This document shows positions 1 to 64,000 of a stretch of 64,000 nucleotides of DNA, piece by piece. Position numbers and translations under genes: made by a program. Where the stretch lies: positions 11,012 to 75,011 of the IMG/VR virus record IMGVR_UViG_3300017589_000080; one strand, given 5' to 3'. This stretch comes from a virus. Taxonomy: Duplodnaviria > Caudoviricetes. Every line of letters begins with the position of its first letter. Position 1 is the first letter of the stretch. Under the pieces are notes generated by a model that saw nothing but the letters and a program-made list of their open reading frames with translations, was not told the origin of the DNA and made no database searches.

Positions 1-2
1 AC

Positions 3-896
3 ATTGATACATCACTAACAGGTGATATAACTGGTATTGGTGCTGTTGCTGTTATGGGATATAAATATGTAAATCATTATGACATCAATGAAGGAACAGT
101 TGTCCCAACGAAAGAAATACTGTATAAACATCTTTTCTCTGTTGGTATAAAAGCACCAGCAGGATCAGAAATATCGTTCCAGAAAACAAGAGAGTTCATC
201 TATTATCTTAAGTATGTTTTAGAATACAATATTATTGCAACATCTCTAGATGGTTATCAATCTGCAGATAGTAAGCAACAGTTAATTGTCGCTGGATTTC
301 AAGATTCAACAATTGTATCTCTTGATAGAAAGCCTGACGGATATCTAGTTCTTAAGTCAGCAATGAATGAGAAAAGAATTGCAATGTTAGATATCCCTGA
401 GCTAGAACTTGAAGCAGTTAATCTTGAAAGAGATAATATAACTGGTAAAGTCGATCATAAGATAGATGGTTCTAAGGATTTAATGGATGGTCTTGCAGGA
501 GCAATTTATAATGCATCACTGCACGAAGCAAAACTCAACTTATACCAATCAGAATTTGCAGAGTCTTTCATTGAATATAATGATGACAGTGAAGTCTACG
601 ATGTAAGAGAGAATTTATTACACAATCTTACAATAAGTCCAAGAAGACAAGAAGTTGATCTTGTTCTGGATGATGATAAAAGTGAAGATGAGGATAAAAC
701 TCTGAAAGAGATATTGCAGGAACACATAAAAGATATAAAGAGTGAATCTTTGTTGGAAAATACTAAGAGTCTTACACCAGATGAAATTGAAAGAATCAAA
801 TTTAAGAATTCTAAGAATATGTTTAATGCATTGAAAATAGACAGTAGTACTTTAGAAGATCTTTTTGATGATCCTGACGATTTAATAATGATGTAA
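3..896 (+). CDS. terL: Large terminase subunit, C-terminal nuclease domain (5' end outside window)
   Basis: Frame is open from position 3 (IDTSLTGDITGIGAVAVMG...). Motifs IDxSxxGDxTGI, SLDGYQS and SKDLMDGLAGA are typical of the RNase H-like terminase nuclease domain. Confidence 0.85.
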   Translation: MDTSLTGDITGIGAVAVMGYKYVNHYDINEGTVVPTKEILYKHLFSVGIKAPAGSEISFQKTREFIYYLKYVLEYNIIATSLDGYQSADSKQQLIVAGFQDSTIVSLDRKPDGYLVLKSAMNEKRIAMLDIPELELEAVNLERDNITGKVDHKIDGSKDLMDGLAGAIYNASLHEAKLNLYQSEFAESFIEYNDDSEVYDVRENLLHNLTISPRRQEVDLVLDDDKSEDEDKTLKEILQEHIKDIKSESLLENTKSLTPDEIERIKFKNSKNMFNALKIDSSTLEDLFDDPDDLIMM

Positions 897-916
897 CGAT
901 GTTTTTATTTAGTTTC

Positions 917-960
917 AACGTTGTTAATTATGTAAGTAGGAAATACTTAAATAATGGAGG
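917..960 (+). promoter_or_regulatory. Conserved phage promoter/operator plus RBS motif, copy 1
   Basis: AACGTTGTTAATTATGTAAGTAGGAAATACTTAAATAATGGAGG; near-identical copies at 60622-60665 and 63261-63303 on the - strand, each directly upstream of a gene. Confidence 0.8.
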
Positions 961-965
961 ACGAA

Positions 966-1355
966 ATGAAACAACAAACATACACTAAGAAGTATAATGA
1001 GAAGACAAAATTATATGTTGTAAGCTGTGATGGAGTATTCGCTGGAAATGCCAGAACGTTGGAAGAAGCTGACGAGGTTATCAAAGATGATGTCTTAGAA
1101 AAGCTTGGAGAAGTCAGAAGAGATTATCCTGAATACAATGTTGACTTTGAGAACATTCTAGCATACTTATACCAGAACACATCAAGTGGAATCATGTACT
1201 ACTGTCGTGATGGGAGTCCTTTTGTGGAAGCCAACTTATTAAAGATGACTACTGAAGAAGCTTTAGCTCTGGCTCATAAATTTAATAAATTTGATATTAA
1301 TGATCCTAAGAATTCTGATCGTAATGTTTGGAAGGTTGGATATATTAAAAAGTAA
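966..1355 (+). CDS. Hypothetical protein (probably early gene)
   Basis: ORF track 954-1355; start moved to ATG 966 because GGAGG lies at 956-960. Confidence 0.7.
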   Translation: MKQQTYTKKYNEKTKLYVVSCDGVFAGNARTLEEADEVIKDDVLEKLGEVRRDYPEYNVDFENILAYLYQNTSSGIMYYCRDGSPFVEANLLKMTTEEALALAHKFNKFDINDPKNSDRNVWKVGYIKK

Positions 1356-1471
1356 TATCAAAGACATTGAATTAGCTTATAATCGCTTGATTTAAACGTG
1401 TTAATAAGTTTATTGAACAAGCGTTAGGTGCTAAAATAAAAGATGCTTAAAGTCAAATTTATTAAAAGGAA

Positions 1472-1897
1472 ATGGTAATGAAAAATTATTTAAACAAGGC
1501 TGACACTGATTGCATTATGATTATTTCTGGTCTATACAGAAGATTAGAACAGAAGCTAAGATTACAAACTGACATTGACAAGGAAGAAAAGAAGTACTTA
1601 AGTTTTGTTAAGACATACTGTTTAAAACATATTGACTTTATCTCAAATAATCTTGCTGAAAACGAGCTTAAGAAACTCTTAAAGTATAATGAGAATTATG
1701 AAGTTAATGTTACAGCTAAGGGTTCAACAAGATTCAATGCTAAAGATTATGATAATCTTAGAAACTATGTTATTGCTGATAAATGCAATAATTGTAATGG
1801 TGAATTGAAACTTAGTTGTGAACTTAGGAATATCTTAAGTGGGTATGATGAAAATGAAACTGATAAGTGCAAATTCTGTAAGATAGAGGTGGCTTAA
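1472..1897 (+). CDS. Hypothetical protein with C-terminal Cys cluster (DUF5651-like)
   Basis: MKNYLNK start (alternative ATG 1478); CNNC...C...CKFC near the C-terminus resembles Firmicutes phage DUF5651 proteins from memory. Confidence 0.5.
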   Translation: MVMKNYLNKADTDCIMIISGLYRRLEQKLRLQTDIDKEEKKYLSFVKTYCLKHIDFISNNLAENELKKLLKYNENYEVNVTAKGSTRFNAKDYDNLRNYVIADKCNNCNGELKLSCELRNILSGYDENETDKCKFCKIEVA

Positions 1898-2094
1898 TGA
1901 AGAGATCATATATTATAGTTATGAGAGATAGAAGTTATCAAGAAGTCTATGGCAGTCTTAAAAACGTTTTACTGTATGCTAATAGTAATTACGAAAATAA
2001 ATGGGACTTCTTGTGTAAGCGTAAGCTTATTTCATTTAAAGGATATGGATCTTTTCCATATAATGATAAGATTGGAGATAAAGTTGTGCTTTAA
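1897..2094 (+). CDS. Hypothetical protein
   Basis: 65-aa ORF, start overlaps upstream stop (TAATG), GAGGTGG RBS. Confidence 0.6.
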   Translation: MKRSYIIVMRDRSYQEVYGSLKNVLLYANSNYENKWDFLCKRKLISFKGYGSFPYNDKIGDKVVL

Positions 2095-2118
2095 AAATAA
2101 AATTAGGTTGGTAGACAT

Positions 2119-3429
2119 ATGGACATAAGAGTTGTAGGCAGAGATATCTGTGCCGATGATATTAATATATTTGAGATCACTAATGATGGTCTTGAATATA
2201 TTAATTTTATTTTTGACCGTTATTCTGATGGTGTAGATCTATCAACTAGATTTGCATTTATTGTGTATAGACTTTCAACGGAGGTCTTGGTTGAACCTTT
2301 AATATTCGTAACATCTAACAGTGATACTGTAACTGTTAAATGGGGTATCGGAAAATCATTAACCAAGAACTTTGGAAGGTTTGAATTCAATTTAACCTTT
2401 ATTGAATCTGACAATATAAATATTGTTCTAGTCGATGAAAGTGCATGGTCAACAAGACTTAGTCATTTTGATATAATGCACGATGGTTCAGAACATGTAA
2501 ATGATTTAGACCTAACTTTCTTAGTTAACAATGATACTGTTACTTATGTAAATTGTGACTATGATGGAAACCCTGATATTGGATGGGAAGATGCAAGTGT
2601 AAATACTTTATCTCTTCTTAGGAATGGCATAAAGATGGTACCTGTTCCAGAAGATGCGACAGAAGTATTATACAATCAATTTAAATACAAGATATCTTCA
2701 TCAGTAAGGTGTACAGGAGAAAGAGTTAGCAACAGTTCTTTTAAATGTGTTTATCTTACTGAAGACAGTGGTTATCTTAATATCGATGTAACTGTATTAG
2801 AAGGTACAACGAGAAAGATCTTTAGGTTTGTAAAGTACAAGAAAAATAAACCTGGAGAAAGTTCTAAGACCTTATCTATTATTGGTACATCTGTTTTTAA
2901 GTATAACAAAGACAATTTCCTTATTGCAGAGCCAAGTACAATAATTCTTACAGCTCTAATGCAGAATACTAACATGGGATATTGGATGTACAAGAATATA
3001 GATGGTATCTATAATATTTTCTATCCTTCTCAGAATAATGATACATTAGAAATAGCACATGACTCTCCAATCTTTGTAGATAATAGTGTTACTCTAAGAG
3101 CTGTCGATTCTTCAGGAACTGCTGCAGACATCTTTACAATTAGTAAATTATTTGATGGTGAAGATAATTACAGATTAGAGATTATCTCCTCAAAAGGAAA
3201 TATCTTTAAGAATGGCGATATTGAAACAATTCTTACAGCTGTGGCTTATAAAGGAGACATTGATGTAACAGATACACTTAATATGACAAGTTTTAGATGG
3301 TTAAGATCATCAAAGGATCAAGAGTCAGATGATCTGTGGAATGCTGCACATGCAGGTGGAACGAAGACAATAAATATAACGACAAATGACGTTCTTGGAA
3401 GAGCATCATTTACATGTGTACTAACTTAA
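2119..3429 (+). CDS. Tail/baseplate-associated structural protein (BppU-like N-terminus)
   Basis: N-terminal beta-rich region resembles BppU; C-terminal SSKGNIFKNG..LTAVAYKG repeat is shared with the next two genes. Confidence 0.55.
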   Translation: MDIRVVGRDICADDINIFEITNDGLEYINFIFDRYSDGVDLSTRFAFIVYRLSTEVLVEPLIFVTSNSDTVTVKWGIGKSLTKNFGRFEFNLTFIESDNINIVLVDESAWSTRLSHFDIMHDGSEHVNDLDLTFLVNNDTVTYVNCDYDGNPDIGWEDASVNTLSLLRNGIKMVPVPEDATEVLYNQFKYKISSSVRCTGERVSNSSFKCVYLTEDSGYLNIDVTVLEGTTRKIFRFVKYKKNKPGESSKTLSIIGTSVFKYNKDNFLIAEPSTIILTALMQNTNMGYWMYKNIDGIYNIFYPSQNNDTLEIAHDSPIFVDNSVTLRAVDSSGTAADIFTISKLFDGEDNYRLEIISSKGNIFKNGDIETILTAVAYKGDIDVTDTLNMTSFRWLRSSKDQESDDLWNAAHAGGTKTINITTNDVLGRASFTCVLT

Positions 3430-3447
3430 AGAAAGAGGTAAATTTTT

Positions 3448-4569
3448 ATGGCTAAGGCAACAGGACAGATAACAATAATTGATTATAATGATGCACTCTC
3501 ATTAACTGGTTTTATTGGTTCAAGTCATCCGAAGACACAACAATACAATCCAGATAATGGTCAGTACATCCCATCATGGGATACAGCAACAGCTCCAGCA
3601 GGAGTTAATCTAATACTTACACCATCATTGTTTATTCTCGGAACGTCTTCAGATATTATTTCTGATGCAAATATCCAGAGTATTCAGTGGTTCGAAGTTA
3701 ACTCAGGAACTGAGACAGCAATACTTGGATCTACAACAAATTATACAGCAAGTGCTTTAAATGGAAAGTCACCAATAACTTTAACAGTTAAAAAGAATGT
3801 ACTGGCTGGACTAACTGGTAAAGACTTTATCTGTAAGATTGTTTACAGAGATCCAACGACTCTTCTTGACTTGGTTTATAAGACAAGCTTATCAATGAAC
3901 AGAGTTGTTAATGGTGGTGGTATTGCAGATGCAGTAGCATGGTGTCCAGATGGTAACATATTTAAAAATACATCAGTTGCAACAATAAGAGCAACCTGTG
4001 ACTTCTGGAGAGGTTCCTTAATTGACTCTTCATTGGTTGGTTTCCAATGGTTTGTTCAAGATCCTTCAATAACAAATTTATCTGGAGCAACTCTTTACGA
4101 TGCTGGGGCAGGAGAAGGATGGAGAAAACTTGCTGACGTTTCCAATAGTATTACAGGAACAGGAACAAGCAGTATGTTAGTATATAATTCATTTGTTCAG
4201 AACATGTCAGTCTTCAAAGTTAAAGTCTCAGATAATGATTCAACAACAAATCAGGTAACCCAATTTTATTATGATACAGTTGTTATAGTTGATCAATCAG
4301 ATCTAATTCAACTCAGTGTCATGAGTTCTGGTGGGGATATCTTTAAGAACGGAGTTGGACCAACAACTTTAACTGCAAAAGTATTTAGAGCAGGTACGGA
4401 TATTACATCAACTTTTGCTGCATCAAGTTATAGGTGGTATAAGTATAATAAACTTGGCAATCTTGTAACACTTTGGGGTACAACAGTTGATTATAAAACT
4501 GGATATTCTTTAGTTGTTGATGCAAATGATGTTGATATCAAAGCAACATTTATTTGTGAATTAATCTAA
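3448..4569 (+). CDS. Minor tail structural protein
   Basis: MAKATGQITIIDYNDA N-terminus and DGNIFKN / SGGDIFKNG Ig-like repeats shared with 4582. Confidence 0.65.
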   Translation: MAKATGQITIIDYNDALSLTGFIGSSHPKTQQYNPDNGQYIPSWDTATAPAGVNLILTPSLFILGTSSDIISDANIQSIQWFEVNSGTETAILGSTTNYTASALNGKSPITLTVKKNVLAGLTGKDFICKIVYRDPTTLLDLVYKTSLSMNRVVNGGGIADAVAWCPDGNIFKNTSVATIRATCDFWRGSLIDSSLVGFQWFVQDPSITNLSGATLYDAGAGEGWRKLADVSNSITGTGTSSMLVYNSFVQNMSVFKVKVSDNDSTTNQVTQFYYDTVVIVDQSDLIQLSVMSSGGDIFKNGVGPTTLTAKVFRAGTDITSTFAASSYRWYKYNKLGNLVTLWGTTVDYKTGYSLVVDANDVDIKATFICELI

Positions 4570-4581
4570 AAGGAGATAGAG

Positions 4582-7500
4582 ATGGCAAGAGCAACAGGAC
4601 AGATAACAATAACAGACTTAAATGATGCTAAGACATTAACAATAACAGCCAGTAGTACAGTATTCTCATATGATCCAGATAATGTTGTATCTCCATCTTC
4701 AATTGTCTTAACTGCTACTGGTGTTAATACTGAAAGTTCCGTCTATGTCTGGTCTTATTACAATGGATCAGCATGGGTAACTATTTCTGGATCAACGAAC
4801 ACAATAACAATACCAAGCAGTGCTACTTATTTTACAGACAGCACTTTATTGATAAAAGCTACTATTGCTTTTGATGGAGTATCTAACCAGATAACTCTAT
4901 CTAAAGTACATGATGGATTTCCTCCTGTAGACATTGATATTGAGACTAATCTTGGAACTATCTTTAAGAATGCCTTAGATACAGAGTACTTAACAGCTAA
5001 GTTAAATATGGTTCAAAAAGGTGTTGTTGTAACAGGAACTCCATATCAATGGTACTACAGAGATGCTTCTCAATTAACTGACATTGGTGGTGGTGTTGGA
5101 TGGAAAGTTTGTGCCAATGCAACCAACAGTTATGCAGGTGCAACAACAAGCACTTTGACAGTTTATGCTATTAATGTTCCAGGGGTTCAATCATTTAAAG
5201 GTAAGGTAACCTATAAAGGAGTTGTCTATTATTCTTCTGTTACATTTCTTGATCAGACAGATAACTTACAAGTTATTATAGAGTCTTCAAATGGTGACTT
5301 CTTTAAGAACGGAATTGTCTCTTCAACATTAACTGCAAGAATATATCAGAATGGTGGGATAATAACTTCTGGATATACTTACGCATGGACAAGAGTTGAC
5401 AAAGATGGAAATTCTGTTGCATGGTCAAAGACAACTGCATCATGTACTATTTCAATCTCAGATGTTGATGAACGTTCTACTTTCTGGGTTGAGATAAAAG
5501 AAGGAACAAATGTAAGAGCTAGGAATTTTAAAACAATAACTGATGTAAATGACATCACTATTTCAGATACTCCTCCAAGTAATCCAATAATGGATCAACA
5601 GTGGTTTGACTCCTCAGATAGAACCTTAAAATCATGGAATGGTTCTTTTTGGATCAGTGTCAATAACTTTGGAAGTTTGGGAGAAGTAACAGGTTCAGGA
5701 ATAAGTTTTACAGGATCACAGAATTCAGTAGCTACCATTACCAAGATTGAAGGTAACACAGATTATGAGGTAAGTGTAGGAAGTACCAACCTTTATGACT
5801 TAGATCTATTTATGACAACTCCCGACGGATATACTTGTGTTCCAGTGGATCATATCTTAGAACATGGTAAGGTTTATAACTGCTCAGCAAATACAGCTGT
5901 GTGGATGAAATTAACTGATGCTCATAGTAGTGGGTCTAGTTGCTTTGAAATACAGTCAACAACAGGAACTTTTACATACAATTCAGCTTATAAGTATTTA
6001 TACATTGGGATTAACACAGGAGTCATTCCTACAAGAGCGACTTTAGCTACTTATAGCATTATGCTAAATGAAGGGTCATCTGCTCTGGCTTATGTGCCTT
6101 TTATTCCTACAAGACCTTCAGTTAAATATCCATCAATAATTAAATCATCTTTTGACACAATAACAGGAAATTATCTAGGGACTACAGGATATCAAAAGAA
6201 TCTACTTCCAGATAGTAAGATAAATATGACAAGTGGGGTTTATGGTTTTGGAGAGAGAACTCTTACTACTATTCTTAAGAAAAACACAACATATACTGTA
6301 ACAGTAAATGGTAATAAAGGAACTAGTAATGGGAATCTAATGATACACATGGTAATAGGAAGCTATCATTGGGCAATGAGTACTTTTATAGACTCATTAA
6401 CTAATAGCACTATACAGTATACATTCACTTTACCTGATACGCACAATGTTCTTTGGGATAGAATAGTGTTACTCTATTATAATTATCCTGGAGGAAGTAC
6501 AGGAGTAGTAACAGTTAATTGGGTAACTTTAGTAGAAGGATCTACAGCTCCTTTAACATGGTTCCCTTCAGTTTGGGATGCCACCACAGATGCTACAGTG
6601 CTTAAGTTGCCTTACCCTGTAACAGCTCCTTTAAGATCAGTGGGAACTGTACGAGATAGCATTGAAGGCAATATTTTAACAAGAAGAGTGGGAGCACTAT
6701 CAAAACCTAGTGTTGTGGAGTATTTTTCAATGTACTCGGATAGTAAGTATGCATGTTATGCATGGAGAATGGGAAATTTAACAACAATTAAAGATAATTG
6801 GCAATCAGGAAAATGTAATTACTTTAATGCTGTAGATTCTATCTGGAATTATAGTAAATCAGGCTTTACTATTCAAAATAGTGTTGGAAATAATACAGGC
6901 TACATTTGGTTTAAGGTACTTAAGCAATTAACTCCTAACAATACTTCTGCTGAGTTCGTCTCTTTGTTAGGTTCAGACTTTAAAATATTATATGAGTTAC
7001 CAACACCAACCACTGAGTACATTAGTAATATTCAAATTCCTACTTTTGATCCTAAGACAGAAGTATTCTCCAATAATGTAATAGAACCTTATTATACCTT
7101 GGACTTTAAACCTAAGGGATGGGCTGAGCTAAATAATCAAATCATCTCTGAGAGAAGTAAAATAGATACTGTTATCTCTGACTTAACAACGACTAAGGGA
7201 AGTTTGGTACAGTCCCAAGACATACTCAAAACTATTCAAACAGATATAGGAGGGGTTCACACTCAAATAAATCAATGGGTAGCTGATTATGCTAAGGTTG
7301 GTGGGTACAACAGAATTCCGAACTCTACAGGTAGAAATGGAATTGTTGGGTGGACTGGAGTAGTGTTAGCAACACCACCTCAGTTTGATACTCAGTCAGG
7401 ATCACATTTTACAACCAATGGGACATCTTTTGTATCTCCATCATTTCTAATAACAGTAAGTACAAACTACACATATTCATTAAAGATTAAAGCACCTGTT

Positions 7501-8076
7501 ACCAATGCATCTGTTAAGTGGAATATCTCCATACAGGTTGTTACAGCATTAGGAACGACAACTTATCCCTTAATAACAAATATTGCAGTGGATAGTACGC
7601 AAGTAATGAATTATTCCAAGTCTTTCACTTTGTCTCCAGGAAGTAAAATCTTAAGTGCTTATATTGTAGGGTCTTGTACTGGAGGAACAGCTTCAATTTA
7701 TCTAGCAGATATGATATTAAATGAAGGGGTTACCCAACTCTACTGGTCACAGGCTGAAAATGAGGTCTTTGGTGGTAATGTTAAAATTGATGCGGATGGT
7801 GTAATGGTTGGTCAATATGATCCTACCAACCCTCCTGCAGAAGGAACAATGAGATCTTTTACAGTAATGGATGCAGATGAGTTTTCTGTTTACTACTCAG
7901 ATACATCACTGGTGAAGAAACCTGAACATAAGGTTCTTACCTTTGCACAAGAGTTGTCAATACTTAAGAAAACAAAAGTAATGGACTCTTTAGAAATTGG
8001 AGATAACTCTGGTAGTGGTCAAAGTACAAGATTAGTACCACGTATTAATGGTCTAGATATAGTTATAATAGATTAA
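4582..8076 (+). CDS. Large tail protein (Ig-like repeats, carbohydrate-binding-like modules, coiled coil)
   Basis: MARATGQITITDLNDA start paralogous to 3448; IFKN repeats; DTPPSNP..DQQWFD motif; QKNLLPDS and GYNRIPNS modules of Firmicutes phage tail proteins. Confidence 0.7.
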   Translation: MARATGQITITDLNDAKTLTITASSTVFSYDPDNVVSPSSIVLTATGVNTESSVYVWSYYNGSAWVTISGSTNTITIPSSATYFTDSTLLIKATIAFDGVSNQITLSKVHDGFPPVDIDIETNLGTIFKNALDTEYLTAKLNMVQKGVVVTGTPYQWYYRDASQLTDIGGGVGWKVCANATNSYAGATTSTLTVYAINVPGVQSFKGKVTYKGVVYYSSVTFLDQTDNLQVIIESSNGDFFKNGIVSSTLTARIYQNGGIITSGYTYAWTRVDKDGNSVAWSKTTASCTISISDVDERSTFWVEIKEGTNVRARNFKTITDVNDITISDTPPSNPIMDQQWFDSSDRTLKSWNGSFWISVNNFGSLGEVTGSGISFTGSQNSVATITKIEGNTDYEVSVGSTNLYDLDLFMTTPDGYTCVPVDHILEHGKVYNCSANTAVWMKLTDAHSSGSSCFEIQSTTGTFTYNSAYKYLYIGINTGVIPTRATLATYSIMLNEGSSALAYVPFIPTRPSVKYPSIIKSSFDTITGNYLGTTGYQKNLLPDSKINMTSGVYGFGERTLTTILKKNTTYTVTVNGNKGTSNGNLMIHMVIGSYHWAMSTFIDSLTNSTIQYTFTLPDTHNVLWDRIVLLYYNYPGGSTGVVTVNWVTLVEGSTAPLTWFPSVWDATTDATVLKLPYPVTAPLRSVGTVRDSIEGNILTRRVGALSKPSVVEYFSMYSDSKYACYAWRMGNLTTIKDNWQSGKCNYFNAVDSIWNYSKSGFTIQNSVGNNTGYIWFKVLKQLTPNNTSAEFVSLLGSDFKILYELPTPTTEYISNIQIPTFDPKTEVFSNNVIEPYYTLDFKPKGWAELNNQIISERSKIDTVISDLTTTKGSLVQSQDILKTIQTDIGGVHTQINQWVADYAKVGGYNRIPNSTGRNGIVGWTGVVLATPPQFDTQSGSHFTTNGTSFVSPSFLITVSTNYTYSLKIKAPVTNASVKWNISIQVVTALGTTTYPLITNIAVDSTQVMNYSKSFTLSPGSKILSAYIVGSCTGGTASIYLADMILNEGVTQLYWSQAENEVFGGNVKIDADGVMVGQYDPTNPPAEGTMRSFTVMDADEFSVYYSDTSLVKKPEHKVLTFAQELSILKKTKVMDSLEIGDNSGSGQSTRLVPRINGLDIVIID

Positions 8077-8089
8077 ATGGAGGTTAGCA

Positions 8090-8509
8090 ATGGCAATAAT
8101 TAAAACACTTACAGATAAGAATGGAATAGAAGGGTCTTATACAAGAATCTCTAATATTGAGATTAATTATGATACGGGTTATATAAATGTTGAAGTAAAG
8201 ATTTATACAGATAAATCTTATCGAGAATTGGAGATACAGGAGAAATTGGATAAAGATACTCTATATAAAGAGTATCTTAGGTTGACAGATTTAAAACTTC
8301 AATCTGTCACTGATGATTCCATAATATTAACAGGGGATGAAATAGTCTTAGTTAGTAAATCAGAGAATGAAATATTGGAGATTGAACTTTTAGATCGTTT
8401 TATTGATAAGAGGTGCTTTGGTCTTCCAATAGTTTCCGACATTAGAAACATAATTTATGATAGGTTATCCACCAATGTACAGATCTATCAAGAAAGTGAA
8501 CAGGTGTGA
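8090..8509 (+). CDS. Tail-associated hypothetical protein (paralog of 8513)
   Basis: MAI..L.D..G....Y.RI pattern shared with the next ORF; GGAGG RBS. Confidence 0.55.
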   Translation: MAIIKTLTDKNGIEGSYTRISNIEINYDTGYINVEVKIYTDKSYRELEIQEKLDKDTLYKEYLRLTDLKLQSVTDDSIILTGDEIVLVSKSENEILEIELLDRFIDKRCFGLPIVSDIRNIIYDRLSTNVQIYQESEQV

Positions 8510-8512
8510 ATA

Positions 8513-8935
8513 ATGGCAATTGGTGTTAGTCTAGTAGATGATGTTGGCACAATATGTAATTATCATAGAATAAATAAATTATCATATTTTGTAGATGAAA
8601 ATAAACTTTGGGTAACTATTGATGAGTATCGGGATAGTACCTTTAGAGATCTGGAGAAAGCTCAGATAGACAGTAATATTGCTGATCTTAGAGAGTATAT
8701 TGATCTAATAACTAAAGAAGATCTTGATGAGTACGAAAAATTAAGAATTACTAAGATAAATCCTCTTGAGTTAGTGGCAAACAAATATGATAAGTTTAAT
8801 AGTAAGGTTAATAGCGTTGAATTGCCTATTACAGAGGATATTAGAGAGGAAGTATACAGGCGTTTGCTGTTAGAAATAGAAGACTTTAAAGATGGTGTTT
8901 CCGACAATATAGTGGAGGTTACCAATGGCATATAA
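8513..8935 (+). CDS. Tail-associated hypothetical protein (paralog of 8090)
   Basis: Similar length and N-terminal pattern to 8090-8509. Confidence 0.55.
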   Translation: MAIGVSLVDDVGTICNYHRINKLSYFVDENKLWVTIDEYRDSTFRDLEKAQIDSNIADLREYIDLITKEDLDEYEKLRITKINPLELVANKYDKFNSKVNSVELPITEDIREEVYRRLLLEIEDFKDGVSDNIVEVTNGI

Positions 8936-10997
8936 TGAACAATGGACAAACACAGGGTGGATTGAATGTTCCTGGTGTGATAATGTTAGAAAGATATACA
9001 TGCGTTGTAATGTTAGAGCTGTTACCTTTGATAATGGTTCTACTTATGCTGATATTTATGTTGACCTAGCATCTTACAATAGAGGAAGTGATTGGGGATT
9101 CTACATTGATGGTTTCTATAATGGTAATAGTCAGAGACTTAAGAATGGAGAAAATCAGTGGGCAAGTGATCTAACTGTAGGTTGGGGTGCTCAAGGTTTA
9201 GGAGCTGGTGCTTCTGGCTCAAGTACCATTTCATGGGGAACAACATCTCCTCAATATGGTGGTGCAGATACCAGAAGTATGACATTTTATTATCCAGCAA
9301 ATCCTGCTACTGCAAGTGTGGCTATTGCAGGGTCAACATCTAATCTTACAATGGATCCTACTGGAACTACAAAATCAGTTGCTATCTCTAATTCAATTAG
9401 TGGTTGTAGTTGGACATCTTCTTATATAACTTTTCAATGTCAAGAAGCATACCCAATAGTTGGGGATCTTGGAAGGGTAGATAATGTTTCAGGTATGCTA
9501 AGCTCTCCTCAATCGTTAGCTTTAAATACAACTAAGATGTTACAAGTTTACCAGAACTTTCCAAACAGTAAAACTTTAACATCATTAGAGTATGTTGAAG
9601 GGACTGCTACAGTAGTAGGAGGGAGGAATGCACAGAGAACTGGAGTATTAACTTTAAAAGAATTCCCTCCGACTATCTCCACCCCAGCAGTTTCTTTTAC
9701 AACTCCTGGTGCTTCTTTTGTTAATGCTAAGCCAATTAAAGGAAAGACTCTAGCTACAATTGTATCTACATGCACTTCTTTAAAATGGGCTTCATGTTCG
9801 TCTTATTCTGCTGTGTCTAATAATACAATAGCAGGCAGTTTTACAACAGTTACAGCAGCAGATGGAAGTGGGAATAGAACATCAGTTATGAATGTTACAA
9901 CTTTAGTCTGTGGTGGAGGTACATCATTGGATGGTAATGGTTCTATCTTGTTAACATTTACAGACTCAAGAGGTTTAAGTACTGCTCAGACTTTGTCATA
10001 TTCGAATTGGCAGAGCTATATCAGCCCATATCTTGAGAGTGGTCTTGTTACAAGAGCTGAGGGAGCAGAGACCTCTTTACAACTAACAGGTGTGGTTAAA
10101 GCACCTTCAATTTTACACACTAATGGATCTCAATTAAATGGTGTTGGTCAGACTCAATATCGATGGAAAGAATATGGAAGTGCTAATTTTAGTGGATGGA
10201 TTAGTGTTGGGTCAATCACTACAGGAGTCTTATCATCAACTCTTGGAAATACACTTACCACTGGTGCACCCTTTGCCATAGATAAAGAGTATGCTATTGA
10301 AGTAAAGATAAAAGACACTTATGGCACAGAGGTAACTTATTCTTATAGTGTTCCAAAAGCAGCTGTAAATCTATCAATTAGAACAAATTCAGTAGGTGTT
10401 AATTCTATTCCTCCAACTTTATATTATGTAAATGGTAATGTTGTTACACCCAGATCGTTTGCAGGGTTTTATGTTAAAGGAAGAATGTGGTCAACTATGG
10501 GAGATACAGTTCCAGTAGGTTCAGTAACTGCTATGTCAGTTTATATGTTACCTTCAGGATATCTGGAATGCATAGGTCAATATGTTAATATTGCAGACTA
10601 TCCTGATCTGTACAGTATTGTTGGCACCTTTTTTGGATCTGGCTCAGGATCCTTTAGATTGCCTGATTACACTTGTAGAGTATTAGGGGGAATAGGAACT
10701 TTAAATGATGGTCAGGAAAGTATTACTAAGTCTAATGGAATGGCTGATGGTACATGGTCACATTATTTAACGTATTATCAAATGCCCAGTCACAGCCACC
10801 AAGTTCCAGATACTGTATGGATGGACCAGCCAGGATCAAATACAAGGTGGACAGTTCCAGGATCTTCGGGAACTAACTGGTTTAACACAGTAGGGGTGGG
10901 AGGAAGATCTGCTGCCTATGTATCCAATGAGGGTAATGGAAATCTCCACTCTAACAGACAGCCAACAGCATATATTAGATGGTTAATGAAATACTAA
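8925..10997 (+). CDS. Tail fibre protein with C-terminal tail-collar domain
   Basis: VPVGSVTAM...PSGYLECIGQYVNIADYPDLYSIVGTFFG...FRLPD..RVLGG is a phage tail collar motif; S/T/G-rich body. Confidence 0.8.
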   Translation: MAYNEQWTNTGWIECSWCDNVRKIYMRCNVRAVTFDNGSTYADIYVDLASYNRGSDWGFYIDGFYNGNSQRLKNGENQWASDLTVGWGAQGLGAGASGSSTISWGTTSPQYGGADTRSMTFYYPANPATASVAIAGSTSNLTMDPTGTTKSVAISNSISGCSWTSSYITFQCQEAYPIVGDLGRVDNVSGMLSSPQSLALNTTKMLQVYQNFPNSKTLTSLEYVEGTATVVGGRNAQRTGVLTLKEFPPTISTPAVSFTTPGASFVNAKPIKGKTLATIVSTCTSLKWASCSSYSAVSNNTIAGSFTTVTAADGSGNRTSVMNVTTLVCGGGTSLDGNGSILLTFTDSRGLSTAQTLSYSNWQSYISPYLESGLVTRAEGAETSLQLTGVVKAPSILHTNGSQLNGVGQTQYRWKEYGSANFSGWISVGSITTGVLSSTLGNTLTTGAPFAIDKEYAIEVKIKDTYGTEVTYSYSVPKAAVNLSIRTNSVGVNSIPPTLYYVNGNVVTPRSFAGFYVKGRMWSTMGDTVPVGSVTAMSVYMLPSGYLECIGQYVNIADYPDLYSIVGTFFGSGSGSFRLPDYTCRVLGGIGTLNDGQESITKSNGMADGTWSHYLTYYQMPSHSHQVPDTVWMDQPGSNTRWTVPGSSGTNWFNTVGVGGRSAAYVSNEGNGNLHSNRQPTAYIRWLMKY

Positions 10998-11016
10998 ATG
11001 AGAAGAGGATACTGAA

Positions 11017-11358
11017 ATGAAGATTACAAGAAACAACATTAGCATGATAAGAGGAGACAGTGAGACAATTACTGTCTCATGCAAAGACTCTAACAAAGCT
11101 GACATCCCATTGGTAACTGGCGATACTGTATACTTTACAATAAAGAATACAGTCAATGATATAGAGAAGATATTACAAAAAGTTATTACTGAATTTGTTA
11201 ATGGCACTGCAATAATTCCAATCTCTCCAGAAGATACAAAGACATTAGACTTTTCAACATATGTCTATGACATTCAATTAAAGTTTGCAGATGGAACAAT
11301 TAAAACAATTATTACTCCAAGTGAGTTTACGATTGAAGGTGAAGTAACCTATGAGTAA
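11017..11358 (+). CDS. BppU-like baseplate/fibre adaptor
   Basis: ISMIRGDSETITV...YFTIK...G.AIIPISPEDTK.L....YVYDIQL pattern of small BppU N-terminal-domain proteins. Confidence 0.6.
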   Translation: MKITRNNISMIRGDSETITVSCKDSNKADIPLVTGDTVYFTIKNTVNDIEKILQKVITEFVNGTAIIPISPEDTKTLDFSTYVYDIQLKFADGTIKTIITPSEFTIEGEVTYE

Positions 11359-11752
11359 TTCACTAATCGGAATTGTAACTTCCGATGGTGGTCTATCTGG
11401 TGTGTTAGACACAGGTCTATCAATAGAGACAACCATTAATGGTGAGTTACTCATCGAAACAACAATGATTGCATCTGGACCAAAAGGAGATACTGGTGAT
11501 CCTGGAGTTCAAGGAGTGCCAGGAGAGAAAGGAGATATGGGATACATTGATGGGGTGGATTTAACATTCCCATTTACTCAATTAACACCATCAAAAATCT
11601 GGTGTATTAACCATAATCTAAATAAGATACCAAGTGTTACTGTAATGGATTCAGCAGGTACAGTTGTCTATGGCGATGTCACAAACCCAGATAAGAATAA
11701 TACGGTAATAGAATTTTGCTCAGCTTTCTCAGGGAAAGCTTCTTTAAACTAG
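11351..11752 (+). CDS. Short collagen-repeat tail protein
   Basis: GPKGDTGDPGVQGVPGEKGDMG Gly-X-Y run, followed by a W.INHNLNKIPSVTVMD domain. Confidence 0.65.
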   Translation: MSNSLIGIVTSDGGLSGVLDTGLSIETTINGELLIETTMIASGPKGDTGDPGVQGVPGEKGDMGYIDGVDLTFPFTQLTPSKIWCINHNLNKIPSVTVMDSAGTVVYGDVTNPDKNNTVIEFCSAFSGKASLN

Positions 11753-11767
11753 AAAGGACATAAAAAT

Positions 11768-13339
11768 ATGGCGACACCATTTTTAGCAGGAATAAACTTA
11801 GCAAGAACAGAGATATTAAATGCAAGAATTCAGAACCTTGCAACTGCTCCAGGGAGTCCATTAGATGGACTGATTTATTATGATACTACAACTCATAAGT
11901 TATGTTACTATGCAAATGGAACATGGGTAGATTCAGGAAGTAATGGTGGTGAGATCTTCACTACTGCAATGATGAATCTATTAAACACATCAACAAATCT
12001 TAACACTAACTCAGCAATTGTAATGAGAGATGCGTCAGGTAACTTTAGTGCTGGAACAATTACAGGTGCTTTAGCTGGTAACGCATCAACAGCAACAAAA
12101 TTAGCAACATCAAGAACAGTTTCCATTACAGGTGCTGGTACAGGTTCAGCTTCTTTCGATGGTAGTGCAAATGCATCAATAGCTTTAACATTAGCAACTG
12201 TTGCAACTGCAGGAACCTTCGGAAAAGTAACTATCAATGCACAAGGTCTTGTAACTAGTGGAACATCATTAGTTGCAGCTGACATTCCAACTTTAACATT
12301 AGCAAAGATAAGTGATGCTGGAACTGCTGCAAGTAAGAATACTGGTACTGGGTCTGGTAACATTCCAGTCTTGGATGGTTCAGGTAAATTAAGTACATCT
12401 ATCTTACCATCAATTACAATCACGAATTCATTCCCAGTAGTGAGTCAAGCAGAGATGTTAGCATTGGTTGCTGAGACTGGAGACATTGCAATTCGATCAG
12501 ACTTAAATAAGAGTTTTATCTTGTCAACTGATGCTCCATCCGTTCTTGCCAACTGGCTTGAATTATTAACACCAACAGATTCAGTATTCAGTGTTGCAGG
12601 TAAGACAGGAACAGTTACATTAGTTAAAGGAGATGTTGGTCTTGGAAATGTTGATAACACAGCAGATAGTGCAAAAGCAGTATTAAGTGCAACTAAGTTA
12701 GCAACAGCAAGAGCAATTGCATTAAGTGGAGATGCTACTGGAACAATTAACTTTGATGGTACTGCTGGTGTTACAATTCCAATGGTTCTTGCAAATATCG
12801 CAACTGCTGGAACTTATAGATCTGTAACAATTAATGCTAAAGGTCAAGTTACTGCAGGTACAAATCCAACAACTTTAGCAGGATATGGCATTACCGATGC
12901 TGCTCCAAGTTCTCATGTTGGAACAGGTGGTGCTGCTCATGCTGATGCAACCACTTCTGTTGATGGCTTTATGACAGCTGCAGATAAAACGAAGTTAGAT
13001 GGAGTTGCTACAGGTGCAAATGCATACTCTCATCCAGCTAATCATCCAGCATCAGTAATAACTCAAGACTCTAGCAATAGATTTGTTTCAGATGCAGAGA
13101 AGACTTCTTGGGGTGGTAAGGCAAGCAAATATTCACAGGCAATTGGTAATGGAGTTTTAACTACAATTGTTGTTACTCATGGGCTAGGAACTCAGGATGT
13201 GGCTGTAGGAATAAGAGAAACTTTGACACCATTTGAACATGTAATGTGTGATATTCATTCTACAACAGTTAATACAACAACCTTTACATTTGCAAATCCA
13301 CCAACATCAAATCAGTACACAGTAACAATTGTAGGTTAA
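11768..13339 (+). CDS. Tail fibre protein
   Basis: A/T/G/S-rich shaft with repeated ATKLAT.R.., KVT.NA.G.VT.G and VGLGNVDNTAD fibre motifs; C-terminal VVTHGLGTQDV domain. Confidence 0.8.
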   Translation: MATPFLAGINLARTEILNARIQNLATAPGSPLDGLIYYDTTTHKLCYYANGTWVDSGSNGGEIFTTAMMNLLNTSTNLNTNSAIVMRDASGNFSAGTITGALAGNASTATKLATSRTVSITGAGTGSASFDGSANASIALTLATVATAGTFGKVTINAQGLVTSGTSLVAADIPTLTLAKISDAGTAASKNTGTGSGNIPVLDGSGKLSTSILPSITITNSFPVVSQAEMLALVAETGDIAIRSDLNKSFILSTDAPSVLANWLELLTPTDSVFSVAGKTGTVTLVKGDVGLGNVDNTADSAKAVLSATKLATARAIALSGDATGTINFDGTAGVTIPMVLANIATAGTYRSVTINAKGQVTAGTNPTTLAGYGITDAAPSSHVGTGGAAHADATTSVDGFMTAADKTKLDGVATGANAYSHPANHPASVITQDSSNRFVSDAEKTSWGGKASKYSQAIGNGVLTTIVVTHGLGTQDVAVGIRETLTPFEHVMCDIHSTTVNTTTFTFANPPTSNQYTVTIVG

Positions 13340-13343
13340 TCCT

Positions 13344-14441
13344 ATGAAATATTTAAATACATTAAAAGATAGTACAGGTAGTTCTGTATGGACTGGAAGT
13401 AATGATGGTACAGGTAGTGGGTTAGATGCAGACTTATTAGATGGACTAAGTTCTGCATCTTTTGCAAGAGCTCTGGATGCGACAGTGGCTCAGATAAATA
13501 CAGTTCTTTTACTACCAGGAATTTATAGAGTAGAATCTGAAGATATAACTAACTTGCCTGGGAATTATTTTTATATCTATCATTCAGGACCTTACTCTGG
13601 TGGAGGTTATTGTTCTCAGATAGCAATACCTTTTACAGGTGGGACTAATGAAGGTATGTATCTACGAGTAGCTAGTGGTTCTACTTGGGGAAATTGGGTT
13701 AAGTTAGCAGTAAATGCAACTGATGTAGGTCTTGGTAATGTTAATAATACTACAGATGCTTTAAAACCAGTATCAACTGCAACTCAAACAGCTTTAAATT
13801 TAAAATTAGATATTTCATCATATACAGCTTCAGACATATTAACTAAATTAAAAACTGTAGATGGAGCAGGAAGTGGGTTAGATGCAGATTTATTAGATGG
13901 TTTATCAAGTTCACAATTTTTAAGATCAGATATTTCAAATACAATAACAGGAACTTTAACAGCTAGTAATGGGGATGCAACATATGGCGTGTCTCCTTTA
14001 CCTTCAATTGAATTAGGTACTAATTTAACTAAATGCGGAAGTATAAAATTATGGGGAACTACTACTAGTGCTTATGGGTCAGTTCATATGACGACTAATA
14101 ATTTACATATAGATCCAGGAGCAACTCCAGGTCGAATATATTTAAATTTTTATGCAGGAGATGGAGTAATATTTGGTAATGGAGCTTCATCAATAGTAGC
14201 AAATATGGATATTAATGGTCAATTATGGAAAGGTAGTAGTAAGTATTGGCACGACACAAATGATGGGTCGGGATCAGGTTTAGATGCTGATTTATTGGAA
14301 GGTTATCATGCCGCTTTTGTTAATGCAGCAAACACTATTCCAATAAGAGATGGAAATGGTAATATTGCATCAACAAGCAATACTGTTGGAACATGGACAA
14401 TTAAAGAAAATGCAGATGGATCTTTAGGGTTCTTTGTATAG
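13344..14441 (+). CDS. Tail fibre protein
   Basis: Three GSGLDADLL(D/E)G motifs and a VGLGNVNNTTDALKPVSTATQTAL fibre motif. Confidence 0.75.
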   Translation: MKYLNTLKDSTGSSVWTGSNDGTGSGLDADLLDGLSSASFARALDATVAQINTVLLLPGIYRVESEDITNLPGNYFYIYHSGPYSGGGYCSQIAIPFTGGTNEGMYLRVASGSTWGNWVKLAVNATDVGLGNVNNTTDALKPVSTATQTALNLKLDISSYTASDILTKLKTVDGAGSGLDADLLDGLSSSQFLRSDISNTITGTLTASNGDATYGVSPLPSIELGTNLTKCGSIKLWGTTTSAYGSVHMTTNNLHIDPGATPGRIYLNFYAGDGVIFGNGASSIVANMDINGQLWKGSSKYWHDTNDGSGSGLDADLLEGYHAAFVNAANTIPIRDGNGNIASTSNTVGTWTIKENADGSLGFFV

Positions 14442-14453
14442 TGAGGAAATAAA

Positions 14454-17360
14454 ATGGCTCAAGTAGCAAATATCTCAAAAGAAGGGGATTTTAGTATTAT
14501 ATCAGAAGTTGACTCAAGACTACCATCTGTTAACTCTGAATTAACTGCTTATTTCCCTTTTGATGGTAAGGGGGGCACAGTTGATGTGGTACAGGGGTAT
14601 ACTAACACTCAGGGTACTGCATCTAAAGTAAATATATTAGAGAGTTTAAGTAAATCTTGGACTGATCCTTCTAACTGGACTGGGTCTCCTTATTGGGATT
14701 TTAATGAACAGGCTCTTGTGTTCCCAAATTCAGGAACAGTATTATCTAATCCCATTCCCATAGACACTTCAAAACACTGGTTTCTTGAAGCAACAATGAA
14801 AGAAAGTATAGGGTCTACAGGAGGAATGTACTTAGGGACTATATCTTATGATGCAAATATGAATCAGCTTACAGGACATCCTGGAAGTTATGATTATTTT
14901 GGTAATGTGGGTTCTGCTTGTCCTACTACTTGGACAATATACAATAATAATATAATAGGTGGTATTAATGGTAATGGGAGAACTGGTGAAAATACAAATG
15001 CAGGAGATTATGCATCTTGGCACACAGGAACTAAGTTTGCTCGTATTATGATTCTTCCTAATTATAGTGGATCGGGGAAAACTTACGTAAAAGACTTAAA
15101 ATTTTACTATAGTGATGCTGATACTTCTAATACTATAATTACAAATAAAGGAATATCTATTGAAGAGGGGACAACTAATTATGTAGTCTCTCCTTTAGAC
15201 CCATCAGGTGGGTGGCAAGGAAGAACTTCTACAATAATTCCTTATTACAATCTCCCTTTAGGGAAGGGTTATGAGGATCTACCAGAAAATGCTAAAGGGT
15301 ACAAAATGGATAAAACCTGTAATGCAAATACATGGTCTGGTAATGCATATTCTTATACGAATGTGAGAAATCACCCATGTGTTATAAATGTTAAGTATTC
15401 TATAAGTGTGTGGTGTTTTGTGTCTTCAGATTTTAATGGAACATGGGCAATGCTTGAGTGCGAAGGAAGTAGTAGTGGCTCAATAAATTATGATATGTCT
15501 AAAAAAGGGACATGGCAAAAACTTACTATGACTAATACTGCAACAGCTACAGGAACTTTTCCAACACACCTATATTGGTGTAAAGGTGGAGTTACTGATT
15601 TTTCAACTTTAGAAGGGTATGTGATTTATTTAGCTCCTCAGATAGAAGAAAAAGCTTATGTTACTTCTTTTGTAAATGGATCAAAAGGAATGGCTCAGAT
15701 TAATATATTAACTAATATAGGGGTAAAAGATTTTACTATAGTTGGAGAGTTCATTCCTAATCAAAACTCTGATCTACTTCCTGATGGATCTTATTTTCTG
15801 AATTTAGGGGGAGGTTTTATAATAAGCACTTATCAACAAGTTCCTTATTTAGCAGGTAATACTATAGCAGGTGCAGGAGGACATAATGTACATCTTGACT
15901 ATAATACCACTCCAAACAGTAAGGTAACCTACATTATACAGAGAAGTGGGACAACTTTTTCTTGGAGGATGATTGATACAAATGGTCAAGATGTAACATG
16001 GATTAAAACTCATACTAATGTACCTTTAATCTCTATTTCAACCTTGGTATTTTATGGGTCTTGGGGAGGAAAACATAAAAATCTATCTATTTATAATAAA
16101 GTTTTATCAAGTACTGAAATAAGTGAGATGTTAAAGAGTAGGTTTCATTTAAATAAGATGGGTTCCCTTTTAAATGAGATCATAGAAAGACCTTATGGAA
16201 TTCCTCTTGATGCTTATTACTACCCCTTAGGTCTTGATACTAAAGATGAATATAAAAATTACTCCTCTTCCACTGCAAATAACTTAGCTTATGAGGAGGG
16301 GAGTGTATGGGTAGGTAGCTCTTCCACTAATCTATTACAACCTTTAGAGCCTAGTTGGGGAGTTTGGGGAGGGTTTACAGGCTCATCTACTAATTTTTTA
16401 GCACCTGACGGAACTAATGGTGTTCATTTATCAGCTCTAACTTCGGGAGGGTGTCGTTGGTATGGTCCTGGAAACCGATTCAATGCCAGTGGCTCTAGCC
16501 TTTACATGGTAACAGCTATAGTAAAATATACAGTTGAGCCTTCTGTTAATTTATTTTATATAAGACAATATAGAGCTGACAACACTCAAATTTCTGAGTT
16601 TGGGATTTTTAGTCCATCAGGAAAAGTGTCTTTAGGGAATGGATGGTATAGAGTAAGTAAAACTTTTACCAGTTCCTCTGAATGTACCACTTTCTCAGTT
16701 GAGGGTTATGAATATGGTGTAACTGATGTATATATGTATAATATACAATGTGAACAGAAGTCTTTTCCAACGCCATACGTAAATGGGACTAGAAGTACTA
16801 GTTACATAGCATTTAATTTTAACTCGTCCATTGGTTTAAGTTGGGCTGGTGACTGGTCAATTGTTTATTGGAAAAAACCAGTAGCTACACATTCTAATAA
16901 TTTAACAGGATATAATATAGAATCTCTTGGGTGTAATGGTAATAGCACTGGAGGAGGTTATACTTGGTGGGGTAAGACAGATGGAGTAGATACCATTAAT
17001 AGCTCGAATCCTTTAGGATTTACACCAAGTAAGTTTTTTAATAAATGGAGAATGGTTAGTTTAGTTAAATCAGGGACTACAGTGATTGTAAAAGAATGGT
17101 CTCAGGAAGCTGTACATATAAGAACTATATCAACCACAAATACAGTGTCTAACTATTATGTTACTCAGTATGGTTATGACTTTAAGATGAGTGGCTGGGA
17201 TAATGGAAACTCTTGTAACTCATATTTTAGAGATTTAATTGTTACTAAAAGAGCATTAACAGATATAGAAGTAAGCAATTTATATAAAAATATGCTAACT
17301 GATAATAAATTAGGAGATGTTTATATTCAAAATCAATTAATGGAAGGAGATGTATTTTAA
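14454..17360 (+). CDS. Receptor-binding protein with LamG/lectin-like and carbohydrate-binding modules
   Basis: Internally duplicated AYFPFDG / YYYPLGLD, EEGTTN / SSSTNLL and QIEEKAYVTSFVNG / QCEQKSFPTPYVNG segments; Trp/Tyr-rich. Confidence 0.65.
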   Translation: MAQVANISKEGDFSIISEVDSRLPSVNSELTAYFPFDGKGGTVDVVQGYTNTQGTASKVNILESLSKSWTDPSNWTGSPYWDFNEQALVFPNSGTVLSNPIPIDTSKHWFLEATMKESIGSTGGMYLGTISYDANMNQLTGHPGSYDYFGNVGSACPTTWTIYNNNIIGGINGNGRTGENTNAGDYASWHTGTKFARIMILPNYSGSGKTYVKDLKFYYSDADTSNTIITNKGISIEEGTTNYVVSPLDPSGGWQGRTSTIIPYYNLPLGKGYEDLPENAKGYKMDKTCNANTWSGNAYSYTNVRNHPCVINVKYSISVWCFVSSDFNGTWAMLECEGSSSGSINYDMSKKGTWQKLTMTNTATATGTFPTHLYWCKGGVTDFSTLEGYVIYLAPQIEEKAYVTSFVNGSKGMAQINILTNIGVKDFTIVGEFIPNQNSDLLPDGSYFLNLGGGFIISTYQQVPYLAGNTIAGAGGHNVHLDYNTTPNSKVTYIIQRSGTTFSWRMIDTNGQDVTWIKTHTNVPLISISTLVFYGSWGGKHKNLSIYNKVLSSTEISEMLKSRFHLNKMGSLLNEIIERPYGIPLDAYYYPLGLDTKDEYKNYSSSTANNLAYEEGSVWVGSSSTNLLQPLEPSWGVWGGFTGSSTNFLAPDGTNGVHLSALTSGGCRWYGPGNRFNASGSSLYMVTAIVKYTVEPSVNLFYIRQYRADNTQISEFGIFSPSGKVSLGNGWYRVSKTFTSSSECTTFSVEGYEYGVTDVYMYNIQCEQKSFPTPYVNGTRSTSYIAFNFNSSIGLSWAGDWSIVYWKKPVATHSNNLTGYNIESLGCNGNSTGGGYTWWGKTDGVDTINSSNPLGFTPSKFFNKWRMVSLVKSGTTVIVKEWSQEAVHIRTISTTNTVSNYYVTQYGYDFKMSGWDNGNSCNSYFRDLIVTKRALTDIEVSNLYKNMLTDNKLGDVYIQNQLMEGDVF

Positions 17361-18136
17361 TGGGATCTTTAAGAGGTGGAACTACCATTGGAGGGTTTCT
17401 AGCAACACATTATGATAATTTTAGACTAATGTTAAAGAATCTTACTAATATAACGTTAACTGGAGAAGTGACAGGAACTGCTAAATTTGACGCTGATGGA
17501 AATCTTTCAATGGCAACTTCTTTAACTGCTGCTGATGTTTTAGCAAAGATTAAAACAGTTGATGGATCGGGAAGTGGTTTAGATGCAGATACTGTTGATG
17601 GTATGAATGTAGTTTCTGGGTCACCTACGGCAAGTTCAATCGTAGCACGTACCTCAGATGGCTATATCTATGCAAATTATTATAATAGTAGTCGGGGAGA
17701 AGAAGGAACAGCAGCAGCATCTTATATTTATGATACAGGTGATGGATGGATGCGTAAGAAATCATTAGCGAATGTAAGAACTGAAATAATGGGTGTTGGT
17801 AGCGGAACTTCTTTTATGAGAACAGATGCTAATACAGCAACAACGGGTTCAATAGATGTCAGTGGTGGGTCAGGAACAGCTTATAATACAGCCCCTATAG
17901 AAATACTAATGGGTTTTCCCAGAATAGGATTTCATATACCAGGTGTCGTAGCTTCTCAAGTAGGGATGAATAGTAGTGGAGAGATTGTTGCATATAATAA
18001 TCCAGGAACAGGTTATACTGCTTTTAGAGCTGCTGCTATTTATACAAATGATGTCCCAGTGTCTACTACTAAAGTATATTATCAAGCAGCAACTCCAACA
18101 ATGAATAATGGAGATATCTGGTTTAAAATTATATAA
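17360..18136 (+). CDS. Tail fibre protein
   Basis: LAKIKTVDGSGSGLDADTVDG motif; MGSL.G.TIGG N-terminus; YQAATPT...GDIWF C-terminus. Confidence 0.7.
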   Translation: MGSLRGGTTIGGFLATHYDNFRLMLKNLTNITLTGEVTGTAKFDADGNLSMATSLTAADVLAKIKTVDGSGSGLDADTVDGMNVVSGSPTASSIVARTSDGYIYANYYNSSRGEEGTAAASYIYDTGDGWMRKKSLANVRTEIMGVGSGTSFMRTDANTATTGSIDVSGGSGTAYNTAPIEILMGFPRIGFHIPGVVASQVGMNSSGEIVAYNNPGTGYTAFRAAAIYTNDVPVSTTKVYYQAATPTMNNGDIWFKII

Positions 18137-18154
18137 TTAAGAGAGGTCATCTAG

Positions 18155-19459
18155 ATGGCATATAATGAACAATGGACTGATACTGGATGGCAGGTATGTG
18201 CATATTGTGATAATGTTAGAAAGTTCTCACAACGGTGTAGAGTAAGAGCTGTCACCAATGATAATGGCACAACTTTTGCAGATGTCTATGTCGATCTTAG
18301 TGCATATAACTCTGGTAGTTACTGGGGTTACGCAATAAGAGGTAGATATGCATCAGGGAGCATTCAGTTAAAAGGCACTGAAAGTTCTTGGGCTACTGAT
18401 AAGACTGTTAGTTGGGGAGGTCAAGGTCTTGGTGGAGTAGCATCAGGGACAAGTTATATCACATGGGGTACAGAATCAGACTATGGTAGTCCTGATATAC
18501 GTGGATTAACATTTAGTTATCCAGTATCGCCAACAACATGGGGATCTCCTGTATGGATTGGACTTAATTCAACAATGACCACAGGTCAGCCAGAGATAAA
18601 TGCAACATGGGCAAGATACTCTAATTCAACTTATTGTCAATTTCAACTAAGAGGGACAATGAATGGGGCGATTATATTTAATAGAGGTTATAACAGAAAT
18701 GTACTGTCTTCTAAATTTACCTTAGATAAACATGAATTGGCTCGTTTATTTGATGCTCTTGGAGAGAGTACTACTGGAACTTTAAGTGTTTCAATTATTG
18801 GAAGGTACTTGGGTAATGGATATGGAACAGCAAGTAATTCAATTAATGTTACTGTAACTAAGAACTCTACAAAATTACTTCCTTTACAAGCTGATATGCA
18901 TACTAAGAATAGTTCAGTGTCAGCAGACCCTATTCGAGTTCTTCCATATACAAATTTAGATCTATATGAATATGCTGAACCAATAACTCTAAAAAATTAC
19001 AATGATCTGGCGTGGCCAGCAATTCCTGATAATTATTCGTATGATTTTATATTTGAAGAGGTATCAGTTGGAGTTAAGGAATATAATCCGAAACATTGTG
19101 CATTTTCTACTGAGTGGGGACTTCCTTATGATAAGGGAATAAGAGTTTTAAAATCTGGATGGTATACAGTAGCAGCTCAATTATATATTTCAAATAATAA
19201 CTCAAGAGGTATACTGGAGATTATAAGGTGGAATAGTAGTGGGGCTTTAATTGACTCAAAGTTAGCTAATTTTGGATATCCAGCAGATATCTACACAGGA
19301 GTTACAACCAACTTAACAATGTATGTTTCAGCAGGAGAGGCATTGTCTATGAGATGGTCAAATGCAAATAATATAACAGGCAGACTTCATAATTCATTAG
19401 GGACTCACTTTACCATATTCCCTTTGTCTTATTCAGAAAATCTAATAGTGGGAGGGTGA
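18155..19459 (+). CDS. Tail fibre/RBP sharing its N-terminal domain with 8925
   Basis: MAYNEQWT.TGW..C..CDNVRK N-terminus matches 8925 over about 120 aa; C-terminal C1q/TNF-like region (SGWYTVAAQLY). Confidence 0.7.
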   Translation: MAYNEQWTDTGWQVCAYCDNVRKFSQRCRVRAVTNDNGTTFADVYVDLSAYNSGSYWGYAIRGRYASGSIQLKGTESSWATDKTVSWGGQGLGGVASGTSYITWGTESDYGSPDIRGLTFSYPVSPTTWGSPVWIGLNSTMTTGQPEINATWARYSNSTYCQFQLRGTMNGAIIFNRGYNRNVLSSKFTLDKHELARLFDALGESTTGTLSVSIIGRYLGNGYGTASNSINVTVTKNSTKLLPLQADMHTKNSSVSADPIRVLPYTNLDLYEYAEPITLKNYNDLAWPAIPDNYSYDFIFEEVSVGVKEYNPKHCAFSTEWGLPYDKGIRVLKSGWYTVAAQLYISNNNSRGILEIIRWNSSGALIDSKLANFGYPADIYTGVTTNLTMYVSAGEALSMRWSNANNITGRLHNSLGTHFTIFPLSYSENLIVGG

Positions 19460-19460
19460 A

Positions 19461-20030
19461 ATGGATAAAAGAATAGATTTAGAGGTTAACTCAGCTAGCA
19501 CAGATATTAATTGTGTTAGAACGAGAACTGGTGTAATGAAAAGAGTAGATACTGTTGACCCAGGAGTATTTTTCTGTAGAAATCAGGTAGACGGTGTTTG
19601 GGATCCTTCCATAATAACAGCTGGGATGGTTCCGATGAATAGAGCTGCAGGAGGGACCAACCCAGTAACAGATTATGCTGAAGTAATGACGTCAGGTAAT
19701 GGTCAGGTGCTTATCAAAAAGACTGGATGGTATAATGTAGAAACTTATTTTCATAGTTCAGATGCTACAACAGTTCCAGCTCTAGTTTTAACCATAACAA
19801 AAGAAACAGCAGGAGTGTCATCTTCTATTGTAACTCATGATACTCAAGATATGACATTTTGGGCAGGAAACTCTAGAATGCAGTCAACAGCAGATGCATT
19901 AGTATATCTTTTAGCAAATGATAAGATATGGATGACTATAAAAGAATCTCATGCAGTGAATTGGTTTAGAGTTAGTGCAGACTCGCACATAATAATTAAT
20001 CCATACTGTTATCTTGGAAATGAATATTAA
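19461..20030 (+). CDS. Small RBP-like protein (C1q/TNF-like fold suspected)
   Basis: VLIKKTGWYNVETYF and VYLLANDKIWM resemble the matching motifs in 18155 and 20040. Confidence 0.5.
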   Translation: MDKRIDLEVNSASTDINCVRTRTGVMKRVDTVDPGVFFCRNQVDGVWDPSIITAGMVPMNRAAGGTNPVTDYAEVMTSGNGQVLIKKTGWYNVETYFHSSDATTVPALVLTITKETAGVSSSIVTHDTQDMTFWAGNSRMQSTADALVYLLANDKIWMTIKESHAVNWFRVSADSHIIINPYCYLGNEY

Positions 20031-20039
20031 GGAGAGGTT

Positions 20040-21479
20040 ATGGCTTTAGTAAATGTAGAAACAAATATTAAATATGATGGTGTTGTCAAGCCTTTAAGTA
20101 TAGCAACTTCAACAGACATGATAAAGAAACCAAAACCTTTTGGAGTTAAGATGTCTGGAGACATTGTTAGTGCAGGAGAAATCTTGATGCAATACAGTCT
20201 TCCAATAGATTCTAATTATGTCTCCTCAAATGAATATGCTGAGCTCTATGAAATGGGACAAGGGAGAATAGGAATTCTTAAGAATGGGTTTTATAAACTC
20301 TCAATATATTCTACCATAAGTGATGCTAATGGTAATAATGTAGGAAAAGCTTATATAAGAGTTAAAGATAAAAGAGCTGATTCTCAATTAATGATTCTAG
20401 AGAATTCATTTGCTCCAACAGTAGACGGGATGCATCGGAAATCCTGGTCAACTTATGCTTATCTATACAAAACAATGTATCTGGAAAGTAATACACAATG
20501 TTGGACAAACTGGGATAATATGGGACAAGGTAATTATAGAGTTGCAGGATATTTAAATACAACACTAATAATTACACCAGTTTACTATTTATCTGATGAC
20601 AGAAGTGATTACCATGTAAGGAATCTCCCTACTCAGATAAGATATGTTAGAGATTGGCTCTGTGGTAGCAGTGTAAGCACTGGTAGTCATTGGGTAGAAA
20701 TTCAAGCATTTGACTCAGGTGGAACTAATAGAGCACTAAATAAGTCAGTGTACAGCTCTTGGGGTTCAACTTCAGGAGTGCTGGTAGATGGGGCAACTGC
20801 TACAGGATCATATATTGATGGACCTGTTTCTACAAACTGTTCTATGTGGGTAGATCTTGGAGCTCTTTATACAATCCCTAAGATAAAAGTGTGGCATTAT
20901 CATGGAGATAATCGAATGTTCTTTGGAACTAAAACAGAAGTATCTCCTGATGGATATAATTGGTATCCTTTCTTTGACAGTTCTGTAGAAGGATTATATA
21001 TTGAGAATAGTCTTGGTAAACTACATGATAGAACCTACAAGACAACAATCCCAAAACAATTTAGATATATCAGAGATACTGCCAATGGAAGTACTTCTAA
21101 CTCAGGAACTCACTGGGTAGAGATAAAAGCTTTCAATGAAGCAGGAACTAATATTGCATTAAATAAAACAACATCTAGTTCATGGGGTGGTGTTTATCCT
21201 GTTTGGTGCGATGGTAGTATTGACAGTGCTTCATATGCAGGTATAGAAGCTGCAAATCAATGGATTAAGATTGATCTTGGTGCTCTATATACCATTCCAT
21301 TGGTTAAGGTTTGGCATTATTATGCAGATAAAAGGATCTATTATCAAACGAAGACAGAAGTATCCGTTGATAATGTTAATTGGATACCTATCTATGATAG
21401 TTTAAATGAAGGATTATATAGAGAAACATTACATGGTAATGCAATTTCAACAAAGAATCTAGAATATAATGTAGTCTAA
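20040..21479 (+). CDS. Tail protein with two tandem discoidin (F5/8 type C)-like domains
   Basis: Repeated RY.RD...GS......HWVEI.AF...GTN.ALNK...DLGALYTIP..KVWHY unit. Confidence 0.7.
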   Translation: MALVNVETNIKYDGVVKPLSIATSTDMIKKPKPFGVKMSGDIVSAGEILMQYSLPIDSNYVSSNEYAELYEMGQGRIGILKNGFYKLSIYSTISDANGNNVGKAYIRVKDKRADSQLMILENSFAPTVDGMHRKSWSTYAYLYKTMYLESNTQCWTNWDNMGQGNYRVAGYLNTTLIITPVYYLSDDRSDYHVRNLPTQIRYVRDWLCGSSVSTGSHWVEIQAFDSGGTNRALNKSVYSSWGSTSGVLVDGATATGSYIDGPVSTNCSMWVDLGALYTIPKIKVWHYHGDNRMFFGTKTEVSPDGYNWYPFFDSSVEGLYIENSLGKLHDRTYKTTIPKQFRYIRDTANGSTSNSGTHWVEIKAFNEAGTNIALNKTTSSSWGGVYPVWCDGSIDSASYAGIEAANQWIKIDLGALYTIPLVKVWHYYADKRIYYQTKTEVSVDNVNWIPIYDSLNEGLYRETLHGNAISTKNLEYNVV

Positions 21480-21490
21480 GGAGGATTATT

Positions 21491-21925
21491 ATGGAAAGAG
21501 TACTTATTGGATATGAAGGAAGAGCTCCTGGAGAGATAAATGTTTTCAGAGTTGCACAGGAGATCAAAGATGTGGGTATCATATTTACAAATCTCCAGAT
21601 TGATACAGATACCAATGGTCAAGTTTATTTAATACTTGAGAGCAATGAATATTACTTAACAATTAAAGATCAATTAGAGTTGTTAATTTCAATACATGAA
21701 CCAATACCAATTCCAATGACTGCTGTTACATTCGATAATCTTCAACAGAAAGTTGTTGACACTGAAGCTGAGAATGTAAGACTTAAGTTGGAGATCGATA
21801 ACTTATCTAAGAAGATGGTTGAAGATAAAGTTATAAGTGATGAAGTTAATGCTTCATACGATGTTGTTTTACAAGAGATATTATTTGAAATTATTCCTGA
21901 CTTACAATCTCAGATACTTTCATAA
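21491..21925 (+). CDS. Hypothetical protein (XkdW-like position, coiled-coil C-terminus)
   Basis: GGAGGA RBS; C-terminal QEILFEIIP helix; lies between fibre genes and a small XkdX/CD1375-like gene. Confidence 0.55.
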   Translation: MERVLIGYEGRAPGEINVFRVAQEIKDVGIIFTNLQIDTDTNGQVYLILESNEYYLTIKDQLELLISIHEPIPIPMTAVTFDNLQQKVVDTEAENVRLKLEIDNLSKKMVEDKVISDEVNASYDVVLQEILFEIIPDLQSQILS

Positions 21926-21965
21926 TATAGATTTAAATCTACACCGAAAGGAGGTGATTATTATA

Positions 21966-22115
21966 ATGGCTGGTTATTTAGCAGAAAAGATTATGGACGG
22001 TGTTCAGACTTATGCAAAGATCTTCAGTATCTCTTACTATAAGAAGTACCAAGAAGATGTTGATGCTATTCTTATCTTAGAAGGTAAGGATGATCTTATT
22101 ACACCTTTAGTTTAA
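21966..22115 (+). CDS. Small CD1375/XkdX-like protein
   Basis: GGAGGTG RBS before ATG 21966; MAGYLAEKIMDGVQTYAKIF...KYQEDVDAIL is the typical small gene at the end of Firmicutes tail modules. Confidence 0.65.
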   Translation: MAGYLAEKIMDGVQTYAKIFSISYYKKYQEDVDAILILEGKDDLITPLV

Positions 22116-22157
22116 TTACTTGGATCGAACTCGTGTTTAAAGAAAGAAGGAATTATT

Positions 22158-22916
22158 ATGAATGATGCACAAATACAAGGCAACCTTTATGCTTTAAACT
22201 ACTCTCCTGGACCTTTAGATGGTCAAATAGGAACGCTGGGTACTGGTGCTGTTAGAACAGCTCAATCAGGCTATGGCATTGAAGTAGATGGAGTTCCAGG
22301 TCCAGTTACGCAAGGTAAGTTGATGGGTCAATTGGCAGTTGTTCAGCAACGGTTAAAAGACTTAGGATATTACAATGGAGATATTGATGGCATCTGGGGA
22401 CCAATGACTCATGCTGCAATTATTGCATTCCAGATAGATAATGGATTATCTGATGATGGTATCGTTGGAGATTATACATCTGAAAAACTCTTTGGAACTG
22501 CTGCACCATCTCAACCTGCTGCACCACCTGCAAGTAATCCTATTGATGGTGACATGTATACAGAACACTTCTCTAAGTTTGAAATGAGTTGTGAATGTAT
22601 CTGGCAAGGAGGTCCAGGTTATTGTAGTGGTCATCTTGGTGAAATGCATCCTGAGCTAATGAGAAGACTAGAGCTGGTTAGACAAGAGCTTAATATTCCA
22701 ATGTCAATTAGTTCAGGCTTCAGATGTGATCAACTCAATGCTGATGTTGGTGGTGTCTGGGATAGCTATCATAAACTTGGTCGTGCCTGTGATGTTCCAT
22801 GTATCTCTGCAAATGGATACTCTGTTGATGAAATGGCTAACTGTGGTGAACGACATGGTCTTAAAACTATTCGTTATTACAATGATCGTTTCGTTCATTA
22901 TCAATGGAATGATTAA
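22158..22916 (+). CDS. Endolysin: two PG-binding domains plus Zn peptidase M15
   Basis: DGQIG..GTGAVRTAQ and DGIWGPMT.AAIIAFQ..NGL..DGIVG PG-binding repeats; SSGFRC..LNADVGG...SYH..GRACD...FVHY M15 motifs. Confidence 0.9.
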   Translation: MNDAQIQGNLYALNYSPGPLDGQIGTLGTGAVRTAQSGYGIEVDGVPGPVTQGKLMGQLAVVQQRLKDLGYYNGDIDGIWGPMTHAAIIAFQIDNGLSDDGIVGDYTSEKLFGTAAPSQPAAPPASNPIDGDMYTEHFSKFEMSCECIWQGGPGYCSGHLGEMHPELMRRLELVRQELNIPMSISSGFRCDQLNADVGGVWDSYHKLGRACDVPCISANGYSVDEMANCGERHGLKTIRYYNDRFVHYQWND

Positions 22917-22942
22917 AAGTTACATGGTCAAGTAATATTTAT

Positions 22943-22975
22943 GGAGATTAGTCTTAATTGATTAGTCTCCTTTTT
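22943..22975 (+). terminator. Rho-independent terminator
   Basis: GGAGATTAGTC / GATTAGTCTCC stem (two G-U pairs) followed by TTTTT, just after the endolysin. Confidence 0.75.
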
Positions 22976-23425
22976 ATTTATACATGGTTAGAAAAAACTT
23001 TACATTATCTCTCAATGTCATCTTAATATTAATAAGAATAGTAATCTGTATAGTAACTTATAAAGGAACAATAAAAAGAATAAGAAGAAGTGTTATTAAC
23101 TGTCTTATTATCTATTATCTTATTAATATCTCTCTTAATTATCTGTTAATCCTCTATTATCTTTCAGTTATCTCTCAATCTGTGTCTGTCTGTCATTATT
23201 ACCTGTGTTGAAATCTATGTGTTTTCTGTGGTTTGTATGCATTTAACTCAGTGAAAAAGAAAGAATTCTCTCAAAATCAACTGAAATTAACCAAAATCGT
23301 TCATTTAATTAAGATATCCTTAAAACTGTCCTGTAGATCGATCATGATGAAGATTAACCCGACCTGAATTGTTAAAAGAGGGTCGTAATTAGACCTGTTC
23401 GAAAAGTCTGTAAGGAGGATATTGA

Positions 23426-25834
23426 ATGGCAAATAATAGATTTAAAACGTTTATTGAGAACATTGGTCAAGGCAATAAGAAGTCAAAAGATTCCTTAACG
23501 ACTCGAAGAATTCGAATCAAAGGTAATCCCTCAAGTCAAGATCATGTTCCAATAGCACGTAAAGGCAGAACTCTTCCAGACTTCCTTGAAAGTATCGAAG
23601 GTTCAAGTCTTGTCGATGTCTCAGAATTAAATCAATTTAGAACAATGTCAAGCGATAGAGAGATTCAATATAAGATCTATGATGAGATGGCAAGAGATAC
23701 AATTATCTCCTCTGCATTAGAATTATATTCTGATGATGCAACTCAGTACAATTCAAAAGGTCAGATCGTTTGGGCAGAAGCAGAAGATCCAGACATCTCA
23801 GCATTTGCTAACCGACTTATTGAAATCCTCGATCTTAATAACAATGCATGGTCTCACATTTACACAATGGTTAAATATGGAGATCTGTATCTTGAAACTT
23901 ATCGAGATGATGAAACCGATGAACAATCAATTCTTACAGGAGATCTAAGTTATTCTGATGTTAAAGTACATCGAGAACGAGAAGGATCTCAAATGGAAGA
24001 ATATATAGAAGCAGTTAGTAACCCTTCAGACATCTTTGATTTAACAAGTCGAGGAAAGACAGTTGGGTTTATTCGTGTTCCTACAGATGACAGAGATTCA
24101 TTAGAACCACATGCAAGTTATCAATATCTTGGTGATGAAGAGGAGACAGTTGTTCTTAGACCAACCAAGTACATCCATGTCGCCATGTCCAATGATGTCG
24201 ATAGATTCCCACAAACTCTTAAGTTACGTTACGTTAAGGATGGAACCACTGATCTCGATGAACAGTACACTCGTTCTTATGTTGTTAGTCGTGGTAAATC
24301 TGTTCTACATAACATTTACAAATCCTACAAAGAACTTTCTCTTATGGAAGATTCTCTTTTATTAAATCGTGTTACTCGTTCTTCAATAATAAGACTTCTT
24401 CAAATTGAAGTTGGTGACATGCCTAAAGGTAAGATCCGTGAATTGTTAAAACGATTTAAATCACTTATTGAACAGAAGAACTACATGGACAAGAATGATG
24501 GAACTTATACATCAATGGCAGCTCCAGGTCCAATTGACAATGTTATCTATGTTCCTACTAAGGATGGTAAGGGAGCGATCTCAGCATCTAACTTAGGTGG
24601 CGATGTAGATATTAAGTCGATAGTCGACATTGATTACTTTAAGAACAAAGTGTATGGTGGTCTAAAGATTCCCTCAGCATTCTTAGAAGGCAAGTGTTTA
24701 CATCAAAGTGTTGTTCCTGTTCTTCTTGATGGTTCTACTAATAACATTAAAAGCATGTACGAGGACAAGGATGCATTCATTGGTAGAGACATTGTAACCT
24801 GCTCAATTTCAGGATCAGTTACCTCTTCCAAGATAGTTGATGTACAGAGAACAAGAATCAATGCTAACTTCGTAAGAGTTAACTTAGACAATGAGAAGAG
24901 CTTCATTGTTACTCCTGATCATCCAGTCATGTTAGACAATGGTATCTTTCTTGAAGCCATCTATCTGTCAGAAGGATTAAAGTTAATGCCATATTCTACA
25001 ACAGTAATTGACAATGACTTAATAACTCTTGACAATGAGACTGGTACTTATCTTGATCTTAAGACAGGATCTACTATTCCTTATATTGTTACTCTTAATG
25101 AGGTGTCTACTGCAGTCATGGTAACAAGTGTTGATGTCCTTGACATTATTGAAGATGCCTATGACCTAACAGTTGAAAGTGATAATCATACTTTTGCAAT
25201 TGACAGTGGTCTCTTTATTCATAACAGTGATGATGGCGGTTTATCTGCAGGAACAGCTTTAACAAAACTTGACTCACGTTATGCCAGAACAATTAAGAGA
25301 ATTCAAAACTCTTATATCATGGGAATAACCACTCTTGTAAATCTCTTTGCATTGGATCGTGGTCTTGATGATCATGTTAATAACTTTGTAATTAAGATGG
25401 TATCTCCTTCAACCATAGAAGACTCAGAACGAGATGAAGTAATGGACAGTCGTATGAACATGATTGGAACCTTTATGGATTTGATAGCTGATGAGAACAT
25501 AGTAGACAATACAACAAGGAAAGACATCTTGATGTACTTCGTAAGCAATTTCCTTAATGAACCTGAGATTGCTAAGTTCCTTGCAGAGGATACAACGACA
25601 GAAATACAAGAAGAAATACCTGAAGAGGGGTCAGAAGAAGATGGCTTCAGTCCTTCAGGTGGAAGCTTCAGTAGTTCTGGGTCTTCTCCTCCTTCCTCAA
25701 GTGGAATTGATGGACCTGCTGAAACAGGTGATGGTTCTGAAGGTGGTGATATCCCTGACAACCTTGGTGCTGATGACAATGGTATAACCGACAATACAGA
25801 GTTTGGAAACTTTGAAGATGAATTTGACAGATAG
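23426..25834 (+). CDS. Portal protein (T4 gp20-like) containing an intein
   Basis: LMEDSLLLNRVTRSS..R...IEVGDMPK.K and DIDYFKNKVYGGLKIPSAFL match the gp20 family; acidic Ser/Gly-rich tail. Confidence 0.9.
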   Translation: MANNRFKTFIENIGQGNKKSKDSLTTRRIRIKGNPSSQDHVPIARKGRTLPDFLESIEGSSLVDVSELNQFRTMSSDREIQYKIYDEMARDTIISSALELYSDDATQYNSKGQIVWAEAEDPDISAFANRLIEILDLNNNAWSHIYTMVKYGDLYLETYRDDETDEQSILTGDLSYSDVKVHREREGSQMEEYIEAVSNPSDIFDLTSRGKTVGFIRVPTDDRDSLEPHASYQYLGDEEETVVLRPTKYIHVAMSNDVDRFPQTLKLRYVKDGTTDLDEQYTRSYVVSRGKSVLHNIYKSYKELSLMEDSLLLNRVTRSSIIRLLQIEVGDMPKGKIRELLKRFKSLIEQKNYMDKNDGTYTSMAAPGPIDNVIYVPTKDGKGAISASNLGGDVDIKSIVDIDYFKNKVYGGLKIPSAFLEGKCLHQSVVPVLLDGSTNNIKSMYEDKDAFIGRDIVTCSISGSVTSSKIVDVQRTRINANFVRVNLDNEKSFIVTPDHPVMLDNGIFLEAIYLSEGLKLMPYSTTVIDNDLITLDNETGTYLDLKTGSTIPYIVTLNEVSTAVMVTSVDVLDIIEDAYDLTVESDNHTFAIDSGLFIHNSDDGGLSAGTALTKLDSRYARTIKRIQNSYIMGITTLVNLFALDRGLDDHVNNFVIKMVSPSTIEDSERDEVMDSRMNMIGTFMDLIADENIVDNTTRKDILMYFVSNFLNEPEIAKFLAEDTTTEIQEEIPEEGSEEDGFSPSGGSFSSSGSSPPSSSGIDGPAETGDGSEGGDIPDNLGADDNGITDNTEFGNFEDEFDR
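24695..25225 (+). mobile_element. Mini-intein (177 aa, no homing endonuclease) in portal
   Basis: Begins CLHQSVVPVLLDG; block B TPDHPVM; block F YDLTVESDNHTF; ends IHN followed by Ser (+1). Confidence 0.92.
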
Positions 25835-25846
25835 GGGAAGACAGAA

Positions 25847-26287
25847 ATGACAGTAGACCTGGACAATGTTCTCTATATAATGGGATTTATCATAACATTG
25901 TCTGCAGTAGTTGGGATAGTTATTAAGGTTGTATCAAATGTTATTAAGAAGGTTACAGCTGAGACAATAAGTGGACAGATCGATCAGTTCACAAAGATCT
26001 TCAATAATCAGCTTAGTGAATTATCAACCAGCCTTGTAACACATATTGGAAACGATGGGGATAATACTCAAATTATTAAGGATTGTTTACTCTTCATGAC
26101 AAGAGATAAATTAAACACTGCTCATCAATTCTATATGGCTAAGGGTTCAATTGACAACAATTCATTGTGTGTGTTGGAAGATATTTACACTTCCTATAAA
26201 ACATTGGGTGGTAATTCATTCATTGATTCTATCATGGTTGACTTAAGAAACCTTAAGATTATAAACTACATTGTAGACAGGACATAA
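25847..26287 (+). CDS. Membrane protein, holin-like candidate
   Basis: N-terminal hydrophobic helix; YKTLGGN motif common in Firmicutes phage lysis-associated proteins. Confidence 0.5.
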   Translation: MTVDLDNVLYIMGFIITLSAVVGIVIKVVSNVIKKVTAETISGQIDQFTKIFNNQLSELSTSLVTHIGNDGDNTQIIKDCLLFMTRDKLNTAHQFYMAKGSIDNNSLCVLEDIYTSYKTLGGNSFIDSIMVDLRNLKIINYIVDRT

Positions 26288-26311
26288 AAGAAGAAAGGTA
26301 ATGTTCATAAT

Positions 26312-26770
26312 ATGAAATTATTAAGTAAGTCAAACGTTTATTTAGAACTCTTCAAGATTCAAGAAGAACAAGAAATTAATGTTAACAGATACATAAAAGA
26401 GCTAGCAGGTAAAAGCGAAATACCATATGACATTTTAGTTTTTATAAACAAACATTCTCCTCTTCAGCAGTTAGAAACATATAACCATATTTATAACAAC
26501 AGAAGGAAGAACCCATTATACAAAAACTTAGTCAATGAAGAATTAAGCCAAGAAGATAAAGCAGTGTCGATTTCATCTTTAATAACTCAAGTCTTAATAA
26601 GAATGAAATCGATGAATGAAGAGGACAGAAAAGAGTTCTCTGAGATCATGAATATGGACTTGCTTGTGGAAGCTTTGAAAGGCTACTCAAACAACGACAA
26701 CGATGGCTTAAACGAGTGCTGTATTAATGTACGAAGCATACTAAAGAAATTATACTCAAAGGAGGATTAG
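26312..26770 (+). CDS. Hypothetical protein
   Basis: 152-aa helical ORF with an RBS, in the head module. Confidence 0.65.
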   Translation: MKLLSKSNVYLELFKIQEEQEINVNRYIKELAGKSEIPYDILVFINKHSPLQQLETYNHIYNNRRKNPLYKNLVNEELSQEDKAVSISSLITQVLIRMKSMNEEDRKEFSEIMNMDLLVEALKGYSNNDNDGLNECCINVRSILKKLYSKED

Positions 26771-27067
26771 ATGTCTATTTTAACTATTAAGGATCTAGAA
26801 GAGAGAAGTAAATCTTTACCAAGCTATGTTGATGATATTCTGTTAGCTATTGAAAGTGAGACAGATGCTGTGAAAGAATACGATTCAATTTTAGAGATTC
26901 CTAATCTTCCGAGTAAGGTACAAGAACTCATAAGAGAGATTAGAGATGATGAGAAAGATCACATGACACTGTTGTCTGCATTACTTTATCAGATAACCTC
27001 AACAGGACAAATGAACAATGAAGAGGAAGTCAGTGTCAGTGATGAAGATCTGGAGCTTGATTTATGA
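26771..27067 (+). CDS. Ferritin-like (half four-helix-bundle) protein
   Basis: AIESETDAVKEY and EIRDDEKDH (ExxH) metal-ligand pattern. Confidence 0.65.
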   Translation: MSILTIKDLEERSKSLPSYVDDILLAIESETDAVKEYDSILEIPNLPSKVQELIREIRDDEKDHMTLLSALLYQITSTGQMNNEEEVSVSDEDLELDL

Positions 27068-27732
27068 TAAGGGTTTATGAAGGTGTAAATGATTATTACT
27101 TATATCATTCTACTCCAGCAATAAATGCTATCAGAATAATAACTGATAATAAGTTAATGGCAATTAGAGCCGATGATGAAAAGGCTATTTCTTTCAGTAG
27201 GAATAAGAGAGTTATCTATGGTGACATTGCATTTACTATTGACAGAAGAAAGCTATCACATAACTACAAAATTATTCCTGTCTCAAAAGGACTTGAACAA
27301 GGATACAGATCAGATGGAGATGCAGAGGTTTCCGATGAAGAACGTGTGCTAAGAGATGTCAAAAACTTCTTAAGCTATGTTCTCTCAATTGATTTCTGTG
27401 CTGCTAAGACTCCTGAGAGAATTATCAGGAAAGCATTATTCACCTCTTCTATTGAAGAGATAACAACTATTACAGATAACTCTAATAACAATAAGAGATG
27501 TAACAATTTCTATAATCTGTATCTTGTTGTAAATGCTAAAGGAATCCCAGTTGGTAAGAAATTATCAAGCTTATTTAAAGTCCTAGAGGATAAGCTAAAT
27601 GACACTGGCAGTGATGAAGAATGGGTAACTGCTAATACAAGTTATGGTAAGTATAATTCCCCATACGTTCCAGCAAAAAGGAACAAAGGAAAACCAATAC
27701 CTAACACTTATGGTGGTGGGGAAGATATTTAA
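27064..27732 (+). CDS. Putative ADP-ribosyltransferase-fold head-associated protein
   Basis: YLYHST, ISFSRN and SDEERV occur in ART catalytic-motif order; MIRVYE leader. Confidence 0.45.
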   Translation: MIRVYEGVNDYYLYHSTPAINAIRIITDNKLMAIRADDEKAISFSRNKRVIYGDIAFTIDRRKLSHNYKIIPVSKGLEQGYRSDGDAEVSDEERVLRDVKNFLSYVLSIDFCAAKTPERIIRKALFTSSIEEITTITDNSNNNKRCNNFYNLYLVVNAKGIPVGKKLSSLFKVLEDKLNDTGSDEEWVTANTSYGKYNSPYVPAKRNKGKPIPNTYGGGEDI

Positions 27733-27749
27733 TAAGAAAGGTTGATGAG

Positions 27750-28661
27750 ATGATTAGACCATTAAAAGAAAGTGTAGCTGTCAGATACAGTAAAGTGTAT
27801 CAGCAAGATGGCTTTAAGTTTAGATACAATTATAAACTTGCTGAGTTAGAAGTGCTTGACGGAACTGAGGTAATTGATTCAATGGGTTTATCTTCTGGAG
27901 ACTGGGATGAAAGTCCTCGATACTGGATAGATCAATACATGAGTAACTTTGAAAGTGAGTTCGACCTTGCTGACTTGGAAGATGAATTTGGTTACTTGAA
28001 TGAATCAGAAGAGTTGGAGCCTTTAATCCTCGATGAAGATGACTTTGATGTTGTTGATGGAGATGGCAACCGTCCTCCTGTAAAACGAAGAGGAATGACA
28101 GGTGGGTCAAGAAAAGAAATAGATAACACTTATTATTTCAGAAGTCCACTGATGGTGACAACCACTTCAGACTATGATGACTATGAAGTTGGAGATGGGT
28201 CAGAACTTGTAAACAGAGGAATTGAGAATCAGCTTCTTAATGCTTTATATGATGAGTTTAAAGAACTTGACTTAGCAGAATACATTGATGAGAAATACAA
28301 CAGTGTAATCTATGGTAAGATCAAATCTATCAAAGTTACTGCAGAGTTGACAAGTGATCATCGATCAATGATTGGTGTTGCAGTTGTTGAAGCTAATGAA
28401 GAACTTGATGATGAAACTATCATGGCATTAAAAGAATATATTTCTGGACAGTACTCTGATGGTTGGGGTGAGGGATTCGAACAACGACCTATTTCAGAAT
28501 ACAATGACACTGTTGAATTTGAGAATGAAGAATACGATGAAGAGACAGGAGAAACTGAGTACAATACAGAATATGAAACAGGTCACTTTGAAACCTGTGT
28601 ATCTTTCTGGTATGGTCATGACCAGTTACCAAGATCACCATGGTCATTAAAACTAAGTTAA
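27750..28661 (+). CDS. Acidic hypothetical protein, putative internal head protein
   Basis: MIRPLKES leader; very acidic; LKEYISGQYSDGWGEGFEQR motif. Confidence 0.6.
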   Translation: MIRPLKESVAVRYSKVYQQDGFKFRYNYKLAELEVLDGTEVIDSMGLSSGDWDESPRYWIDQYMSNFESEFDLADLEDEFGYLNESEELEPLILDEDDFDVVDGDGNRPPVKRRGMTGGSRKEIDNTYYFRSPLMVTTTSDYDDYEVGDGSELVNRGIENQLLNALYDEFKELDLAEYIDEKYNSVIYGKIKSIKVTAELTSDHRSMIGVAVVEANEELDDETIMALKEYISGQYSDGWGEGFEQRPISEYNDTVEFENEEYDEETGETEYNTEYETGHFETCVSFWYGHDQLPRSPWSLKLS

Positions 28662-28674
28662 GAAAGGGATAACA

Positions 28675-28908
28675 ATGATAAGATTACTTAAAGAGGAGAG
28701 AGCTCCTAAGAGAAAGATAATTAAGAAGTTCAGTTACAAAGGCTTCAAGATTAAACAATACTCTGAAGACACTGATCCAGAGAGTGCTAAATATGAGTTT
28801 GAAGTCTTCACCAAAGATAACCCATATGATGTTGAATGGGAATGTGATAGTCTGAAAGAAGTTCATGAGTTCATTGATTCATGGTCTGCTGATGATGGTG
28901 AATGGTAA
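28675..28908 (+). CDS. Small hypothetical protein, putative internal head protein
   Basis: MIRLLKEE leader; AAGGGA RBS; immediately upstream of the protease. Confidence 0.6.
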   Translation: MIRLLKEERAPKRKIIKKFSYKGFKIKQYSEDTDPESAKYEFEVFTKDNPYDVEWECDSLKEVHEFIDSWSADDGEW

Positions 28909-28954
28909 TCCAATAACAATTATATTTTATAGAAAGTGTGGTGAGTAAATACTA

Positions 28955-30505
28955 ATGGCAAAGAAAGATAAGATGATTCTTACAGAACGACTTGGACCTT
29001 TAACTTATGTTAAAGAATCAGGTGAAAGAAATGGTAAAAATTATATTGGTCGACTTGTTGGAGAAGGTTCTAACTTCTTAAAACCTACTCGTAATGGTAG
29101 AAAGTATAATTTGCAGTTATGGGAGAATGTTGAATCTAGTCCTGACTTTATTGAATCAATGGAGACTCTTACATGTTTCGGAGAAGCCGATCATCCTGAG
29201 ACTCGTGCTGACACTTCTATAAAAGAAATTGCAGTAGTATTAACTAAGTTTGAGATAAGAAGACAAGAAGGAATTGTTGCTGTTGAATTTGATATTCTGG
29301 ATACTCCTAATGGTCGACTTGTTAAAAGCATTTTAGACTATGGCAGTAAACTTGGTGTTTCAAGCAGAGGTCTTGGCGATGAAATATTTGTTGATGGTGA
29401 AACTTTAATTGACCCAGAAACTTATGAATTTTATGGCTTTGATGTTGTTGTAACACCAGCGGTTAAAAGTGCTCGACCTTCCTTAGTAGAATCAAAAACT
29501 AAGACAGGTTTAGTGGAATCTTTTAATCGAGAAATTAAAGAAGCTTCCTCTTCGAATGAGCTTGAATCAATTCGAAGACTTGCAGAAACATTAAAAATAC
29601 CAGAGTTAGATTCTATTAAAGAATCTTTGAATAATAAACTTTCTAACTTACCTGCAGGAGATGATATCTCAGAAGGCTTAAAGAAAGATCTGGAAGAAGT
29701 TATTTTGGAAAATGATCAGTTGCTTAAAGAAAACGAGACTTTAAAAAGCAAGCTATCAGCTAATGATATTAGAGTTAGAAAGCTAGAAGGCAAGTTAAAA
29801 GTAACAATGGTCAAGGGAACAAAGATTCAAAAGAACTTACAAGAATCCCAACTAACTATTGTAAGTCTAGAAGATGAGTTAGTTATTGGTTCAGAACAGA
29901 TGAATGAACTCTCAGGAACCAGTGAAAGAAAGATTAAGAAGCTCGAAACTCGTTTAGCATCACTAAGCAGAATTGTCAAGGAAACCAAAGATGGTCATGA
30001 AAAGATTATCAATGAACTTAATAGCAACTATGAAGATGATGTTAAAGAATACCTTACAGAAATTGACAGTCTCAGAATTCGAGTGGACAGATTAAAAGAA
30101 TCAAAAGATAATCTTAAATCACAGGTGAAAGTTCTTAATGACTCTCTTGTTAAAGAAACATCTAATAAGAAGTTAATTGAGAAGAAGATACATGAAAAGC
30201 ATTCGTCCGAAGAGGAAGCCATAAAGAAGCTTCTTGTTACAGAGAATACAATAAAGAGTAAGTACTTAAAAGTTAAATGTGCCCAGTCTGGTATTAAGCT
30301 GGACACTGCAACGGGACTTCTTCCTAAAGAGTACACTGTTGAAGACATTGATAAAATTGTTGGAGATCTAGCTGATAGAAAGTTGAGACTTGGGAAACTT
30401 CCTGTTGAGATTCGTCCAAGAACAGCAATCTTAAGTGAAGGATTAAGTAACATTACTCCAGAAGAAAAACAAACGATGTCGTTCTTAACAGGCAAGATCT
30501 TATAA
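28955..30505 (+). CDS. Prohead protease (T4 gp21-like) fused to a coiled-coil scaffold region
   Basis: FGEADHP, LGVSSRGLG and FDVVVTPA catalytic motifs; about 300-aa heptad-rich C-terminal part. Confidence 0.88.
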   Translation: MAKKDKMILTERLGPLTYVKESGERNGKNYIGRLVGEGSNFLKPTRNGRKYNLQLWENVESSPDFIESMETLTCFGEADHPETRADTSIKEIAVVLTKFEIRRQEGIVAVEFDILDTPNGRLVKSILDYGSKLGVSSRGLGDEIFVDGETLIDPETYEFYGFDVVVTPAVKSARPSLVESKTKTGLVESFNREIKEASSSNELESIRRLAETLKIPELDSIKESLNNKLSNLPAGDDISEGLKKDLEEVILENDQLLKENETLKSKLSANDIRVRKLEGKLKVTMVKGTKIQKNLQESQLTIVSLEDELVIGSEQMNELSGTSERKIKKLETRLASLSRIVKETKDGHEKIINELNSNYEDDVKEYLTEIDSLRIRVDRLKESKDNLKSQVKVLNDSLVKETSNKKLIEKKIHEKHSSEEEAIKKLLVTENTIKSKYLKVKCAQSGIKLDTATGLLPKEYTVEDIDKIVGDLADRKLRLGKLPVEIRPRTAILSEGLSNITPEEKQTMSFLTGKIL

Positions 30506-30556
30506 AGATGCAAAATTAATTAAAAATAATATAAAACCGAAAGAAGGACATAAATT

Positions 30557-31942
30557 ATGGCAAATACAATTAACCAAAGAACTAAACAATTAATTGGTCG
30601 TTATGCTAAAAGAATTAGCATGGTTGAAAAAGCACAAGGTTCTCCACTGACATTAGAAAAACGAGCTGTTCTTGCTAACTCCTTACATAATGTTTCTCAG
30701 CTGGTACAGATGAAAGAAGCAACGAACCCTGGATCCATTGGTCAGTACAAACGATATGCACTTGACATCGTAACTGCCACTGTTCCTAACTTGATTGCAT
30801 TCGATGTAATGTCTGTACAATCTATGGACAATAGAATTGGTATGATCAACTACATGGACTACCAATACTCCAAGGATAAAGGAACCACTAAAGCTGGTGA
30901 TGTATTTGCAAGCTCTATCAACATGGGACCTTCCAACCATGAGTATTCCAGTAACCGAGTAACCGATCAAGAAATTGGTTCTGCTGGACAAACTGAATAT
31001 GGTACAACTGCTTTCCCAATCCAATTGAACTGGCATCCAGTAACTCTTGGAACCTTTACTGTTGAAGCTAACGATGGTGCAATTATCGGTTCTGCCGATC
31101 CTGCTACTGGTGTAATTACTGGTATTGGTGTTTCTGGTAAAGTAACCGTTGATGGTCGACTTAACTTGACTTTCACTGCTGGTACTACTAATCCTCCAGT
31201 TATCAACTATGTATTTAACAATGAAGACATCCGTTCTGATGGACCTTTAAACTCTGCTTTCAGTAATGTTCCTGAAGTTGAATTAAAACTCAACAGCTTA
31301 CCAATTACTGCTACTGCACGTACAATGAGAACTTACTGGGCATTCGATGCACAATTCGAGCTTCAGAAAGAATATGGTCAGGACATCGAAACTCTGTTGG
31401 CAACTCAGTCAACTGGTGAGTTAGCACATGAAATCGATACTGAATTAACTCTTGACCTGTTACACTTCGCCAATGCTGGTACTCCTCAAGTTTGGTCAAA
31501 AGCCATGACTCCTGGGATTGCATTAGTCGATCATTATGACAGCTTCAATGCTAAAGTAGTTGAAGGTGCCAATGTTATCTTTGGTGCTACTCGTAAAGTA
31601 AAAGCTAATTTCATGGTCTGCGGACTTGAAGTTGCTGGTATCATCGAGATCATGAGAAACTTTACTGCTTCTGGTGTAACTGCTGTTGGTCCACATTTCC
31701 TTGGTACTCTTGGAACCTTAAAAGTGTATGTCAATCCTGATTACCCATCACGTGAATATGTACTTGGTTACAAAGGTGCAAACATGTTTGATGCTGGTGC
31801 TTTCTACTGTCCTTATATGCCAATCAGTTCTACTGATTTAATCATGGATGCAAACTTCCGAGGTCAACGTGGCTGGGCAACAATGTATGGTAAGAAATTC
31901 CTTAACAGCAAAATGTACTTACGAGGTTCCATTACTGACTAA
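30557..31942 (+). CDS. Major capsid protein (T4 gp23-like)
   Basis: IVTATVPNLIAFDVMSVQSM, ITATARTMRTYW..DAQFEL...GQDIET.LA...ELAHEID, DAGAFYCPYMP; probable MKE/AT maturation site. Confidence 0.95.
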   Translation: MANTINQRTKQLIGRYAKRISMVEKAQGSPLTLEKRAVLANSLHNVSQLVQMKEATNPGSIGQYKRYALDIVTATVPNLIAFDVMSVQSMDNRIGMINYMDYQYSKDKGTTKAGDVFASSINMGPSNHEYSSNRVTDQEIGSAGQTEYGTTAFPIQLNWHPVTLGTFTVEANDGAIIGSADPATGVITGIGVSGKVTVDGRLNLTFTAGTTNPPVINYVFNNEDIRSDGPLNSAFSNVPEVELKLNSLPITATARTMRTYWAFDAQFELQKEYGQDIETLLATQSTGELAHEIDTELTLDLLHFANAGTPQVWSKAMTPGIALVDHYDSFNAKVVEGANVIFGATRKVKANFMVCGLEVAGIIEIMRNFTASGVTAVGPHFLGTLGTLKVYVNPDYPSREYVLGYKGANMFDAGAFYCPYMPISSTDLIMDANFRGQRGWATMYGKKFLNSKMYLRGSITD

Positions 31943-32126
31943 GAACAATTATAATGCCTCCCCTTTATTTTATATATGTGTGCAGAGGAAGTGTAAAAAG
32001 CTTCCTCAGGCATGCTGAATAACTTAAATCCAATATCTGAGGTCTTTAATAATGGTGGTTAGTAACCTCTTCCCTCCAAAGTTAAAGAGACTTAAAAACT
32101 AAATTAAACGAAAGAAGGAATAATAA

Positions 32127-32486
32127 ATGGCAACTAAAGATTACACAATTATCCCAGCTATTGTTACCATCACGAATGTAGCAGTACCTGTTGAAGTATT
32201 TGACGCTGGAACAAAATCAATTGAAGTAGACGTTCTCGATGCTGCAGTACGACCAGGAGAACTGGTTGTTAGAGATGGCGATGTTGCAGGTCACTCAATT
32301 GTCCGACGTAAATATCAGACAGCTGAAAGAAAGATTCAACTTTACAAAGCAAACTCCTGGATTACCCTTGACTCCTTACAGGTGTTAAACATCCATGTTG
32401 CAAGCTCAGATATCTTGGCATACTTCATGTCATTAGCATCTGCTGATATTACTGTAACTGCTGCAGCTGTGGTTGTTACTCCCTAA
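32127..32486 (+). CDS. Hypothetical virion protein (decoration-like)
   Basis: Strong RBS, directly after the capsid gene, Ala/Val-rich. Confidence 0.55.
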   Translation: MATKDYTIIPAIVTITNVAVPVEVFDAGTKSIEVDVLDAAVRPGELVVRDGDVAGHSIVRRKYQTAERKIQLYKANSWITLDSLQVLNIHVASSDILAYFMSLASADITVTAAAVVVTP

Positions 32487-32608
32487 TTAGCTATCTATCT
32501 TAACTGAATATAGATAGAGTTACCTTATCCGAGAGTGGTGGTTAACCTCCGATCGCCACTCGGGTAACTTTAAATGAACATTACAAAATTATGAAGGTGG
32601 TGATATAA

Positions 32609-32917
32609 ATGATAGTAAGAATGATAAACAATACGGAGAGAGAACTTACAGCTTACATGATACCAATTCAACCTGACGTTGATCCTATAATTGTTAAAAG
32701 TGGTGATTATTGTGACATTGGAACTTACAACCAACAGATCTATGGTAAGTTTTATGTATCAATGATATTACAAGGTTTTTCAATGAGCCTAGCCAAAGAA
32801 GATACAGAAGAGAAAGTTGTCGTAAAAGAAGTTATCAAAGAGGTTGCAAAACCTAAGAGAGCTAAAAAGACAGCAACCCCAGCTGTAGAAGAAGAGGTTG
32901 GTGAGACAGTTGAGTAA
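32609..32917 (+). CDS. Hypothetical protein
   Basis: AAGGTGG RBS; K/E-rich C-terminal tail. Confidence 0.6.
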   Translation: MIVRMINNTERELTAYMIPIQPDVDPIIVKSGDYCDIGTYNQQIYGKFYVSMILQGFSMSLAKEDTEEKVVVKEVIKEVAKPKRAKKTATPAVEEEVGETVE

Positions 32918-33599
32918 GACAGGTTTAACTGTTGATCAGTATGTTAGTTTCATAAAGGTTCAACTTGGTGGTGGCATTGTAAATGTCGAGGTAGAGGAAA
33001 TTATACCAGACATCTTAGAAATAGCTTTTATTGAGATCAATAATAATATCACGTCAACGGAAATGATGACTGTCCCATTCCAAACTGTTATAGACTTAAC
33101 TGATAAGAAAGTTGCTGATGTTGTTTATATAATGAGAGGTAGAAATACCAATGGTCCAGGTGGTTTCCAAGATGTAATGTATATCTACTCAAGACAAAGT
33201 GCGATGAATTCATATACACTTACAGATTATTCAAGAGCATTGATGGCAAATCAAAACAAAAGTGCTTTATCAACTGACTTAGATTTCCATTATGACAAAA
33301 GAGAAGAGAAGTTATTTCTCTATGCTCAACAAGCACTTCCAACAACCGTAACTTTATGTTACATTCCTGAGTATTCTGATGTCTCAGAAATCATAGATCC
33401 CTTCTGGCAAAATTTATTGAAACGTCTGGCTTTAGCGTTAACAAAAGAAACGTTAGGAAGAGTCAGAGGTAAATATAAATTAGATTCTGCATTATATAAT
33501 TTGGATTCAGATCAACTTCTTAGTGAAGCTCAAGCTGAACTCTCAGAGATTAGAAATTATCTTGATGCTAATACAGATGTATTACTACCAATAGACTAA
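32898..33599 (+). CDS. Neck/head-tail adaptor (T4 gp13-like)
   Basis: Position; IKVQLGGGIVNVE and LALTKETLGRVRGKY...LLSEAQAE resemble gp13. True start may be TTG 32910. Confidence 0.7.
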   Translation: MVRQLSKTGLTVDQYVSFIKVQLGGGIVNVEVEEIIPDILEIAFIEINNNITSTEMMTVPFQTVIDLTDKKVADVVYIMRGRNTNGPGGFQDVMYIYSRQSAMNSYTLTDYSRALMANQNKSALSTDLDFHYDKREEKLFLYAQQALPTTVTLCYIPEYSDVSEIIDPFWQNLLKRLALALTKETLGRVRGKYKLDSALYNLDSDQLLSEAQAELSEIRNYLDANTDVLLPID

Positions 33600-33623
33600 C
33601 ATAATAAAAGGAGAATTAAAACT

Positions 33624-34769
33624 ATGGCTAAATTAAAAGAAGATGTATTTGCAAAAACTATGGCAATGTGCCTGGAGAGCAAGAAAAGAAAAGCACCTGC
33701 AGGTAAAGCAGCTCCCAAATCTCGTAAAATGACTGAGTCAGCTAAACGTCGTCGACAACTGAGAGAATCAGAAGACGAAGAAACATATGGCATTGATGAA
33801 GAATTATTGACCGAAGAGGAAGACGAAGATGTGGATTCTTATATGGATGATATCTCTGACACTATGGTTCTGGTGGACCCTGAATTAGACGTGGATGATT
33901 TAGAATCTGCTGCTGACGATCTTCAGGATCTTGTTGATGGAACTCCTGATGGAGAAATTCCTTTCTTGGATGACTACATTGGCGATGACGCTTACACTTG
34001 TCCTATCTGTGCTAACACTTTCATTTCAGAAGATCCTATGGAAGATGGAGAAGAATGCCCAGTTTGTGGAGACTTCCCAAGCAAGTTCATTATCGTTGGT
34101 GGTATTGAAGAACCAGAAGCAGTATCTGAAAATGACGATGAAGATCTTGACATTGATGAGCCTGAAGAAGACTTAGAAATGGAAGAACCAGAAGAGGAAG
34201 AAGAAGAAAAAGAAGAATCATTCAGACGTCGTAAAGCTCCTTCCAGAACTCGAACAGCTTCTAAGAAACCTACTGCTCGTAAACCAGTTAAGAAAGAATC
34301 TAAGTTCTCTTTAGATGAAACTACTTTTAATCCATTCCTGACCAAATTCATTCAGGAAAATTATAAGAATGCACGTTCAATGAAAGTTGTATCTGCAAAC
34401 TTAAGTGGTGCTAAATTATCTTTGGAATGTAAACTTACCTTTAAGACTGGCACTGTTAAGCCTGTAACCTTAAGAGTTGAAAACTTTAAACCTGCACGAC
34501 AGATGAAACTTGCTGCAACGGAACAATCATTCTTCAAGATCGAATCCAAACGTGGTGCTAAAGTTGCTCCATTCATCTTCACAACCAAAATGGAAAAGAA
34601 CATTATTACTTGTGAAGGCTTGAAATACAAGTTCGTTACCAAAGCTAAGAATGAAAACAAACGTTATGAAGTTTACGGTGACTTGATTGTTGAATCAACA
34701 TCTCGACGAGCTCCTGCAAAGCAATTGCCTGCAAAAAGAAAAGCACCTGCTTCCCGACGACGCATCTAA
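33624..34769 (+). CDS. Acidic scaffold/core-like protein with zinc ribbon
   Basis: Long D/E tracts, CPIC...CPVC, basic linkers, several (L/M/K/R)xE-S sites. Confidence 0.55.
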   Translation: MAKLKEDVFAKTMAMCLESKKRKAPAGKAAPKSRKMTESAKRRRQLRESEDEETYGIDEELLTEEEDEDVDSYMDDISDTMVLVDPELDVDDLESAADDLQDLVDGTPDGEIPFLDDYIGDDAYTCPICANTFISEDPMEDGEECPVCGDFPSKFIIVGGIEEPEAVSENDDEDLDIDEPEEDLEMEEPEEEEEEKEESFRRRKAPSRTRTASKKPTARKPVKKESKFSLDETTFNPFLTKFIQENYKNARSMKVVSANLSGAKLSLECKLTFKTGTVKPVTLRVENFKPARQMKLAATEQSFFKIESKRGAKVAPFIFTTKMEKNIITCEGLKYKFVTKAKNENKRYEVYGDLIVESTSRRAPAKQLPAKRKAPASRRRI

Positions 34770-34794
34770 TAAACTAAGAGAGGAATGATTAGTT

Positions 34795-35535
34795 ATGAAA
34801 TCGAATTTAAGATCTAGATCTGGTCATTCCAATCTATCTAAGTTAGATGAGATTGGTCGAAGGAATCTAGTTGGTAAAACTAAGGCACAGTCTCCAGAAA
34901 GATTCAATAAAAGAATGTCATACAAGCCACTCTCTTACAGAGATATAAGCTTTGAAGACTTGCTTGAGAATGATCTTCTGGTTGCTCGAATTAGTATTGG
35001 GAAATATATCTCAACAATAGCATTCAAGGGAGTTATAAAAGACTTAATTGAAATTGTTAAGAAGCAACAGAAACCTTACCTGACACTACAGTCAGTTATT
35101 AGAGCATTAACTTATGCTATTGATAAGACTGACATATTTGTGGACTGCTCTTGTGATGACTTCAAATACAGATATGCTTATTGGGCAACTTACCATGGTT
35201 ACAAATATGGTAAACCTGAAACTCGTAAGGCAGACGTCAGAAATCCTGGTGATAACATTGGGTCGACATGCAAGCACCTTTCAGCACTATTGTCTAATAA
35301 GAGATGGTTGGTAAAGACCTCTTCAATTGTTAATGATTATATCAAGAAGAACCTTGATGCTTTCATTGATGAATATCAGATTGATCCAGACTTATTCATT
35401 GTTAATCCAAATCAGATACCAAAGAAAATTGTTGAACCTGAAGAGGAACCAGAACTTGATGTTGAAGAACCTGAAGAGGAACCAGAAGCAGAAGAACCTG
35501 AGGAAGATGAAGAAGAATTGGAACTTAATAAATAA
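34795..35535 (+). CDS. SWIM-type zinc-finger protein
   Basis: VDCSCDDFKY...STCKHL (CxC...CxH). Confidence 0.65.
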   Translation: MKSNLRSRSGHSNLSKLDEIGRRNLVGKTKAQSPERFNKRMSYKPLSYRDISFEDLLENDLLVARISIGKYISTIAFKGVIKDLIEIVKKQQKPYLTLQSVIRALTYAIDKTDIFVDCSCDDFKYRYAYWATYHGYKYGKPETRKADVRNPGDNIGSTCKHLSALLSNKRWLVKTSSIVNDYIKKNLDAFIDEYQIDPDLFIVNPNQIPKKIVEPEEEPELDVEEPEEEPEAEEPEEDEEELELNK

Positions 35536-35558
35536 CTTAATAAAGGAGGTACAATCAA

Positions 35559-36092
35559 GTGGGATACTTAATAGATAATGACTCAACACTCTTCAGAAAC
35601 TTCTTTAAGGAGATGGCATTCTTGAGAGGAATCTCAGTTCAGTATCAGTATTCAATTGCTGATCAAGAGACTGTCAGTATTCATGGTGAAATAAAGCCAG
35701 TGTTGTCCAGTAAGATGAAAATGAATGTTATCTTCGATGAGAACCCTAAAGTTGAAACACTTAAGAAGATTGGATGGGTCTCAGAATATCCAGATAGCAA
35801 GCCAATAATTTGTATGGTTCCCTTTGATGCTCCTAATTTAACAACTGAATGTGTGATATCAATTCCACCATTCAAAGAGATCAACAGCAGAAGTAGAATG
35901 TTTAAGGTAACTGCTATAACAACTATTCTAGAATACCCAGACTGCTGGACATGTACTCTTGCACCAATCTTTGATGATGCTGATACAAAAGACACCTATG
36001 AAGATTCTAATTATAATTATGCTGTAACAACCGAGACACCAACAGAAGATACATCAAGCAATAATTATACATTCTTAAAGGTTGATCCATGA
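35559..36092 (+). CDS. Head closure/neck protein (gp14-like)
   Basis: Position between adaptor and terminator genes; PKVETLKKIGW motif. Confidence 0.5.
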   Translation: MGYLIDNDSTLFRNFFKEMAFLRGISVQYQYSIADQETVSIHGEIKPVLSSKMKMNVIFDENPKVETLKKIGWVSEYPDSKPIICMVPFDAPNLTTECVISIPPFKEINSRSRMFKVTAITTILEYPDCWTCTLAPIFDDADTKDTYEDSNYNYAVTTETPTEDTSSNNYTFLKVDP

Positions 36093-36565
36093 GAATCGAA
36101 TACAGTTTAACTGGTGAACAAGATGAGATGGACTTGGGAAGAGAATTTTGTGCTTTGATTACTAACCTGATAAAGCATGAAATTAAGGATAGCCTGTATA
36201 GATATAAGATGCAACAAAAAGAACAGGATCTTATTAATGCAGAGTGGATACAATGGAAGAGTAAACCGAAGAATTTAAATGTTGTTAAGCTTTGTTATTA
36301 CATTGCTGATAACATTATTTTCAAGTGTAGAAGAAATAATAGTTACTTAATCGAAGTTAATAGATCTGTTACCATGAGGTACAGTAATACACCACTGGAA
36401 GCAGTTGCTCGATTCTTAGACAAAGGTAATAATGTATCTCAATACACTGGCTTTATTGACAAAGTGTTTAAGAAGTATCGTGACAACATTAAGAAGTATT
36501 GGGAATCTTTTATCTTTAAGAAACTTAATAGATTGGCTGTTAGTTCAATTGTTTTAATCTCATAA
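36089..36565 (+). CDS. Hypothetical neck/tail completion protein
   Basis: Translationally coupled ORF in the neck cluster. Confidence 0.55.
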   Translation: MRIEYSLTGEQDEMDLGREFCALITNLIKHEIKDSLYRYKMQQKEQDLINAEWIQWKSKPKNLNVVKLCYYIADNIIFKCRRNNSYLIEVNRSVTMRYSNTPLEAVARFLDKGNNVSQYTGFIDKVFKKYRDNIKKYWESFIFKKLNRLAVSSIVLIS

Positions 36566-36580
36566 AGGAGGTGTTGTGGA

Positions 36581-37159
36581 TTGAGCGTATACATGTATGA
36601 CGAAGCACTTGTTGCCGATCTGAGACGGATCGTTGACGATGACAGAATAACCATAACTCCTCCTGATAATGTCTTTAGGACTATTGGAAGAATTGCTGAT
36701 GACAAGATTGAGTTTCCACTGATCTCATTAACAAGAACAGGGTGGTCAATTAGCAATAATCGTCCACACTTTATGAAACATGAAGGAGTGGTGGCTGGGT
36801 ATGATGACATATCCAAGAAGTATAAAAGAGTTCAAAGCATCCCAATAAGAATAAGTTATCAGGTTGATGTGTGGACAAAGACAAGAATCGATAATGATAA
36901 TATATTAAGAGAACTCATCTTTTATTACAGTGTTCACCCAACAATGAAAATTGTTATCCCTTATGGTTTGAACATAGAGATTGATTTTAATATATTTATA
37001 GATGAAGACATTGAAGATAACTCAGATATAATTGATCATTGGAGCAAGGGACAGTACTTCAGACAAACGTTTTCAATCTATACTGATGATGCTTATTTAT
37101 GGAAATCTTCTTCTAGGTTCCCAACATTTGTTGATGTTAATATTGACGTAAAGGAGTGA
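36581..37159 (+). CDS. Tail terminator/sheath stabiliser (gp15-like)
   Basis: FPLISLTRTG, PIRISYQVDVWTK and F..IY.DAYLW pattern; lies just before the sheath gene. Confidence 0.65.
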   Translation: MSVYMYDEALVADLRRIVDDDRITITPPDNVFRTIGRIADDKIEFPLISLTRTGWSISNNRPHFMKHEGVVAGYDDISKKYKRVQSIPIRISYQVDVWTKTRIDNDNILRELIFYYSVHPTMKIVIPYGLNIEIDFNIFIDEDIEDNSDIIDHWSKGQYFRQTFSIYTDDAYLWKSSSRFPTFVDVNIDVKE

Positions 37160-37163
37160 TATA

Positions 37164-37385
37164 TTGTTAGTTATATTTAATAAAACAGGTAGAGCCTTAC
37201 CAGTTATGGGAGTTTCAATCCCACCGAAACAGTCAGTTAACTTTAGTTCAGGAATGACTAAGTCAATTAAACTGTTGGAATCTAATGGTCTCATCTCAGT
37301 AACAGAGATCAAAGACGTTGATCAACCAAAGATAGTAAAGAAATCTAAGGAAGATCCTAAGGTATTTGTACCTGATTCAGAATAA
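37164..37385 (+). CDS. Small hypothetical protein
   Basis: GGAGTG RBS, TTG start, 73 aa. Confidence 0.55.
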   Translation: MLVIFNKTGRALPVMGVSIPPKQSVNFSSGMTKSIKLLESNGLISVTEIKDVDQPKIVKKSKEDPKVFVPDSE

Positions 37386-37395
37386 AAGAAAGTGA

Positions 37396-38964
37396 GTGGT
37401 GTTTATGCCTTCAATTAATATCCAAGAAACAGATAATACAGTCTATGGCTTGTCAACAGTAACCAATGACAACATTGTATTTATCCCTGGATCAGCAATC
37501 ACTGGTCCATCTGACGAGCCTGTCTTAATTGGCTCTGGTGCAGAATTCATAAGTAAATTCGGACCTTATGCTCCTGAACGTGGAGATAGCACTGTTGGAT
37601 CTACATGGGATTACGCTTATAACCTGTTACTCTATGGTTTACCAGTCCTCTTCAAACGTATTACAACCAAGACCGATGTTGGTGGAACCGTTACATCATT
37701 AGTAACTAAAGCGACTGCAGATTTGAAAGATCTATACACTGAAGTCGGTGTTGTCGTTGGTAAGGTTACTGAGTTGTATGGTGGTTCATATGGTAACTCT
37801 TTAAATGTTACTGTTGAAAGATTAACCACTTCAATTTACTTCAGAGTCTATAGAGATGCTAAGTTGATTGAAAGTGTTCGAGTTATTAACATTACTGTTG
37901 GAGAAACTGAAGCTAACATAAGAGCTAAGTTACTTTTAGCAATTCCAATGTTAAGTTTAACAACTGTCAAAATTGAGATCACTGATCCAATTAAATTTGC
38001 ATTAGCTCCAATTGTAAGTCTTAAGTTGGCTGGTGGTACAGATGCTGATGATGAAGAAGTCTTAGCACAGATCCCAGCATCCTTTGAAGGACTGCTTGAC
38101 AAATATGTTTATGACATTAAATTTGTAACATCTGGTGGATACACTGATTCAACCTCAACCGATACTCCAATCTCTGATGCAATGATTCTGTTAGCAGAAA
38201 CTCGTGGAGATAGTACTTCAATCCTAGACATGCCTTTGGGAACTCCTCCTGAAGATGTCACAAGCTTCTGGACAGCTCTTAATACTTCTTATGGTACAGC
38301 CTTCGGACCTTGGTTCTTTACCAAGCTTAAAGATCGTACAGAGAAGTGGATGCCACCTTCCTTTATATTCTTGAGAGCTCTTGCTAAGTCCTTGAGTGCT
38401 GGAAACAAAATCTGGAACCCACCTGCTGGTGTGAAGAGGGCATCTATTACAGAAGCCATCAAGCCAGAATACGAAATTGGTGGATCAATCCTGGATTCAT
38501 GGCAGGAAACTAATCCACAGTGTGTCAATCCAATTATGAAACTCCGACAGTATGGTTATGTAATCTTCGGTCAGAGAACTCTATATGCAACGATTGATGG
38601 AGCAACTGATAAACGTTCAGGTCTCCAAGAGTTAGGTGTTAGAATAACTGCTAATGAAATTAAACGCTTAATCTTTAATATCTCATTAGGTTTATCCTTT
38701 GACCAGAACACTCTTAGAACTTGGAATGAGTTTAGAGGTCTCTTAGATCCTCAGCTGGCTCAGATGAAAGCCGATCGTGGTATTACAGATTACCAGATAA
38801 TTATGGATGAAACTGTAATTACTGACCAAGATGTAAATGAAAACAAAGTTCGTGGTAATGTTCGAGTTTCAATCACTCGTGCTTCAGAAGACTTTGATAT
38901 CAACTTCGATTTAGATCCACAGTCTACTATCTTCACCGAGACCGTATCCGAATTCATTATTTAA
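37396..38964 (+). CDS. Tail sheath protein
   Basis: MPSINIQETD start; WMPPS, WNPPAG.KR, VNPI....YG.VIFGQRTL, GI.DYQIIMDE...V.G motifs. Confidence 0.93.
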   Translation: MVFMPSINIQETDNTVYGLSTVTNDNIVFIPGSAITGPSDEPVLIGSGAEFISKFGPYAPERGDSTVGSTWDYAYNLLLYGLPVLFKRITTKTDVGGTVTSLVTKATADLKDLYTEVGVVVGKVTELYGGSYGNSLNVTVERLTTSIYFRVYRDAKLIESVRVINITVGETEANIRAKLLLAIPMLSLTTVKIEITDPIKFALAPIVSLKLAGGTDADDEEVLAQIPASFEGLLDKYVYDIKFVTSGGYTDSTSTDTPISDAMILLAETRGDSTSILDMPLGTPPEDVTSFWTALNTSYGTAFGPWFFTKLKDRTEKWMPPSFIFLRALAKSLSAGNKIWNPPAGVKRASITEAIKPEYEIGGSILDSWQETNPQCVNPIMKLRQYGYVIFGQRTLYATIDGATDKRSGLQELGVRITANEIKRLIFNISLGLSFDQNTLRTWNEFRGLLDPQLAQMKADRGITDYQIIMDETVITDQDVNENKVRGNVRVSITRASEDFDINFDLDPQSTIFTETVSEFII

Positions 38965-38986
38965 TTAGAAAGGTGGTAAAAGTAAT

Positions 38987-39547
38987 ATGCCAAGAAATAC
39001 TCCGTTACAATTAGGAACTTATCATATGGTACAGAATGCTGGCTTTGAACCTCAAAGAAACAATAACTTTGAAGTCCAGATTATTGATATTGGATCACTT
39101 AAGTCTGTCGATAAAGGCAATTCACTTCCTTCAAACGCAAGTGACTTGATAACTTTATCAGTGGCATCTTATGCTGCTCCACAAATTAATATCTCAGCAA
39201 TCAGTGTTGCCTATGGTAATAACAAGATTAAGTATGCAGGTGTTCCTGAATTCCCAGATTCAACTATTGTACTTAATGACTACATTGGTGTTAACATCGA
39301 AAGAATCTTATCTGCATGGCAAAAATTGGTTTACAATCCTAAGACTCAGGCAATTGGTAATGCAGTTGATTATAAGAAGGTTGGATATCTGTTAGAATTC
39401 GATCCTTCTGGACAACAGTGTCGACAATGGCAACTTAACGGTGTCTGGCCGACTCAGTTACAGCTTGGTGACTTTAATCAAGAAGGTAACAGCGTTCGAC
39501 AGATTACTATGTCTCTTAGTTATGATCATATTATTCCTCTGGACTGA
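38987..39547 (+). CDS. Tail tube protein (T4 gp19-like)
   Basis: Follows sheath; R.NNFEV, IKYAG..EF, W.L.GVWPT.LQLG motifs. Confidence 0.88.
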   Translation: MPRNTPLQLGTYHMVQNAGFEPQRNNNFEVQIIDIGSLKSVDKGNSLPSNASDLITLSVASYAAPQINISAISVAYGNNKIKYAGVPEFPDSTIVLNDYIGVNIERILSAWQKLVYNPKTQAIGNAVDYKKVGYLLEFDPSGQQCRQWQLNGVWPTQLQLGDFNQEGNSVRQITMSLSYDHIIPLD

Positions 39548-39709
39548 TATATAACCAAGATTGATTCGAGTTCACTTGTAAGAACTTATTGAGTATACCA
39601 AATTCAGTTGATTAAAACAAAGCCTAAGAGGTTTCCGCAAAAGAACTTAAAACATTCTGGAGACCTCTGAGAGCTTTATCTATTATTATATTTCTAGGAG
39701 GAAATTACA

Positions 39710-40474
39710 ATGGTAAAAAGAACAAACACAAGACTGTCAATTCAAGAAACTCATGAGATTCCAAGTCGTGGAATTTTATATGATGGAGTCCCTTCAACAT
39801 TAACATTAAGGGCAATGGATACACTGGATGAGAAAAGACGTTTATCTGGCGTTGGCTATCCTGCAATCGCTGATTTAATTAATGGTTGTATCACTGATAA
39901 CGACACCGTTGATGCTAGACAACTTAAGCTGCAGGATTTACAATTCTTAATGTATAAGCTCAGGATAGAAACCTATGGTCCAGATTATAAACTTAACTTA
40001 ATGTGCCCTAATCCAAAGTGTTATAAGACTGGTGAGTTTACAATAAATCTCGATACGCTCCCGATAACTTATCTAGAAGATGACTTCTCAGAACCTTTCT
40101 TAATCGAGAAATTACCTAAGAGTGGTGACATTATTGAAGCAAGACTGATGTCTGTTTCAGATTATATTTCTTTAGACAATGACGTAAAGAGAACGCTTGC
40201 TAAGAATAAGGACTATGAGGGCGACCCAGAGATTATTATTAAACCAACCTATCAGATTGTCAAGGTTAACGGAGAAGAGATTCCATCATATAAAAGACAG
40301 ACGTATGTTGAGAAAATGCATGCAATGGACAGACGATTCTTTGATTGTAAATATTTAGAAGTATTCAACAGTTTTGGTCTAGATACACAAATGGTAGAGA
40401 TCTGCCCAGTGTGTGGAGAGGAGATCCTTTTCGACCTGCCTGTGACGGACGAGTTCTTTCGACCCACATACTAA
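39710..40474 (+). CDS. Tail/baseplate hub assembly chaperone (T4 gp26-like)
   Basis: PSRG..Y, LRAM...DEK, D.QFLMY.LRI.TYG.DY, CPNPKC and CPVCG motifs. Confidence 0.8.
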   Translation: MVKRTNTRLSIQETHEIPSRGILYDGVPSTLTLRAMDTLDEKRRLSGVGYPAIADLINGCITDNDTVDARQLKLQDLQFLMYKLRIETYGPDYKLNLMCPNPKCYKTGEFTINLDTLPITYLEDDFSEPFLIEKLPKSGDIIEARLMSVSDYISLDNDVKRTLAKNKDYEGDPEIIIKPTYQIVKVNGEEIPSYKRQTYVEKMHAMDRRFFDCKYLEVFNSFGLDTQMVEICPVCGEEILFDLPVTDEFFRPTY

Positions 40475-40682
40475 GCTTGATGATGGGCGATGGTATCGAC
40501 AAGTCAAATATGAACACATACTTGAAGAACAAACGAGGATAGCTTATTACAGCAAAGGTGGCATATCGATCTCAGATACTGACAAGGTTACTGAGTTCGA
40601 TAGAAAACTGATCCTCAAAGCAATGAGCAAAATTGTTGAAGAGGAACGTTCTGCAAGCACTCCTGGTGTTCGATATAATTAA
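40446..40682 (+). CDS. Start-less gp51-like reading frame, probably the frameshift extension of 39710
   Basis: Open from 40446 to TAA 40680-82: ...ILEEQTRIAYYSKGGISISDTDKVTEFDRKLILKAMSKIVEEE...; no in-frame ATG/GTG/TTG before its last 15 codons. Confidence 0.65.
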   Translation, partial: RTSSFDPHTKLDDGRWYRQVKYEHILEEQTRIAYYSKGGISISDTDKVTEFDRKLILKAMSKIVEEERSASTPGVRYN

Positions 40683-40705
40683 ATTATGAATTGGAGGTGA
40701 AGATA

Positions 40706-43700
40706 TTGGCAAATGACAAAGGCAAGACACCTGATAATGACTCGAATAAAAATAACAGTGATCCTCTAGGAACCAAAAGAAGTAATCCTTTTAGATCTAA
40801 TAAGACTGACAAATATGATTTTATTTCAGTGGATGTTAAAGGTGTCTCAAAAGACGTTGAAAAGATCTTCAGTGTTGCTAAGTCTGAATTATCCAGTTAT
40901 AATAAAGTTTACAATAAAACTATTGATAACATGATCTCTTATACAGAGAAGAGTTATGACTCAATGTATTCTAGATTAAGAAGCAAACACAACTCTTATA
41001 TGTCAGACATCTATGGCAGTCAAAAAACTAATGCTGCCAAGATGGATGACTTGTTTGGTAAGCCTGTTAAGAAGCAGATTATTATTGACTCACAAGGTAC
41101 TGTTAAGAACCTTGATGCAGTTGCTCCTTCAAATAAGGAACCAACTGACAAAGAATCTAAAGGTCTTGTTCAACATGGTGCTGAACTCATTGTTGGAACG
41201 CTTGAAAAGTATCTTGATATTTGGATTGATCGTTTCTTAAATGGTGTTAATAAAATTGCTGGAACCTATGAAGCAACTTACAAAGGTGTTTCAGTAATGA
41301 TGAATGAAAACCAATCTCAATACATGGGTTGGCAGACATCTGCAATGGGTGAGATTAAGAACATGGGTCTCACTAACAATGTCGCAATAAGTGCTGTAAT
41401 GAGTGAGTTGTCTGACATTACTAAGATGGGTGTTATTGGTGAACGTGCTAAGAATAAGGCTCTTGCTGATACAATTAGTAAGACTCTTTCTCCATACATT
41501 AGCACAACTACAGATGCTTATACAGATCTACAGTTCAAACTTGGTGACAACTTCACAACCTCAATGAGAGGAATGGGAGCATCAATACAAGAACAAACAG
41601 GTCAGTTAAGATTCTTAGTTAAGAATGCTGATGACATTTTAACAAACATGGAACCAATGTTCTTGAATGCTAAATCAGATTCCTTTGATAAACAATTCTC
41701 ACAGATGGCAGGAACGCTTGAACAAATGGTTGCTTCTGGAGATATTACATCAGTTCAAGCTGAACAGTATAAACAAGACACTTATAGTTTAGTAATGGAT
41801 CAATATGGAACATTACAGAATGGAACGACTGCTCAAATAACTGCCCTTAATGACATGTACAACAAGGGTGTTAATCCTGAAGATGATATTGCTAAAACAT
41901 TGGCAACCTATGGTAAAACCTCTGCTGATCTTATGAATCTTGCAGATACATCTGGTGTCTTTGGTGGTGTTAACAGAAGTGCTGTTGGTACAAATCTTGT
42001 TGGTGGTAGTTCACAAATGTGGTACACTCCTGAAGAATCATCAACATGGATAGAAGCTCTTAATAAGATGTCTGAGATAGATCCAAATGCTTCTGGAGAA
42101 CAACTTCTTAAACAACTTGAAGATGACAAGTACACCACAGCATTAGAAGCAAAAGATACATGGACAGAAAATCAATCTTTAGCAACTGCTCAATTCAAAC
42201 AGACTTATCCTGATGCTTATACATTATTAGAAGGAATGGCATTGTCTTTAAAAGCAATTGTATTTGCAACTGCTGCATCTGGCATTACTAACCTCTTCTC
42301 TGGTAGTGGATCTTCTGCAGTTGGAAAGATGTTTGGTAATGGTACTGGTAAGATTATCAGTGAGTCAACTGCTCTTGGTGCCAAAGAAGCAATCAAAACA
42401 ACAGGATCTAAATTCTTGACTTCTGCAACAAGTATTCTAAGCACTAATGCTGCAAAGATTGTCGGTGGTGCTGGTGGTGCTTTAGCTCTTGGACTTGATG
42501 CCTATCAAGGATATAAGAAAGCTGATGAATGGAAGACAAGTCAAACTGCTTCTGCTGTTGGTGGTGCTCTTGGTGGATCTGGTAAAGGTCTTGGAGAAGG
42601 TGGACTAATAGAGGTTGGTGGGAACATTGCTCTCAACGCATTGAAAGGTGCTGCAATTGGAACAATCTTTGGACCAGTTGGAACATTAGTTGGTGCTGGA
42701 GTTGGTGGATTGTTTGGTGCCATTGGTGGTAAACGATTTGCAGAGGGCATGGATACTGTTACAGATACGTTAGGGAAGTTTGGAAAACAAATAAGTGGAT
42801 CTACAAATGCTTTCTCAGAAACAATGGGGAAACTTGAAGATCAATTTAAAAACCAGACAGAGATAATGAAAGATGAACATAACACCAATGTTACTCAGAT
42901 GGAAGACCTTAAGAAGACTTGGGAATCTGCTACAACTCTTGAAGAGAAACGCAAGATCCTAGTTGATAAAGGAATCATGACGAATGAAGAGGCATCCAAT
43001 TCAACATCTGCTAAGCTCGAATCAATGTTTGAAAACTATTACAAAGACTCAACTACTCAGGAAGAAGTCAGAACAACTGCAGAGAAAGAGTATTACAAAG
43101 AACGACAGAAAGCTACAGAAGACCAGTTCAATGCTGACTTAGATAAGAACAAACAAATATTAAAAGACCAATTAAAATCTAAGACAGGTGATGAATTAAA
43201 AGCCTTCGGAGAAGACATTGGATTAAATGAACAACAAATTAAAAACATCCAAAACTCTAAAGGCAAGTTCAATGAAGAGAATCTTATTAATGCTATCATC
43301 AACAATACTTCAAAGGTTGGAGAAGGTGCAACTGATACAGAGAACTCTAAGATCTTAAACAAGAAGTATAATTTAAGTTTGAATGGTCTTGATCCTGAAC
43401 AAGCTGCAGTTGACAATGCTGCATACGCTACAAAGATGGCAGAAGAGAAAGCTAAGACTGCAACTGCTGAAGCTACTAAGGCTCCAACTAAGACAGTAAA
43501 CTTTGGCATGGGAAATATTCTTGGATATGCTGTTGGAGATGATCTTGTTTCTAAAGACTCCATTGTTAAGGTACACCAAGATGAAGGAATCTTAACGAAG
43601 GATGACAATCGGGAATACAGAAAAGTTCAGCAAGCAGTTCCAGTAATAAGTGATTTCATTAATAAAGCGTCATCTTTGACAGCTACAAATAACACTGACA

Positions 43701-43906
43701 ATACAAGTAATCAGACTATTGATCTTGACAACACTGATGTTATTAAAGCACTGTATGATATTGCAAATAATATTGTGACAGCAGTCAAAGGAATCAGTGT
43801 CGGCAAGGATACGACAGCAACAAATAATCTATTATCAAAAGGTGGAACCTCGAGTTATGATTTTAACTTGACAAACTTAGTCCCATCAATGCCAACTAAC
43901 AGGTAG
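40706..43906 (+). CDS. Tape measure protein
   Basis: About 1066 aa, helical, with Gly/Ala-rich hydrophobic stretches and a C-terminal YAVG...VH.DE.IL motif. Start moved to TTG 40706 after GGAGGTG. Confidence 0.88.
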   Translation: MANDKGKTPDNDSNKNNSDPLGTKRSNPFRSNKTDKYDFISVDVKGVSKDVEKIFSVAKSELSSYNKVYNKTIDNMISYTEKSYDSMYSRLRSKHNSYMSDIYGSQKTNAAKMDDLFGKPVKKQIIIDSQGTVKNLDAVAPSNKEPTDKESKGLVQHGAELIVGTLEKYLDIWIDRFLNGVNKIAGTYEATYKGVSVMMNENQSQYMGWQTSAMGEIKNMGLTNNVAISAVMSELSDITKMGVIGERAKNKALADTISKTLSPYISTTTDAYTDLQFKLGDNFTTSMRGMGASIQEQTGQLRFLVKNADDILTNMEPMFLNAKSDSFDKQFSQMAGTLEQMVASGDITSVQAEQYKQDTYSLVMDQYGTLQNGTTAQITALNDMYNKGVNPEDDIAKTLATYGKTSADLMNLADTSGVFGGVNRSAVGTNLVGGSSQMWYTPEESSTWIEALNKMSEIDPNASGEQLLKQLEDDKYTTALEAKDTWTENQSLATAQFKQTYPDAYTLLEGMALSLKAIVFATAASGITNLFSGSGSSAVGKMFGNGTGKIISESTALGAKEAIKTTGSKFLTSATSILSTNAAKIVGGAGGALALGLDAYQGYKKADEWKTSQTASAVGGALGGSGKGLGEGGLIEVGGNIALNALKGAAIGTIFGPVGTLVGAGVGGLFGAIGGKRFAEGMDTVTDTLGKFGKQISGSTNAFSETMGKLEDQFKNQTEIMKDEHNTNVTQMEDLKKTWESATTLEEKRKILVDKGIMTNEEASNSTSAKLESMFENYYKDSTTQEEVRTTAEKEYYKERQKATEDQFNADLDKNKQILKDQLKSKTGDELKAFGEDIGLNEQQIKNIQNSKGKFNEENLINAIINNTSKVGEGATDTENSKILNKKYNLSLNGLDPEQAAVDNAAYATKMAEEKAKTATAEATKAPTKTVNFGMGNILGYAVGDDLVSKDSIVKVHQDEGILTKDDNREYRKVQQAVPVISDFINKASSLTATNNTDNTSNQTIDLDNTDVIKALYDIANNIVTAVKGISVGKDTTATNNLLSKGGTSSYDFNLTNLVPSMPTNR

Positions 43907-43913
43907 GTGAGAA

Positions 43914-45320
43914 ATGAATTTAAACTATGAAAGTAATAACTATCTTGTCAAGTATCTACAGACATTCTTGCAAGAGAATTATTCAACGTCAATAAATGTA
44001 TCTGGTCGATATGATTCTGAAACACATGAATACCTTTTAAATTACCTAAGACTACCAAACACTTCTAACATTGAGATAATAAACACTGCATTGAAAGCTG
44101 ATTTTGTTGAGCTTTTTGACAGGTTCATCTTATACAGAAGTAGCAGTGATTTAGTATTTGTAAGTAAGGTTTATGACACAGATACGATAAGATACATTGA
44201 TGATATCCGATATGAATTGTCTGATTATGTTAACAAATATGGCTATGTAATCTCTGAGTTATCTAACTCTAACAATAGCGATACAACAAAATTAAGAATA
44301 GTCATTAAAGGGAAAGATAAGAAAGACTTATTTCCAAACAAAGATATGTTATGTCTTGTCAATTCCTTTAATAACAGATACATCTACAACATGGCAATCG
44401 TTGATAATATTGGTCAGGATGACATCCTCCATGAATCAGCTGGATACAAAGTTGGAGTTATTCCATGTGAACCAAATACAACTTATGGAATTTGCCATGG
44501 TTATGATCATACAACACCAATCGTAGTATCTTCAAGTATGCATAGTTTAAAAGAAATAAGTCTTGGAGACATCTCAGTTGATAACACTGTTAGTGTAAAC
44601 TTAGGTGTCTCCACCTTTTTAAATTACACTACATCAGATACTTGCAAACATTTATTAATTCAGATGCCACACACAAGTAATATTATAGACAAGACAACAA
44701 CTGTTAAAGTTCCTGTGCTTGTTGGTGATGTTAATCTTGACAACGTTGTTAATAAGACTGATAGAGATCTGTTAAAAGGATTCATTGATTCTAATACAGT
44801 CTTAAAAGGAATGCAATTCGTTGCAGCAAATACAGATACATCTCATAAGACAAATGGTCAACAGGTCATTGACAACTGGGATCTTGCAAAACTTGATGAT
44901 TATCTGGAGGGTGTTGTTGGGAACCTTGGCGTTGTCTATTATGATCAATTAATAAATGATGGGACAAGCGATTACAATAAACTCCTTGTAATTCAAGGGG
45001 ACTACTCTAATCTTAATGTTCCTGCTGAAGAATTCATTACAGATCCTTGGTCTGTCCATGGTAAGTTCTTAAATTATCTTATGGACATTGGGATTACAGG
45101 TTACAGTAATCAAGATGATATTTATTATGCACAGAAGCTTATTGGGAAATTATATACCAGTTATTCTTACAATCCAGGGTTATTCGATTCTGAAATGAGA
45201 ACATACATCAAAGAGTTCCAAGACTCAAGAGATATAAATTTCTCCTTTGGATATCTTGATGTTGAAACAGAAGCTGAGATATTAAAAATATTATCAGATA
45301 AAGGAGGTATCTCAGTATGA
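43914..45320 (+). CDS. Tail/baseplate protein with dockerin domain and PG-binding-like ends
   Basis: GDVNLDNVVNKTDRDLLK is a dockerin Ca-binding loop; second repeat AANTD...VIDNWDL..LDDYL; VKYLQTFL...VSGRYDSET and GLFD.EM..YIKEFQ...GYLD.ET resemble PG_binding_1. Confidence 0.7.
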   Translation: MNLNYESNNYLVKYLQTFLQENYSTSINVSGRYDSETHEYLLNYLRLPNTSNIEIINTALKADFVELFDRFILYRSSSDLVFVSKVYDTDTIRYIDDIRYELSDYVNKYGYVISELSNSNNSDTTKLRIVIKGKDKKDLFPNKDMLCLVNSFNNRYIYNMAIVDNIGQDDILHESAGYKVGVIPCEPNTTYGICHGYDHTTPIVVSSSMHSLKEISLGDISVDNTVSVNLGVSTFLNYTTSDTCKHLLIQMPHTSNIIDKTTTVKVPVLVGDVNLDNVVNKTDRDLLKGFIDSNTVLKGMQFVAANTDTSHKTNGQQVIDNWDLAKLDDYLEGVVGNLGVVYYDQLINDGTSDYNKLLVIQGDYSNLNVPAEEFITDPWSVHGKFLNYLMDIGITGYSNQDDIYYAQKLIGKLYTSYSYNPGLFDSEMRTYIKEFQDSRDINFSFGYLDVETEAEILKILSDKGGISV

Positions 45321-45796
45321 TAGGGTGTTATGTTTCATTAAACACAATAAAAGATAATGTAGCAATAGAACTTCCAAGTTATCCAGATGAATTATCAGAT
45401 AATACCAGTGCTAACTGGGCTGATCAAACAATAGTCGGAAGAAGTTCACCGATTGCAGCATTCACTGGAACTGGTTATAGAAATGTGAGCTTTAACTTCT
45501 TGATGCATCGTGAGATGGCTAATAACATTGAAGAGGTTATAAAGTTTCTAAGGTCTACAGTCTATCCTTCTTATCAAGCTTCTGGATTAATACCTCCAAT
45601 AACAACTTTCAGATTTGGAGCCTTCAGAATAAAAGGAATTGTAAGATCTGTTGGCTTCGTTTTCAAGAAACCAATTATTAATGAGGTCTATCAACTTTGT
45701 GAAGTTTCAATAAACATTGACAGTACACCAGAAAATGTAATTGATGTTGATTATATCATGTACTCAAGTTCAGCTATGAATCCAATGAATGACTAA
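45317..45796 (+). CDS. Tail tube initiator / baseplate protein
   Basis: PDELSD...W....IVGRSSPI..F..TG.R.VSF.F pattern of contractile-system tube-initiator proteins. Confidence 0.7.
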   Translation: MIGCYVSLNTIKDNVAIELPSYPDELSDNTSANWADQTIVGRSSPIAAFTGTGYRNVSFNFLMHREMANNIEEVIKFLRSTVYPSYQASGLIPPITTFRFGAFRIKGIVRSVGFVFKKPIINEVYQLCEVSINIDSTPENVIDVDYIMYSSSAMNPMND

Positions 45797-45807
45797 AGGA
45801 GATAACT

Positions 45808-46233
45808 ATGAGTGATTACAGACCAAAGTTTGATCAATATAAATATCCAATGTCACCTGCATATTTATCTAATCTTAGGGATATTTATTATGATGTTGAG
45901 TATGTGAAGCCAGCGATATATAAATATGTTTCAAGATATCAGGAAACAAGACAGATAATAGATGCTGAGACAAGAAATGTACATCATGAGACATTTAATT
46001 ACAAGGTTATTAAAGAGAGTAAAGAAGATAAGTATCTTACTGTTGATAACATTAGTGCTAATCGTCTTGACATTATTTCCCTGTATGAATATGGGAGTCC
46101 AACTTATTGGTGGGTGTTAGCAGTTGCTAATAATATCTTAGATCCATTCAATATTTCTCTCGATACAATAATAAGAATCCCTCCATTATTTGCTCTTTAT
46201 AATAAAGGAGGTGTGTTAGAAGATGCCTACTAA
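45808..46233 (+). CDS. Baseplate wedge protein (gp53/LysM-like)
   Basis: RLDIISLYEYGSPTYWWVLAVANNILDPF...IRIP. Confidence 0.85.
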   Translation: MSDYRPKFDQYKYPMSPAYLSNLRDIYYDVEYVKPAIYKYVSRYQETRQIIDAETRNVHHETFNYKVIKESKEDKYLTVDNISANRLDIISLYEYGSPTYWWVLAVANNILDPFNISLDTIIRIPPLFALYNKGGVLEDAY

Positions 46234-47626
46234 GTCAGAAGGTATTAAAGTTCTAAATAACACACTCTCCTCTCTTAACACAATCCTAACCAAGTCTTAT
46301 TACAGTGTCTGGGTTAAGTTTACCATTGGAGAATTTGTAATAAATACAGCTTCAATGGAGAATAATTACTTTATGCACCTTGAAAACGTTAAGAATGGGA
46401 CTGGTCAAGCTAATCAATTTACGATTACTTTGGCATATGTTCCAAGACTTGGACCTGGATTGTCAGGTACTATTTACGACGCAGACTATTTAGATCAAAT
46501 AATTGTTCAGTCGAATAGAAAGTGCAAAATACAATATGGATATAGTCACAGCCAAGATAACTTGATTTCACCTGAGTACAATGGCATGATTATAGACTAT
46601 GGAATTGAAATAAGAGATGGCATGTTGTTATACACTCTTACAGGTTACAGTGGTTTGGTTGCAATTGCAAACACTTCTTTAAACTTTGATGCTAAGAAGA
46701 ATATGAAACCAACAGAAGCAGTTGCAGAAGAATTAACTGCTAAGCTTGCTAATCTCGGATACACAGTTGAATGGGAAGATGGTGTAAAAGGCTCTGATAA
46801 ATTGCCAACAAGTACAGATGACTCAAAGACTCCAATTATTCCAGCGATGTCAGATGTAACTTTATTTCAATATGTTGATTCAGTCCTTGGAATGGCTGTC
46901 TATGAAGGAAACGATATTAATACAGATGATCCTCTGAAATTATCCACTTATTATTATAACATAAGTGATAGTGACATGAAGATTTACATTGGTAGGAACG
47001 ATCCAACAGAAGAATCTGTAAATACTCAGTCAGCTATCTTTGTATTCAATTGGATGGACAGAACTAATAACATTGTTCTTGATTTCAAGCCAGACTTCAA
47101 AGGTTCTGTACTAATGTCTATGGCATCTCAGATAGCTTCAGATTCTTATGCTATTGGACCTGATGGTAAGAAAGTTGATAACACAAGATACATAAGCAAC
47201 TTTCCAATTGCAGGTGGTCAAGCAGTAGAAGATGGTGTTGCTGATGTATTAACATGGTCAGATGCAGTTAAGATATCTTATAAAGCCACTCTTATGTTGG
47301 TTGGTGTTCCTTGTGAAGTTCCAATAGGTGCTTACATTAAAGTAGTTCCTTTAATTTATGGCAAACCTCATCACACTCAAGGAACTTATATGGTTACAAA
47401 ATGCACTGACATAATTGATTCAGGTGGGTTTATCTCTTCTTTAAATCTTGTTAAGATTAATTCAGAAGAGGTTACTAACTTTACAACAATGATTAGTCAG
47501 ACAAGTGCATCAAGTAATATGCCAGCAAAATCTGAAATGAATTACAAGTACCAGGAAACAAAAGATAAGAATTTAGCTAATGGTAAAACAGAGAATGGTG
47601 GAGGTATCAATAATGGCGGAAGTTAA
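46223..47626 (+). CDS. Baseplate hub protein (gp27/late control D-like)
   Basis: Position between gp53-like and spike genes; KIQYGY and ATL..VG...V..G....G.Y.V....D.I...GF.S.L.L patterns. Confidence 0.75.
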   Translation: MPTKSEGIKVLNNTLSSLNTILTKSYYSVWVKFTIGEFVINTASMENNYFMHLENVKNGTGQANQFTITLAYVPRLGPGLSGTIYDADYLDQIIVQSNRKCKIQYGYSHSQDNLISPEYNGMIIDYGIEIRDGMLLYTLTGYSGLVAIANTSLNFDAKKNMKPTEAVAEELTAKLANLGYTVEWEDGVKGSDKLPTSTDDSKTPIIPAMSDVTLFQYVDSVLGMAVYEGNDINTDDPLKLSTYYYNISDSDMKIYIGRNDPTEESVNTQSAIFVFNWMDRTNNIVLDFKPDFKGSVLMSMASQIASDSYAIGPDGKKVDNTRYISNFPIAGGQAVEDGVADVLTWSDAVKISYKATLMLVGVPCEVPIGAYIKVVPLIYGKPHHTQGTYMVTKCTDIIDSGGFISSLNLVKINSEEVTNFTTMISQTSASSNMPAKSEMNYKYQETKDKNLANGKTENGGGINNGGS

Positions 47627-49103
47627 TATTCAATCAAAATTATCCTCATACAAAAGCTTCTACACGCCATTAAAAGGAATTGTAACAAGAGAAAATACAG
47701 ATGACCCTCTTAGACTTGATAGAATCCAGGTTAGAATACCTTCTTATCATGGAGAAGAGAAGAAACACTTGATTGGAACTGGTACAGATCCTGGAGGTTA
47801 TCCATGGGCACAGATGTGTGTCCTTGACTTCAAAGAGAATGGTAAAAATGTGTTCTCTTCAGTGACTTCAACTGTAAAAGATGCTGTTTCAAACTTATTC
47901 GGTAAAAGAAACCTTGGAGAGAAGAAGGAAACCAATATTCCAATCATTTATCCCAAGACTGGAGATACAATCTGGTTAATGTTTGAAGGTGGAGACATTA
48001 GATGTCCAATTTATATGGGGTCTCTTTCCTCGACTGTTAAAGCATTAGCAGTTTCCTCTGGACTATCTGGTCTTATCGGTGGTGACCTTGCAAAGATTGC
48101 AGCACAAGTAATAATGTCTAATGAAGGATCTTATGACTCAATAAACTGGGATGATGTTGGTAAAACATCAGTTGGAGTCTTACAATGGAGAGATAGTAGA
48201 GCACAGAAGTGTTTCAGTTATATCAGAGAAGCAAATTCAGCTTCTTTTGACTCAGCATGTGCTTCAAATAATGCTTCTGACTTTGTAAGCATGGTAAGTG
48301 GCTCATGGCCAGGACTATTCTCTGAATACTCAGCTGTTGGTAGTGCAATGTCAAGTATAATTTCAACTGACTACTCAAAAACTGGTCAGGATAAGTTATT
48401 GCAGGAAGATGTATCAGGATACTTGCAAGTTGGTAGAGATCTAGGACTAACAGATCCTGCAGCACTAGTATTCTTTGCAGACTGTTATAATCAATCACCA
48501 GCAGGAGCTGAAAGCATTGTTGTTGCTGGAATGAGCTTGGACGATATCTACAATGCTTCCTTAAATGCAGGAGGTCTAAGTGGTAGTTCAAATTGGTTAT
48601 CACCAAGACGTTCTAAGACATATGAGATGATAAAAACATTACAATCTCAAGGTGCTTTCAATCAACAACAAGCATCAAGTGCAGGTGGAACATTATTGTG
48701 GCCAGTCCCAGGTGCAGGATTAGATTCAAGTGATCCAACGAACTTATTTGGAAACAGAATTAATCCTTACTCTGGAGAATATAAGATGCATAATGGTGTA
48801 GATATTCAGGCACCAACAGGAACGCCATGTATTGCAGTATTTGATGGAGTTGTGAAGAGGGCAGGTAGTGGAGATGGATATGGTAATCGTGTCGATGTTT
48901 ATAAACCTGATGGTTCAATGTCAACTTTATATGGTCATTTATCAGCAATAACAGTAAGTGTAAATCAAACAGTTACAGCAGGAACAGTTATTGGATTGGT
49001 TGGAAGTACTGGTAATTCTACAGGTCCACATTTACATTTCAGTTTATTCAATGAACCTGCTGGAGAAGCCATAGATCCAGTTCCATATATTGGATCACCA
49101 TAA
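47613..49103 (+). CDS. Baseplate central spike/cell-wall hydrolase: gp5 OB-fold, lysozyme-like domain, M23 peptidase
   Basis: DPLRLDRIQVRIP and PKTGD.IWLMFEGGD..CPIYMG (OB-fold); SNEGSY..IN.DD..SVGVLQW; HNGVDI, YGHLS, STGPHLHF (M23). Start moved to ATG 47613 after GGAGGT. Confidence 0.85.
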   Translation: MAEVNIQSKLSSYKSFYTPLKGIVTRENTDDPLRLDRIQVRIPSYHGEEKKHLIGTGTDPGGYPWAQMCVLDFKENGKNVFSSVTSTVKDAVSNLFGKRNLGEKKETNIPIIYPKTGDTIWLMFEGGDIRCPIYMGSLSSTVKALAVSSGLSGLIGGDLAKIAAQVIMSNEGSYDSINWDDVGKTSVGVLQWRDSRAQKCFSYIREANSASFDSACASNNASDFVSMVSGSWPGLFSEYSAVGSAMSSIISTDYSKTGQDKLLQEDVSGYLQVGRDLGLTDPAALVFFADCYNQSPAGAESIVVAGMSLDDIYNASLNAGGLSGSSNWLSPRRSKTYEMIKTLQSQGAFNQQQASSAGGTLLWPVPGAGLDSSDPTNLFGNRINPYSGEYKMHNGVDIQAPTGTPCIAVFDGVVKRAGSGDGYGNRVDVYKPDGSMSTLYGHLSAITVSVNQTVTAGTVIGLVGSTGNSTGPHLHFSLFNEPAGEAIDPVPYIGSP

Positions 49104-49122
49104 AGAAAGGACAGTGATATAA

Positions 49123-49512
49123 ATGTTAGCAGAGAATTCGATCTCGTTCCCGAACATCGTAAATGTTTCAACAGGCTTCTCACAATACAGTTATGATTTA
49201 CAATCTATTAATGAATGCCTTGGACTATTGTTTACGACTAGTCGTGGAGAATTACTTGGTGATCCTTTATTTGGAACTAACTTATTAAAGTTAATACATG
49301 AACCAAATGATTATGTCCTTCAGGACTCAGTCCAAGATGAAATATTAAAAGCTGTTAAGTACTATGAGAATAGAGTAACAATGAATGAGAGCAGCATAAC
49401 AATGATCAACGAAGATAACAAGCTCACAATAAACCTGAATTATTATGTTAAAAAGTCTGGTGAAATTGGTGAGTTTGAATTAGTAATGATGAAAGGGGAT
49501 TTAAATGTCTGA
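49123..49512 (+). CDS. Baseplate wedge protein (gp25-like)
   Basis: L.LLFTTSRGE...DP.FGTNL..LIHEP...AV.YYE.RV. Confidence 0.9.
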   Translation: MLAENSISFPNIVNVSTGFSQYSYDLQSINECLGLLFTTSRGELLGDPLFGTNLLKLIHEPNDYVLQDSVQDEILKAVKYYENRVTMNESSITMINEDNKLTINLNYYVKKSGEIGEFELVMMKGDLNV

Positions 49513-51355
49513 TAATAACTTATCGAAATTATCTTATACAAGCAGAGATTATGCATCTATCTTTCAAGACCTTGTTAACGCTATTCCATCCTTAACAAAC
49601 ACATGGGTTGCAAGGGAAGAAACAGATCCAGGGATAGTGTTAGTTAAACTCATGTCAATGCTTGGAGATATGTTATCATATAACCAAGATAAAATGGTTT
49701 TGGAATTGTATCCAGAGTCAGTGACACAACGTAAGAATGCTGCACAGATATTCAACTTAATTGGTTATAAGATGCACTGGTATCGATCTGCAAGATCTGT
49801 GGCGACACTAACGAATGTTAATGTTAATCCTGCAACTGTTCCAAGATATACAAAATTTGTAACATCTGATGAATCTCTCTGTTACACCAATGTTTACCAA
49901 CTGGAGCTTCCAAGTAACACGACTAACAGTGGTATAGAATATCAGCTTGAACTCGTTCAGGGTCTTCCTAAGACTCCAACGATAGCTTCTGGATCTATTG
50001 CACCTGAATATAATGCAGCATGGCATTCTGTTTACTCTTTTAATGTTGTTTCAAGTGAAATTGTTTCCAACAGATTGTATATTAATGACGGAAATATTGA
50101 TGAATCTACAATAACTCTGATAGATGATGTTGGAGCAGAATGGATTCAAGTGAACAATGTTGACATCATGACAGCTACTGGTAAATTCTTTGAATTAAAA
50201 GTTGATGAATATGACAAAGCTTATCTTAAGATGGTAAATTACTGGTCAGACTTTGACTTGAAAAGATTTAAGTTATTCTATATTGTTTCTAATGGTGAGT
50301 CAGGTCAGATCTCAAGTAACACATTGGTAAGATCTATTACACCAATCTACACAATAACAGGAGATACAAACAACCGAACTTTTACAGATGTTTCTTCTGA
50401 CATAAGAATACTTAACAGAGCAAGTACATATGGATATAATCCAATGACACCAGATGAAGCTCGAGCAGACTCTGCTAAATATGTTAACACATATGATACT
50501 CTGATAAATCTTGATGACTTTACGAGAGCTACAATGAGATTAAATGGAGTTGCAAATTGTATATCTTTGGACAGTTCAAATGATCCAAACCCAGATCTTC
50601 CTTCTAATACTGTTAAGATCTATATTACTAAGGAACCTGAGTACGAAGACATAAATCCTGAGTCTTACAACGAGTACATTAATACAGAGTTAAGAAGTTA
50701 CAAGCTTATTCCAATTGATATTATTGTTGATACAACATCAATAAATTATTATTACTGGACTGTAAAAGGCGACTTATTCTTAACGACTCCTGCAACCATT
50801 GACAAATGTAATGACCTTCTTGTTCGTGTTAACAATCAATTAAGATTTATGTTCAGTCAATCAAAGGTTGGGTATAATCAAACAGTTAAGTTCTTGGATG
50901 TTATAAACAAAACAATGTTAACTGACAAGGTTATAAATTATGCTGAGATAGATCCTATTGAGTACAAAGACAGCTTGGGAAATATTGTTCCGAACAATGT
51001 TATCACAGGGAAGTATACACAAGAATTCCCTAACCATAATGTTTCAGTTCCAAACTTTAATTATACTTTACAGGCTCTTGAGTTCCCAATAAAACCTGGA
51101 TCTGTAATCTTGAAAGCTGAAGTTGGTCTCTACACAATCTATGACAATGGAAATGGCAAGTTAATAGATGATAATGGTCTTTTAAGACAGTACGGATCTA
51201 TAAATTATAAGACAGGTCTCATCTCTTTTGAAACGAACATCCTTTTGAATGTTCCATTAACTCTTGTTTATTACAAGAACGTTGTTAACATGGTTGTCTA
51301 TCAAAACTTTAATACACAATACTTTAATGTTGCAACTGAAAGTGTAAAGGTGTAA
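49505..51355 (+). CDS. Baseplate wedge protein (gp6/J-like)
   Basis: YTSRDYASI, WV..E.DPGIVL, A....IGYK, GYNP.TP.EAR, LI.LDDF motifs. Confidence 0.88.
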   Translation: MSDNNLSKLSYTSRDYASIFQDLVNAIPSLTNTWVAREETDPGIVLVKLMSMLGDMLSYNQDKMVLELYPESVTQRKNAAQIFNLIGYKMHWYRSARSVATLTNVNVNPATVPRYTKFVTSDESLCYTNVYQLELPSNTTNSGIEYQLELVQGLPKTPTIASGSIAPEYNAAWHSVYSFNVVSSEIVSNRLYINDGNIDESTITLIDDVGAEWIQVNNVDIMTATGKFFELKVDEYDKAYLKMVNYWSDFDLKRFKLFYIVSNGESGQISSNTLVRSITPIYTITGDTNNRTFTDVSSDIRILNRASTYGYNPMTPDEARADSAKYVNTYDTLINLDDFTRATMRLNGVANCISLDSSNDPNPDLPSNTVKIYITKEPEYEDINPESYNEYINTELRSYKLIPIDIIVDTTSINYYYWTVKGDLFLTTPATIDKCNDLLVRVNNQLRFMFSQSKVGYNQTVKFLDVINKTMLTDKVINYAEIDPIEYKDSLGNIVPNNVITGKYTQEFPNHNVSVPNFNYTLQALEFPIKPGSVILKAEVGLYTIYDNGNGKLIDDNGLLRQYGSINYKTGLISFETNILLNVPLTLVYYKNVVNMVVYQNFNTQYFNVATESVKV

Positions 51356-51357
51356 TA

Positions 51358-51972
51358 ATGATTAACACAAAGGGAATGGTTCCAAAGACATATAACAATT
51401 CAAGAGATTTTCAGGTGCTTAATAAACTTCTTGATCTCTCAGTTAATATTCCTAAGTCAGATATTAATAATCTGAACAGGATATTTGATCCTAAGATGTG
51501 TCCTGAACATATGTTACCATTGTTGGCAAGTTATGTTGGTTATGAATATGATTATAATGAATCAGTTTATGCCAACAGACTTATCATTGAATATTTCCCT
51601 CTTCTAATAAGACATCGTGGAAGTGAAATTGGAATCTCTCTGGCATTAGCAATCGCTATCAATGCTGCAGATGACTTCAACGATCTTGAAATGACATCCT
51701 TATTTAGTATCGATTATATTAAAGAAGAGGGGTTAATAAATCTTTATGTTTATTCTAAGAATTACATTAAGAAGATAGATTACTTGCTGAACATCGCTAA
51801 GCCAGTTGGTCTTAAATATGAGTTAATTAATTCAGAGCCATTATATTCAGTTGATAAGATTTCTTTCACAGATGTCTGGGATAAGTATAAAGAGTATTAT
51901 CCAAACAGTAACAGATACAAGGTTGGAAGCAGTGTTGGGTTTGGTCAAGTTTCTAAGAATTCGGAGGGTTAG
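51358..51972 (+). CDS. Baseplate protein (P2 gpI/gp7-like)
   Basis: DPKMCPEHMLPLLASYVGY and RH.GSE.GI motifs; follows the gp6-like gene. Confidence 0.75.
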   Translation: MINTKGMVPKTYNNSRDFQVLNKLLDLSVNIPKSDINNLNRIFDPKMCPEHMLPLLASYVGYEYDYNESVYANRLIIEYFPLLIRHRGSEIGISLALAIAINAADDFNDLEMTSLFSIDYIKEEGLINLYVYSKNYIKKIDYLLNIAKPVGLKYELINSEPLYSVDKISFTDVWDKYKEYYPNSNRYKVGSSVGFGQVSKNSEG

Positions 51973-51973
51973 A

Positions 51974-52534
51974 ATGGAAAGTGTACAATCATCTCAGTTA
52001 CTCCCACAAATTAATGTCTTGATAAATAAAAGAGACAGTAAGACTGGAAGAATTCTTGAGACTCGAATGGTTAAGAACAGAGTTACAAAATTGGCATTAC
52101 TTGGAATTGTAAGACTGATAAATGGGGAGTTCAATAATACGACTCCTTTGAACATTGAGAATTATATTCCAAAGTATTTAGCACTCGGATCAAATACAGC
52201 TGAAGAAATATCTCCAGGAGTTACAACAGAGGTAACTGTAAATGATTCACGACTGCTTGATGAAATAATCGGATCAAACAACTTACAGCAACGAATCTTG
52301 TTAACACAGAAGAACATACTAGAGAATAATCTGGTAAATCCTTATATCAAGTTAACAATGAAAGTCTTTATTCCAACAGATGCATTTGTAAATGAAGTTA
52401 TTGGAGAAGCAGGGTTGTTTACACAGTCCTCTGGCAATAATTGTTGGGCAAGAGTTGCTTTTGCACCATTTACAAAGACCTATAATGAAGTTATTGACGT
52501 TACATGGGACATAAACATTATGTCTGTTGTATAA
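51974..52534 (+). CDS. Baseplate/tail-fibre attachment protein
   Basis: PKYLALG and IGEAGLF...WARVAF.P..K..W.I pattern; start moved to ATG 51974 after GGAGGG. Confidence 0.6.
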   Translation: MESVQSSQLLPQINVLINKRDSKTGRILETRMVKNRVTKLALLGIVRLINGEFNNTTPLNIENYIPKYLALGSNTAEEISPGVTTEVTVNDSRLLDEIIGSNNLQQRILLTQKNILENNLVNPYIKLTMKVFIPTDAFVNEVIGEAGLFTQSSGNNCWARVAFAPFTKTYNEVIDVTWDINIMSVV

Positions 52535-52555
52535 TATAGAAAGAAGAGTGAGATA

Positions 52556-54544
52556 ATGGCTACAGATGTTGCTAAATACTATCTAACACAGAACATTGTT
52601 GTTTATCCAAGTAGTAATTCAATTGACAATGGTAAATTGACTATTGAAGAGAACTTAAAGAACATGGTTTCAAGAATAACCAGTCGTAACTATGCTTTAA
52701 AAAGTTCAGACTTTGTCCTATCAATTGTTGGTGGGAAGATTCAAATTGGTGCTGGTTCTGGTAACATACAAGGCTATGATGTTGTAAGTTCTGCTGCACT
52801 GCTTCTTGATAATCCGATCTCAGAAGTCGGTTACAAACTCATTGGTCTTAAAGTAACCAAAGATGGTTCTAACCATGTTCGAGGAGAAGTTTTAGATGGA
52901 AATGACACTTACTTCGAAGGAATATGGGCAGGATTCTTCCCAGAAGCTTCTGCAACTGATCCAGATCTATTAATTCTTGGAAGAGTCTACTGGGATGGCT
53001 TAGCATTCACAGAATTAGTAAGAGATTCAAAGATAACCCATAGAATTGATGCAGATAAAATTGATATTGATATTTCTGGACCAAAACCAACTGCTGTCAA
53101 TCTTGATCTCGAAGGAGCCTTTAATAAACTGCCAGACTGGTATGTTTCAAAATATGGTGACTTCATGGTTGGTAACTTTGAGTTAATAAGTAATAATGGA
53201 ATTACAGAAGGTCTTGCATTCCCATCAGCATTAGCTTCAGCAAGATTTACAGTTGGAACAAGTACAAATACGGGAGCAACACTTGCTTCTATGGTTCCAA
53301 GTAATAATAATATATTTTCTAAGCTAATGTCAACAGCAACAGGGTTTACAGGATTATCTTCTGGAGTTGCTAACAATGTAACCAACATTGGGTTTCCAAC
53401 AAGCAACAGTACACTATTCAGAATTCAAAATACAACAACTGGTGGTAGTGCTGGCTCTGGTAATATAGACTTTGTTGATGGTAAGATAATTATTAACAGT
53501 CTTAACAAAGGGATTGAAATAAAGAGTCCAAATGGTTCTTTAGCTGATAATTTAACTGCTTTACTGTCCAGTAACACTTTAAGCATTAAGACAGCAACAT
53601 CAAACAAACATACTTTTGGATATGACTCAACTGGAACAAATCCTTATTATACTATTGGCTCTTTAACTTTAAGAACTGTTGGAACAGATACAAGTATTGT
53701 GTCGAATGGTAATGTTTATGTTCAGATTGCTCCAAGCATTAGCACAGGATCAATAGTTGCATCTGGAAGTGTTAAAACTGGTGTTGGCATCTCTTATATT
53801 ATTGAAGATGAAAACAGTCTAAAACAATATGTCAGCAATGTTCCAATAAATCTTATCAATGTTGATGGTCTTATCTCTAATAAAAGTTATGGGTTAACAC
53901 CAACCATTGCAACACCGTATTCAGGAACATATTACAGTAAGACATCTTATGAAGCAGGAGTATTACAATCTGTTTATAAGAATACTCTTGGTAATTCTTC
54001 AATTAAATTCATTGGATCTGGATCAAATTCAGCAGAATTATTGTATAATTATACAACCAGCAGATTGAACTTAACAGGAGACTTTACAGTATCTGGGGAT
54101 ATTAAAGCAAGCCGAGTTTATAATGCTGTTTATAATGACTATGCTGATTTCGTAAAAATGGATAAAAGTATGTCATATGAACCTGGAGATATAGTCTCTA
54201 AAAAGGTTGGAGTTGATGAATACACATTAGCAACGGAGACTAATAAGAAGTTAGTGGTTGGAGTTTACTCTGACACATATGGACAAGTTCTTGGTGGCGA
54301 TGATCTTGATAACATGGAAGACAATCTTGAAAATTACATCCCAATAGCTGTTGCTGGTAATGTCTTTGTTAAAGTCATTGGCACAATTGAAGAGGGAGAT
54401 CTAATTACAGTATCATGTTTTGATGGTGTTGGTGTTAAGGTAACATCTATTGAAGACAGTTTTGGAACAATCATTGGAAAAGCATTAGAAAGTAAGACAT
54501 CTTATGGAGTTTCAAGAATAAAAGCTCAAGTAATTTTACTTTAA
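52556..54544 (+). CDS. Tail fibre/spike with C-terminal autocleaving chaperone (Peptidase G2-like)
   Basis: NDYADF...YEPGDIV...VGVYS...G..LG...PIAVAG.V.VKV.G...GD.I...G.G...IIGKALE. Confidence 0.75.
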   Translation: MATDVAKYYLTQNIVVYPSSNSIDNGKLTIEENLKNMVSRITSRNYALKSSDFVLSIVGGKIQIGAGSGNIQGYDVVSSAALLLDNPISEVGYKLIGLKVTKDGSNHVRGEVLDGNDTYFEGIWAGFFPEASATDPDLLILGRVYWDGLAFTELVRDSKITHRIDADKIDIDISGPKPTAVNLDLEGAFNKLPDWYVSKYGDFMVGNFELISNNGITEGLAFPSALASARFTVGTSTNTGATLASMVPSNNNIFSKLMSTATGFTGLSSGVANNVTNIGFPTSNSTLFRIQNTTTGGSAGSGNIDFVDGKIIINSLNKGIEIKSPNGSLADNLTALLSSNTLSIKTATSNKHTFGYDSTGTNPYYTIGSLTLRTVGTDTSIVSNGNVYVQIAPSISTGSIVASGSVKTGVGISYIIEDENSLKQYVSNVPINLINVDGLISNKSYGLTPTIATPYSGTYYSKTSYEAGVLQSVYKNTLGNSSIKFIGSGSNSAELLYNYTTSRLNLTGDFTVSGDIKASRVYNAVYNDYADFVKMDKSMSYEPGDIVSKKVGVDEYTLATETNKKLVVGVYSDTYGQVLGGDDLDNMEDNLENYIPIAVAGNVFVKVIGTIEEGDLITVSCFDGVGVKVTSIEDSFGTIIGKALESKTSYGVSRIKAQVILL

Positions 54545-54570
54545 AAATAATGTTAGGATGGTGTAAATAA

Positions 54571-56811
54571 ATGGCGACTTTTAGTTTTACTAATGGGAAA
54601 GGGTTCTGTATAGATTGGTCAACAAATCAGAGAGTCAGAGTAAAATCTGTCTCTTTCAGGATTGGTAACTGTCATTCAGGAATTAATACTGGTGCTGGTA
54701 ATTCAGTTGCAGGAATAAGAGGAGCAAGACTTGGTCTGTGGAATAGAAAACAGAACCAAGGAGATTCAGCAATTTCTCCAACATGGTATCAAGAATCAGA
54801 TAACTCTGGACCAACTGGATCTGGTGGAACATACTGGACATCTGGAGACTTCTACACAAAAACTGCTTACTTAGATGCTGTTGTAGAACCTGGGACATAC
54901 AGCATTGGAGTTTGGTCTCCTGTTAGTGGCTCAAGTATTTGTATCGGTTGGGGTGGACCAGAGTCTACTTTGTATGATGCTCTTGGTAATGCATGGGAAA
55001 GTTTTGCAGGGACATCTCTTGGACCAACAAGACCAATATGGTACTCAGTTGTAACAGCTCCTGCAGATGACAGACCAACAATAAACTTCGCAAGTCCTCC
55101 AGAGAAAACTCTTGTAAAGCATGACGCATTATTTAGAGTTGAGTACACAGGAAACACAAGTATAACAAGTAATAATACAACAGTGTTTTACAGCGTCAAT
55201 GGTGAGTCATATGTTAACCTTGGAGTAAACAATAATGGTGGAACAATTGATGTCTTGCCATCTTCCAAAGGGATATTACCTGGATCAGCTTTTAAGTATA
55301 AGCTTAAGAGATATAATTCATTGTCAACTCCACAAGATAGTCTTGAGATGACAAGAGAGTTCAGAACCTTTACTCTTCCAACAATAAACAGCTTCTCAGT
55401 AAACTATAATAAGATAAATGCTAATACACTTGCTAAGTTTATCTGGAGTAATTGGACAGGTGCTTTTGAATTTGATCCAGTTTACTCATGGCATGAGAAT
55501 TCTCTGTTATATCTGTCAATAAACGGTTCTCCAGATATCTTATGTGGAGAAGACTCTTACGTAACAAGTGTTTTATCACAGGAAATTGTACTTGGGCATC
55601 TTGATGGAACTTCTGGTTATGTAGATTTTGTAAAGGATAATATCTCAGTAAATGTTATATTGAAGAGGGTTCATAAAGACACAGGTGTTACAGCAACTAA
55701 GACAATTCCAGTTACTGTAAGGTACACACCAACTGAAACAATACAGAACTTCTCTCCAGATCTTAAAAATCAATCAAACATTGTCTCTACAGATCAGACA
55801 AGTTTAGATATGTCATGGAGTTATCCCGACAATATAAATGATGTTAATAATGGTCAGAATGGTGTTGTCTCATTATATGAGCTTAATTTTATTAGCACTC
55901 GTGATGGGTCGGTTGTAAAAGAAATTACAACCAGCAAGTCATTCTCATTAAATTTGTCTAAGCTGAAACCAACAGTGGCATATAATTTATTAATTTATCC
56001 TGTTTATACAAATAATCTAACAGGAGAATCATTAATTTATAGCAGAGGTCCAGTTTACGCAATTAATAATTATGTGACTCGAATCTCAAGAATTAAAACA
56101 CCTGTTATTGCTTATCCTGTTAGTGGTGGAGATTGGTATGGTTTAACATTTAGAATTGCTCTCAGATTACCAGAAGATCCAGATTATCAACATATGACAG
56201 CTGGTGCAGCATCAACTTATCTGTATGAAGATATCGAAGTAATGATAAATGGTGTTGTTAAATCAATAAAGTTAAACCCAACTGCATTTTCATCATTATT
56301 AACAGAGTTAACTTACCAATCTAAGATTGTCTTTAATCCTGTTCTTGCTGGCTTTAATTTGAACTCACCAATATTCTCTGTAAGAGTTCGTGTTAAGAAG
56401 AAATATGTAACACAGTCTTTAGAGCTTGCTTGGACTTCATGGTCTCAAGAAGTTTTTGTGAACAACCGTACCAAACCTTTAATCTTAACGTCTCAAGGGT
56501 CTACTGTGAGCTTATCAGAGGTAAATGCGATGGATAATGAGGTAACAAAGATTACTGGGTCATACTTCCCAGTTGAAAACTATGTTCCATCTCATGATGT
56601 TATCAAAGCAGTTGACTTTTTGATCCTGTTTACACAGATGTTAGCAGTCACCACTACAATTAATGGTTATGCTATTTTCAATGCTGGAAGAGTTCCTGTA
56701 AGATTTAATAGTCTTGGAACATTTATACCAGACAACGTTGAGATTACATACAATACACCAAATGGATACATTCAAAAATTACTTGCAAGCTTAGATGTGC
56801 TTTGTAGTTAA
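54571..56811 (+). CDS. Tail protein with Ig/FN3-like domains
   Basis: Beta-rich; P.I..F, L..SWSYP, Y.L.IYP and SWSQE patterns. Confidence 0.6.
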   Translation: MATFSFTNGKGFCIDWSTNQRVRVKSVSFRIGNCHSGINTGAGNSVAGIRGARLGLWNRKQNQGDSAISPTWYQESDNSGPTGSGGTYWTSGDFYTKTAYLDAVVEPGTYSIGVWSPVSGSSICIGWGGPESTLYDALGNAWESFAGTSLGPTRPIWYSVVTAPADDRPTINFASPPEKTLVKHDALFRVEYTGNTSITSNNTTVFYSVNGESYVNLGVNNNGGTIDVLPSSKGILPGSAFKYKLKRYNSLSTPQDSLEMTREFRTFTLPTINSFSVNYNKINANTLAKFIWSNWTGAFEFDPVYSWHENSLLYLSINGSPDILCGEDSYVTSVLSQEIVLGHLDGTSGYVDFVKDNISVNVILKRVHKDTGVTATKTIPVTVRYTPTETIQNFSPDLKNQSNIVSTDQTSLDMSWSYPDNINDVNNGQNGVVSLYELNFISTRDGSVVKEITTSKSFSLNLSKLKPTVAYNLLIYPVYTNNLTGESLIYSRGPVYAINNYVTRISRIKTPVIAYPVSGGDWYGLTFRIALRLPEDPDYQHMTAGAASTYLYEDIEVMINGVVKSIKLNPTAFSSLLTELTYQSKIVFNPVLAGFNLNSPIFSVRVRVKKKYVTQSLELAWTSWSQEVFVNNRTKPLILTSQGSTVSLSEVNAMDNEVTKITGSYFPVENYVPSHDVIKAVDFLILFTQMLAVTTTINGYAIFNAGRVPVRFNSLGTFIPDNVEITYNTPNGYIQKLLASLDVLCS

Positions 56812-56847
56812 TATAAATATTTTAAATAAACCTTAGGAGGTTTTATC

Positions 56848-57384
56848 ATGGATTTTTTAAATGAACCTGTCGTAACCAACTTGATTGCAACTGTTGTTGT
56901 CGCTTTAATTGGTCTGCTTTCTGCTTTCTTAACTCTTCTCGTAAAGAACCTTACTGTAAAAGTCCTGGAACAAACCAGTAAGATTAAGAATGAAGCAACA
57001 CAAACACTGGTTGCTGGTGCTGTGCATCGTGTGTCTGATTTAACTGGAACTGCTGTAATGAGTATCCAGCAAGAGCTCGTAACTGATATAAAAGATAGTA
57101 TTGCAAACGGTGATGGCAAATATACACAAGAAGACTTATTAGCATTGAAGAATAAGGCTGTTACCAACGTTTTAAATCAAATTACACCAGAAGTAAAACA
57201 GGCATTAAACTTACAAATTGCGGATGTTGAAAAGTATGTAACAGACTTAGTTTCTAAATCTGTATTCGACCTGAGAAATGGCGTTGTAGCAACTCCTATC
57301 TTAGCAACTGGCATCTTGCAAACATCTGAAGCAGTGACACCTGTTGTAACTCCAGAGATCACTGTTATCTCGACCAACGTATAA
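56848..57384 (+). CDS. Holin (LL-H-like)
   Basis: Single N-terminal TM helix, then ...AVMSIQQELV..IK...GK...K.KAV..V; last late gene before the terminator. Confidence 0.7.
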   Translation: MDFLNEPVVTNLIATVVVALIGLLSAFLTLLVKNLTVKVLEQTSKIKNEATQTLVAGAVHRVSDLTGTAVMSIQQELVTDIKDSIANGDGKYTQEDLLALKNKAVTNVLNQITPEVKQALNLQIADVEKYVTDLVSKSVFDLRNGVVATPILATGILQTSEAVTPVVTPEITVISTNV

Positions 57385-57399
57385 ACGATTAACATAGGT

Positions 57400-57431
57400 T
57401 GTGGGTCATCTTTTAATTAAGGTGACCCACA
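57400..57431. terminator. Bidirectional terminator between convergent late and early operons
   Basis: TGTGGGTCATCTT / AAGGTGACCCACA stem followed by TTCTTTTT. Confidence 0.85.
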
Positions 57432-57437
57432 TTCTTT

Positions 57438-57764
57438 TTATTCCAAGTCATCAAATCTTCTATGCATGTCCCAATCATAAGAAAGTCTCTTGCCACAATT
57501 ACTACAGTAATGAGCATTCTCATCTTTAATCTCCAACCTGCAATCTGGACATCTCTCATCATGAGTTTCAATCCTATCTCTATCTTTCAAAACCTGCAGA
57601 TAAAACTTATCTGGAGAATTAATCTCACTTGAACACTCCCGACAGAATATTGTAGACTTATGTCTATCTGAAAGATCAATACCACATCTTAAACAAACAT
57701 GAACATAGATATCCCATTCTGGCTGTTTAACATCTAAAATAAACAATGGTGCAAATTTTGTCAA
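57438..57764 (-). CDS. Double zinc-ribbon protein
   Basis: CLRC...CREC and CPDC...CSNC; GGAGG RBS, TTG start. Confidence 0.7.
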   Translation of the reverse strand: MTKFAPLFILDVKQPEWDIYVHVCLRCGIDLSDRHKSTIFCRECSSEINSPDKFYLQVLKDRDRIETHDERCPDCRLEIKDENAHYCSNCGKRLSYDWDMHRRFDDLE

Positions 57765-57779
57765 ATTATCTTCCTCCTC

Positions 57780-58094
57780 TTAATCCAGTACAATCAATTC
57801 AGTATTACTATTTATCATTACATCAGCAGACTTTTTAATACTATAATAAGTATAACCTGTTTCAGAATCTACTGCCAGAACATATTCTTTACCACTGTCA
57901 TCAACGATCTTACTTAAGATTTGAGAATTACTCGTTGTCTCTGTAAGTTCTGCCGACATAACATATAATCTGAAACCTAAGAATAAGACAGCAGCAGTTA
58001 GAATAATTATAATCAGCATAGACAAGCCACTGAATAATTTATTGCCAGATTCTTCTCTAAATTCAATATTTTCTTCTTTAATATTCTTTTCCAA
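57780..58094 (-). CDS. Single-pass membrane protein
   Basis: LFSGLSMLIIIILTAAVLFLGF hydrophobic helix. Confidence 0.65.
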   Translation of the reverse strand: MEKNIKEENIEFREESGNKLFSGLSMLIIIILTAAVLFLGFRLYVMSAELTETTSNSQILSKIVDDSGKEYVLAVDSETGYTYYSIKKSADVMINSNTELIVLD

Positions 58095-58095
58095 T

Positions 58096-58467
58096 TTACT
58101 TCTCCATTCGAATAAAAATTTTTATTATCTCATAAGTTATCTCACTCCCAGCAGATCTGAGTTCAGCTACAAAATCCTCAATTGTGAAGATAAGGGCTTC
58201 AGTGCAGATATACATGGCTTGAGCTAAAGACTTATTGGTAAGCAATTCCTCATGGAAACTTGAATATGGACTAAACTTAATATAAGGGGACATTAAGTCA
58301 TGTAAAATTCTTCTGTCTTGATCAGAAATTATAAGGCTTACAGTGTAATAAGTTTCTTTGTCTGATGAAATACTTCCTCTTCCACGAGGTGGATTATAAG
58401 GAGGTTTTGCTGGTATATTAACATCTGGTTTAGTTGGTGGTAATCCTTTATTTTTAAAGCTTTTCAT
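58096..58467 (-). CDS. Hypothetical protein
   Basis: Pro-rich N-terminus; coupled to its neighbours. Confidence 0.6.
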   Translation of the reverse strand: MKSFKNKGLPPTKPDVNIPAKPPYNPPRGRGSISSDKETYYTVSLIISDQDRRILHDLMSPYIKFSPYSSFHEELLTNKSLAQAMYICTEALIFTIEDFVAELRSAGSEITYEIIKIFIRMEK

Positions 58468-58748
58468 TACTCCACACTCTCAAATGCTTTTACAAATTCA
58501 TCATTAGGTACTGAAAAGTATTTTCCTCGAGATCCTTTCACAATCCAGTCACCGTCTTCTAGTCCTACTTTGCCAACAAGAGTGTTAATAACAGGATTTT
58601 GTGCAGTCATCGTATTAGGATTTCCTTCGTCTCTAAGATCTCCATCGACCATGGGATAAGCATCATGTCTGTTGTAGACAAACGTTTCATAATCAAATTG
58701 AATTGCTTCAATAACTTCAGGGGTCTTTCTGAACTTTTTAAATTCCAT
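58467..58748 (-). CDS. Conserved phage protein of the K..P.VIEAIQF / GDW..KG family (possible nucleotide sponge)
   Basis: MEFKKFRKTPEVIEAIQF...INTLVG...DGDWIVKGSRGKYF...F.K.FE.V; start moved to 58748 after GAGGTG. Confidence 0.7.
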   Translation of the reverse strand: MEFKKFRKTPEVIEAIQFDYETFVYNRHDAYPMVDGDLRDEGNPNTMTAQNPVINTLVGKVGLEDGDWIVKGSRGKYFSVPNDEFVKAFESVE

Positions 58749-58749
58749 T

Positions 58750-59010
58750 CTACACCTCTTCATAAATTTGCTCAAATAATAATGCTGGACATATATCAAG
58801 TCTTCCGTCTTTAAACTTTAAAACCCAATCAGTGTCTCTTGCTCTTTTTAAACCATTCTTGTCACAGATTGTTAGTAATGATCTTCCCTCTAAATCGTGA
58901 TCAACAAGCAAAGATCTCTCTTCAGTAAGATTCTCAATTTCTTTGATATTATTACCTGTAAACTGTATTGCATCAATAATAAGTGTCGCTCTTTGTTTGT
59001 ACTTACTCAT
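58750..59010 (-). CDS. Divergent paralog of 58467
   Basis: MSKYKQR..IIDAIQFTGNN...G...R.TDWVLK..DG....C...FEQIYEEV. Confidence 0.65.
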   Translation of the reverse strand: MSKYKQRATLIIDAIQFTGNNIKEIENLTEERSLLVDHDLEGRSLLTICDKNGLKRARDTDWVLKFKDGRLDICPALLFEQIYEEV

Positions 59011-59212
59011 CTTTTTCACCAATGTACTCAGAGATCTTCTTTGAAAACTTGTCCAGACAAGAGTTGCAGATGTAAACGCACATTGCATTACGATTCATTC
59101 CAAGTTCAATAACGCTAAGTACTTCTCTTCCACTGTTCATTTCCCCACAAACATTACATCGTCTTATCTCTGACGGATCAATTCTTTTAACTTCCATTAT
59201 TGTACTGTTCAT
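59003..59212 (-). CDS. Zinc-ribbon protein
   Basis: CNVC...ICNSC. Confidence 0.65.
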   Translation of the reverse strand: MNSTIMEVKRIDPSEIRRCNVCGEMNSGREVLSVIELGMNRNAMCVYICNSCLDKFSKKISEYIGEKDE

Positions 59213-59221
59213 TATATCTCC

Positions 59222-59419
59222 TTAGTTCTTCCTGCTATAACTGCTACATTGTGAGTAATCTTCTCGATCATAGCATGTACAGTGACCATGTGGATAACAT
59301 CCTGAAGGAATTCCAAGAAGAGGATCTCTAGTACATGTACCATCTGACATCTTGTATCTGCAAACTATCTTCTCTTGCTCAATCCTGAGATTCTTGTAAT
59401 ACTCAGAATCATACTTCAT
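59222..59419 (-). CDS. Small protein with one five-Cys repeat
   Basis: C-x8-C-x17-CTC-x5-Y-x2-C-x2-Y; start probably MKYD at 59419, overlapping the end of the upstream gene. Confidence 0.65.
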   Translation of the reverse strand: MKYDSEYYKNLRIEQEKIVCRYKMSDGTCTRDPLLGIPSGCYPHGHCTCYDREDYSQCSSYSRKN

Positions 59420-60125
59420 TAGTTCCCTCAACATTTCTCATTTCTCTATCAAGTGTCCTCTTTCTCAATCTAAGAAGAACATTCTCAAGTTCAGTTATTG
59501 CAAGTGCATTATCTCTACATGAGAACTCACCATTTTGGAATGCTTCTAATCTTGTTAGAACCATTAGTAACAGATCTTCATTTGCAACGCCATTAACTCC
59601 AAACTCTTTAATTGGACCTTCTTGGAATTTAACTTTTGCAAACACTTCTCCGCCATTTTCTTCAGCCTTGCAGACTACAAAGTCATGCGGAGCATTTCCA
59701 AATTCTTTTTGCACATTAGACTCATGCAAAACTCGAGTGTATTTGGATGTACATAAACAATTCTTTACTTCAGTATAACCATGAGCAACTTTCATGTTCA
59801 TGTAAGTCTCTTTTAGACCACCAATTGGACGAAATTGATTACACATCTCATATTCATGATCTGAGATACATGCACACTTGTTGCCACCATTTATCATACC
59901 ACTTGGTCTCGAGAATATTGTGGCTTCACAATATCTACTATGTTCATTAAGATAACTGCAGGAGATTTTAGATTTATTCACGCTTATGTCCTCTTTCTTC
60001 TTATATTTATTACAAAACTCATACCCCTTTGGACTGTAACATCTACATTCACCAGTTCTAGAACTTCCAGATGATCCAACAATTCTGCACTTACCTGAAA
60101 GTGTCTCATACTCACATCTTTCCAT
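59409..60125 (-). CDS. tad1: Tad1-family anti-Thoeris/anti-CBASS sponge with N-terminal tandem five-Cys repeats
   Basis: C-terminal about 125 aa: SKYTRVLHE...APHDF...FQEGPIKE.GVNGV.NEDLL.MVL.RLEAFQ...CRDNA.AIT.LE...LRKRT..RE.RNVEGT matches Tad1 as I recall it. Confidence 0.85.
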   Translation of the reverse strand: MERCEYETLSGKCRIVGSSGSSRTGECRCYSPKGYEFCNKYKKKEDISVNKSKISCSYLNEHSRYCEATIFSRPSGMINGGNKCACISDHEYEMCNQFRPIGGLKETYMNMKVAHGYTEVKNCLCTSKYTRVLHESNVQKEFGNAPHDFVVCKAEENGGEVFAKVKFQEGPIKEFGVNGVANEDLLLMVLTRLEAFQNGEFSCRDNALAITELENVLLRLRKRTLDREMRNVEGTNEV

Positions 60126-60307
60126 TATTCCTCCTCAAAACAATCACAATCTTCATAGTCCTCATCAGTTTCACATTGGCAGTAACCAAATCCATCAGCT
60201 CCACTAGCAATGAAAAACCCTAATTGACTTTTTCTACAATTACCAAAAATTATCATCTCATTCTCACATTCTAAATTATAAGACATTAGGATCTTCCTCC
60301 GAACCAC
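60125..60307 (-). CDS. Small protein with one five-Cys repeat
   Basis: C-x9-C-x18-CQC-x5-Y-x2-C-x2-F; stop overlaps the next start. Confidence 0.65.
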   Translation of the reverse strand: MVRRKILMSYNLECENEMIIFGNCRKSQLGFFIASGADGFGYCQCETDEDYEDCDCFEEE

Positions 60308-60614
60308 ATAAGATTAGTTTTTGTCCAATACCTGTTCCAAGTTCACATTCAAAATGATCAAAGTGTTCTTTACAAACATATCCCCACAATGTTCCAATGC
60401 TTCTTAATTGAGCATCATATTCTGCAGGCTTTCCACAGCCATCAATACAACAAACTGGAATTCTTGTAACAACTGCAGCAATTATATTCTCTTCTTCATC
60501 ATCTGTACTGTCTTCACAGCAGTCTTCGCACAAAACCATACTGTTACTATAACTCATGTTGTCGTGACCAATTGCATCCAAGTCTCTCCCACAAATTGAA
60601 CATCTTATTGCCAT
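60276..60614 (-). CDS. Two-zinc-finger protein
   Basis: CSIC...CEDC and C.IDGC...CKEH; first gene after motif copy 2. Confidence 0.7.
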   Translation of the reverse strand: MAIRCSICGRDLDAIGHDNMSYSNSMVLCEDCCEDSTDDEEENIIAAVVTRIPVCCIDGCGKPAEYDAQLRSIGTLWGYVCKEHFDHFECELGTGIGQKLILCGSEEDPNVL

Positions 60615-60621
60615 TTTAATT

Positions 60622-60665
60622 CCTCCATTATTTAAGTATTTTTTACTTACACAATTAACAACGTT
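60622..60665 (-). promoter_or_regulatory. Conserved promoter/operator plus RBS motif, copy 2
   Basis: Reverse strand reads AACGTTGTTAATTGTGTAAGTAAAAAATACTTAAATAATGGAGG (41/44 identical to copy 1). Confidence 0.8.
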
Positions 60666-60682
60666 TAAAAGAATTTAAAACA

Positions 60683-61024
60683 TCAAACCAGATTAACATA
60701 CTTTTTATCAATATTTCCCTCATAGATAAAGTATGGATTATCTGGATCATAAATATGTTCATCATCGAATTCAACACCATCGTCATCATGCCAGTACTCT
60801 CGCCAATCATGAAGTCTGTTGGTATCTGGTATTGTTACTCTAAACATAAAACCACCCTTATTAAATGGAACTGGGTTACTCATCAGATAAACACAGTAGT
60901 CATCATCTGCTGTTAGACCATTATTTAGAACATAATCTTTCACTCTCTCACTTTCAACCCAGTGATATAAAAATTCAATCTCGTCAACATCAGTAATCTG
61001 CTCTTCATTTATAACTTTTATCAT
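60683..61024 (-). CDS. Putative ART/Tpt1(KptA)-like fold protein
   Basis: LYHW...VLNNGL...VYLM...G..FRV.IP...YEGNI layout resembles the NAD-binding domain of Tpt1/ART proteins; MIKVINEE leader. Confidence 0.45.
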   Translation of the reverse strand: MIKVINEEQITDVDEIEFLYHWVESERVKDYVLNNGLTADDDYCVYLMSNPVPFNKGGFMFRVTIPDTNRLHDWREYWHDDDGVEFDDEHIYDPDNPYFIYEGNIDKKYVNLV

Positions 61025-61227
61025 TAGTCTTCCTCTCTGTCAAAGAATGCGATACATGCTTTACAAGTATCATGTGGCTCATCATTTGTATCACTACAGA
61101 CATAACCTTGACATAAATTATCTTCAACAAGAGGACAACCAATTCCCCAATCATAAACTGCTAGTTGTATCAATTTACAATTACCAATTGTTTCCTCTAC
61201 TTCAGGTGTCATATTACTTAATTCCAT
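61024..61227 (-). CDS. Cys-rich hypothetical protein
   Basis: GGAG RBS; six Cys including CKAC. Confidence 0.6.
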   Translation of the reverse strand: MELSNMTPEVEETIGNCKLIQLAVYDWGIGCPLVEDNLCQGYVCSDTNDEPHDTCKACIAFFDREED

Positions 61228-61236
61228 TCTGTCTCC

Positions 61237-61380
61237 TTAAATAAATGCAAAATACAGAGCAACCATTACAACTGGTATAGCTGAGTGAGCAATAACAGGA
61301 TACTTAAACTTAGTAAGAACTGCAATAGTTGTTAAAGTAAGTGCAATGCCAGAACAAATAATTGAAATAGTGTCATTCAT
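61237..61380 (-). CDS. Small two-helix membrane peptide (not in ORF track)
   Basis: MNDTISIICSGIALTLTTIAVLTKFKYPVIAHSAIPVVMVALYFAFI; start overlaps the YopX stop and it exactly fills the gap. Confidence 0.65.
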   Translation of the reverse strand: MNDTISIICSGIALTLTTIAVLTKFKYPVIAHSAIPVVMVALYFAFI

Positions 61381-61835
61381 TACCAGTTACCAAAAGAAGC
61401 ATCAGAAATTATCTTCTCCCCATCTTGAACATTTGAAATAACTCTAACATGATCACACCAATCATACAAGTCAAATGTCTCGCCACTGTATATTTCTTGA
61501 ACTACCCATTTCCCATATTCATCACCCCACATTACAGTTCCAGTATCCACAAGATCTTCACCATTTGGACCTTCTGAATAGTATGTTCCTAATAAAATAT
61601 CTTTATCATAGATATCAACCTTCTCTTCAGTGTCATCTTTTAATCCTGTACATCTTGACACTGTCTCCTCAATTATATTAACTAATTCAAGACTACCATC
61701 TCCAAGATTCTGATGTATAATAGATGGACCAGACTCATGTTCAACAAAGTAGCCAAACACCCAATTCTCATTTACATCCTGTACGTTGACAACTCTCTTT
61801 GCTTTGCATTTTAACAAATCTCTATTCATTAACAT
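61380..61835 (-). CDS. YopX family protein
   Basis: KCKAK...WVFG...ETVSRCTGLKD...IYDKDIL...V.W...VISNV. Confidence 0.85.
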   Translation of the reverse strand: MLMNRDLLKCKAKRVVNVQDVNENWVFGYFVEHESGPSIIHQNLGDGSLELVNIIEETVSRCTGLKDDTEEKVDIYDKDILLGTYYSEGPNGEDLVDTGTVMWGDEYGKWVVQEIYSGETFDLYDWCDHVRVISNVQDGEKIISDASFGNW

Positions 61836-62083
61836 CTCCCCATTTCTTCGAGTTCTTCTTTTGTAATTTCTTTCAAGTCAAGATGAAACATAATATTAGA
61901 AGCTAAGTGACTTGCTGTATCCCATTGATCTAGATCTCTCATAAGTTCTACAACAACATTATAAAGAACTCTTACTTGTTCTTCTAAGCTCTCTATCCTA
62001 CATTGTTCATCAGTTTTTACCTTTTTATAATCATTAACTTTTATTGATGCAGTTCTTATATCTTCTTTTAAATCATTAGACAT
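61829..62083 (-). CDS. Hypothetical protein
   Basis: Coupled ORF, coiled-coil-like. Confidence 0.6.
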   Translation of the reverse strand: MSNDLKEDIRTASIKVNDYKKVKTDEQCRIESLEEQVRVLYNVVVELMRDLDQWDTASHLASNIMFHLDLKEITKEELEEMGRC

Positions 62084-62085
62084 AC

Positions 62086-62283
62086 TCAGACACCTTCATC
62101 CTTCTCCAGCTCTAGATATAATTTAGCTAGATCTGATCTAACAGATACCAGTGTTAATATCTTTTCAGTAGTTGCTTCCACTTCTTCAACAGTACTGCAA
62201 GCTTCTAATAAGTCTGCAATTTCATCTAATACTTTTTGAAAAGACTTGTTGTCAATAATATTAGTTACTTCTTCTTTAGTCAT
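62086..62283 (-). CDS. Hypothetical protein
   Basis: GGAGGA RBS 7 nt before ATG 62283; the track extension to 62388 is probably non-coding. Confidence 0.6.
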   Translation of the reverse strand: MTKEEVTNIIDNKSFQKVLDEIADLLEACSTVEEVEATTEKILTLVSVRSDLAKLYLELEKDEGV

Positions 62284-62350
62284 AATCATATCCTCCAATA
62301 TTTTTATTTTATTGTAATAGCTAAAACAATTAAGATAACAACAAAGTATA

Positions 62351-62572
62351 TCAAATTTTATAGGTCTCAACATTTGGTTTTGAATCAACTATTGTAAATT
62401 CTGTTAGCTCAAGAAGACCTCTCTTGCCTTCTTCATTTTCAACATCATATTCTACTTCAACAATTACACTTGGATCTTCAGGTTCTGGTTCTCTTCTTGA
62501 CCTTACTTCTGTATAATTAGATAAAATTCTTTCAACCTCTTCCATGTAGAAGCTTTTAAAACCATCAATCAT
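62351..62572 (-). CDS. Hypothetical protein
   Basis: Coupled to the upstream stop; acidic. Confidence 0.55.
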   Translation of the reverse strand: MIDGFKSFYMEEVERILSNYTEVRSRREPEPEDPSVIVEVEYDVENEEGKRGLLELTEFTIVDSKPNVETYKI

Positions 62573-62868
62573 TAGTATCTTACCCCTTTATTTGTAACTG
62601 ACAGAGACCTGAAATTAGCCACGCCTTTTAGACCTGTTCCAACAGACTCATAAACAAGAGTTATAGAATCATCATTGATTTTAGTTTCAACGATACTTAT
62701 ACTCTTGTCATTTAGAAACTTATAGAAAGGAGTTTTTGCAATCTTAACCATATTTCCTTTAGAATTTACAAATGATAATAAATTATTGTATCTTTTGTTC
62801 TTATCTATTCCATTGTATTTCCAACTGCCAAAGTCATAGTTGTTCCTTTGTTCTTCAATATCTGTCAT
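62572..62868 (-). CDS. Hypothetical protein
   Basis: GAGG RBS, 98 aa. Confidence 0.6.
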   Translation of the reverse strand: MTDIEEQRNNYDFGSWKYNGIDKNKRYNNLLSFVNSKGNMVKIAKTPFYKFLNDKSISIVETKINDDSITLVYESVGTGLKGVANFRSLSVTNKGVRY

Positions 62869-62896
62869 TTCATAACCTCTCTTTACTTATTAATTT

Positions 62897-62934
62897 AAAT
62901 TGGGGAGATGCTATAAACCACACCTCCCCAATTT
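62897..62934 (-). terminator. GC-rich hairpin, probable terminator or attenuator
   Basis: AAATTGGGGAG / CTCCCCAATTT 11-bp perfect stem. Confidence 0.6.
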
Positions 62935-63037
62935 TGTTATCTATTTTCTTGCAGACAATACAAGAATACCAATTATAGCGACTACAACTTGGAATATTAT
63001 ATATTTTAAGAAAAACCCAAGTACTGAAGCCATTAGT

Positions 63038-63253
63038 CTAGTCGTTTTCTATTCTTTTAGCATGTTTGATGTAAATAAATCTTTTAGTTGGAACTCCATC
63101 TTCAATAACAACGTATGAATTCTTGTTCCATTTGTCTCCCCACATAACATCGAACTGTTCTCCAATTCTATTCATATACCATGTAGCATAACTACCACCA
63201 ACACTTGGAATAACTTCTACTTTGAATACAATCTTTTCAGCTTTACCACCCAT
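63038..63253 (-). CDS. Hypothetical protein
   Basis: First gene after motif copy 3; AAGGAG RBS. Confidence 0.65.
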   Translation of the reverse strand: MGGKAEKIVFKVEVIPSVGGSYATWYMNRIGEQFDVMWGDKWNKNSYVVIEDGVPTKRFIYIKHAKRIEND

Positions 63254-63260
63254 AATAATT

Positions 63261-63303
63261 CTCCTTTATTTAAGTATTTTATACTTACATAATTAACAAC
63301 GTT
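63261..63303 (-). promoter_or_regulatory. Conserved promoter/operator plus RBS motif, copy 3
   Basis: Reverse strand reads AACGTTGTTAATTATGTAAGTATAAAATACTTAAATAAAGGAG. Confidence 0.8.
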
Positions 63304-63325
63304 ACAGAGTGGTAAAAACATCTAA

Positions 63326-63730
63326 TTATTTACATGACCATTCAACAAAGCAGAAGTCTTCAATCATTACAAATCTGTCTTTGATAAAATGTCCAAACCC
63401 ACAAACTTTTCCATCATTAACAATAACTCTGATAGGAGTGTTAGTAAGAGCACTTAATGAGTATCCATCTTCTTCGCTAAGATCTAAAAACTGCATTATA
63501 AATCTAAGCATGAATCCAATATTTTTTGTATTGTTCCTGTTGGATATTACATAATGACTATCACAAATCAGAGTGAGCATTGGGACATCACCAAAATGAC
63601 CAATAAACTTTATTGTAGCATCAATTATTACTTCATTCTCGATTGTATATCCACAGTTAGCACCAATAATATCTTGCTTAGTGTAGATCTTACAAGGCAT
63701 TCTATTAAATTCATTAGTCATTATTAGCAC
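63326..63730 (-). CDS. Hypothetical protein
   Basis: 134-aa ORF with a GAAGGTG RBS-like context; G..HFIKD C-terminal motif. Confidence 0.6.
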   Translation of the reverse strand: MLIMTNEFNRMPCKIYTKQDIIGANCGYTIENEVIIDATIKFIGHFGDVPMLTLICDSHYVISNRNNTKNIGFMLRFIMQFLDLSEEDGYSLSALTNTPIRVIVNDGKVCGFGHFIKDRFVMIEDFCFVEWSCK

Positions 63731-63998
63731 CTTCTCTCATTGAAATATAGTTAAGAATACATGAAACTGTTTTACCATGATCATTATTGTTTACTTCTCT
63801 TAATAGATCTATCTCTCTTGAAGCTAGACTACTTTTCATCTTCTTCGTAACATCTACAATATGAGAATCATTAATACTGCCAAGCAGTAAAGAAAAATTA
63901 CCAGATGTAAGTAACATTATGTCCATAGTAGACATTGTCCAAGTGGCTTCATTAATATACCCATTGTAAGTGATATAATAGTACTTCGTTCCAATCTC
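63714..63998 (-). CDS. Hypothetical protein, 3' part (starts outside window)
   Basis: Frame stays open from 63935 to the window end (EIGTKYYYITYNGYINEATWT-MST...). Confidence 0.55.
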   Translation of the reverse strand, partial: EIGTKYYYITYNGYINEATWTMSTMDIMLLTSGNFSLLLGSINDSHIVDVTKKMKSSLASREIDLLREVNNNDHGKTVSCILNYISMREGANND

Positions 63999-64000
63999 TG

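Follow-up and report, generated by a model that had tools for sequence, protein, structure and literature searches.

We found that a 468-residue protein encoded in the contractile-tail module of a viral contig contains a genuine dockerin, as established by homology and predicted fold, and that this dockerin is an optional, loop-inserted module of a protein family encoded directly after the tape-measure-like gene. The protein, which we call P0002, is specified by positions 43914..45320 (plus strand) of the 64,000-nucleotide stretch of DNA that we analysed (the window), which belongs to a 75,011-bp IMG/VR virus contig with an estimated completeness of 62%. The pairing of cohesins with dockerins ranks with the strongest and most selective protein-protein interactions known, and it is usually considered only in connection with cellulosomes, amylosomes and a handful of surface complexes. 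We hypothesize, at roughly even odds (a probability of about 0.5), that P0002 is a wall-binding baseplate or tail-tip protein in which the dockerin is an exposed, optional, calcium-dependent adhesion module for a host-encoded ligand, half-degenerate in this representative.

The dockerin module and its carrier protein

P0002 consists, in order, of an N block, a core, the dockerin, a region termed mid2 and a C block. Its AlphaFold (AF2) model, computed from an alignment of 56 family members, has a pLDDT of 91.7 and a pTM of 0.79, and replaces an earlier, poor model made from 8 sequences (pLDDT 61.8). An N-terminal helical domain (approximately residues 1-50; 43914..44063, plus strand, as are all features of the gene) resembles PG_binding_1, with a Pfam score of 22.7 bits against a cut-off of 23. 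It is followed by an alpha/beta domain (residues 52-135; 44067..44318), delimited by the secondary structure of the model, for which we obtained only generic fold matches (Z approximately 6-7). Next comes a CBM-like beta-sandwich, whose first part (approximately residues 140-262; 44331..44699) was recognized from fold matches in the structural search program VIA and whose second part (approximately residues 340-395; 44931..45098) was delimited by the strands of the model and the ranges of the VIA matches. Across residues 150-362 the sandwich matches CBM16, CBM4 and a porphyran-binding CBM with VIA Z scores of approximately 6, and in BFVD it resembles CBM-type domains of tail fibres, receptor-binding proteins (RBPs) and distal tail proteins (Dit) from phages of Lactobacillus, Bacillus, Clostridium, Enterococcus and Lactococcus. 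The type I dockerin module (residues 268-339; 44715..44930), assigned from its fold and from the scores of orthologues, is inserted in a loop of this sandwich, between the strands formed by residues 261-269 and 340-348 of the model; strands 340-348 and 357-361 then complete the sandwich.

The C-terminal domain (residues 396-468, or from residue 392 in the layout given by the model and the block HMMs; 45099..45317) was assigned to PG_binding_1 from fold matches and orthologue scores. It gives middling VIA Z scores of 6.0-6.6 to CtpB, the AP3 endolysin, the SleB N-domain, SleC and phiKZ gp144, while orthologues of P0002 score 37-39 bits for PF01471 (PG_binding_1), a family matched by 21 of the 56 members. 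The N- and C-terminal blocks are related to one another (profile-profile comparison with hhalign, E = 3.5e-5). Both ends of P0002 resemble PG_binding_1 in sequence and model, as an initial annotation made from the DNA had supposed, and may bind peptidoglycan. PHROGs and NCBIfam hold no family for P0002; there is no solved baseplate protein among the fold matches listed, which does not exclude one.

Scored on its own, P0002 is marginal against the Pfam Dockerin_1 profile (PF00404), obtaining 12.4-17.2 bits (E 0.006-0.04 for the scores of 14.6-17.2 bits) where the gathering cut-off is 22.9. These sub-threshold scores would favour reading the match as an EF-hand-like motif that arose by chance, a coincidence to which we assign a negligible probability and which we exclude on the strength of the orthologue scores, the family-profile matches and the fold match. 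Over the same alignment columns, Dockerin_1 reaches 36.9 bits in the orthologue P0004 and 32.2 bits in P0005, both 46% identical, and P0006 scores 105.8 bits. A profile of the family pulls in hundreds of multi-dockerin proteins, which align with it only at profile positions ~263-340. A phmmer search of the PDB sequences with P0002 also finds the C. thermocellum Doc435 dockerin (4DH2, chain 4DH2_B; E = 1.6e-4), a match driven by the first dockerin repeat. It is thus the relatives that settle the identity of the module: the check by profile HMM proposed in the initial annotation fails for P0002 itself but succeeds, at 32-37 bits and at the same columns, for its orthologues.

When the confident model of P0002 was searched without filtering against 48,161 PDB chains using VIA, the ten best matches were all solved dockerins from cohesin-dockerin complexes, aligned to residues 268-340 (Z 8.1-11.3). 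The best of these, 2CCL_B, superposes on the predicted model with Z 11.3 and a root mean square deviation of 1.5 Å over 62 residues, at 34% identity, and Foldseek concurs (TMt 0.88 to 2CCL_B); the three-helix dockerin fold is present in the model. Comparison of 111 repeats from the phage family with 896 repeats from bacterial dockerins gives the same position-specific profile except at position 18: there, 37% of the bacterial repeats have Lys or Arg, and the residues in the phage family are mainly acidic or polar. We take position 18 to be a cohesin-contacting position in C. thermocellum.

The segment that had been singled out, 44718-44906, corresponds to residues 269-331 and contains both dockerin repeats. 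Repeat 1 (residues 272-293; 44727..44792), with the sequence DVNLDNVVNKTDRDLLKGFIDS, has a canonical 12-residue calcium loop with ligands D1-N3-D5-N9-D12, followed by helix 1 (residues 281-293 in the model), and agrees with the profile of the 111 phage-family and 896 bacterial repeats; the exact calcium-loop pattern and following helix read in the initial annotation are correct. Repeat 2 (residues 304-331; 44823..44906), which had been described as degenerate, is so indeed: its loop, from N306 to D323, extends over 18 residues and is no longer an intact calcium loop. Relatives with a similarly long loop read AAN...D.D..GNP.ID..D, and P0002 has S310 and K312 at two of the Asp positions, from which we infer that its second calcium site is weakened or lost. 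The second loop is also degenerate in P0003, which is 52% identical to P0002 overall. Helix 3 (residues 321-331) is retained in the model, and the segment IDNWDLAxLDDYLEG is almost the same in P0002 and P0003, a near-identity that suggests constraint on this helix.

The module of P0002 resembles the cellulosomal type I dockerins of C. thermocellum Xyn10B (2CCL/1OHZ), Cthe_0435 (4DH2) and C. cellulolyticum Cel5A (2VN5/2VN6) in its two-repeat, three-helix fold (Z 9-11.3, root mean square deviation 1.5-2.3 Å and 26-34% identity for the predicted model), in the D-x-N-x-D-x3-N-x2-D pattern of its first loop, and in the Thr found at repeat-1 position 11, which recalls the Ser-Thr pair of C. thermocellum dockerins. 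Whereas cellulosomal dockerins lie at the end of a secreted enzyme, that of P0002 is situated within a beta-sandwich loop of a predicted virion protein; it differs further in its 18-residue second loop with two Asp lost and in not having a basic pair at positions 17-18, and it has no known cognate cohesin.

A post-tape-measure family with optional dockerins

Family and profile matches place the gene for P0002 among contractile-tail and baseplate genes, and the 75-kb record also encodes a T4-type portal. The tail module runs from the sheath (start at 37396) through a gp19-type tube protein (start at 38987), a gp26-like T4_baseplate protein (PF12322; start at 39710), the putative tape measure (40691..43906, plus strand), the dockerin gene, a tube-initiator-like gene, the spike and gp25 (start at 49123) to a gp6/J-like baseplate wedge protein. 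The tape-measure candidate, of 1071 residues, lies between the gp26-like gene and the dockerin gene, ends 8 nt before the latter, and was judged to be a tape measure from position and length; apart from a weak Gly-zipper it has no family match. The tube-initiator-like product (CIS_tube or gpU-like; 45317..45796, plus strand) scores 22.2 and 18.4 bits, below cut-off, and matches phrog_76 (tail). After it come a small wedge-like protein (start at 45808) and a 467-residue protein (start at 46223), and then the tail spike (47580..49103, plus strand), which combines a gpV OB domain (PF04717, 24.2 bits) with a C-terminal M23 peptidase (PF01551, 100.6 bits). The wedge protein (49505..51355, plus strand), identified by an N-terminal match to TIGR02243, has no dockerin in this record; it is followed by a P2-I-like gene (start at 51358) and by two fibre-sized ORFs.

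Eight homologues of P0002 were found among 5.8 billion proteins, all aligning end to end; three or four dockerins are present in each of P0006, P0007 and P0008, and P0009 has none. A profile built from these eight retrieved 2116 proteins from 1.84 billion representatives, approximately 60 of them with the whole scaffold. We considered P0045, the best bacterial match of the family profile, as a donor and rejected it, its similarity being at the level of the dockerin only. In every locus examined (the source record and L002, L003, L004, L006, L007 and L008) the family gene lies directly after a tape-measure-like ORF, which in the relatives encodes 890-1154 residues, and before a tube-initiator-like gene. 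Across six loci its surroundings are a module ordered as sheath, tube, gp26-like gene, tape measure, the family gene, tube initiator, hub, gpV-M23 spike, gp25 and gp6. From this conserved position inside the tail-baseplate module we infer that P0002 is a baseplate or tail-tip protein, its location in the virion being predicted. The placing of a dockerin in the tail gene after the tape measure, as the initial annotation had it, is borne out by the orthologues, the fold and the gene position.

The dockerin itself is dispensed with by many members of the family. At least one dockerin is present in 27 of 56 family representatives when a block HMM is used (18 of 56 with Pfam), and the number per protein varies from 0 to 5, distributed over three hot spots, namely the junction of N block and core, the junction of core and mid2 (the spot used in P0002) and the interior of the C block. 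The length inserted at the core/mid2 hot spot varies between 0 and 317 residues, and some members have a further insert there that separates the two halves of the dockerin. In a tree of the scaffold built with the dockerin columns removed, dockerin presence is patchy, with one clade having 3-5 modules. A second baseplate protein is also affected: the gp6/J-like orthologue in locus L002 (15965-18094 of that locus), which by BLASTP is 58% and 42% identical over two segments to the 49505-51355 product, has an 84-residue dockerin-bearing insertion between the positions of residues 361 and 365 of the latter. Dockerin-free relatives retain the same tail module. Because the loops that hold dockerins tolerate insertions, we expect that they should be solvent-exposed in the assembled particle; and since so many family members have no dockerin, the module would be dispensable for assembly and infection.

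Contractile tails of other systems also encode proteins with LysM or peptidoglycan-binding modules after the tape measure, such as PBSX XkdP, the R-pyocin 'glue' LysM protein and T4 gp53. Like these, P0002 is encoded next to the tape-measure and hub genes and combines small modules of peptidoglycan-binding type in a baseplate component. Unlike these, it has a PG_binding_1 bundle at each end instead of LysM, and it is much larger, with an alpha/beta domain, a CBM-like sandwich and a dockerin; neither PHROGs nor the PDB fold matches contain a match between P0002 and these proteins. The CBM-decorated tail tips of phages of Gram-positive bacteria ('evolved' Dit, BppA, the neck passage structure and RBPs) offer a second comparison, since their CBM-like domains match the P0002 sandwich in BFVD. 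The family of P0002 shares with 'evolved' Dit, BppA and RBP tail tips the principle of optional, loop-inserted adhesion modules on baseplate proteins, but it belongs to another protein family and tail type, and what is inserted is a domain for docking to proteins, not one that binds carbohydrate. What is particular to P0002 is the post-tape-measure carrier flanked by PG_binding_1 domains, the type-I-like sequence of the dockerin, its insertion in a loop, its variable copy number and its half-degenerate state.

Cohesins, other viral dockerins and possible roles

The initial annotation had suggested a search of the phage genome for a cohesin. In a six-frame search of the 75-kb record (62% complete) we found no match to the cohesin family PF00963 at E ≤ 1, although divergent cohesins may escape this profile; for PF00404, only the module in P0002 matches in that record. 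The genes called in the neighbourhood of five relatives likewise include no cohesin, and none turned up in 47 further viral records that bear dockerins, of which 18 are at least 90% complete and several have terminal repeats. Phage dockerins thus appear, from these sequences, generally to occur without a phage cohesin. The result for the 47 records argues against self-assembly of the virion by cohesin-dockerin pairing, and implies that any socket is host-encoded, or that there is none.

Dockerins are common in viral contigs. Scanning IMG/VR for the DNA pattern of GD[VIM]NxDGx[VIM]D, we found it in at least 120 contigs; nearly all of the pattern matches listed lie inside long open frames, and 31 of 40 sampled pattern-bearing ORFs are Dockerin_1 at E ≤ 0.001. 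Two of the sampled viral proteins are lysins, with the architectures GH25-Dockerin-LysM and GH25-Dockerin-CW_7, in which the dockerin is again accompanied by wall-binding modules. An uncultured myovirus is already represented in UniProt by a protein named 'Dockerin type 1'. The nearest papers note dockerin genes on an ANME virus contig (PMC13452462), a dockerin-like gene in vibriophage VvAW1 (PMC3558961) and the EF-hand-like calcium site of LysGH15 (PMC4022735). In our literature search we came upon no account of a tail or baseplate dockerin serving phage adsorption; the rarity conveyed by the initial annotation nevertheless has to be qualified, given how common dockerins are in viral contigs. 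The baseplate family with its 0-5 copies, the lysins and the more than 100 viral contigs suggest repeated capture of dockerins by phages.

We envisage that P0002 would be composed wholly of modules of envelope-binding type (the two PG_binding_1 bundles, the alpha/beta domain, the CBM-like sandwich and the dockerin), would lie on the side of the baseplate that faces the cell, beside the M23 spike, and would help to keep the tail tip attached to the wall. Within it, the dockerin would serve as an accessory calcium-dependent adhesion module, and its ligand, if it has one, would be a host-encoded surface cohesin or cohesin-like protein; in P0002 it may act with a single face or be decaying. This proposal is consistent with the identity of the module as a dockerin, its insertion in a sandwich loop and the fixed post-tape-measure position in six loci; with its optional character, patchy distribution on the tree, the clade with 3-5 copies and the insertion in the gp6/J-like protein of L002; and with the occurrence of dockerins beside wall-binding modules in GH25 phage lysins, the lack of any phage-encoded cohesin in our searches and the near-identical helix 3 of P0002 and P0003. 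Against it stand the loss of two consensus Asp from the second calcium loop of P0002, the lack in the family of the Lys or Arg common at position 18 of bacterial dockerins, and the many members with no dockerin at all. The LysM 'glue' proteins encoded right after the tape measure in other contractile tails are, moreover, fairly internal.

Several of these same facts would suit the main alternative, that the module is purely structural, binding calcium to stabilise or rigidify an exposed loop, or is a decaying remnant, and in either case has no partner. The degenerate second loop of both P0002 and P0003, the commonness of orthologues with no dockerin, the acidic or polar rather than basic position 18 and the failure to find a cohesin in any viral record searched all fit such a module, and EF-hand-like calcium sites with structural or catalytic roles exist in phage lysins, as in LysGH15 (PMC4022735). 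We nevertheless judge this explanation somewhat unlikely: stabilisation alone would hardly account for 3-5 copies in one clade and for the independent insertion of modules into another baseplate protein, P0002 and P0003 share a strongly conserved helix 3, and, position 18 aside, the repeat profile cannot be told apart from the bacterial one. Pairing within the virion, in which the dockerin would plug into a cohesin-like domain of another structural protein such as a fibre, could be invoked because the record has unusually many fibre-like genes (2119-21479 and 52556-56811) in need of attachment points, because 38% of the genome is missing from it and because PF00963 can miss divergent cohesins. 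Set against this are the 75-kb record, the flanks of five relatives and the 47 dockerin-bearing viral records, all free of cohesin matches, and the dockerin-free relatives that keep the same tail module; we regard such pairing as very improbable, and the suggestion in the initial annotation that the virion might use cohesin-dockerin binding to join its own parts loses ground accordingly.

Adhesion by the dockerin of P0002 to a host-encoded ligand remains the reading that we prefer. A stronger form of it, akin to the tethering to the host or its cellulosome suggested in the initial annotation, we put forward as an unlikely proposal: the family would display its baseplate dockerins, carried by the post-tape-measure protein and in some members also by the gp6-like wedge protein, to plug into host-surface cohesins as a primary or auxiliary receptor. 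If host-cohesin docking were true, phages would have an adsorption route that relies on protein-protein contact and is taken over from the system with which the host assembles its own surface. A host cohesin as partner would represent a new class of phage receptor interaction, would make dockerin specificity a handle for host prediction and would supply naturally occurring orthogonal docking pairs. Should no partner exist, dockerins would occur as stand-alone calcium-stabilised loop modules, which would affect how 'dockerin' annotations in metagenomes are read.

Lineage and likely host

The contig belongs to a lineage of uncultured, probably virulent phages of approximately 105-145 kb with T4-type heads and contractile tails, the phage itself being approximately 120 kb. 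Searches for close kin gave little: no relative of P0002 is present in 185,579 bacterial and archaeal species genomes, none was recovered from IMG/VR by pattern search, and tblastn with P0002, P0006 and P0009 found no match in 50,697 deposited phage genomes. The capsid-region protein encoded at 33624-34766 and the fibre protein at 54571-56808 have no phage matches, and the sheath is only approximately 24% identical to its matches, which are in T4-like phages of Gram-negative bacteria and cyanobacteria. There are no tRNA genes in the 64-kb window.

The host is most likely Gram-positive, as hinted by the identity of a fibre protein, the M23 spike and the CBM matches in BFVD. The fibre protein concerned, of discoidin type, shares 34-45% identity with fibre proteins from phages of Listeria and Bacillus. 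We rejected the discoidin-type domain as such as a host marker, as it is also encoded by members of unrelated phyla (Bacteroidales, Saccharimonadales, Rhodanobacter and Paenibacillus). The closest phage matches of the M23 spike come from human faecal viromes. The contigs of the relatives are 104-143 kb long, and one of them derives from a sample labelled WOLF17-1 METAG.

Dockerins in viral contigs and lysins

Among the contigs of IMG/VR, we observed at least 120 viral contigs (L009-L128) that carry the dockerin loop motif, a set that includes genomes complete by DTR as well as jumbo records 400-470 kb long. When 40 ORFs from these contigs were sampled, 31 received a Pfam dockerin assignment; no cohesin was found in the 47 motif-bearing viral records that were searched. 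Two of the contigs, L030 and L036, encode lysins (4691-5722 on the minus strand and 1683-2657 on the plus strand, respectively) combining GH25, Dockerin_1 and a wall-binding module. The domain orders among them are GH25-Dockerin_1-LysM and GH25-Dockerin_1-CW_7, the dockerin being flanked in both lysins by the catalytic domain on one side and the wall-binding module on the other.

Dockerins in a related phage and in a bacterial protein

In the related phage contig L002, the gp6/J-like baseplate wedge protein (15965-18097, 710 aa) bears a dockerin. Relative to the product of window ORF 49505-51355, it contains an extra 84 residues that include the dockerin, inserted between the equivalents of residues 361 and 365; this insertion is absent from the window counterpart. 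The top non-phage match of the profile built from homologues of the 468-aa protein is P0045, a bacterial protein of 1605 aa with about ten dockerin repeats, on an ENA ERZ27256871 contig. Other genes of its locus encode a cohesin protein, a giant LRR protein and an enzyme of GDSL-lipase-CBM4_9-dockerin architecture.

Spike, portal and fibre genes

As listed, window ORFs 46223-47626 (467 aa) and 47580-49103 (the spike) overlap by 47 nt, and the true spike start may lie downstream of 47580. The spike of L008, a 143-kb relative with the sample label WOLF17-1 METAG, has a Phage_lysozyme2 domain besides M23; this contig also carries a GIY-YIG endonuclease gene (5298-6227) flanked by the tube gene and a gp26-like gene. 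The T4-type portal gene of the window (23426-25834, plus strand; Portal_T4, 180.6 bits) encodes an intein-like insertion at residues 432-600, with an Intein_splicing score of 29.7 bits, under the cut-off of 35.8. One fibre protein of the window (20040-21479, plus strand), which has a discoidin/NedA-like galactose-binding domain at its C-terminal end, shares 34-45% identity with fibre proteins from phages of Listeria, Bacillus and Arthrobacter and 39-48% with genes of Bacteroidales, Saccharimonadales, Rhodanobacter and Paenibacillus genomes.

Follow-up and report, generated by a model that had tools for sequence, protein, structure and literature searches.

The locus described here raises two questions: whether a 238-residue phage protein (P0001), whose C-terminal part resembles the immune-signal sponge Tad1, is a genuine fusion with a working sponge domain, and what the Cys-rich sequence in front of this domain contributes. 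P0001 is encoded on an IMG/VR virus contig of 75 kb with an estimated completeness of 62%. The window, that is, the whole stretch of 64,000 nucleotides that was analysed, comprises bases 11012-75011 of this contig and has a GC content of 35%. Its plus strand carries genes for portal, protease, major head, sheath and tail proteins, which indicates that the phage is myovirus-like. From about 57.4 kb to the window end, small, densely packed and frequently overlapping ORFs occupy the minus strand (Table 1), and the proteins of this early region (57438-63730, minus strand) contain on average 4.2% Cys, compared with 0.73% for 26 structural proteins. Of the small early ORFs, at least six, including the module ORFs described below, encode 5-11 Cys each. 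The AT-rich gap at 60615-60682 is the sole sizeable intergenic space ahead of the overlapping gene run down to position 57438, and is therefore probably the promoter region of the early operon.

No close relatives of the phage were retrieved by megablast against phages or by a scan with tail proteins. A capsid scan returned two short contigs with 59% identity, both lacking Tad1, and a metagenome scan for phage relatives yielded only one distant stand-alone Tad1. Outside the window, the contig encodes a Tad2-like protein (93-aa open frame; PF11195 with E 1.5e-12, a match better than the curated cut-off), so that the phage carries two different Thoeris/CBASS sponge families; neither PF13876 (Acb4) nor PF21825 was found on the contig.

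Table 1. Features of the P0001 locus and of the same contig; positions refer to the window unless stated otherwise.
Feature	Position	Strand	Remarks
Tad1-fusion ORF (P0001), 238 aa	59409..60125	minus	module B, linker, module C, linker, Tad1 domain, stop
Shine-Dalgarno GAGGAGGA of M1	60129..60136	minus	4-5 nt before ATG
Cys module B, residues 4-38 (C4, C13, C27, C29, C38)	60012..60116	minus	
In-frame GTG, V49	59979..59981	minus	AGAGGA 7 nt upstream
Cys module C, residues 56-95 (C56, C66, C84, C86, C95)	59841..59960	minus	
Internal ATGs M109 (59801) and M111 (59795)	59793..59803	minus	where stand-alone Tad1 homologues start
Tad1 domain (residues 111-238) and stop codon	59409..59795	minus	
Upstream ORF	60125..60307	minus	one stand-alone Cys module and acidic tail
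Downstream ORF	59222..59434	minus	one stand-alone Cys module; overlaps end of Tad1 ORF
Double zinc ribbon ORF, Cys-rich	57438-57764	minus	
phrog_419/1810/4502 family gene	58467-58799	minus	tandem paralogue
phrog_419/1810/4502 family gene	58750-59088	minus	tandem paralogue
Cys-rich small ORF	59003-59212	minus	
112-aa, 11-Cys ORF	60276-60614	minus	strong RBS GGAGGA
AT-rich gap, 68 nt	60615-60682	minus	upstream of the 11-Cys ORF 60276-60614
Cys-rich small ORF	61024-61227	minus	
Tad2-like gene	L049:1501-1707 = G000:C1:2362-2568, outside window	plus	PF11195

The first-pass annotation had described one uninterrupted ORF of 238 aa, and the frame is indeed open from the ATG at 60125-60123 to the TGA at 59411-59409, with no internal stop and a predicted 27-kDa product. 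Given the base composition, the probability of an open N-terminal stretch of 110 codons is ~5e-4, and 0.28% of the antisense runs between stops attain this length, so that the open frame in front of the Tad1 domain is unlikely to have arisen by chance.

The identity of the C-terminal part is clear from profile and structural comparisons. Residues 110-238 match phrog_2428 with an E of 1.3e-41, the alignment covering positions 3-130 of the 131 in the profile, and residues 116-238 align with residues 9-132 of the CmTad1 chain in PDB entry 8kbb, named 'Thoeris anti-defense 1' (E 1.6e-38); CbTad1 is matched with an E of 1.1e-14. The full Tad1-like domain previously assigned to residues ~111-238 is thus borne out. 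An AF2 model computed from a 149-row alignment reaches a pLDDT of 87-98 over residues 111-238 and displays strands between residues 130 and 167, followed by helices 182-197 and 204-229; this corresponds to the Tad1 fold, in which an N-terminal antiparallel β-sheet precedes two long C-terminal helices. The first-pass annotation had suggested an alignment to Tad1 structures, which was carried out on this model with Foldseek and gave a TM of 0.86 to 8kbb_E (rmsd 2.0 Å, 55% identity) and of 0.85 to CbTad1 (7uaw_A). The C-terminal 70 residues also match the inner capsid vertex protein gp184 of phiKZ (PDB 8y6v_I, E 7.6e-07), and many Bacillus-phage homologues of Tad1 are annotated as 'structural protein' in GenBank.

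Ligand-binding residues were mapped via HMMER alignments onto those named in section 6 of 10.1101/2023.11.15.567273. The pocket for gcADPR and cyclic dinucleotides involves F82, N92, R109 and R113 of CbTad1 (10.1101/2023.11.15.567273). All four are kept in P0001 as F196, N206, R223 and R227, and the respective columns are near-invariant (140-144 of 145-146 relatives). The cyclic-trinucleotide contacts R88 and T95 of CmTad1 (10.1101/2023.11.15.567273) are likewise kept, as R204 and T211, and C87, A91 and M92 of the same pocket correspond to C203, A207 and L208, which were scored as kept. As judged from these alignments, the Tad1 domain of P0001 is apparently ligand-competent.

The contacts between dimers are less regular. 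Binding of cyclic trinucleotides requires the Tad1 hexamer (10.1101/2023.11.15.567273), a trimer of dimers whose interface residues K96, Q98, E99, M102, W103 and K106 in CmTad1 correspond to E212, E214, N215, L218, R219 and K222 in P0001 (residues 212-222, window positions 59460-59490). Three of the six positions are usual and three are unusual (K96 to E212, E99 to N215 and W103 to R219). In the W103 column, 107 of the 145 relatives have Trp and 5 have Arg; P0004, a close relative that stands alone, likewise carries Arg here. The Tad1 part of P0001 may therefore be a dimer or use other inter-dimer contacts. Owing to this atypical interface and the need for a hexamer, hexamer formation and cyclic-trinucleotide binding are uncertain, and less certain than the binding of gcADPR.

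The N-terminal part has a different make-up. Two five-Cys repeats had been noticed within residues 1-100, and both could be located, at residues 4-38 (module B) and 56-95 (module C). The module spans ~40 aa with the pattern C-x8/9-C-x13-17-C-x-C-x8-C; Lys-rich linkers join B and C, and each P0001 chain contains ten module Cys. Both flanking ORFs encode the module as a free protein. The likely start of the upstream ORF is M8 at 60286 (RBS -9.5), which yields a protein of 53 aa with a pI of 4.05 (P0152), and that of the downstream ORF is M6 at 59419 (RBS -6.1), which yields 65 aa (P0151). The locus thus holds four copies, two in P0001 and one in each flanking ORF. Their pairwise local alignments have z-scores of 4.8-8.4 against 1000 shuffles, of which 0-1 attained the observed score. 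An SG pair, the CxC motif, a Tyr and the first and last Cys are invariant across the four copies, and the second Cys is present in all of them, although shifted by one residue in module C. The copies share 27-41% identity and no DNA repeats, which indicates that the array is old.

AF2 models give the module region a pLDDT of 31-64, and a single-sequence model a pLDDT of 36; the sole recurrent element predicted in these low-pLDDT models is a β-hairpin carrying the first two Cys. A classical zinc ribbon was considered for the module and rejected, because the spacing lacks a CxxC and no profile matched at E up to 1. Since five Cys are invariant in a cytoplasmic phage protein, the module nevertheless probably binds a metal, likeliest zinc; no metal-binding family was matched.

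Relatives of the module were sought widely. Residues 1-110 had no match in profile searches of Pfam, PHROGs, NCBIfam or the PDB. In a set of 5.8 billion proteins, residues 1-112, searched against proteins of near and of shorter length, and a module profile recovered only the contig's own ORFs, and the P0001 cluster in this set consists of one member from one contig. Scans of IMG/VR with P0001 and the module profile revealed no module relatives, 50,697 phage records searched by tblastn with residues 1-105 contained no match at E up to 10, and a module HMM found none in the best 150 Tad1 relatives or in 37-38 Tad1 loci of bacterial genomes. Further candidates were discarded: a lone match among 399 Clostridia-class genomes (E 9.5e-4), lying antisense inside a large gene, was regarded as noise; a match in G007 contained an internal stop; and neighbours in the ESM Atlas, with feature scores of 0.76-0.84 and a TM below 0.5, fell under the lead threshold. 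Across the sets searched, the five-Cys module appears to be a new orphan, found only in the P0001 gene and its two neighbours.

Extended Tad1 proteins, by contrast with this particular module, are common. When 1.84 billion cluster representatives were searched with HMMER, 3,308 Tad1-family proteins had E below 1e-3, and the best 150 of these were surveyed. N-terminal extensions of at least 40 aa are present in 60 of these 150 and C-terminal extensions in 7; in bacterial genomes, ~7-9 of 37 genes (prophage copies) encode an extended Tad1. The earlier statement that characterized Tad1 proteins stand alone therefore does not extend to the family members surveyed, so that the contrast drawn from it overstates how rare a fused Tad1 is, and the survey of fusion architectures suggested along with it shows add-ons to be frequent, with the five-Cys module in none of the 150 relatives. 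For the nearest Tad1 cluster representatives (best 150 of 3,308), a common assumption is thereby corrected, as ~40% of them are not stand-alone. The ratio of 60 N-terminal to 7 C-terminal extensions indicates that N-terminal add-ons are tolerated, and the bias fits a C-terminal loop that moves on ligand binding and an N-terminus inferred to be exposed. Fusion of Tad1 as such is hence already a known theme, and only the module is new.

Among 65 extended Tad1 proteins, the partner is of the phrog_9467/872 type in ~7, of the phrog_419/1810/4502 type in ~5 and Acb4 (PF13876) in one. Different Cys-rich appendages with 4-13 Cys occur N-terminally in P0020, P0035, P0037 and P0071 and C-terminally in P0075 and P0147; none of the six has significant similarity to the five-Cys module. 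Cys-rich add-ons to Tad1 may thus be a recurring theme. The recurrent partners, with the phrog_419-type domain among them, provide a list of anti-defence candidates.

The phrog_419-type domain is also encoded next to P0001, by two tandem paralogues that match phrog_419/1810/4502 with E 2.5e-13 and 4.4e-07 to 9.5e-07. It is the N-terminal partner of Tad1 in P0008, P0022, P0023, P0051, P0117, P0150, L013, L020 and L027, and the free ORFs resemble the Tad1-fused versions with BLASTP E values of 1e-8 and 2e-5; no relative in the PDB was found by sequence. The first reading of the sequence had taken these two ORFs for Acb4, an identity that had to be abandoned because Pfam finds no PF13876 in either of them. 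Through fusion and neighbourhood, the phrog_419-type family is linked to Tad1 and is a candidate anti-defence family.

How the three units of P0001 came to share one frame can be read in part from their junctions. The N-termini of stand-alone Tad1 proteins fall opposite P0001 residues 108-117, and the sequence from M111 onwards aligns with them. Taken together, the homologue starts at M109/M111, the free modules in the neighbouring genes and the V49 codon with its start-like signal suggest that P0001 is an in-frame fusion of three once separate genes, two from the module array and tad1. The old Tad1 start would survive as M109/M111, and the V49 GTG may go back to a module-C gene that was once independent, as a relic or as a minor start. 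Out-of-frame TAA triplets upstream of V49 and M109 were also considered as relics of former stops, and were dismissed because TAA is too frequent in DNA of 35% GC. The ribosome-binding sites before M109/M111 have decayed to background, which suggests that the fusion is not very recent.

A one-off accident is the alternative that survives best, even though we regard it as improbable. According to this explanation, a recent indel, the loss of a stop codon or an assembly or sequencing error welded neighbouring genes, the fusion added no function, and the units work separately. P0001 is a singleton cluster from one contig, its architecture is absent from the best 150 Tad1 representatives and from 37 genomic loci, and start-like signals are left at both junctions (V49 with its AGAGGA, and M109/M111), all of which would suit an accident; as protein and module are confined to one contig, selection for the fusion is conjectural. 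However, an accident requires two independent in-frame junctions, and neither DNA repeats nor homopolymers are present there to explain an assembly or read error. In agreement, no DNA repeats longer than 15 nt that could mislead an assembler were detected in 59150-60350, which speaks against the assembly error named by the first-pass annotation as a way in which the fusion might dissolve. The decayed sites before M109/M111 conflict with a very recent event, and N-terminal fusions to Tad1 are common and evidently tolerated.

The translation signals bear on which product is made. The M1 Shine-Dalgarno sequence has an anti-SD duplex energy of -11.5 kcal/mol, which ranks within the best tenth of genes in the window (median -6.75 kcal/mol over 44 real genes of the window). 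In addition, the TAA stop of the upstream ORF overlaps the P0001 ATG (TAATG), which suggests that translation of P0001 is coupled to that of the upstream ORF. M109 and M111 have energies of -2.9 kcal/mol each, close to the mean of -1.2 for all ATGs on that strand, consistent with the weak ribosome-binding site already ascribed to them. At the V49 GTG the energy is -5.8 kcal/mol, inside the range of real genes, and a minor module-C-Tad1 isoform may originate from this codon. The region contains 10 promoter-like sites, compared with 10.8 in shuffles, and is thus not enriched in them. Because the M1 site is strong and coupled through TAATG, whereas those of M109/M111 are near background, the full-length protein is the predicted main product, and the start signals thus disfavour the production of only a short internal-start form, which had been put forward as an outcome that would overturn the fusion. 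An explanation by internal initiation, in which the main Tad1 product is a 128-130-aa protein from M109/M111 or module-C-Tad1 from V49 and the long form is minor, has the exact position of M109/M111 at the start of stand-alone Tad1 genes and the moderate site of V49 on its side; it is nonetheless a distinctly unlikely one, given the near-background energies of M109/M111, the strength and coupling of M1 and the shuffle-level number of promoter-like sites.

Taken together, the data are explained best by a fused Tad1 sponge that bears metal-stabilized modules with an activity of their own, and we assign this reading as a whole a probability of about 0.6. P0001 would be produced from an early operon in which genes for small Cys-rich proteins are tightly packed. 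The Tad1 part would oligomerize and sequester gcADPR at the dimer pocket, so that Thoeris is blunted, and, if hexamers still form, would also sequester cyclic trinucleotides and blunt CBASS. The modules would be knobs stabilized by a metal, most likely zinc, and held outside the Tad1 core by flexible Lys-rich linkers. The first-pass annotation had allowed for a sensor, a partner-binding site or a second anti-defence activity in these modules. Since they are also present as free proteins, they probably are active on their own; our guess is that they bind a host or defence protein, and an oligomeric Tad1 scaffold would multiply and co-deliver this activity. As to the parts of this model, it is likely that the fusion is real and its Tad1 functional, whereas a separate counter-defence activity of the modules is a tentative proposal that we hold to be rather doubtful. 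The setting is one of counter-defence, with the Tad2-like gene on the contig and two phrog_419-type genes downstream of P0001.

That the modules are instead a regulatory or architectural appendage without a target of its own, altering Tad1 assembly (for example by replacing weakened hexamer contacts) or rendering Tad1 responsive to metal or redox state, would accommodate the atypical hexamer interface (W103 to R219, K96 to E212, E99 to N215) and the ten Cys brought by the modules to each chain, but is very improbable, because the Arg at the Trp position of stand-alone P0004 shows that this change is not tied to fusion and the free module proteins on both sides argue for an activity of their own.

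Under the preferred reading of a fused sponge with active modules, P0001 is to all appearances a true variant of Tad1 whose appendage is new, uncharacterized and probably metal-binding. A bolder proposal, which we think unlikely, is that the five-Cys module founds a new anti-defence family, an inhibitor or sponge that acts both as a free mini-protein and in 4-12 copies on the Tad1 oligomer. If so, one protein would disarm two arms of host immunity, and fusion to Tad1 would mark the module as fusion to Tad2 or Acb4 marked Sequestin. Because sponge fusions led to Sequestin, an orphan module fused to Tad1 is a candidate counter-defence activity; amplified four times at one locus, it offers a cheap and well-defined candidate for a second such activity.

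Comparison with known systems places P0001 among the nucleotide sponges. Across the whole domain it shares 55% identity with CmTad1 from a Clostridioides mangenotii prophage (PDB 8KBB-8KBD; TM 0.86), and it has the cyclic-trinucleotide R/T contacts of this protein as well as the gcADPR/cyclic-dinucleotide pocket residues of CbTad1 (7UAV/7UAW, 8KBE-8KBH). It differs from both in an additional 110-residue N-terminal extension and an extra CxC at residues 123/125, and from CmTad1 in three of six hexamer-interface residues, the Trp included.

Published sponge-sponge fusions comprise Acb4-Tad2, Tad2-Sequestin and Acb4-Sequestin, and such fusions were used to discover Sequestin (PMC12265669; 10.64898/2026.06.04.730250). 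Like these, P0001 combines a nucleotide sponge with a small module that also exists as a free phage protein. Unlike them, its partner matches no known sponge or family, is Cys-rich and tandemly duplicated, and has so far been seen on one contig only. The closest architectural parallels are metagenomic Tad1 fusions that look unpublished, such as P0079 (Acb4(PF13876)-Tad1), P0008, P0022 and P0023 (phrog_419-type-Tad1) and P0002 and P0047 (phrog_872/9467-Tad1). They too consist of an N-terminal partner and a C-terminal Tad1 with a total length of 190-250 aa; all of them lack the five-Cys module, of which P0001 has two copies.
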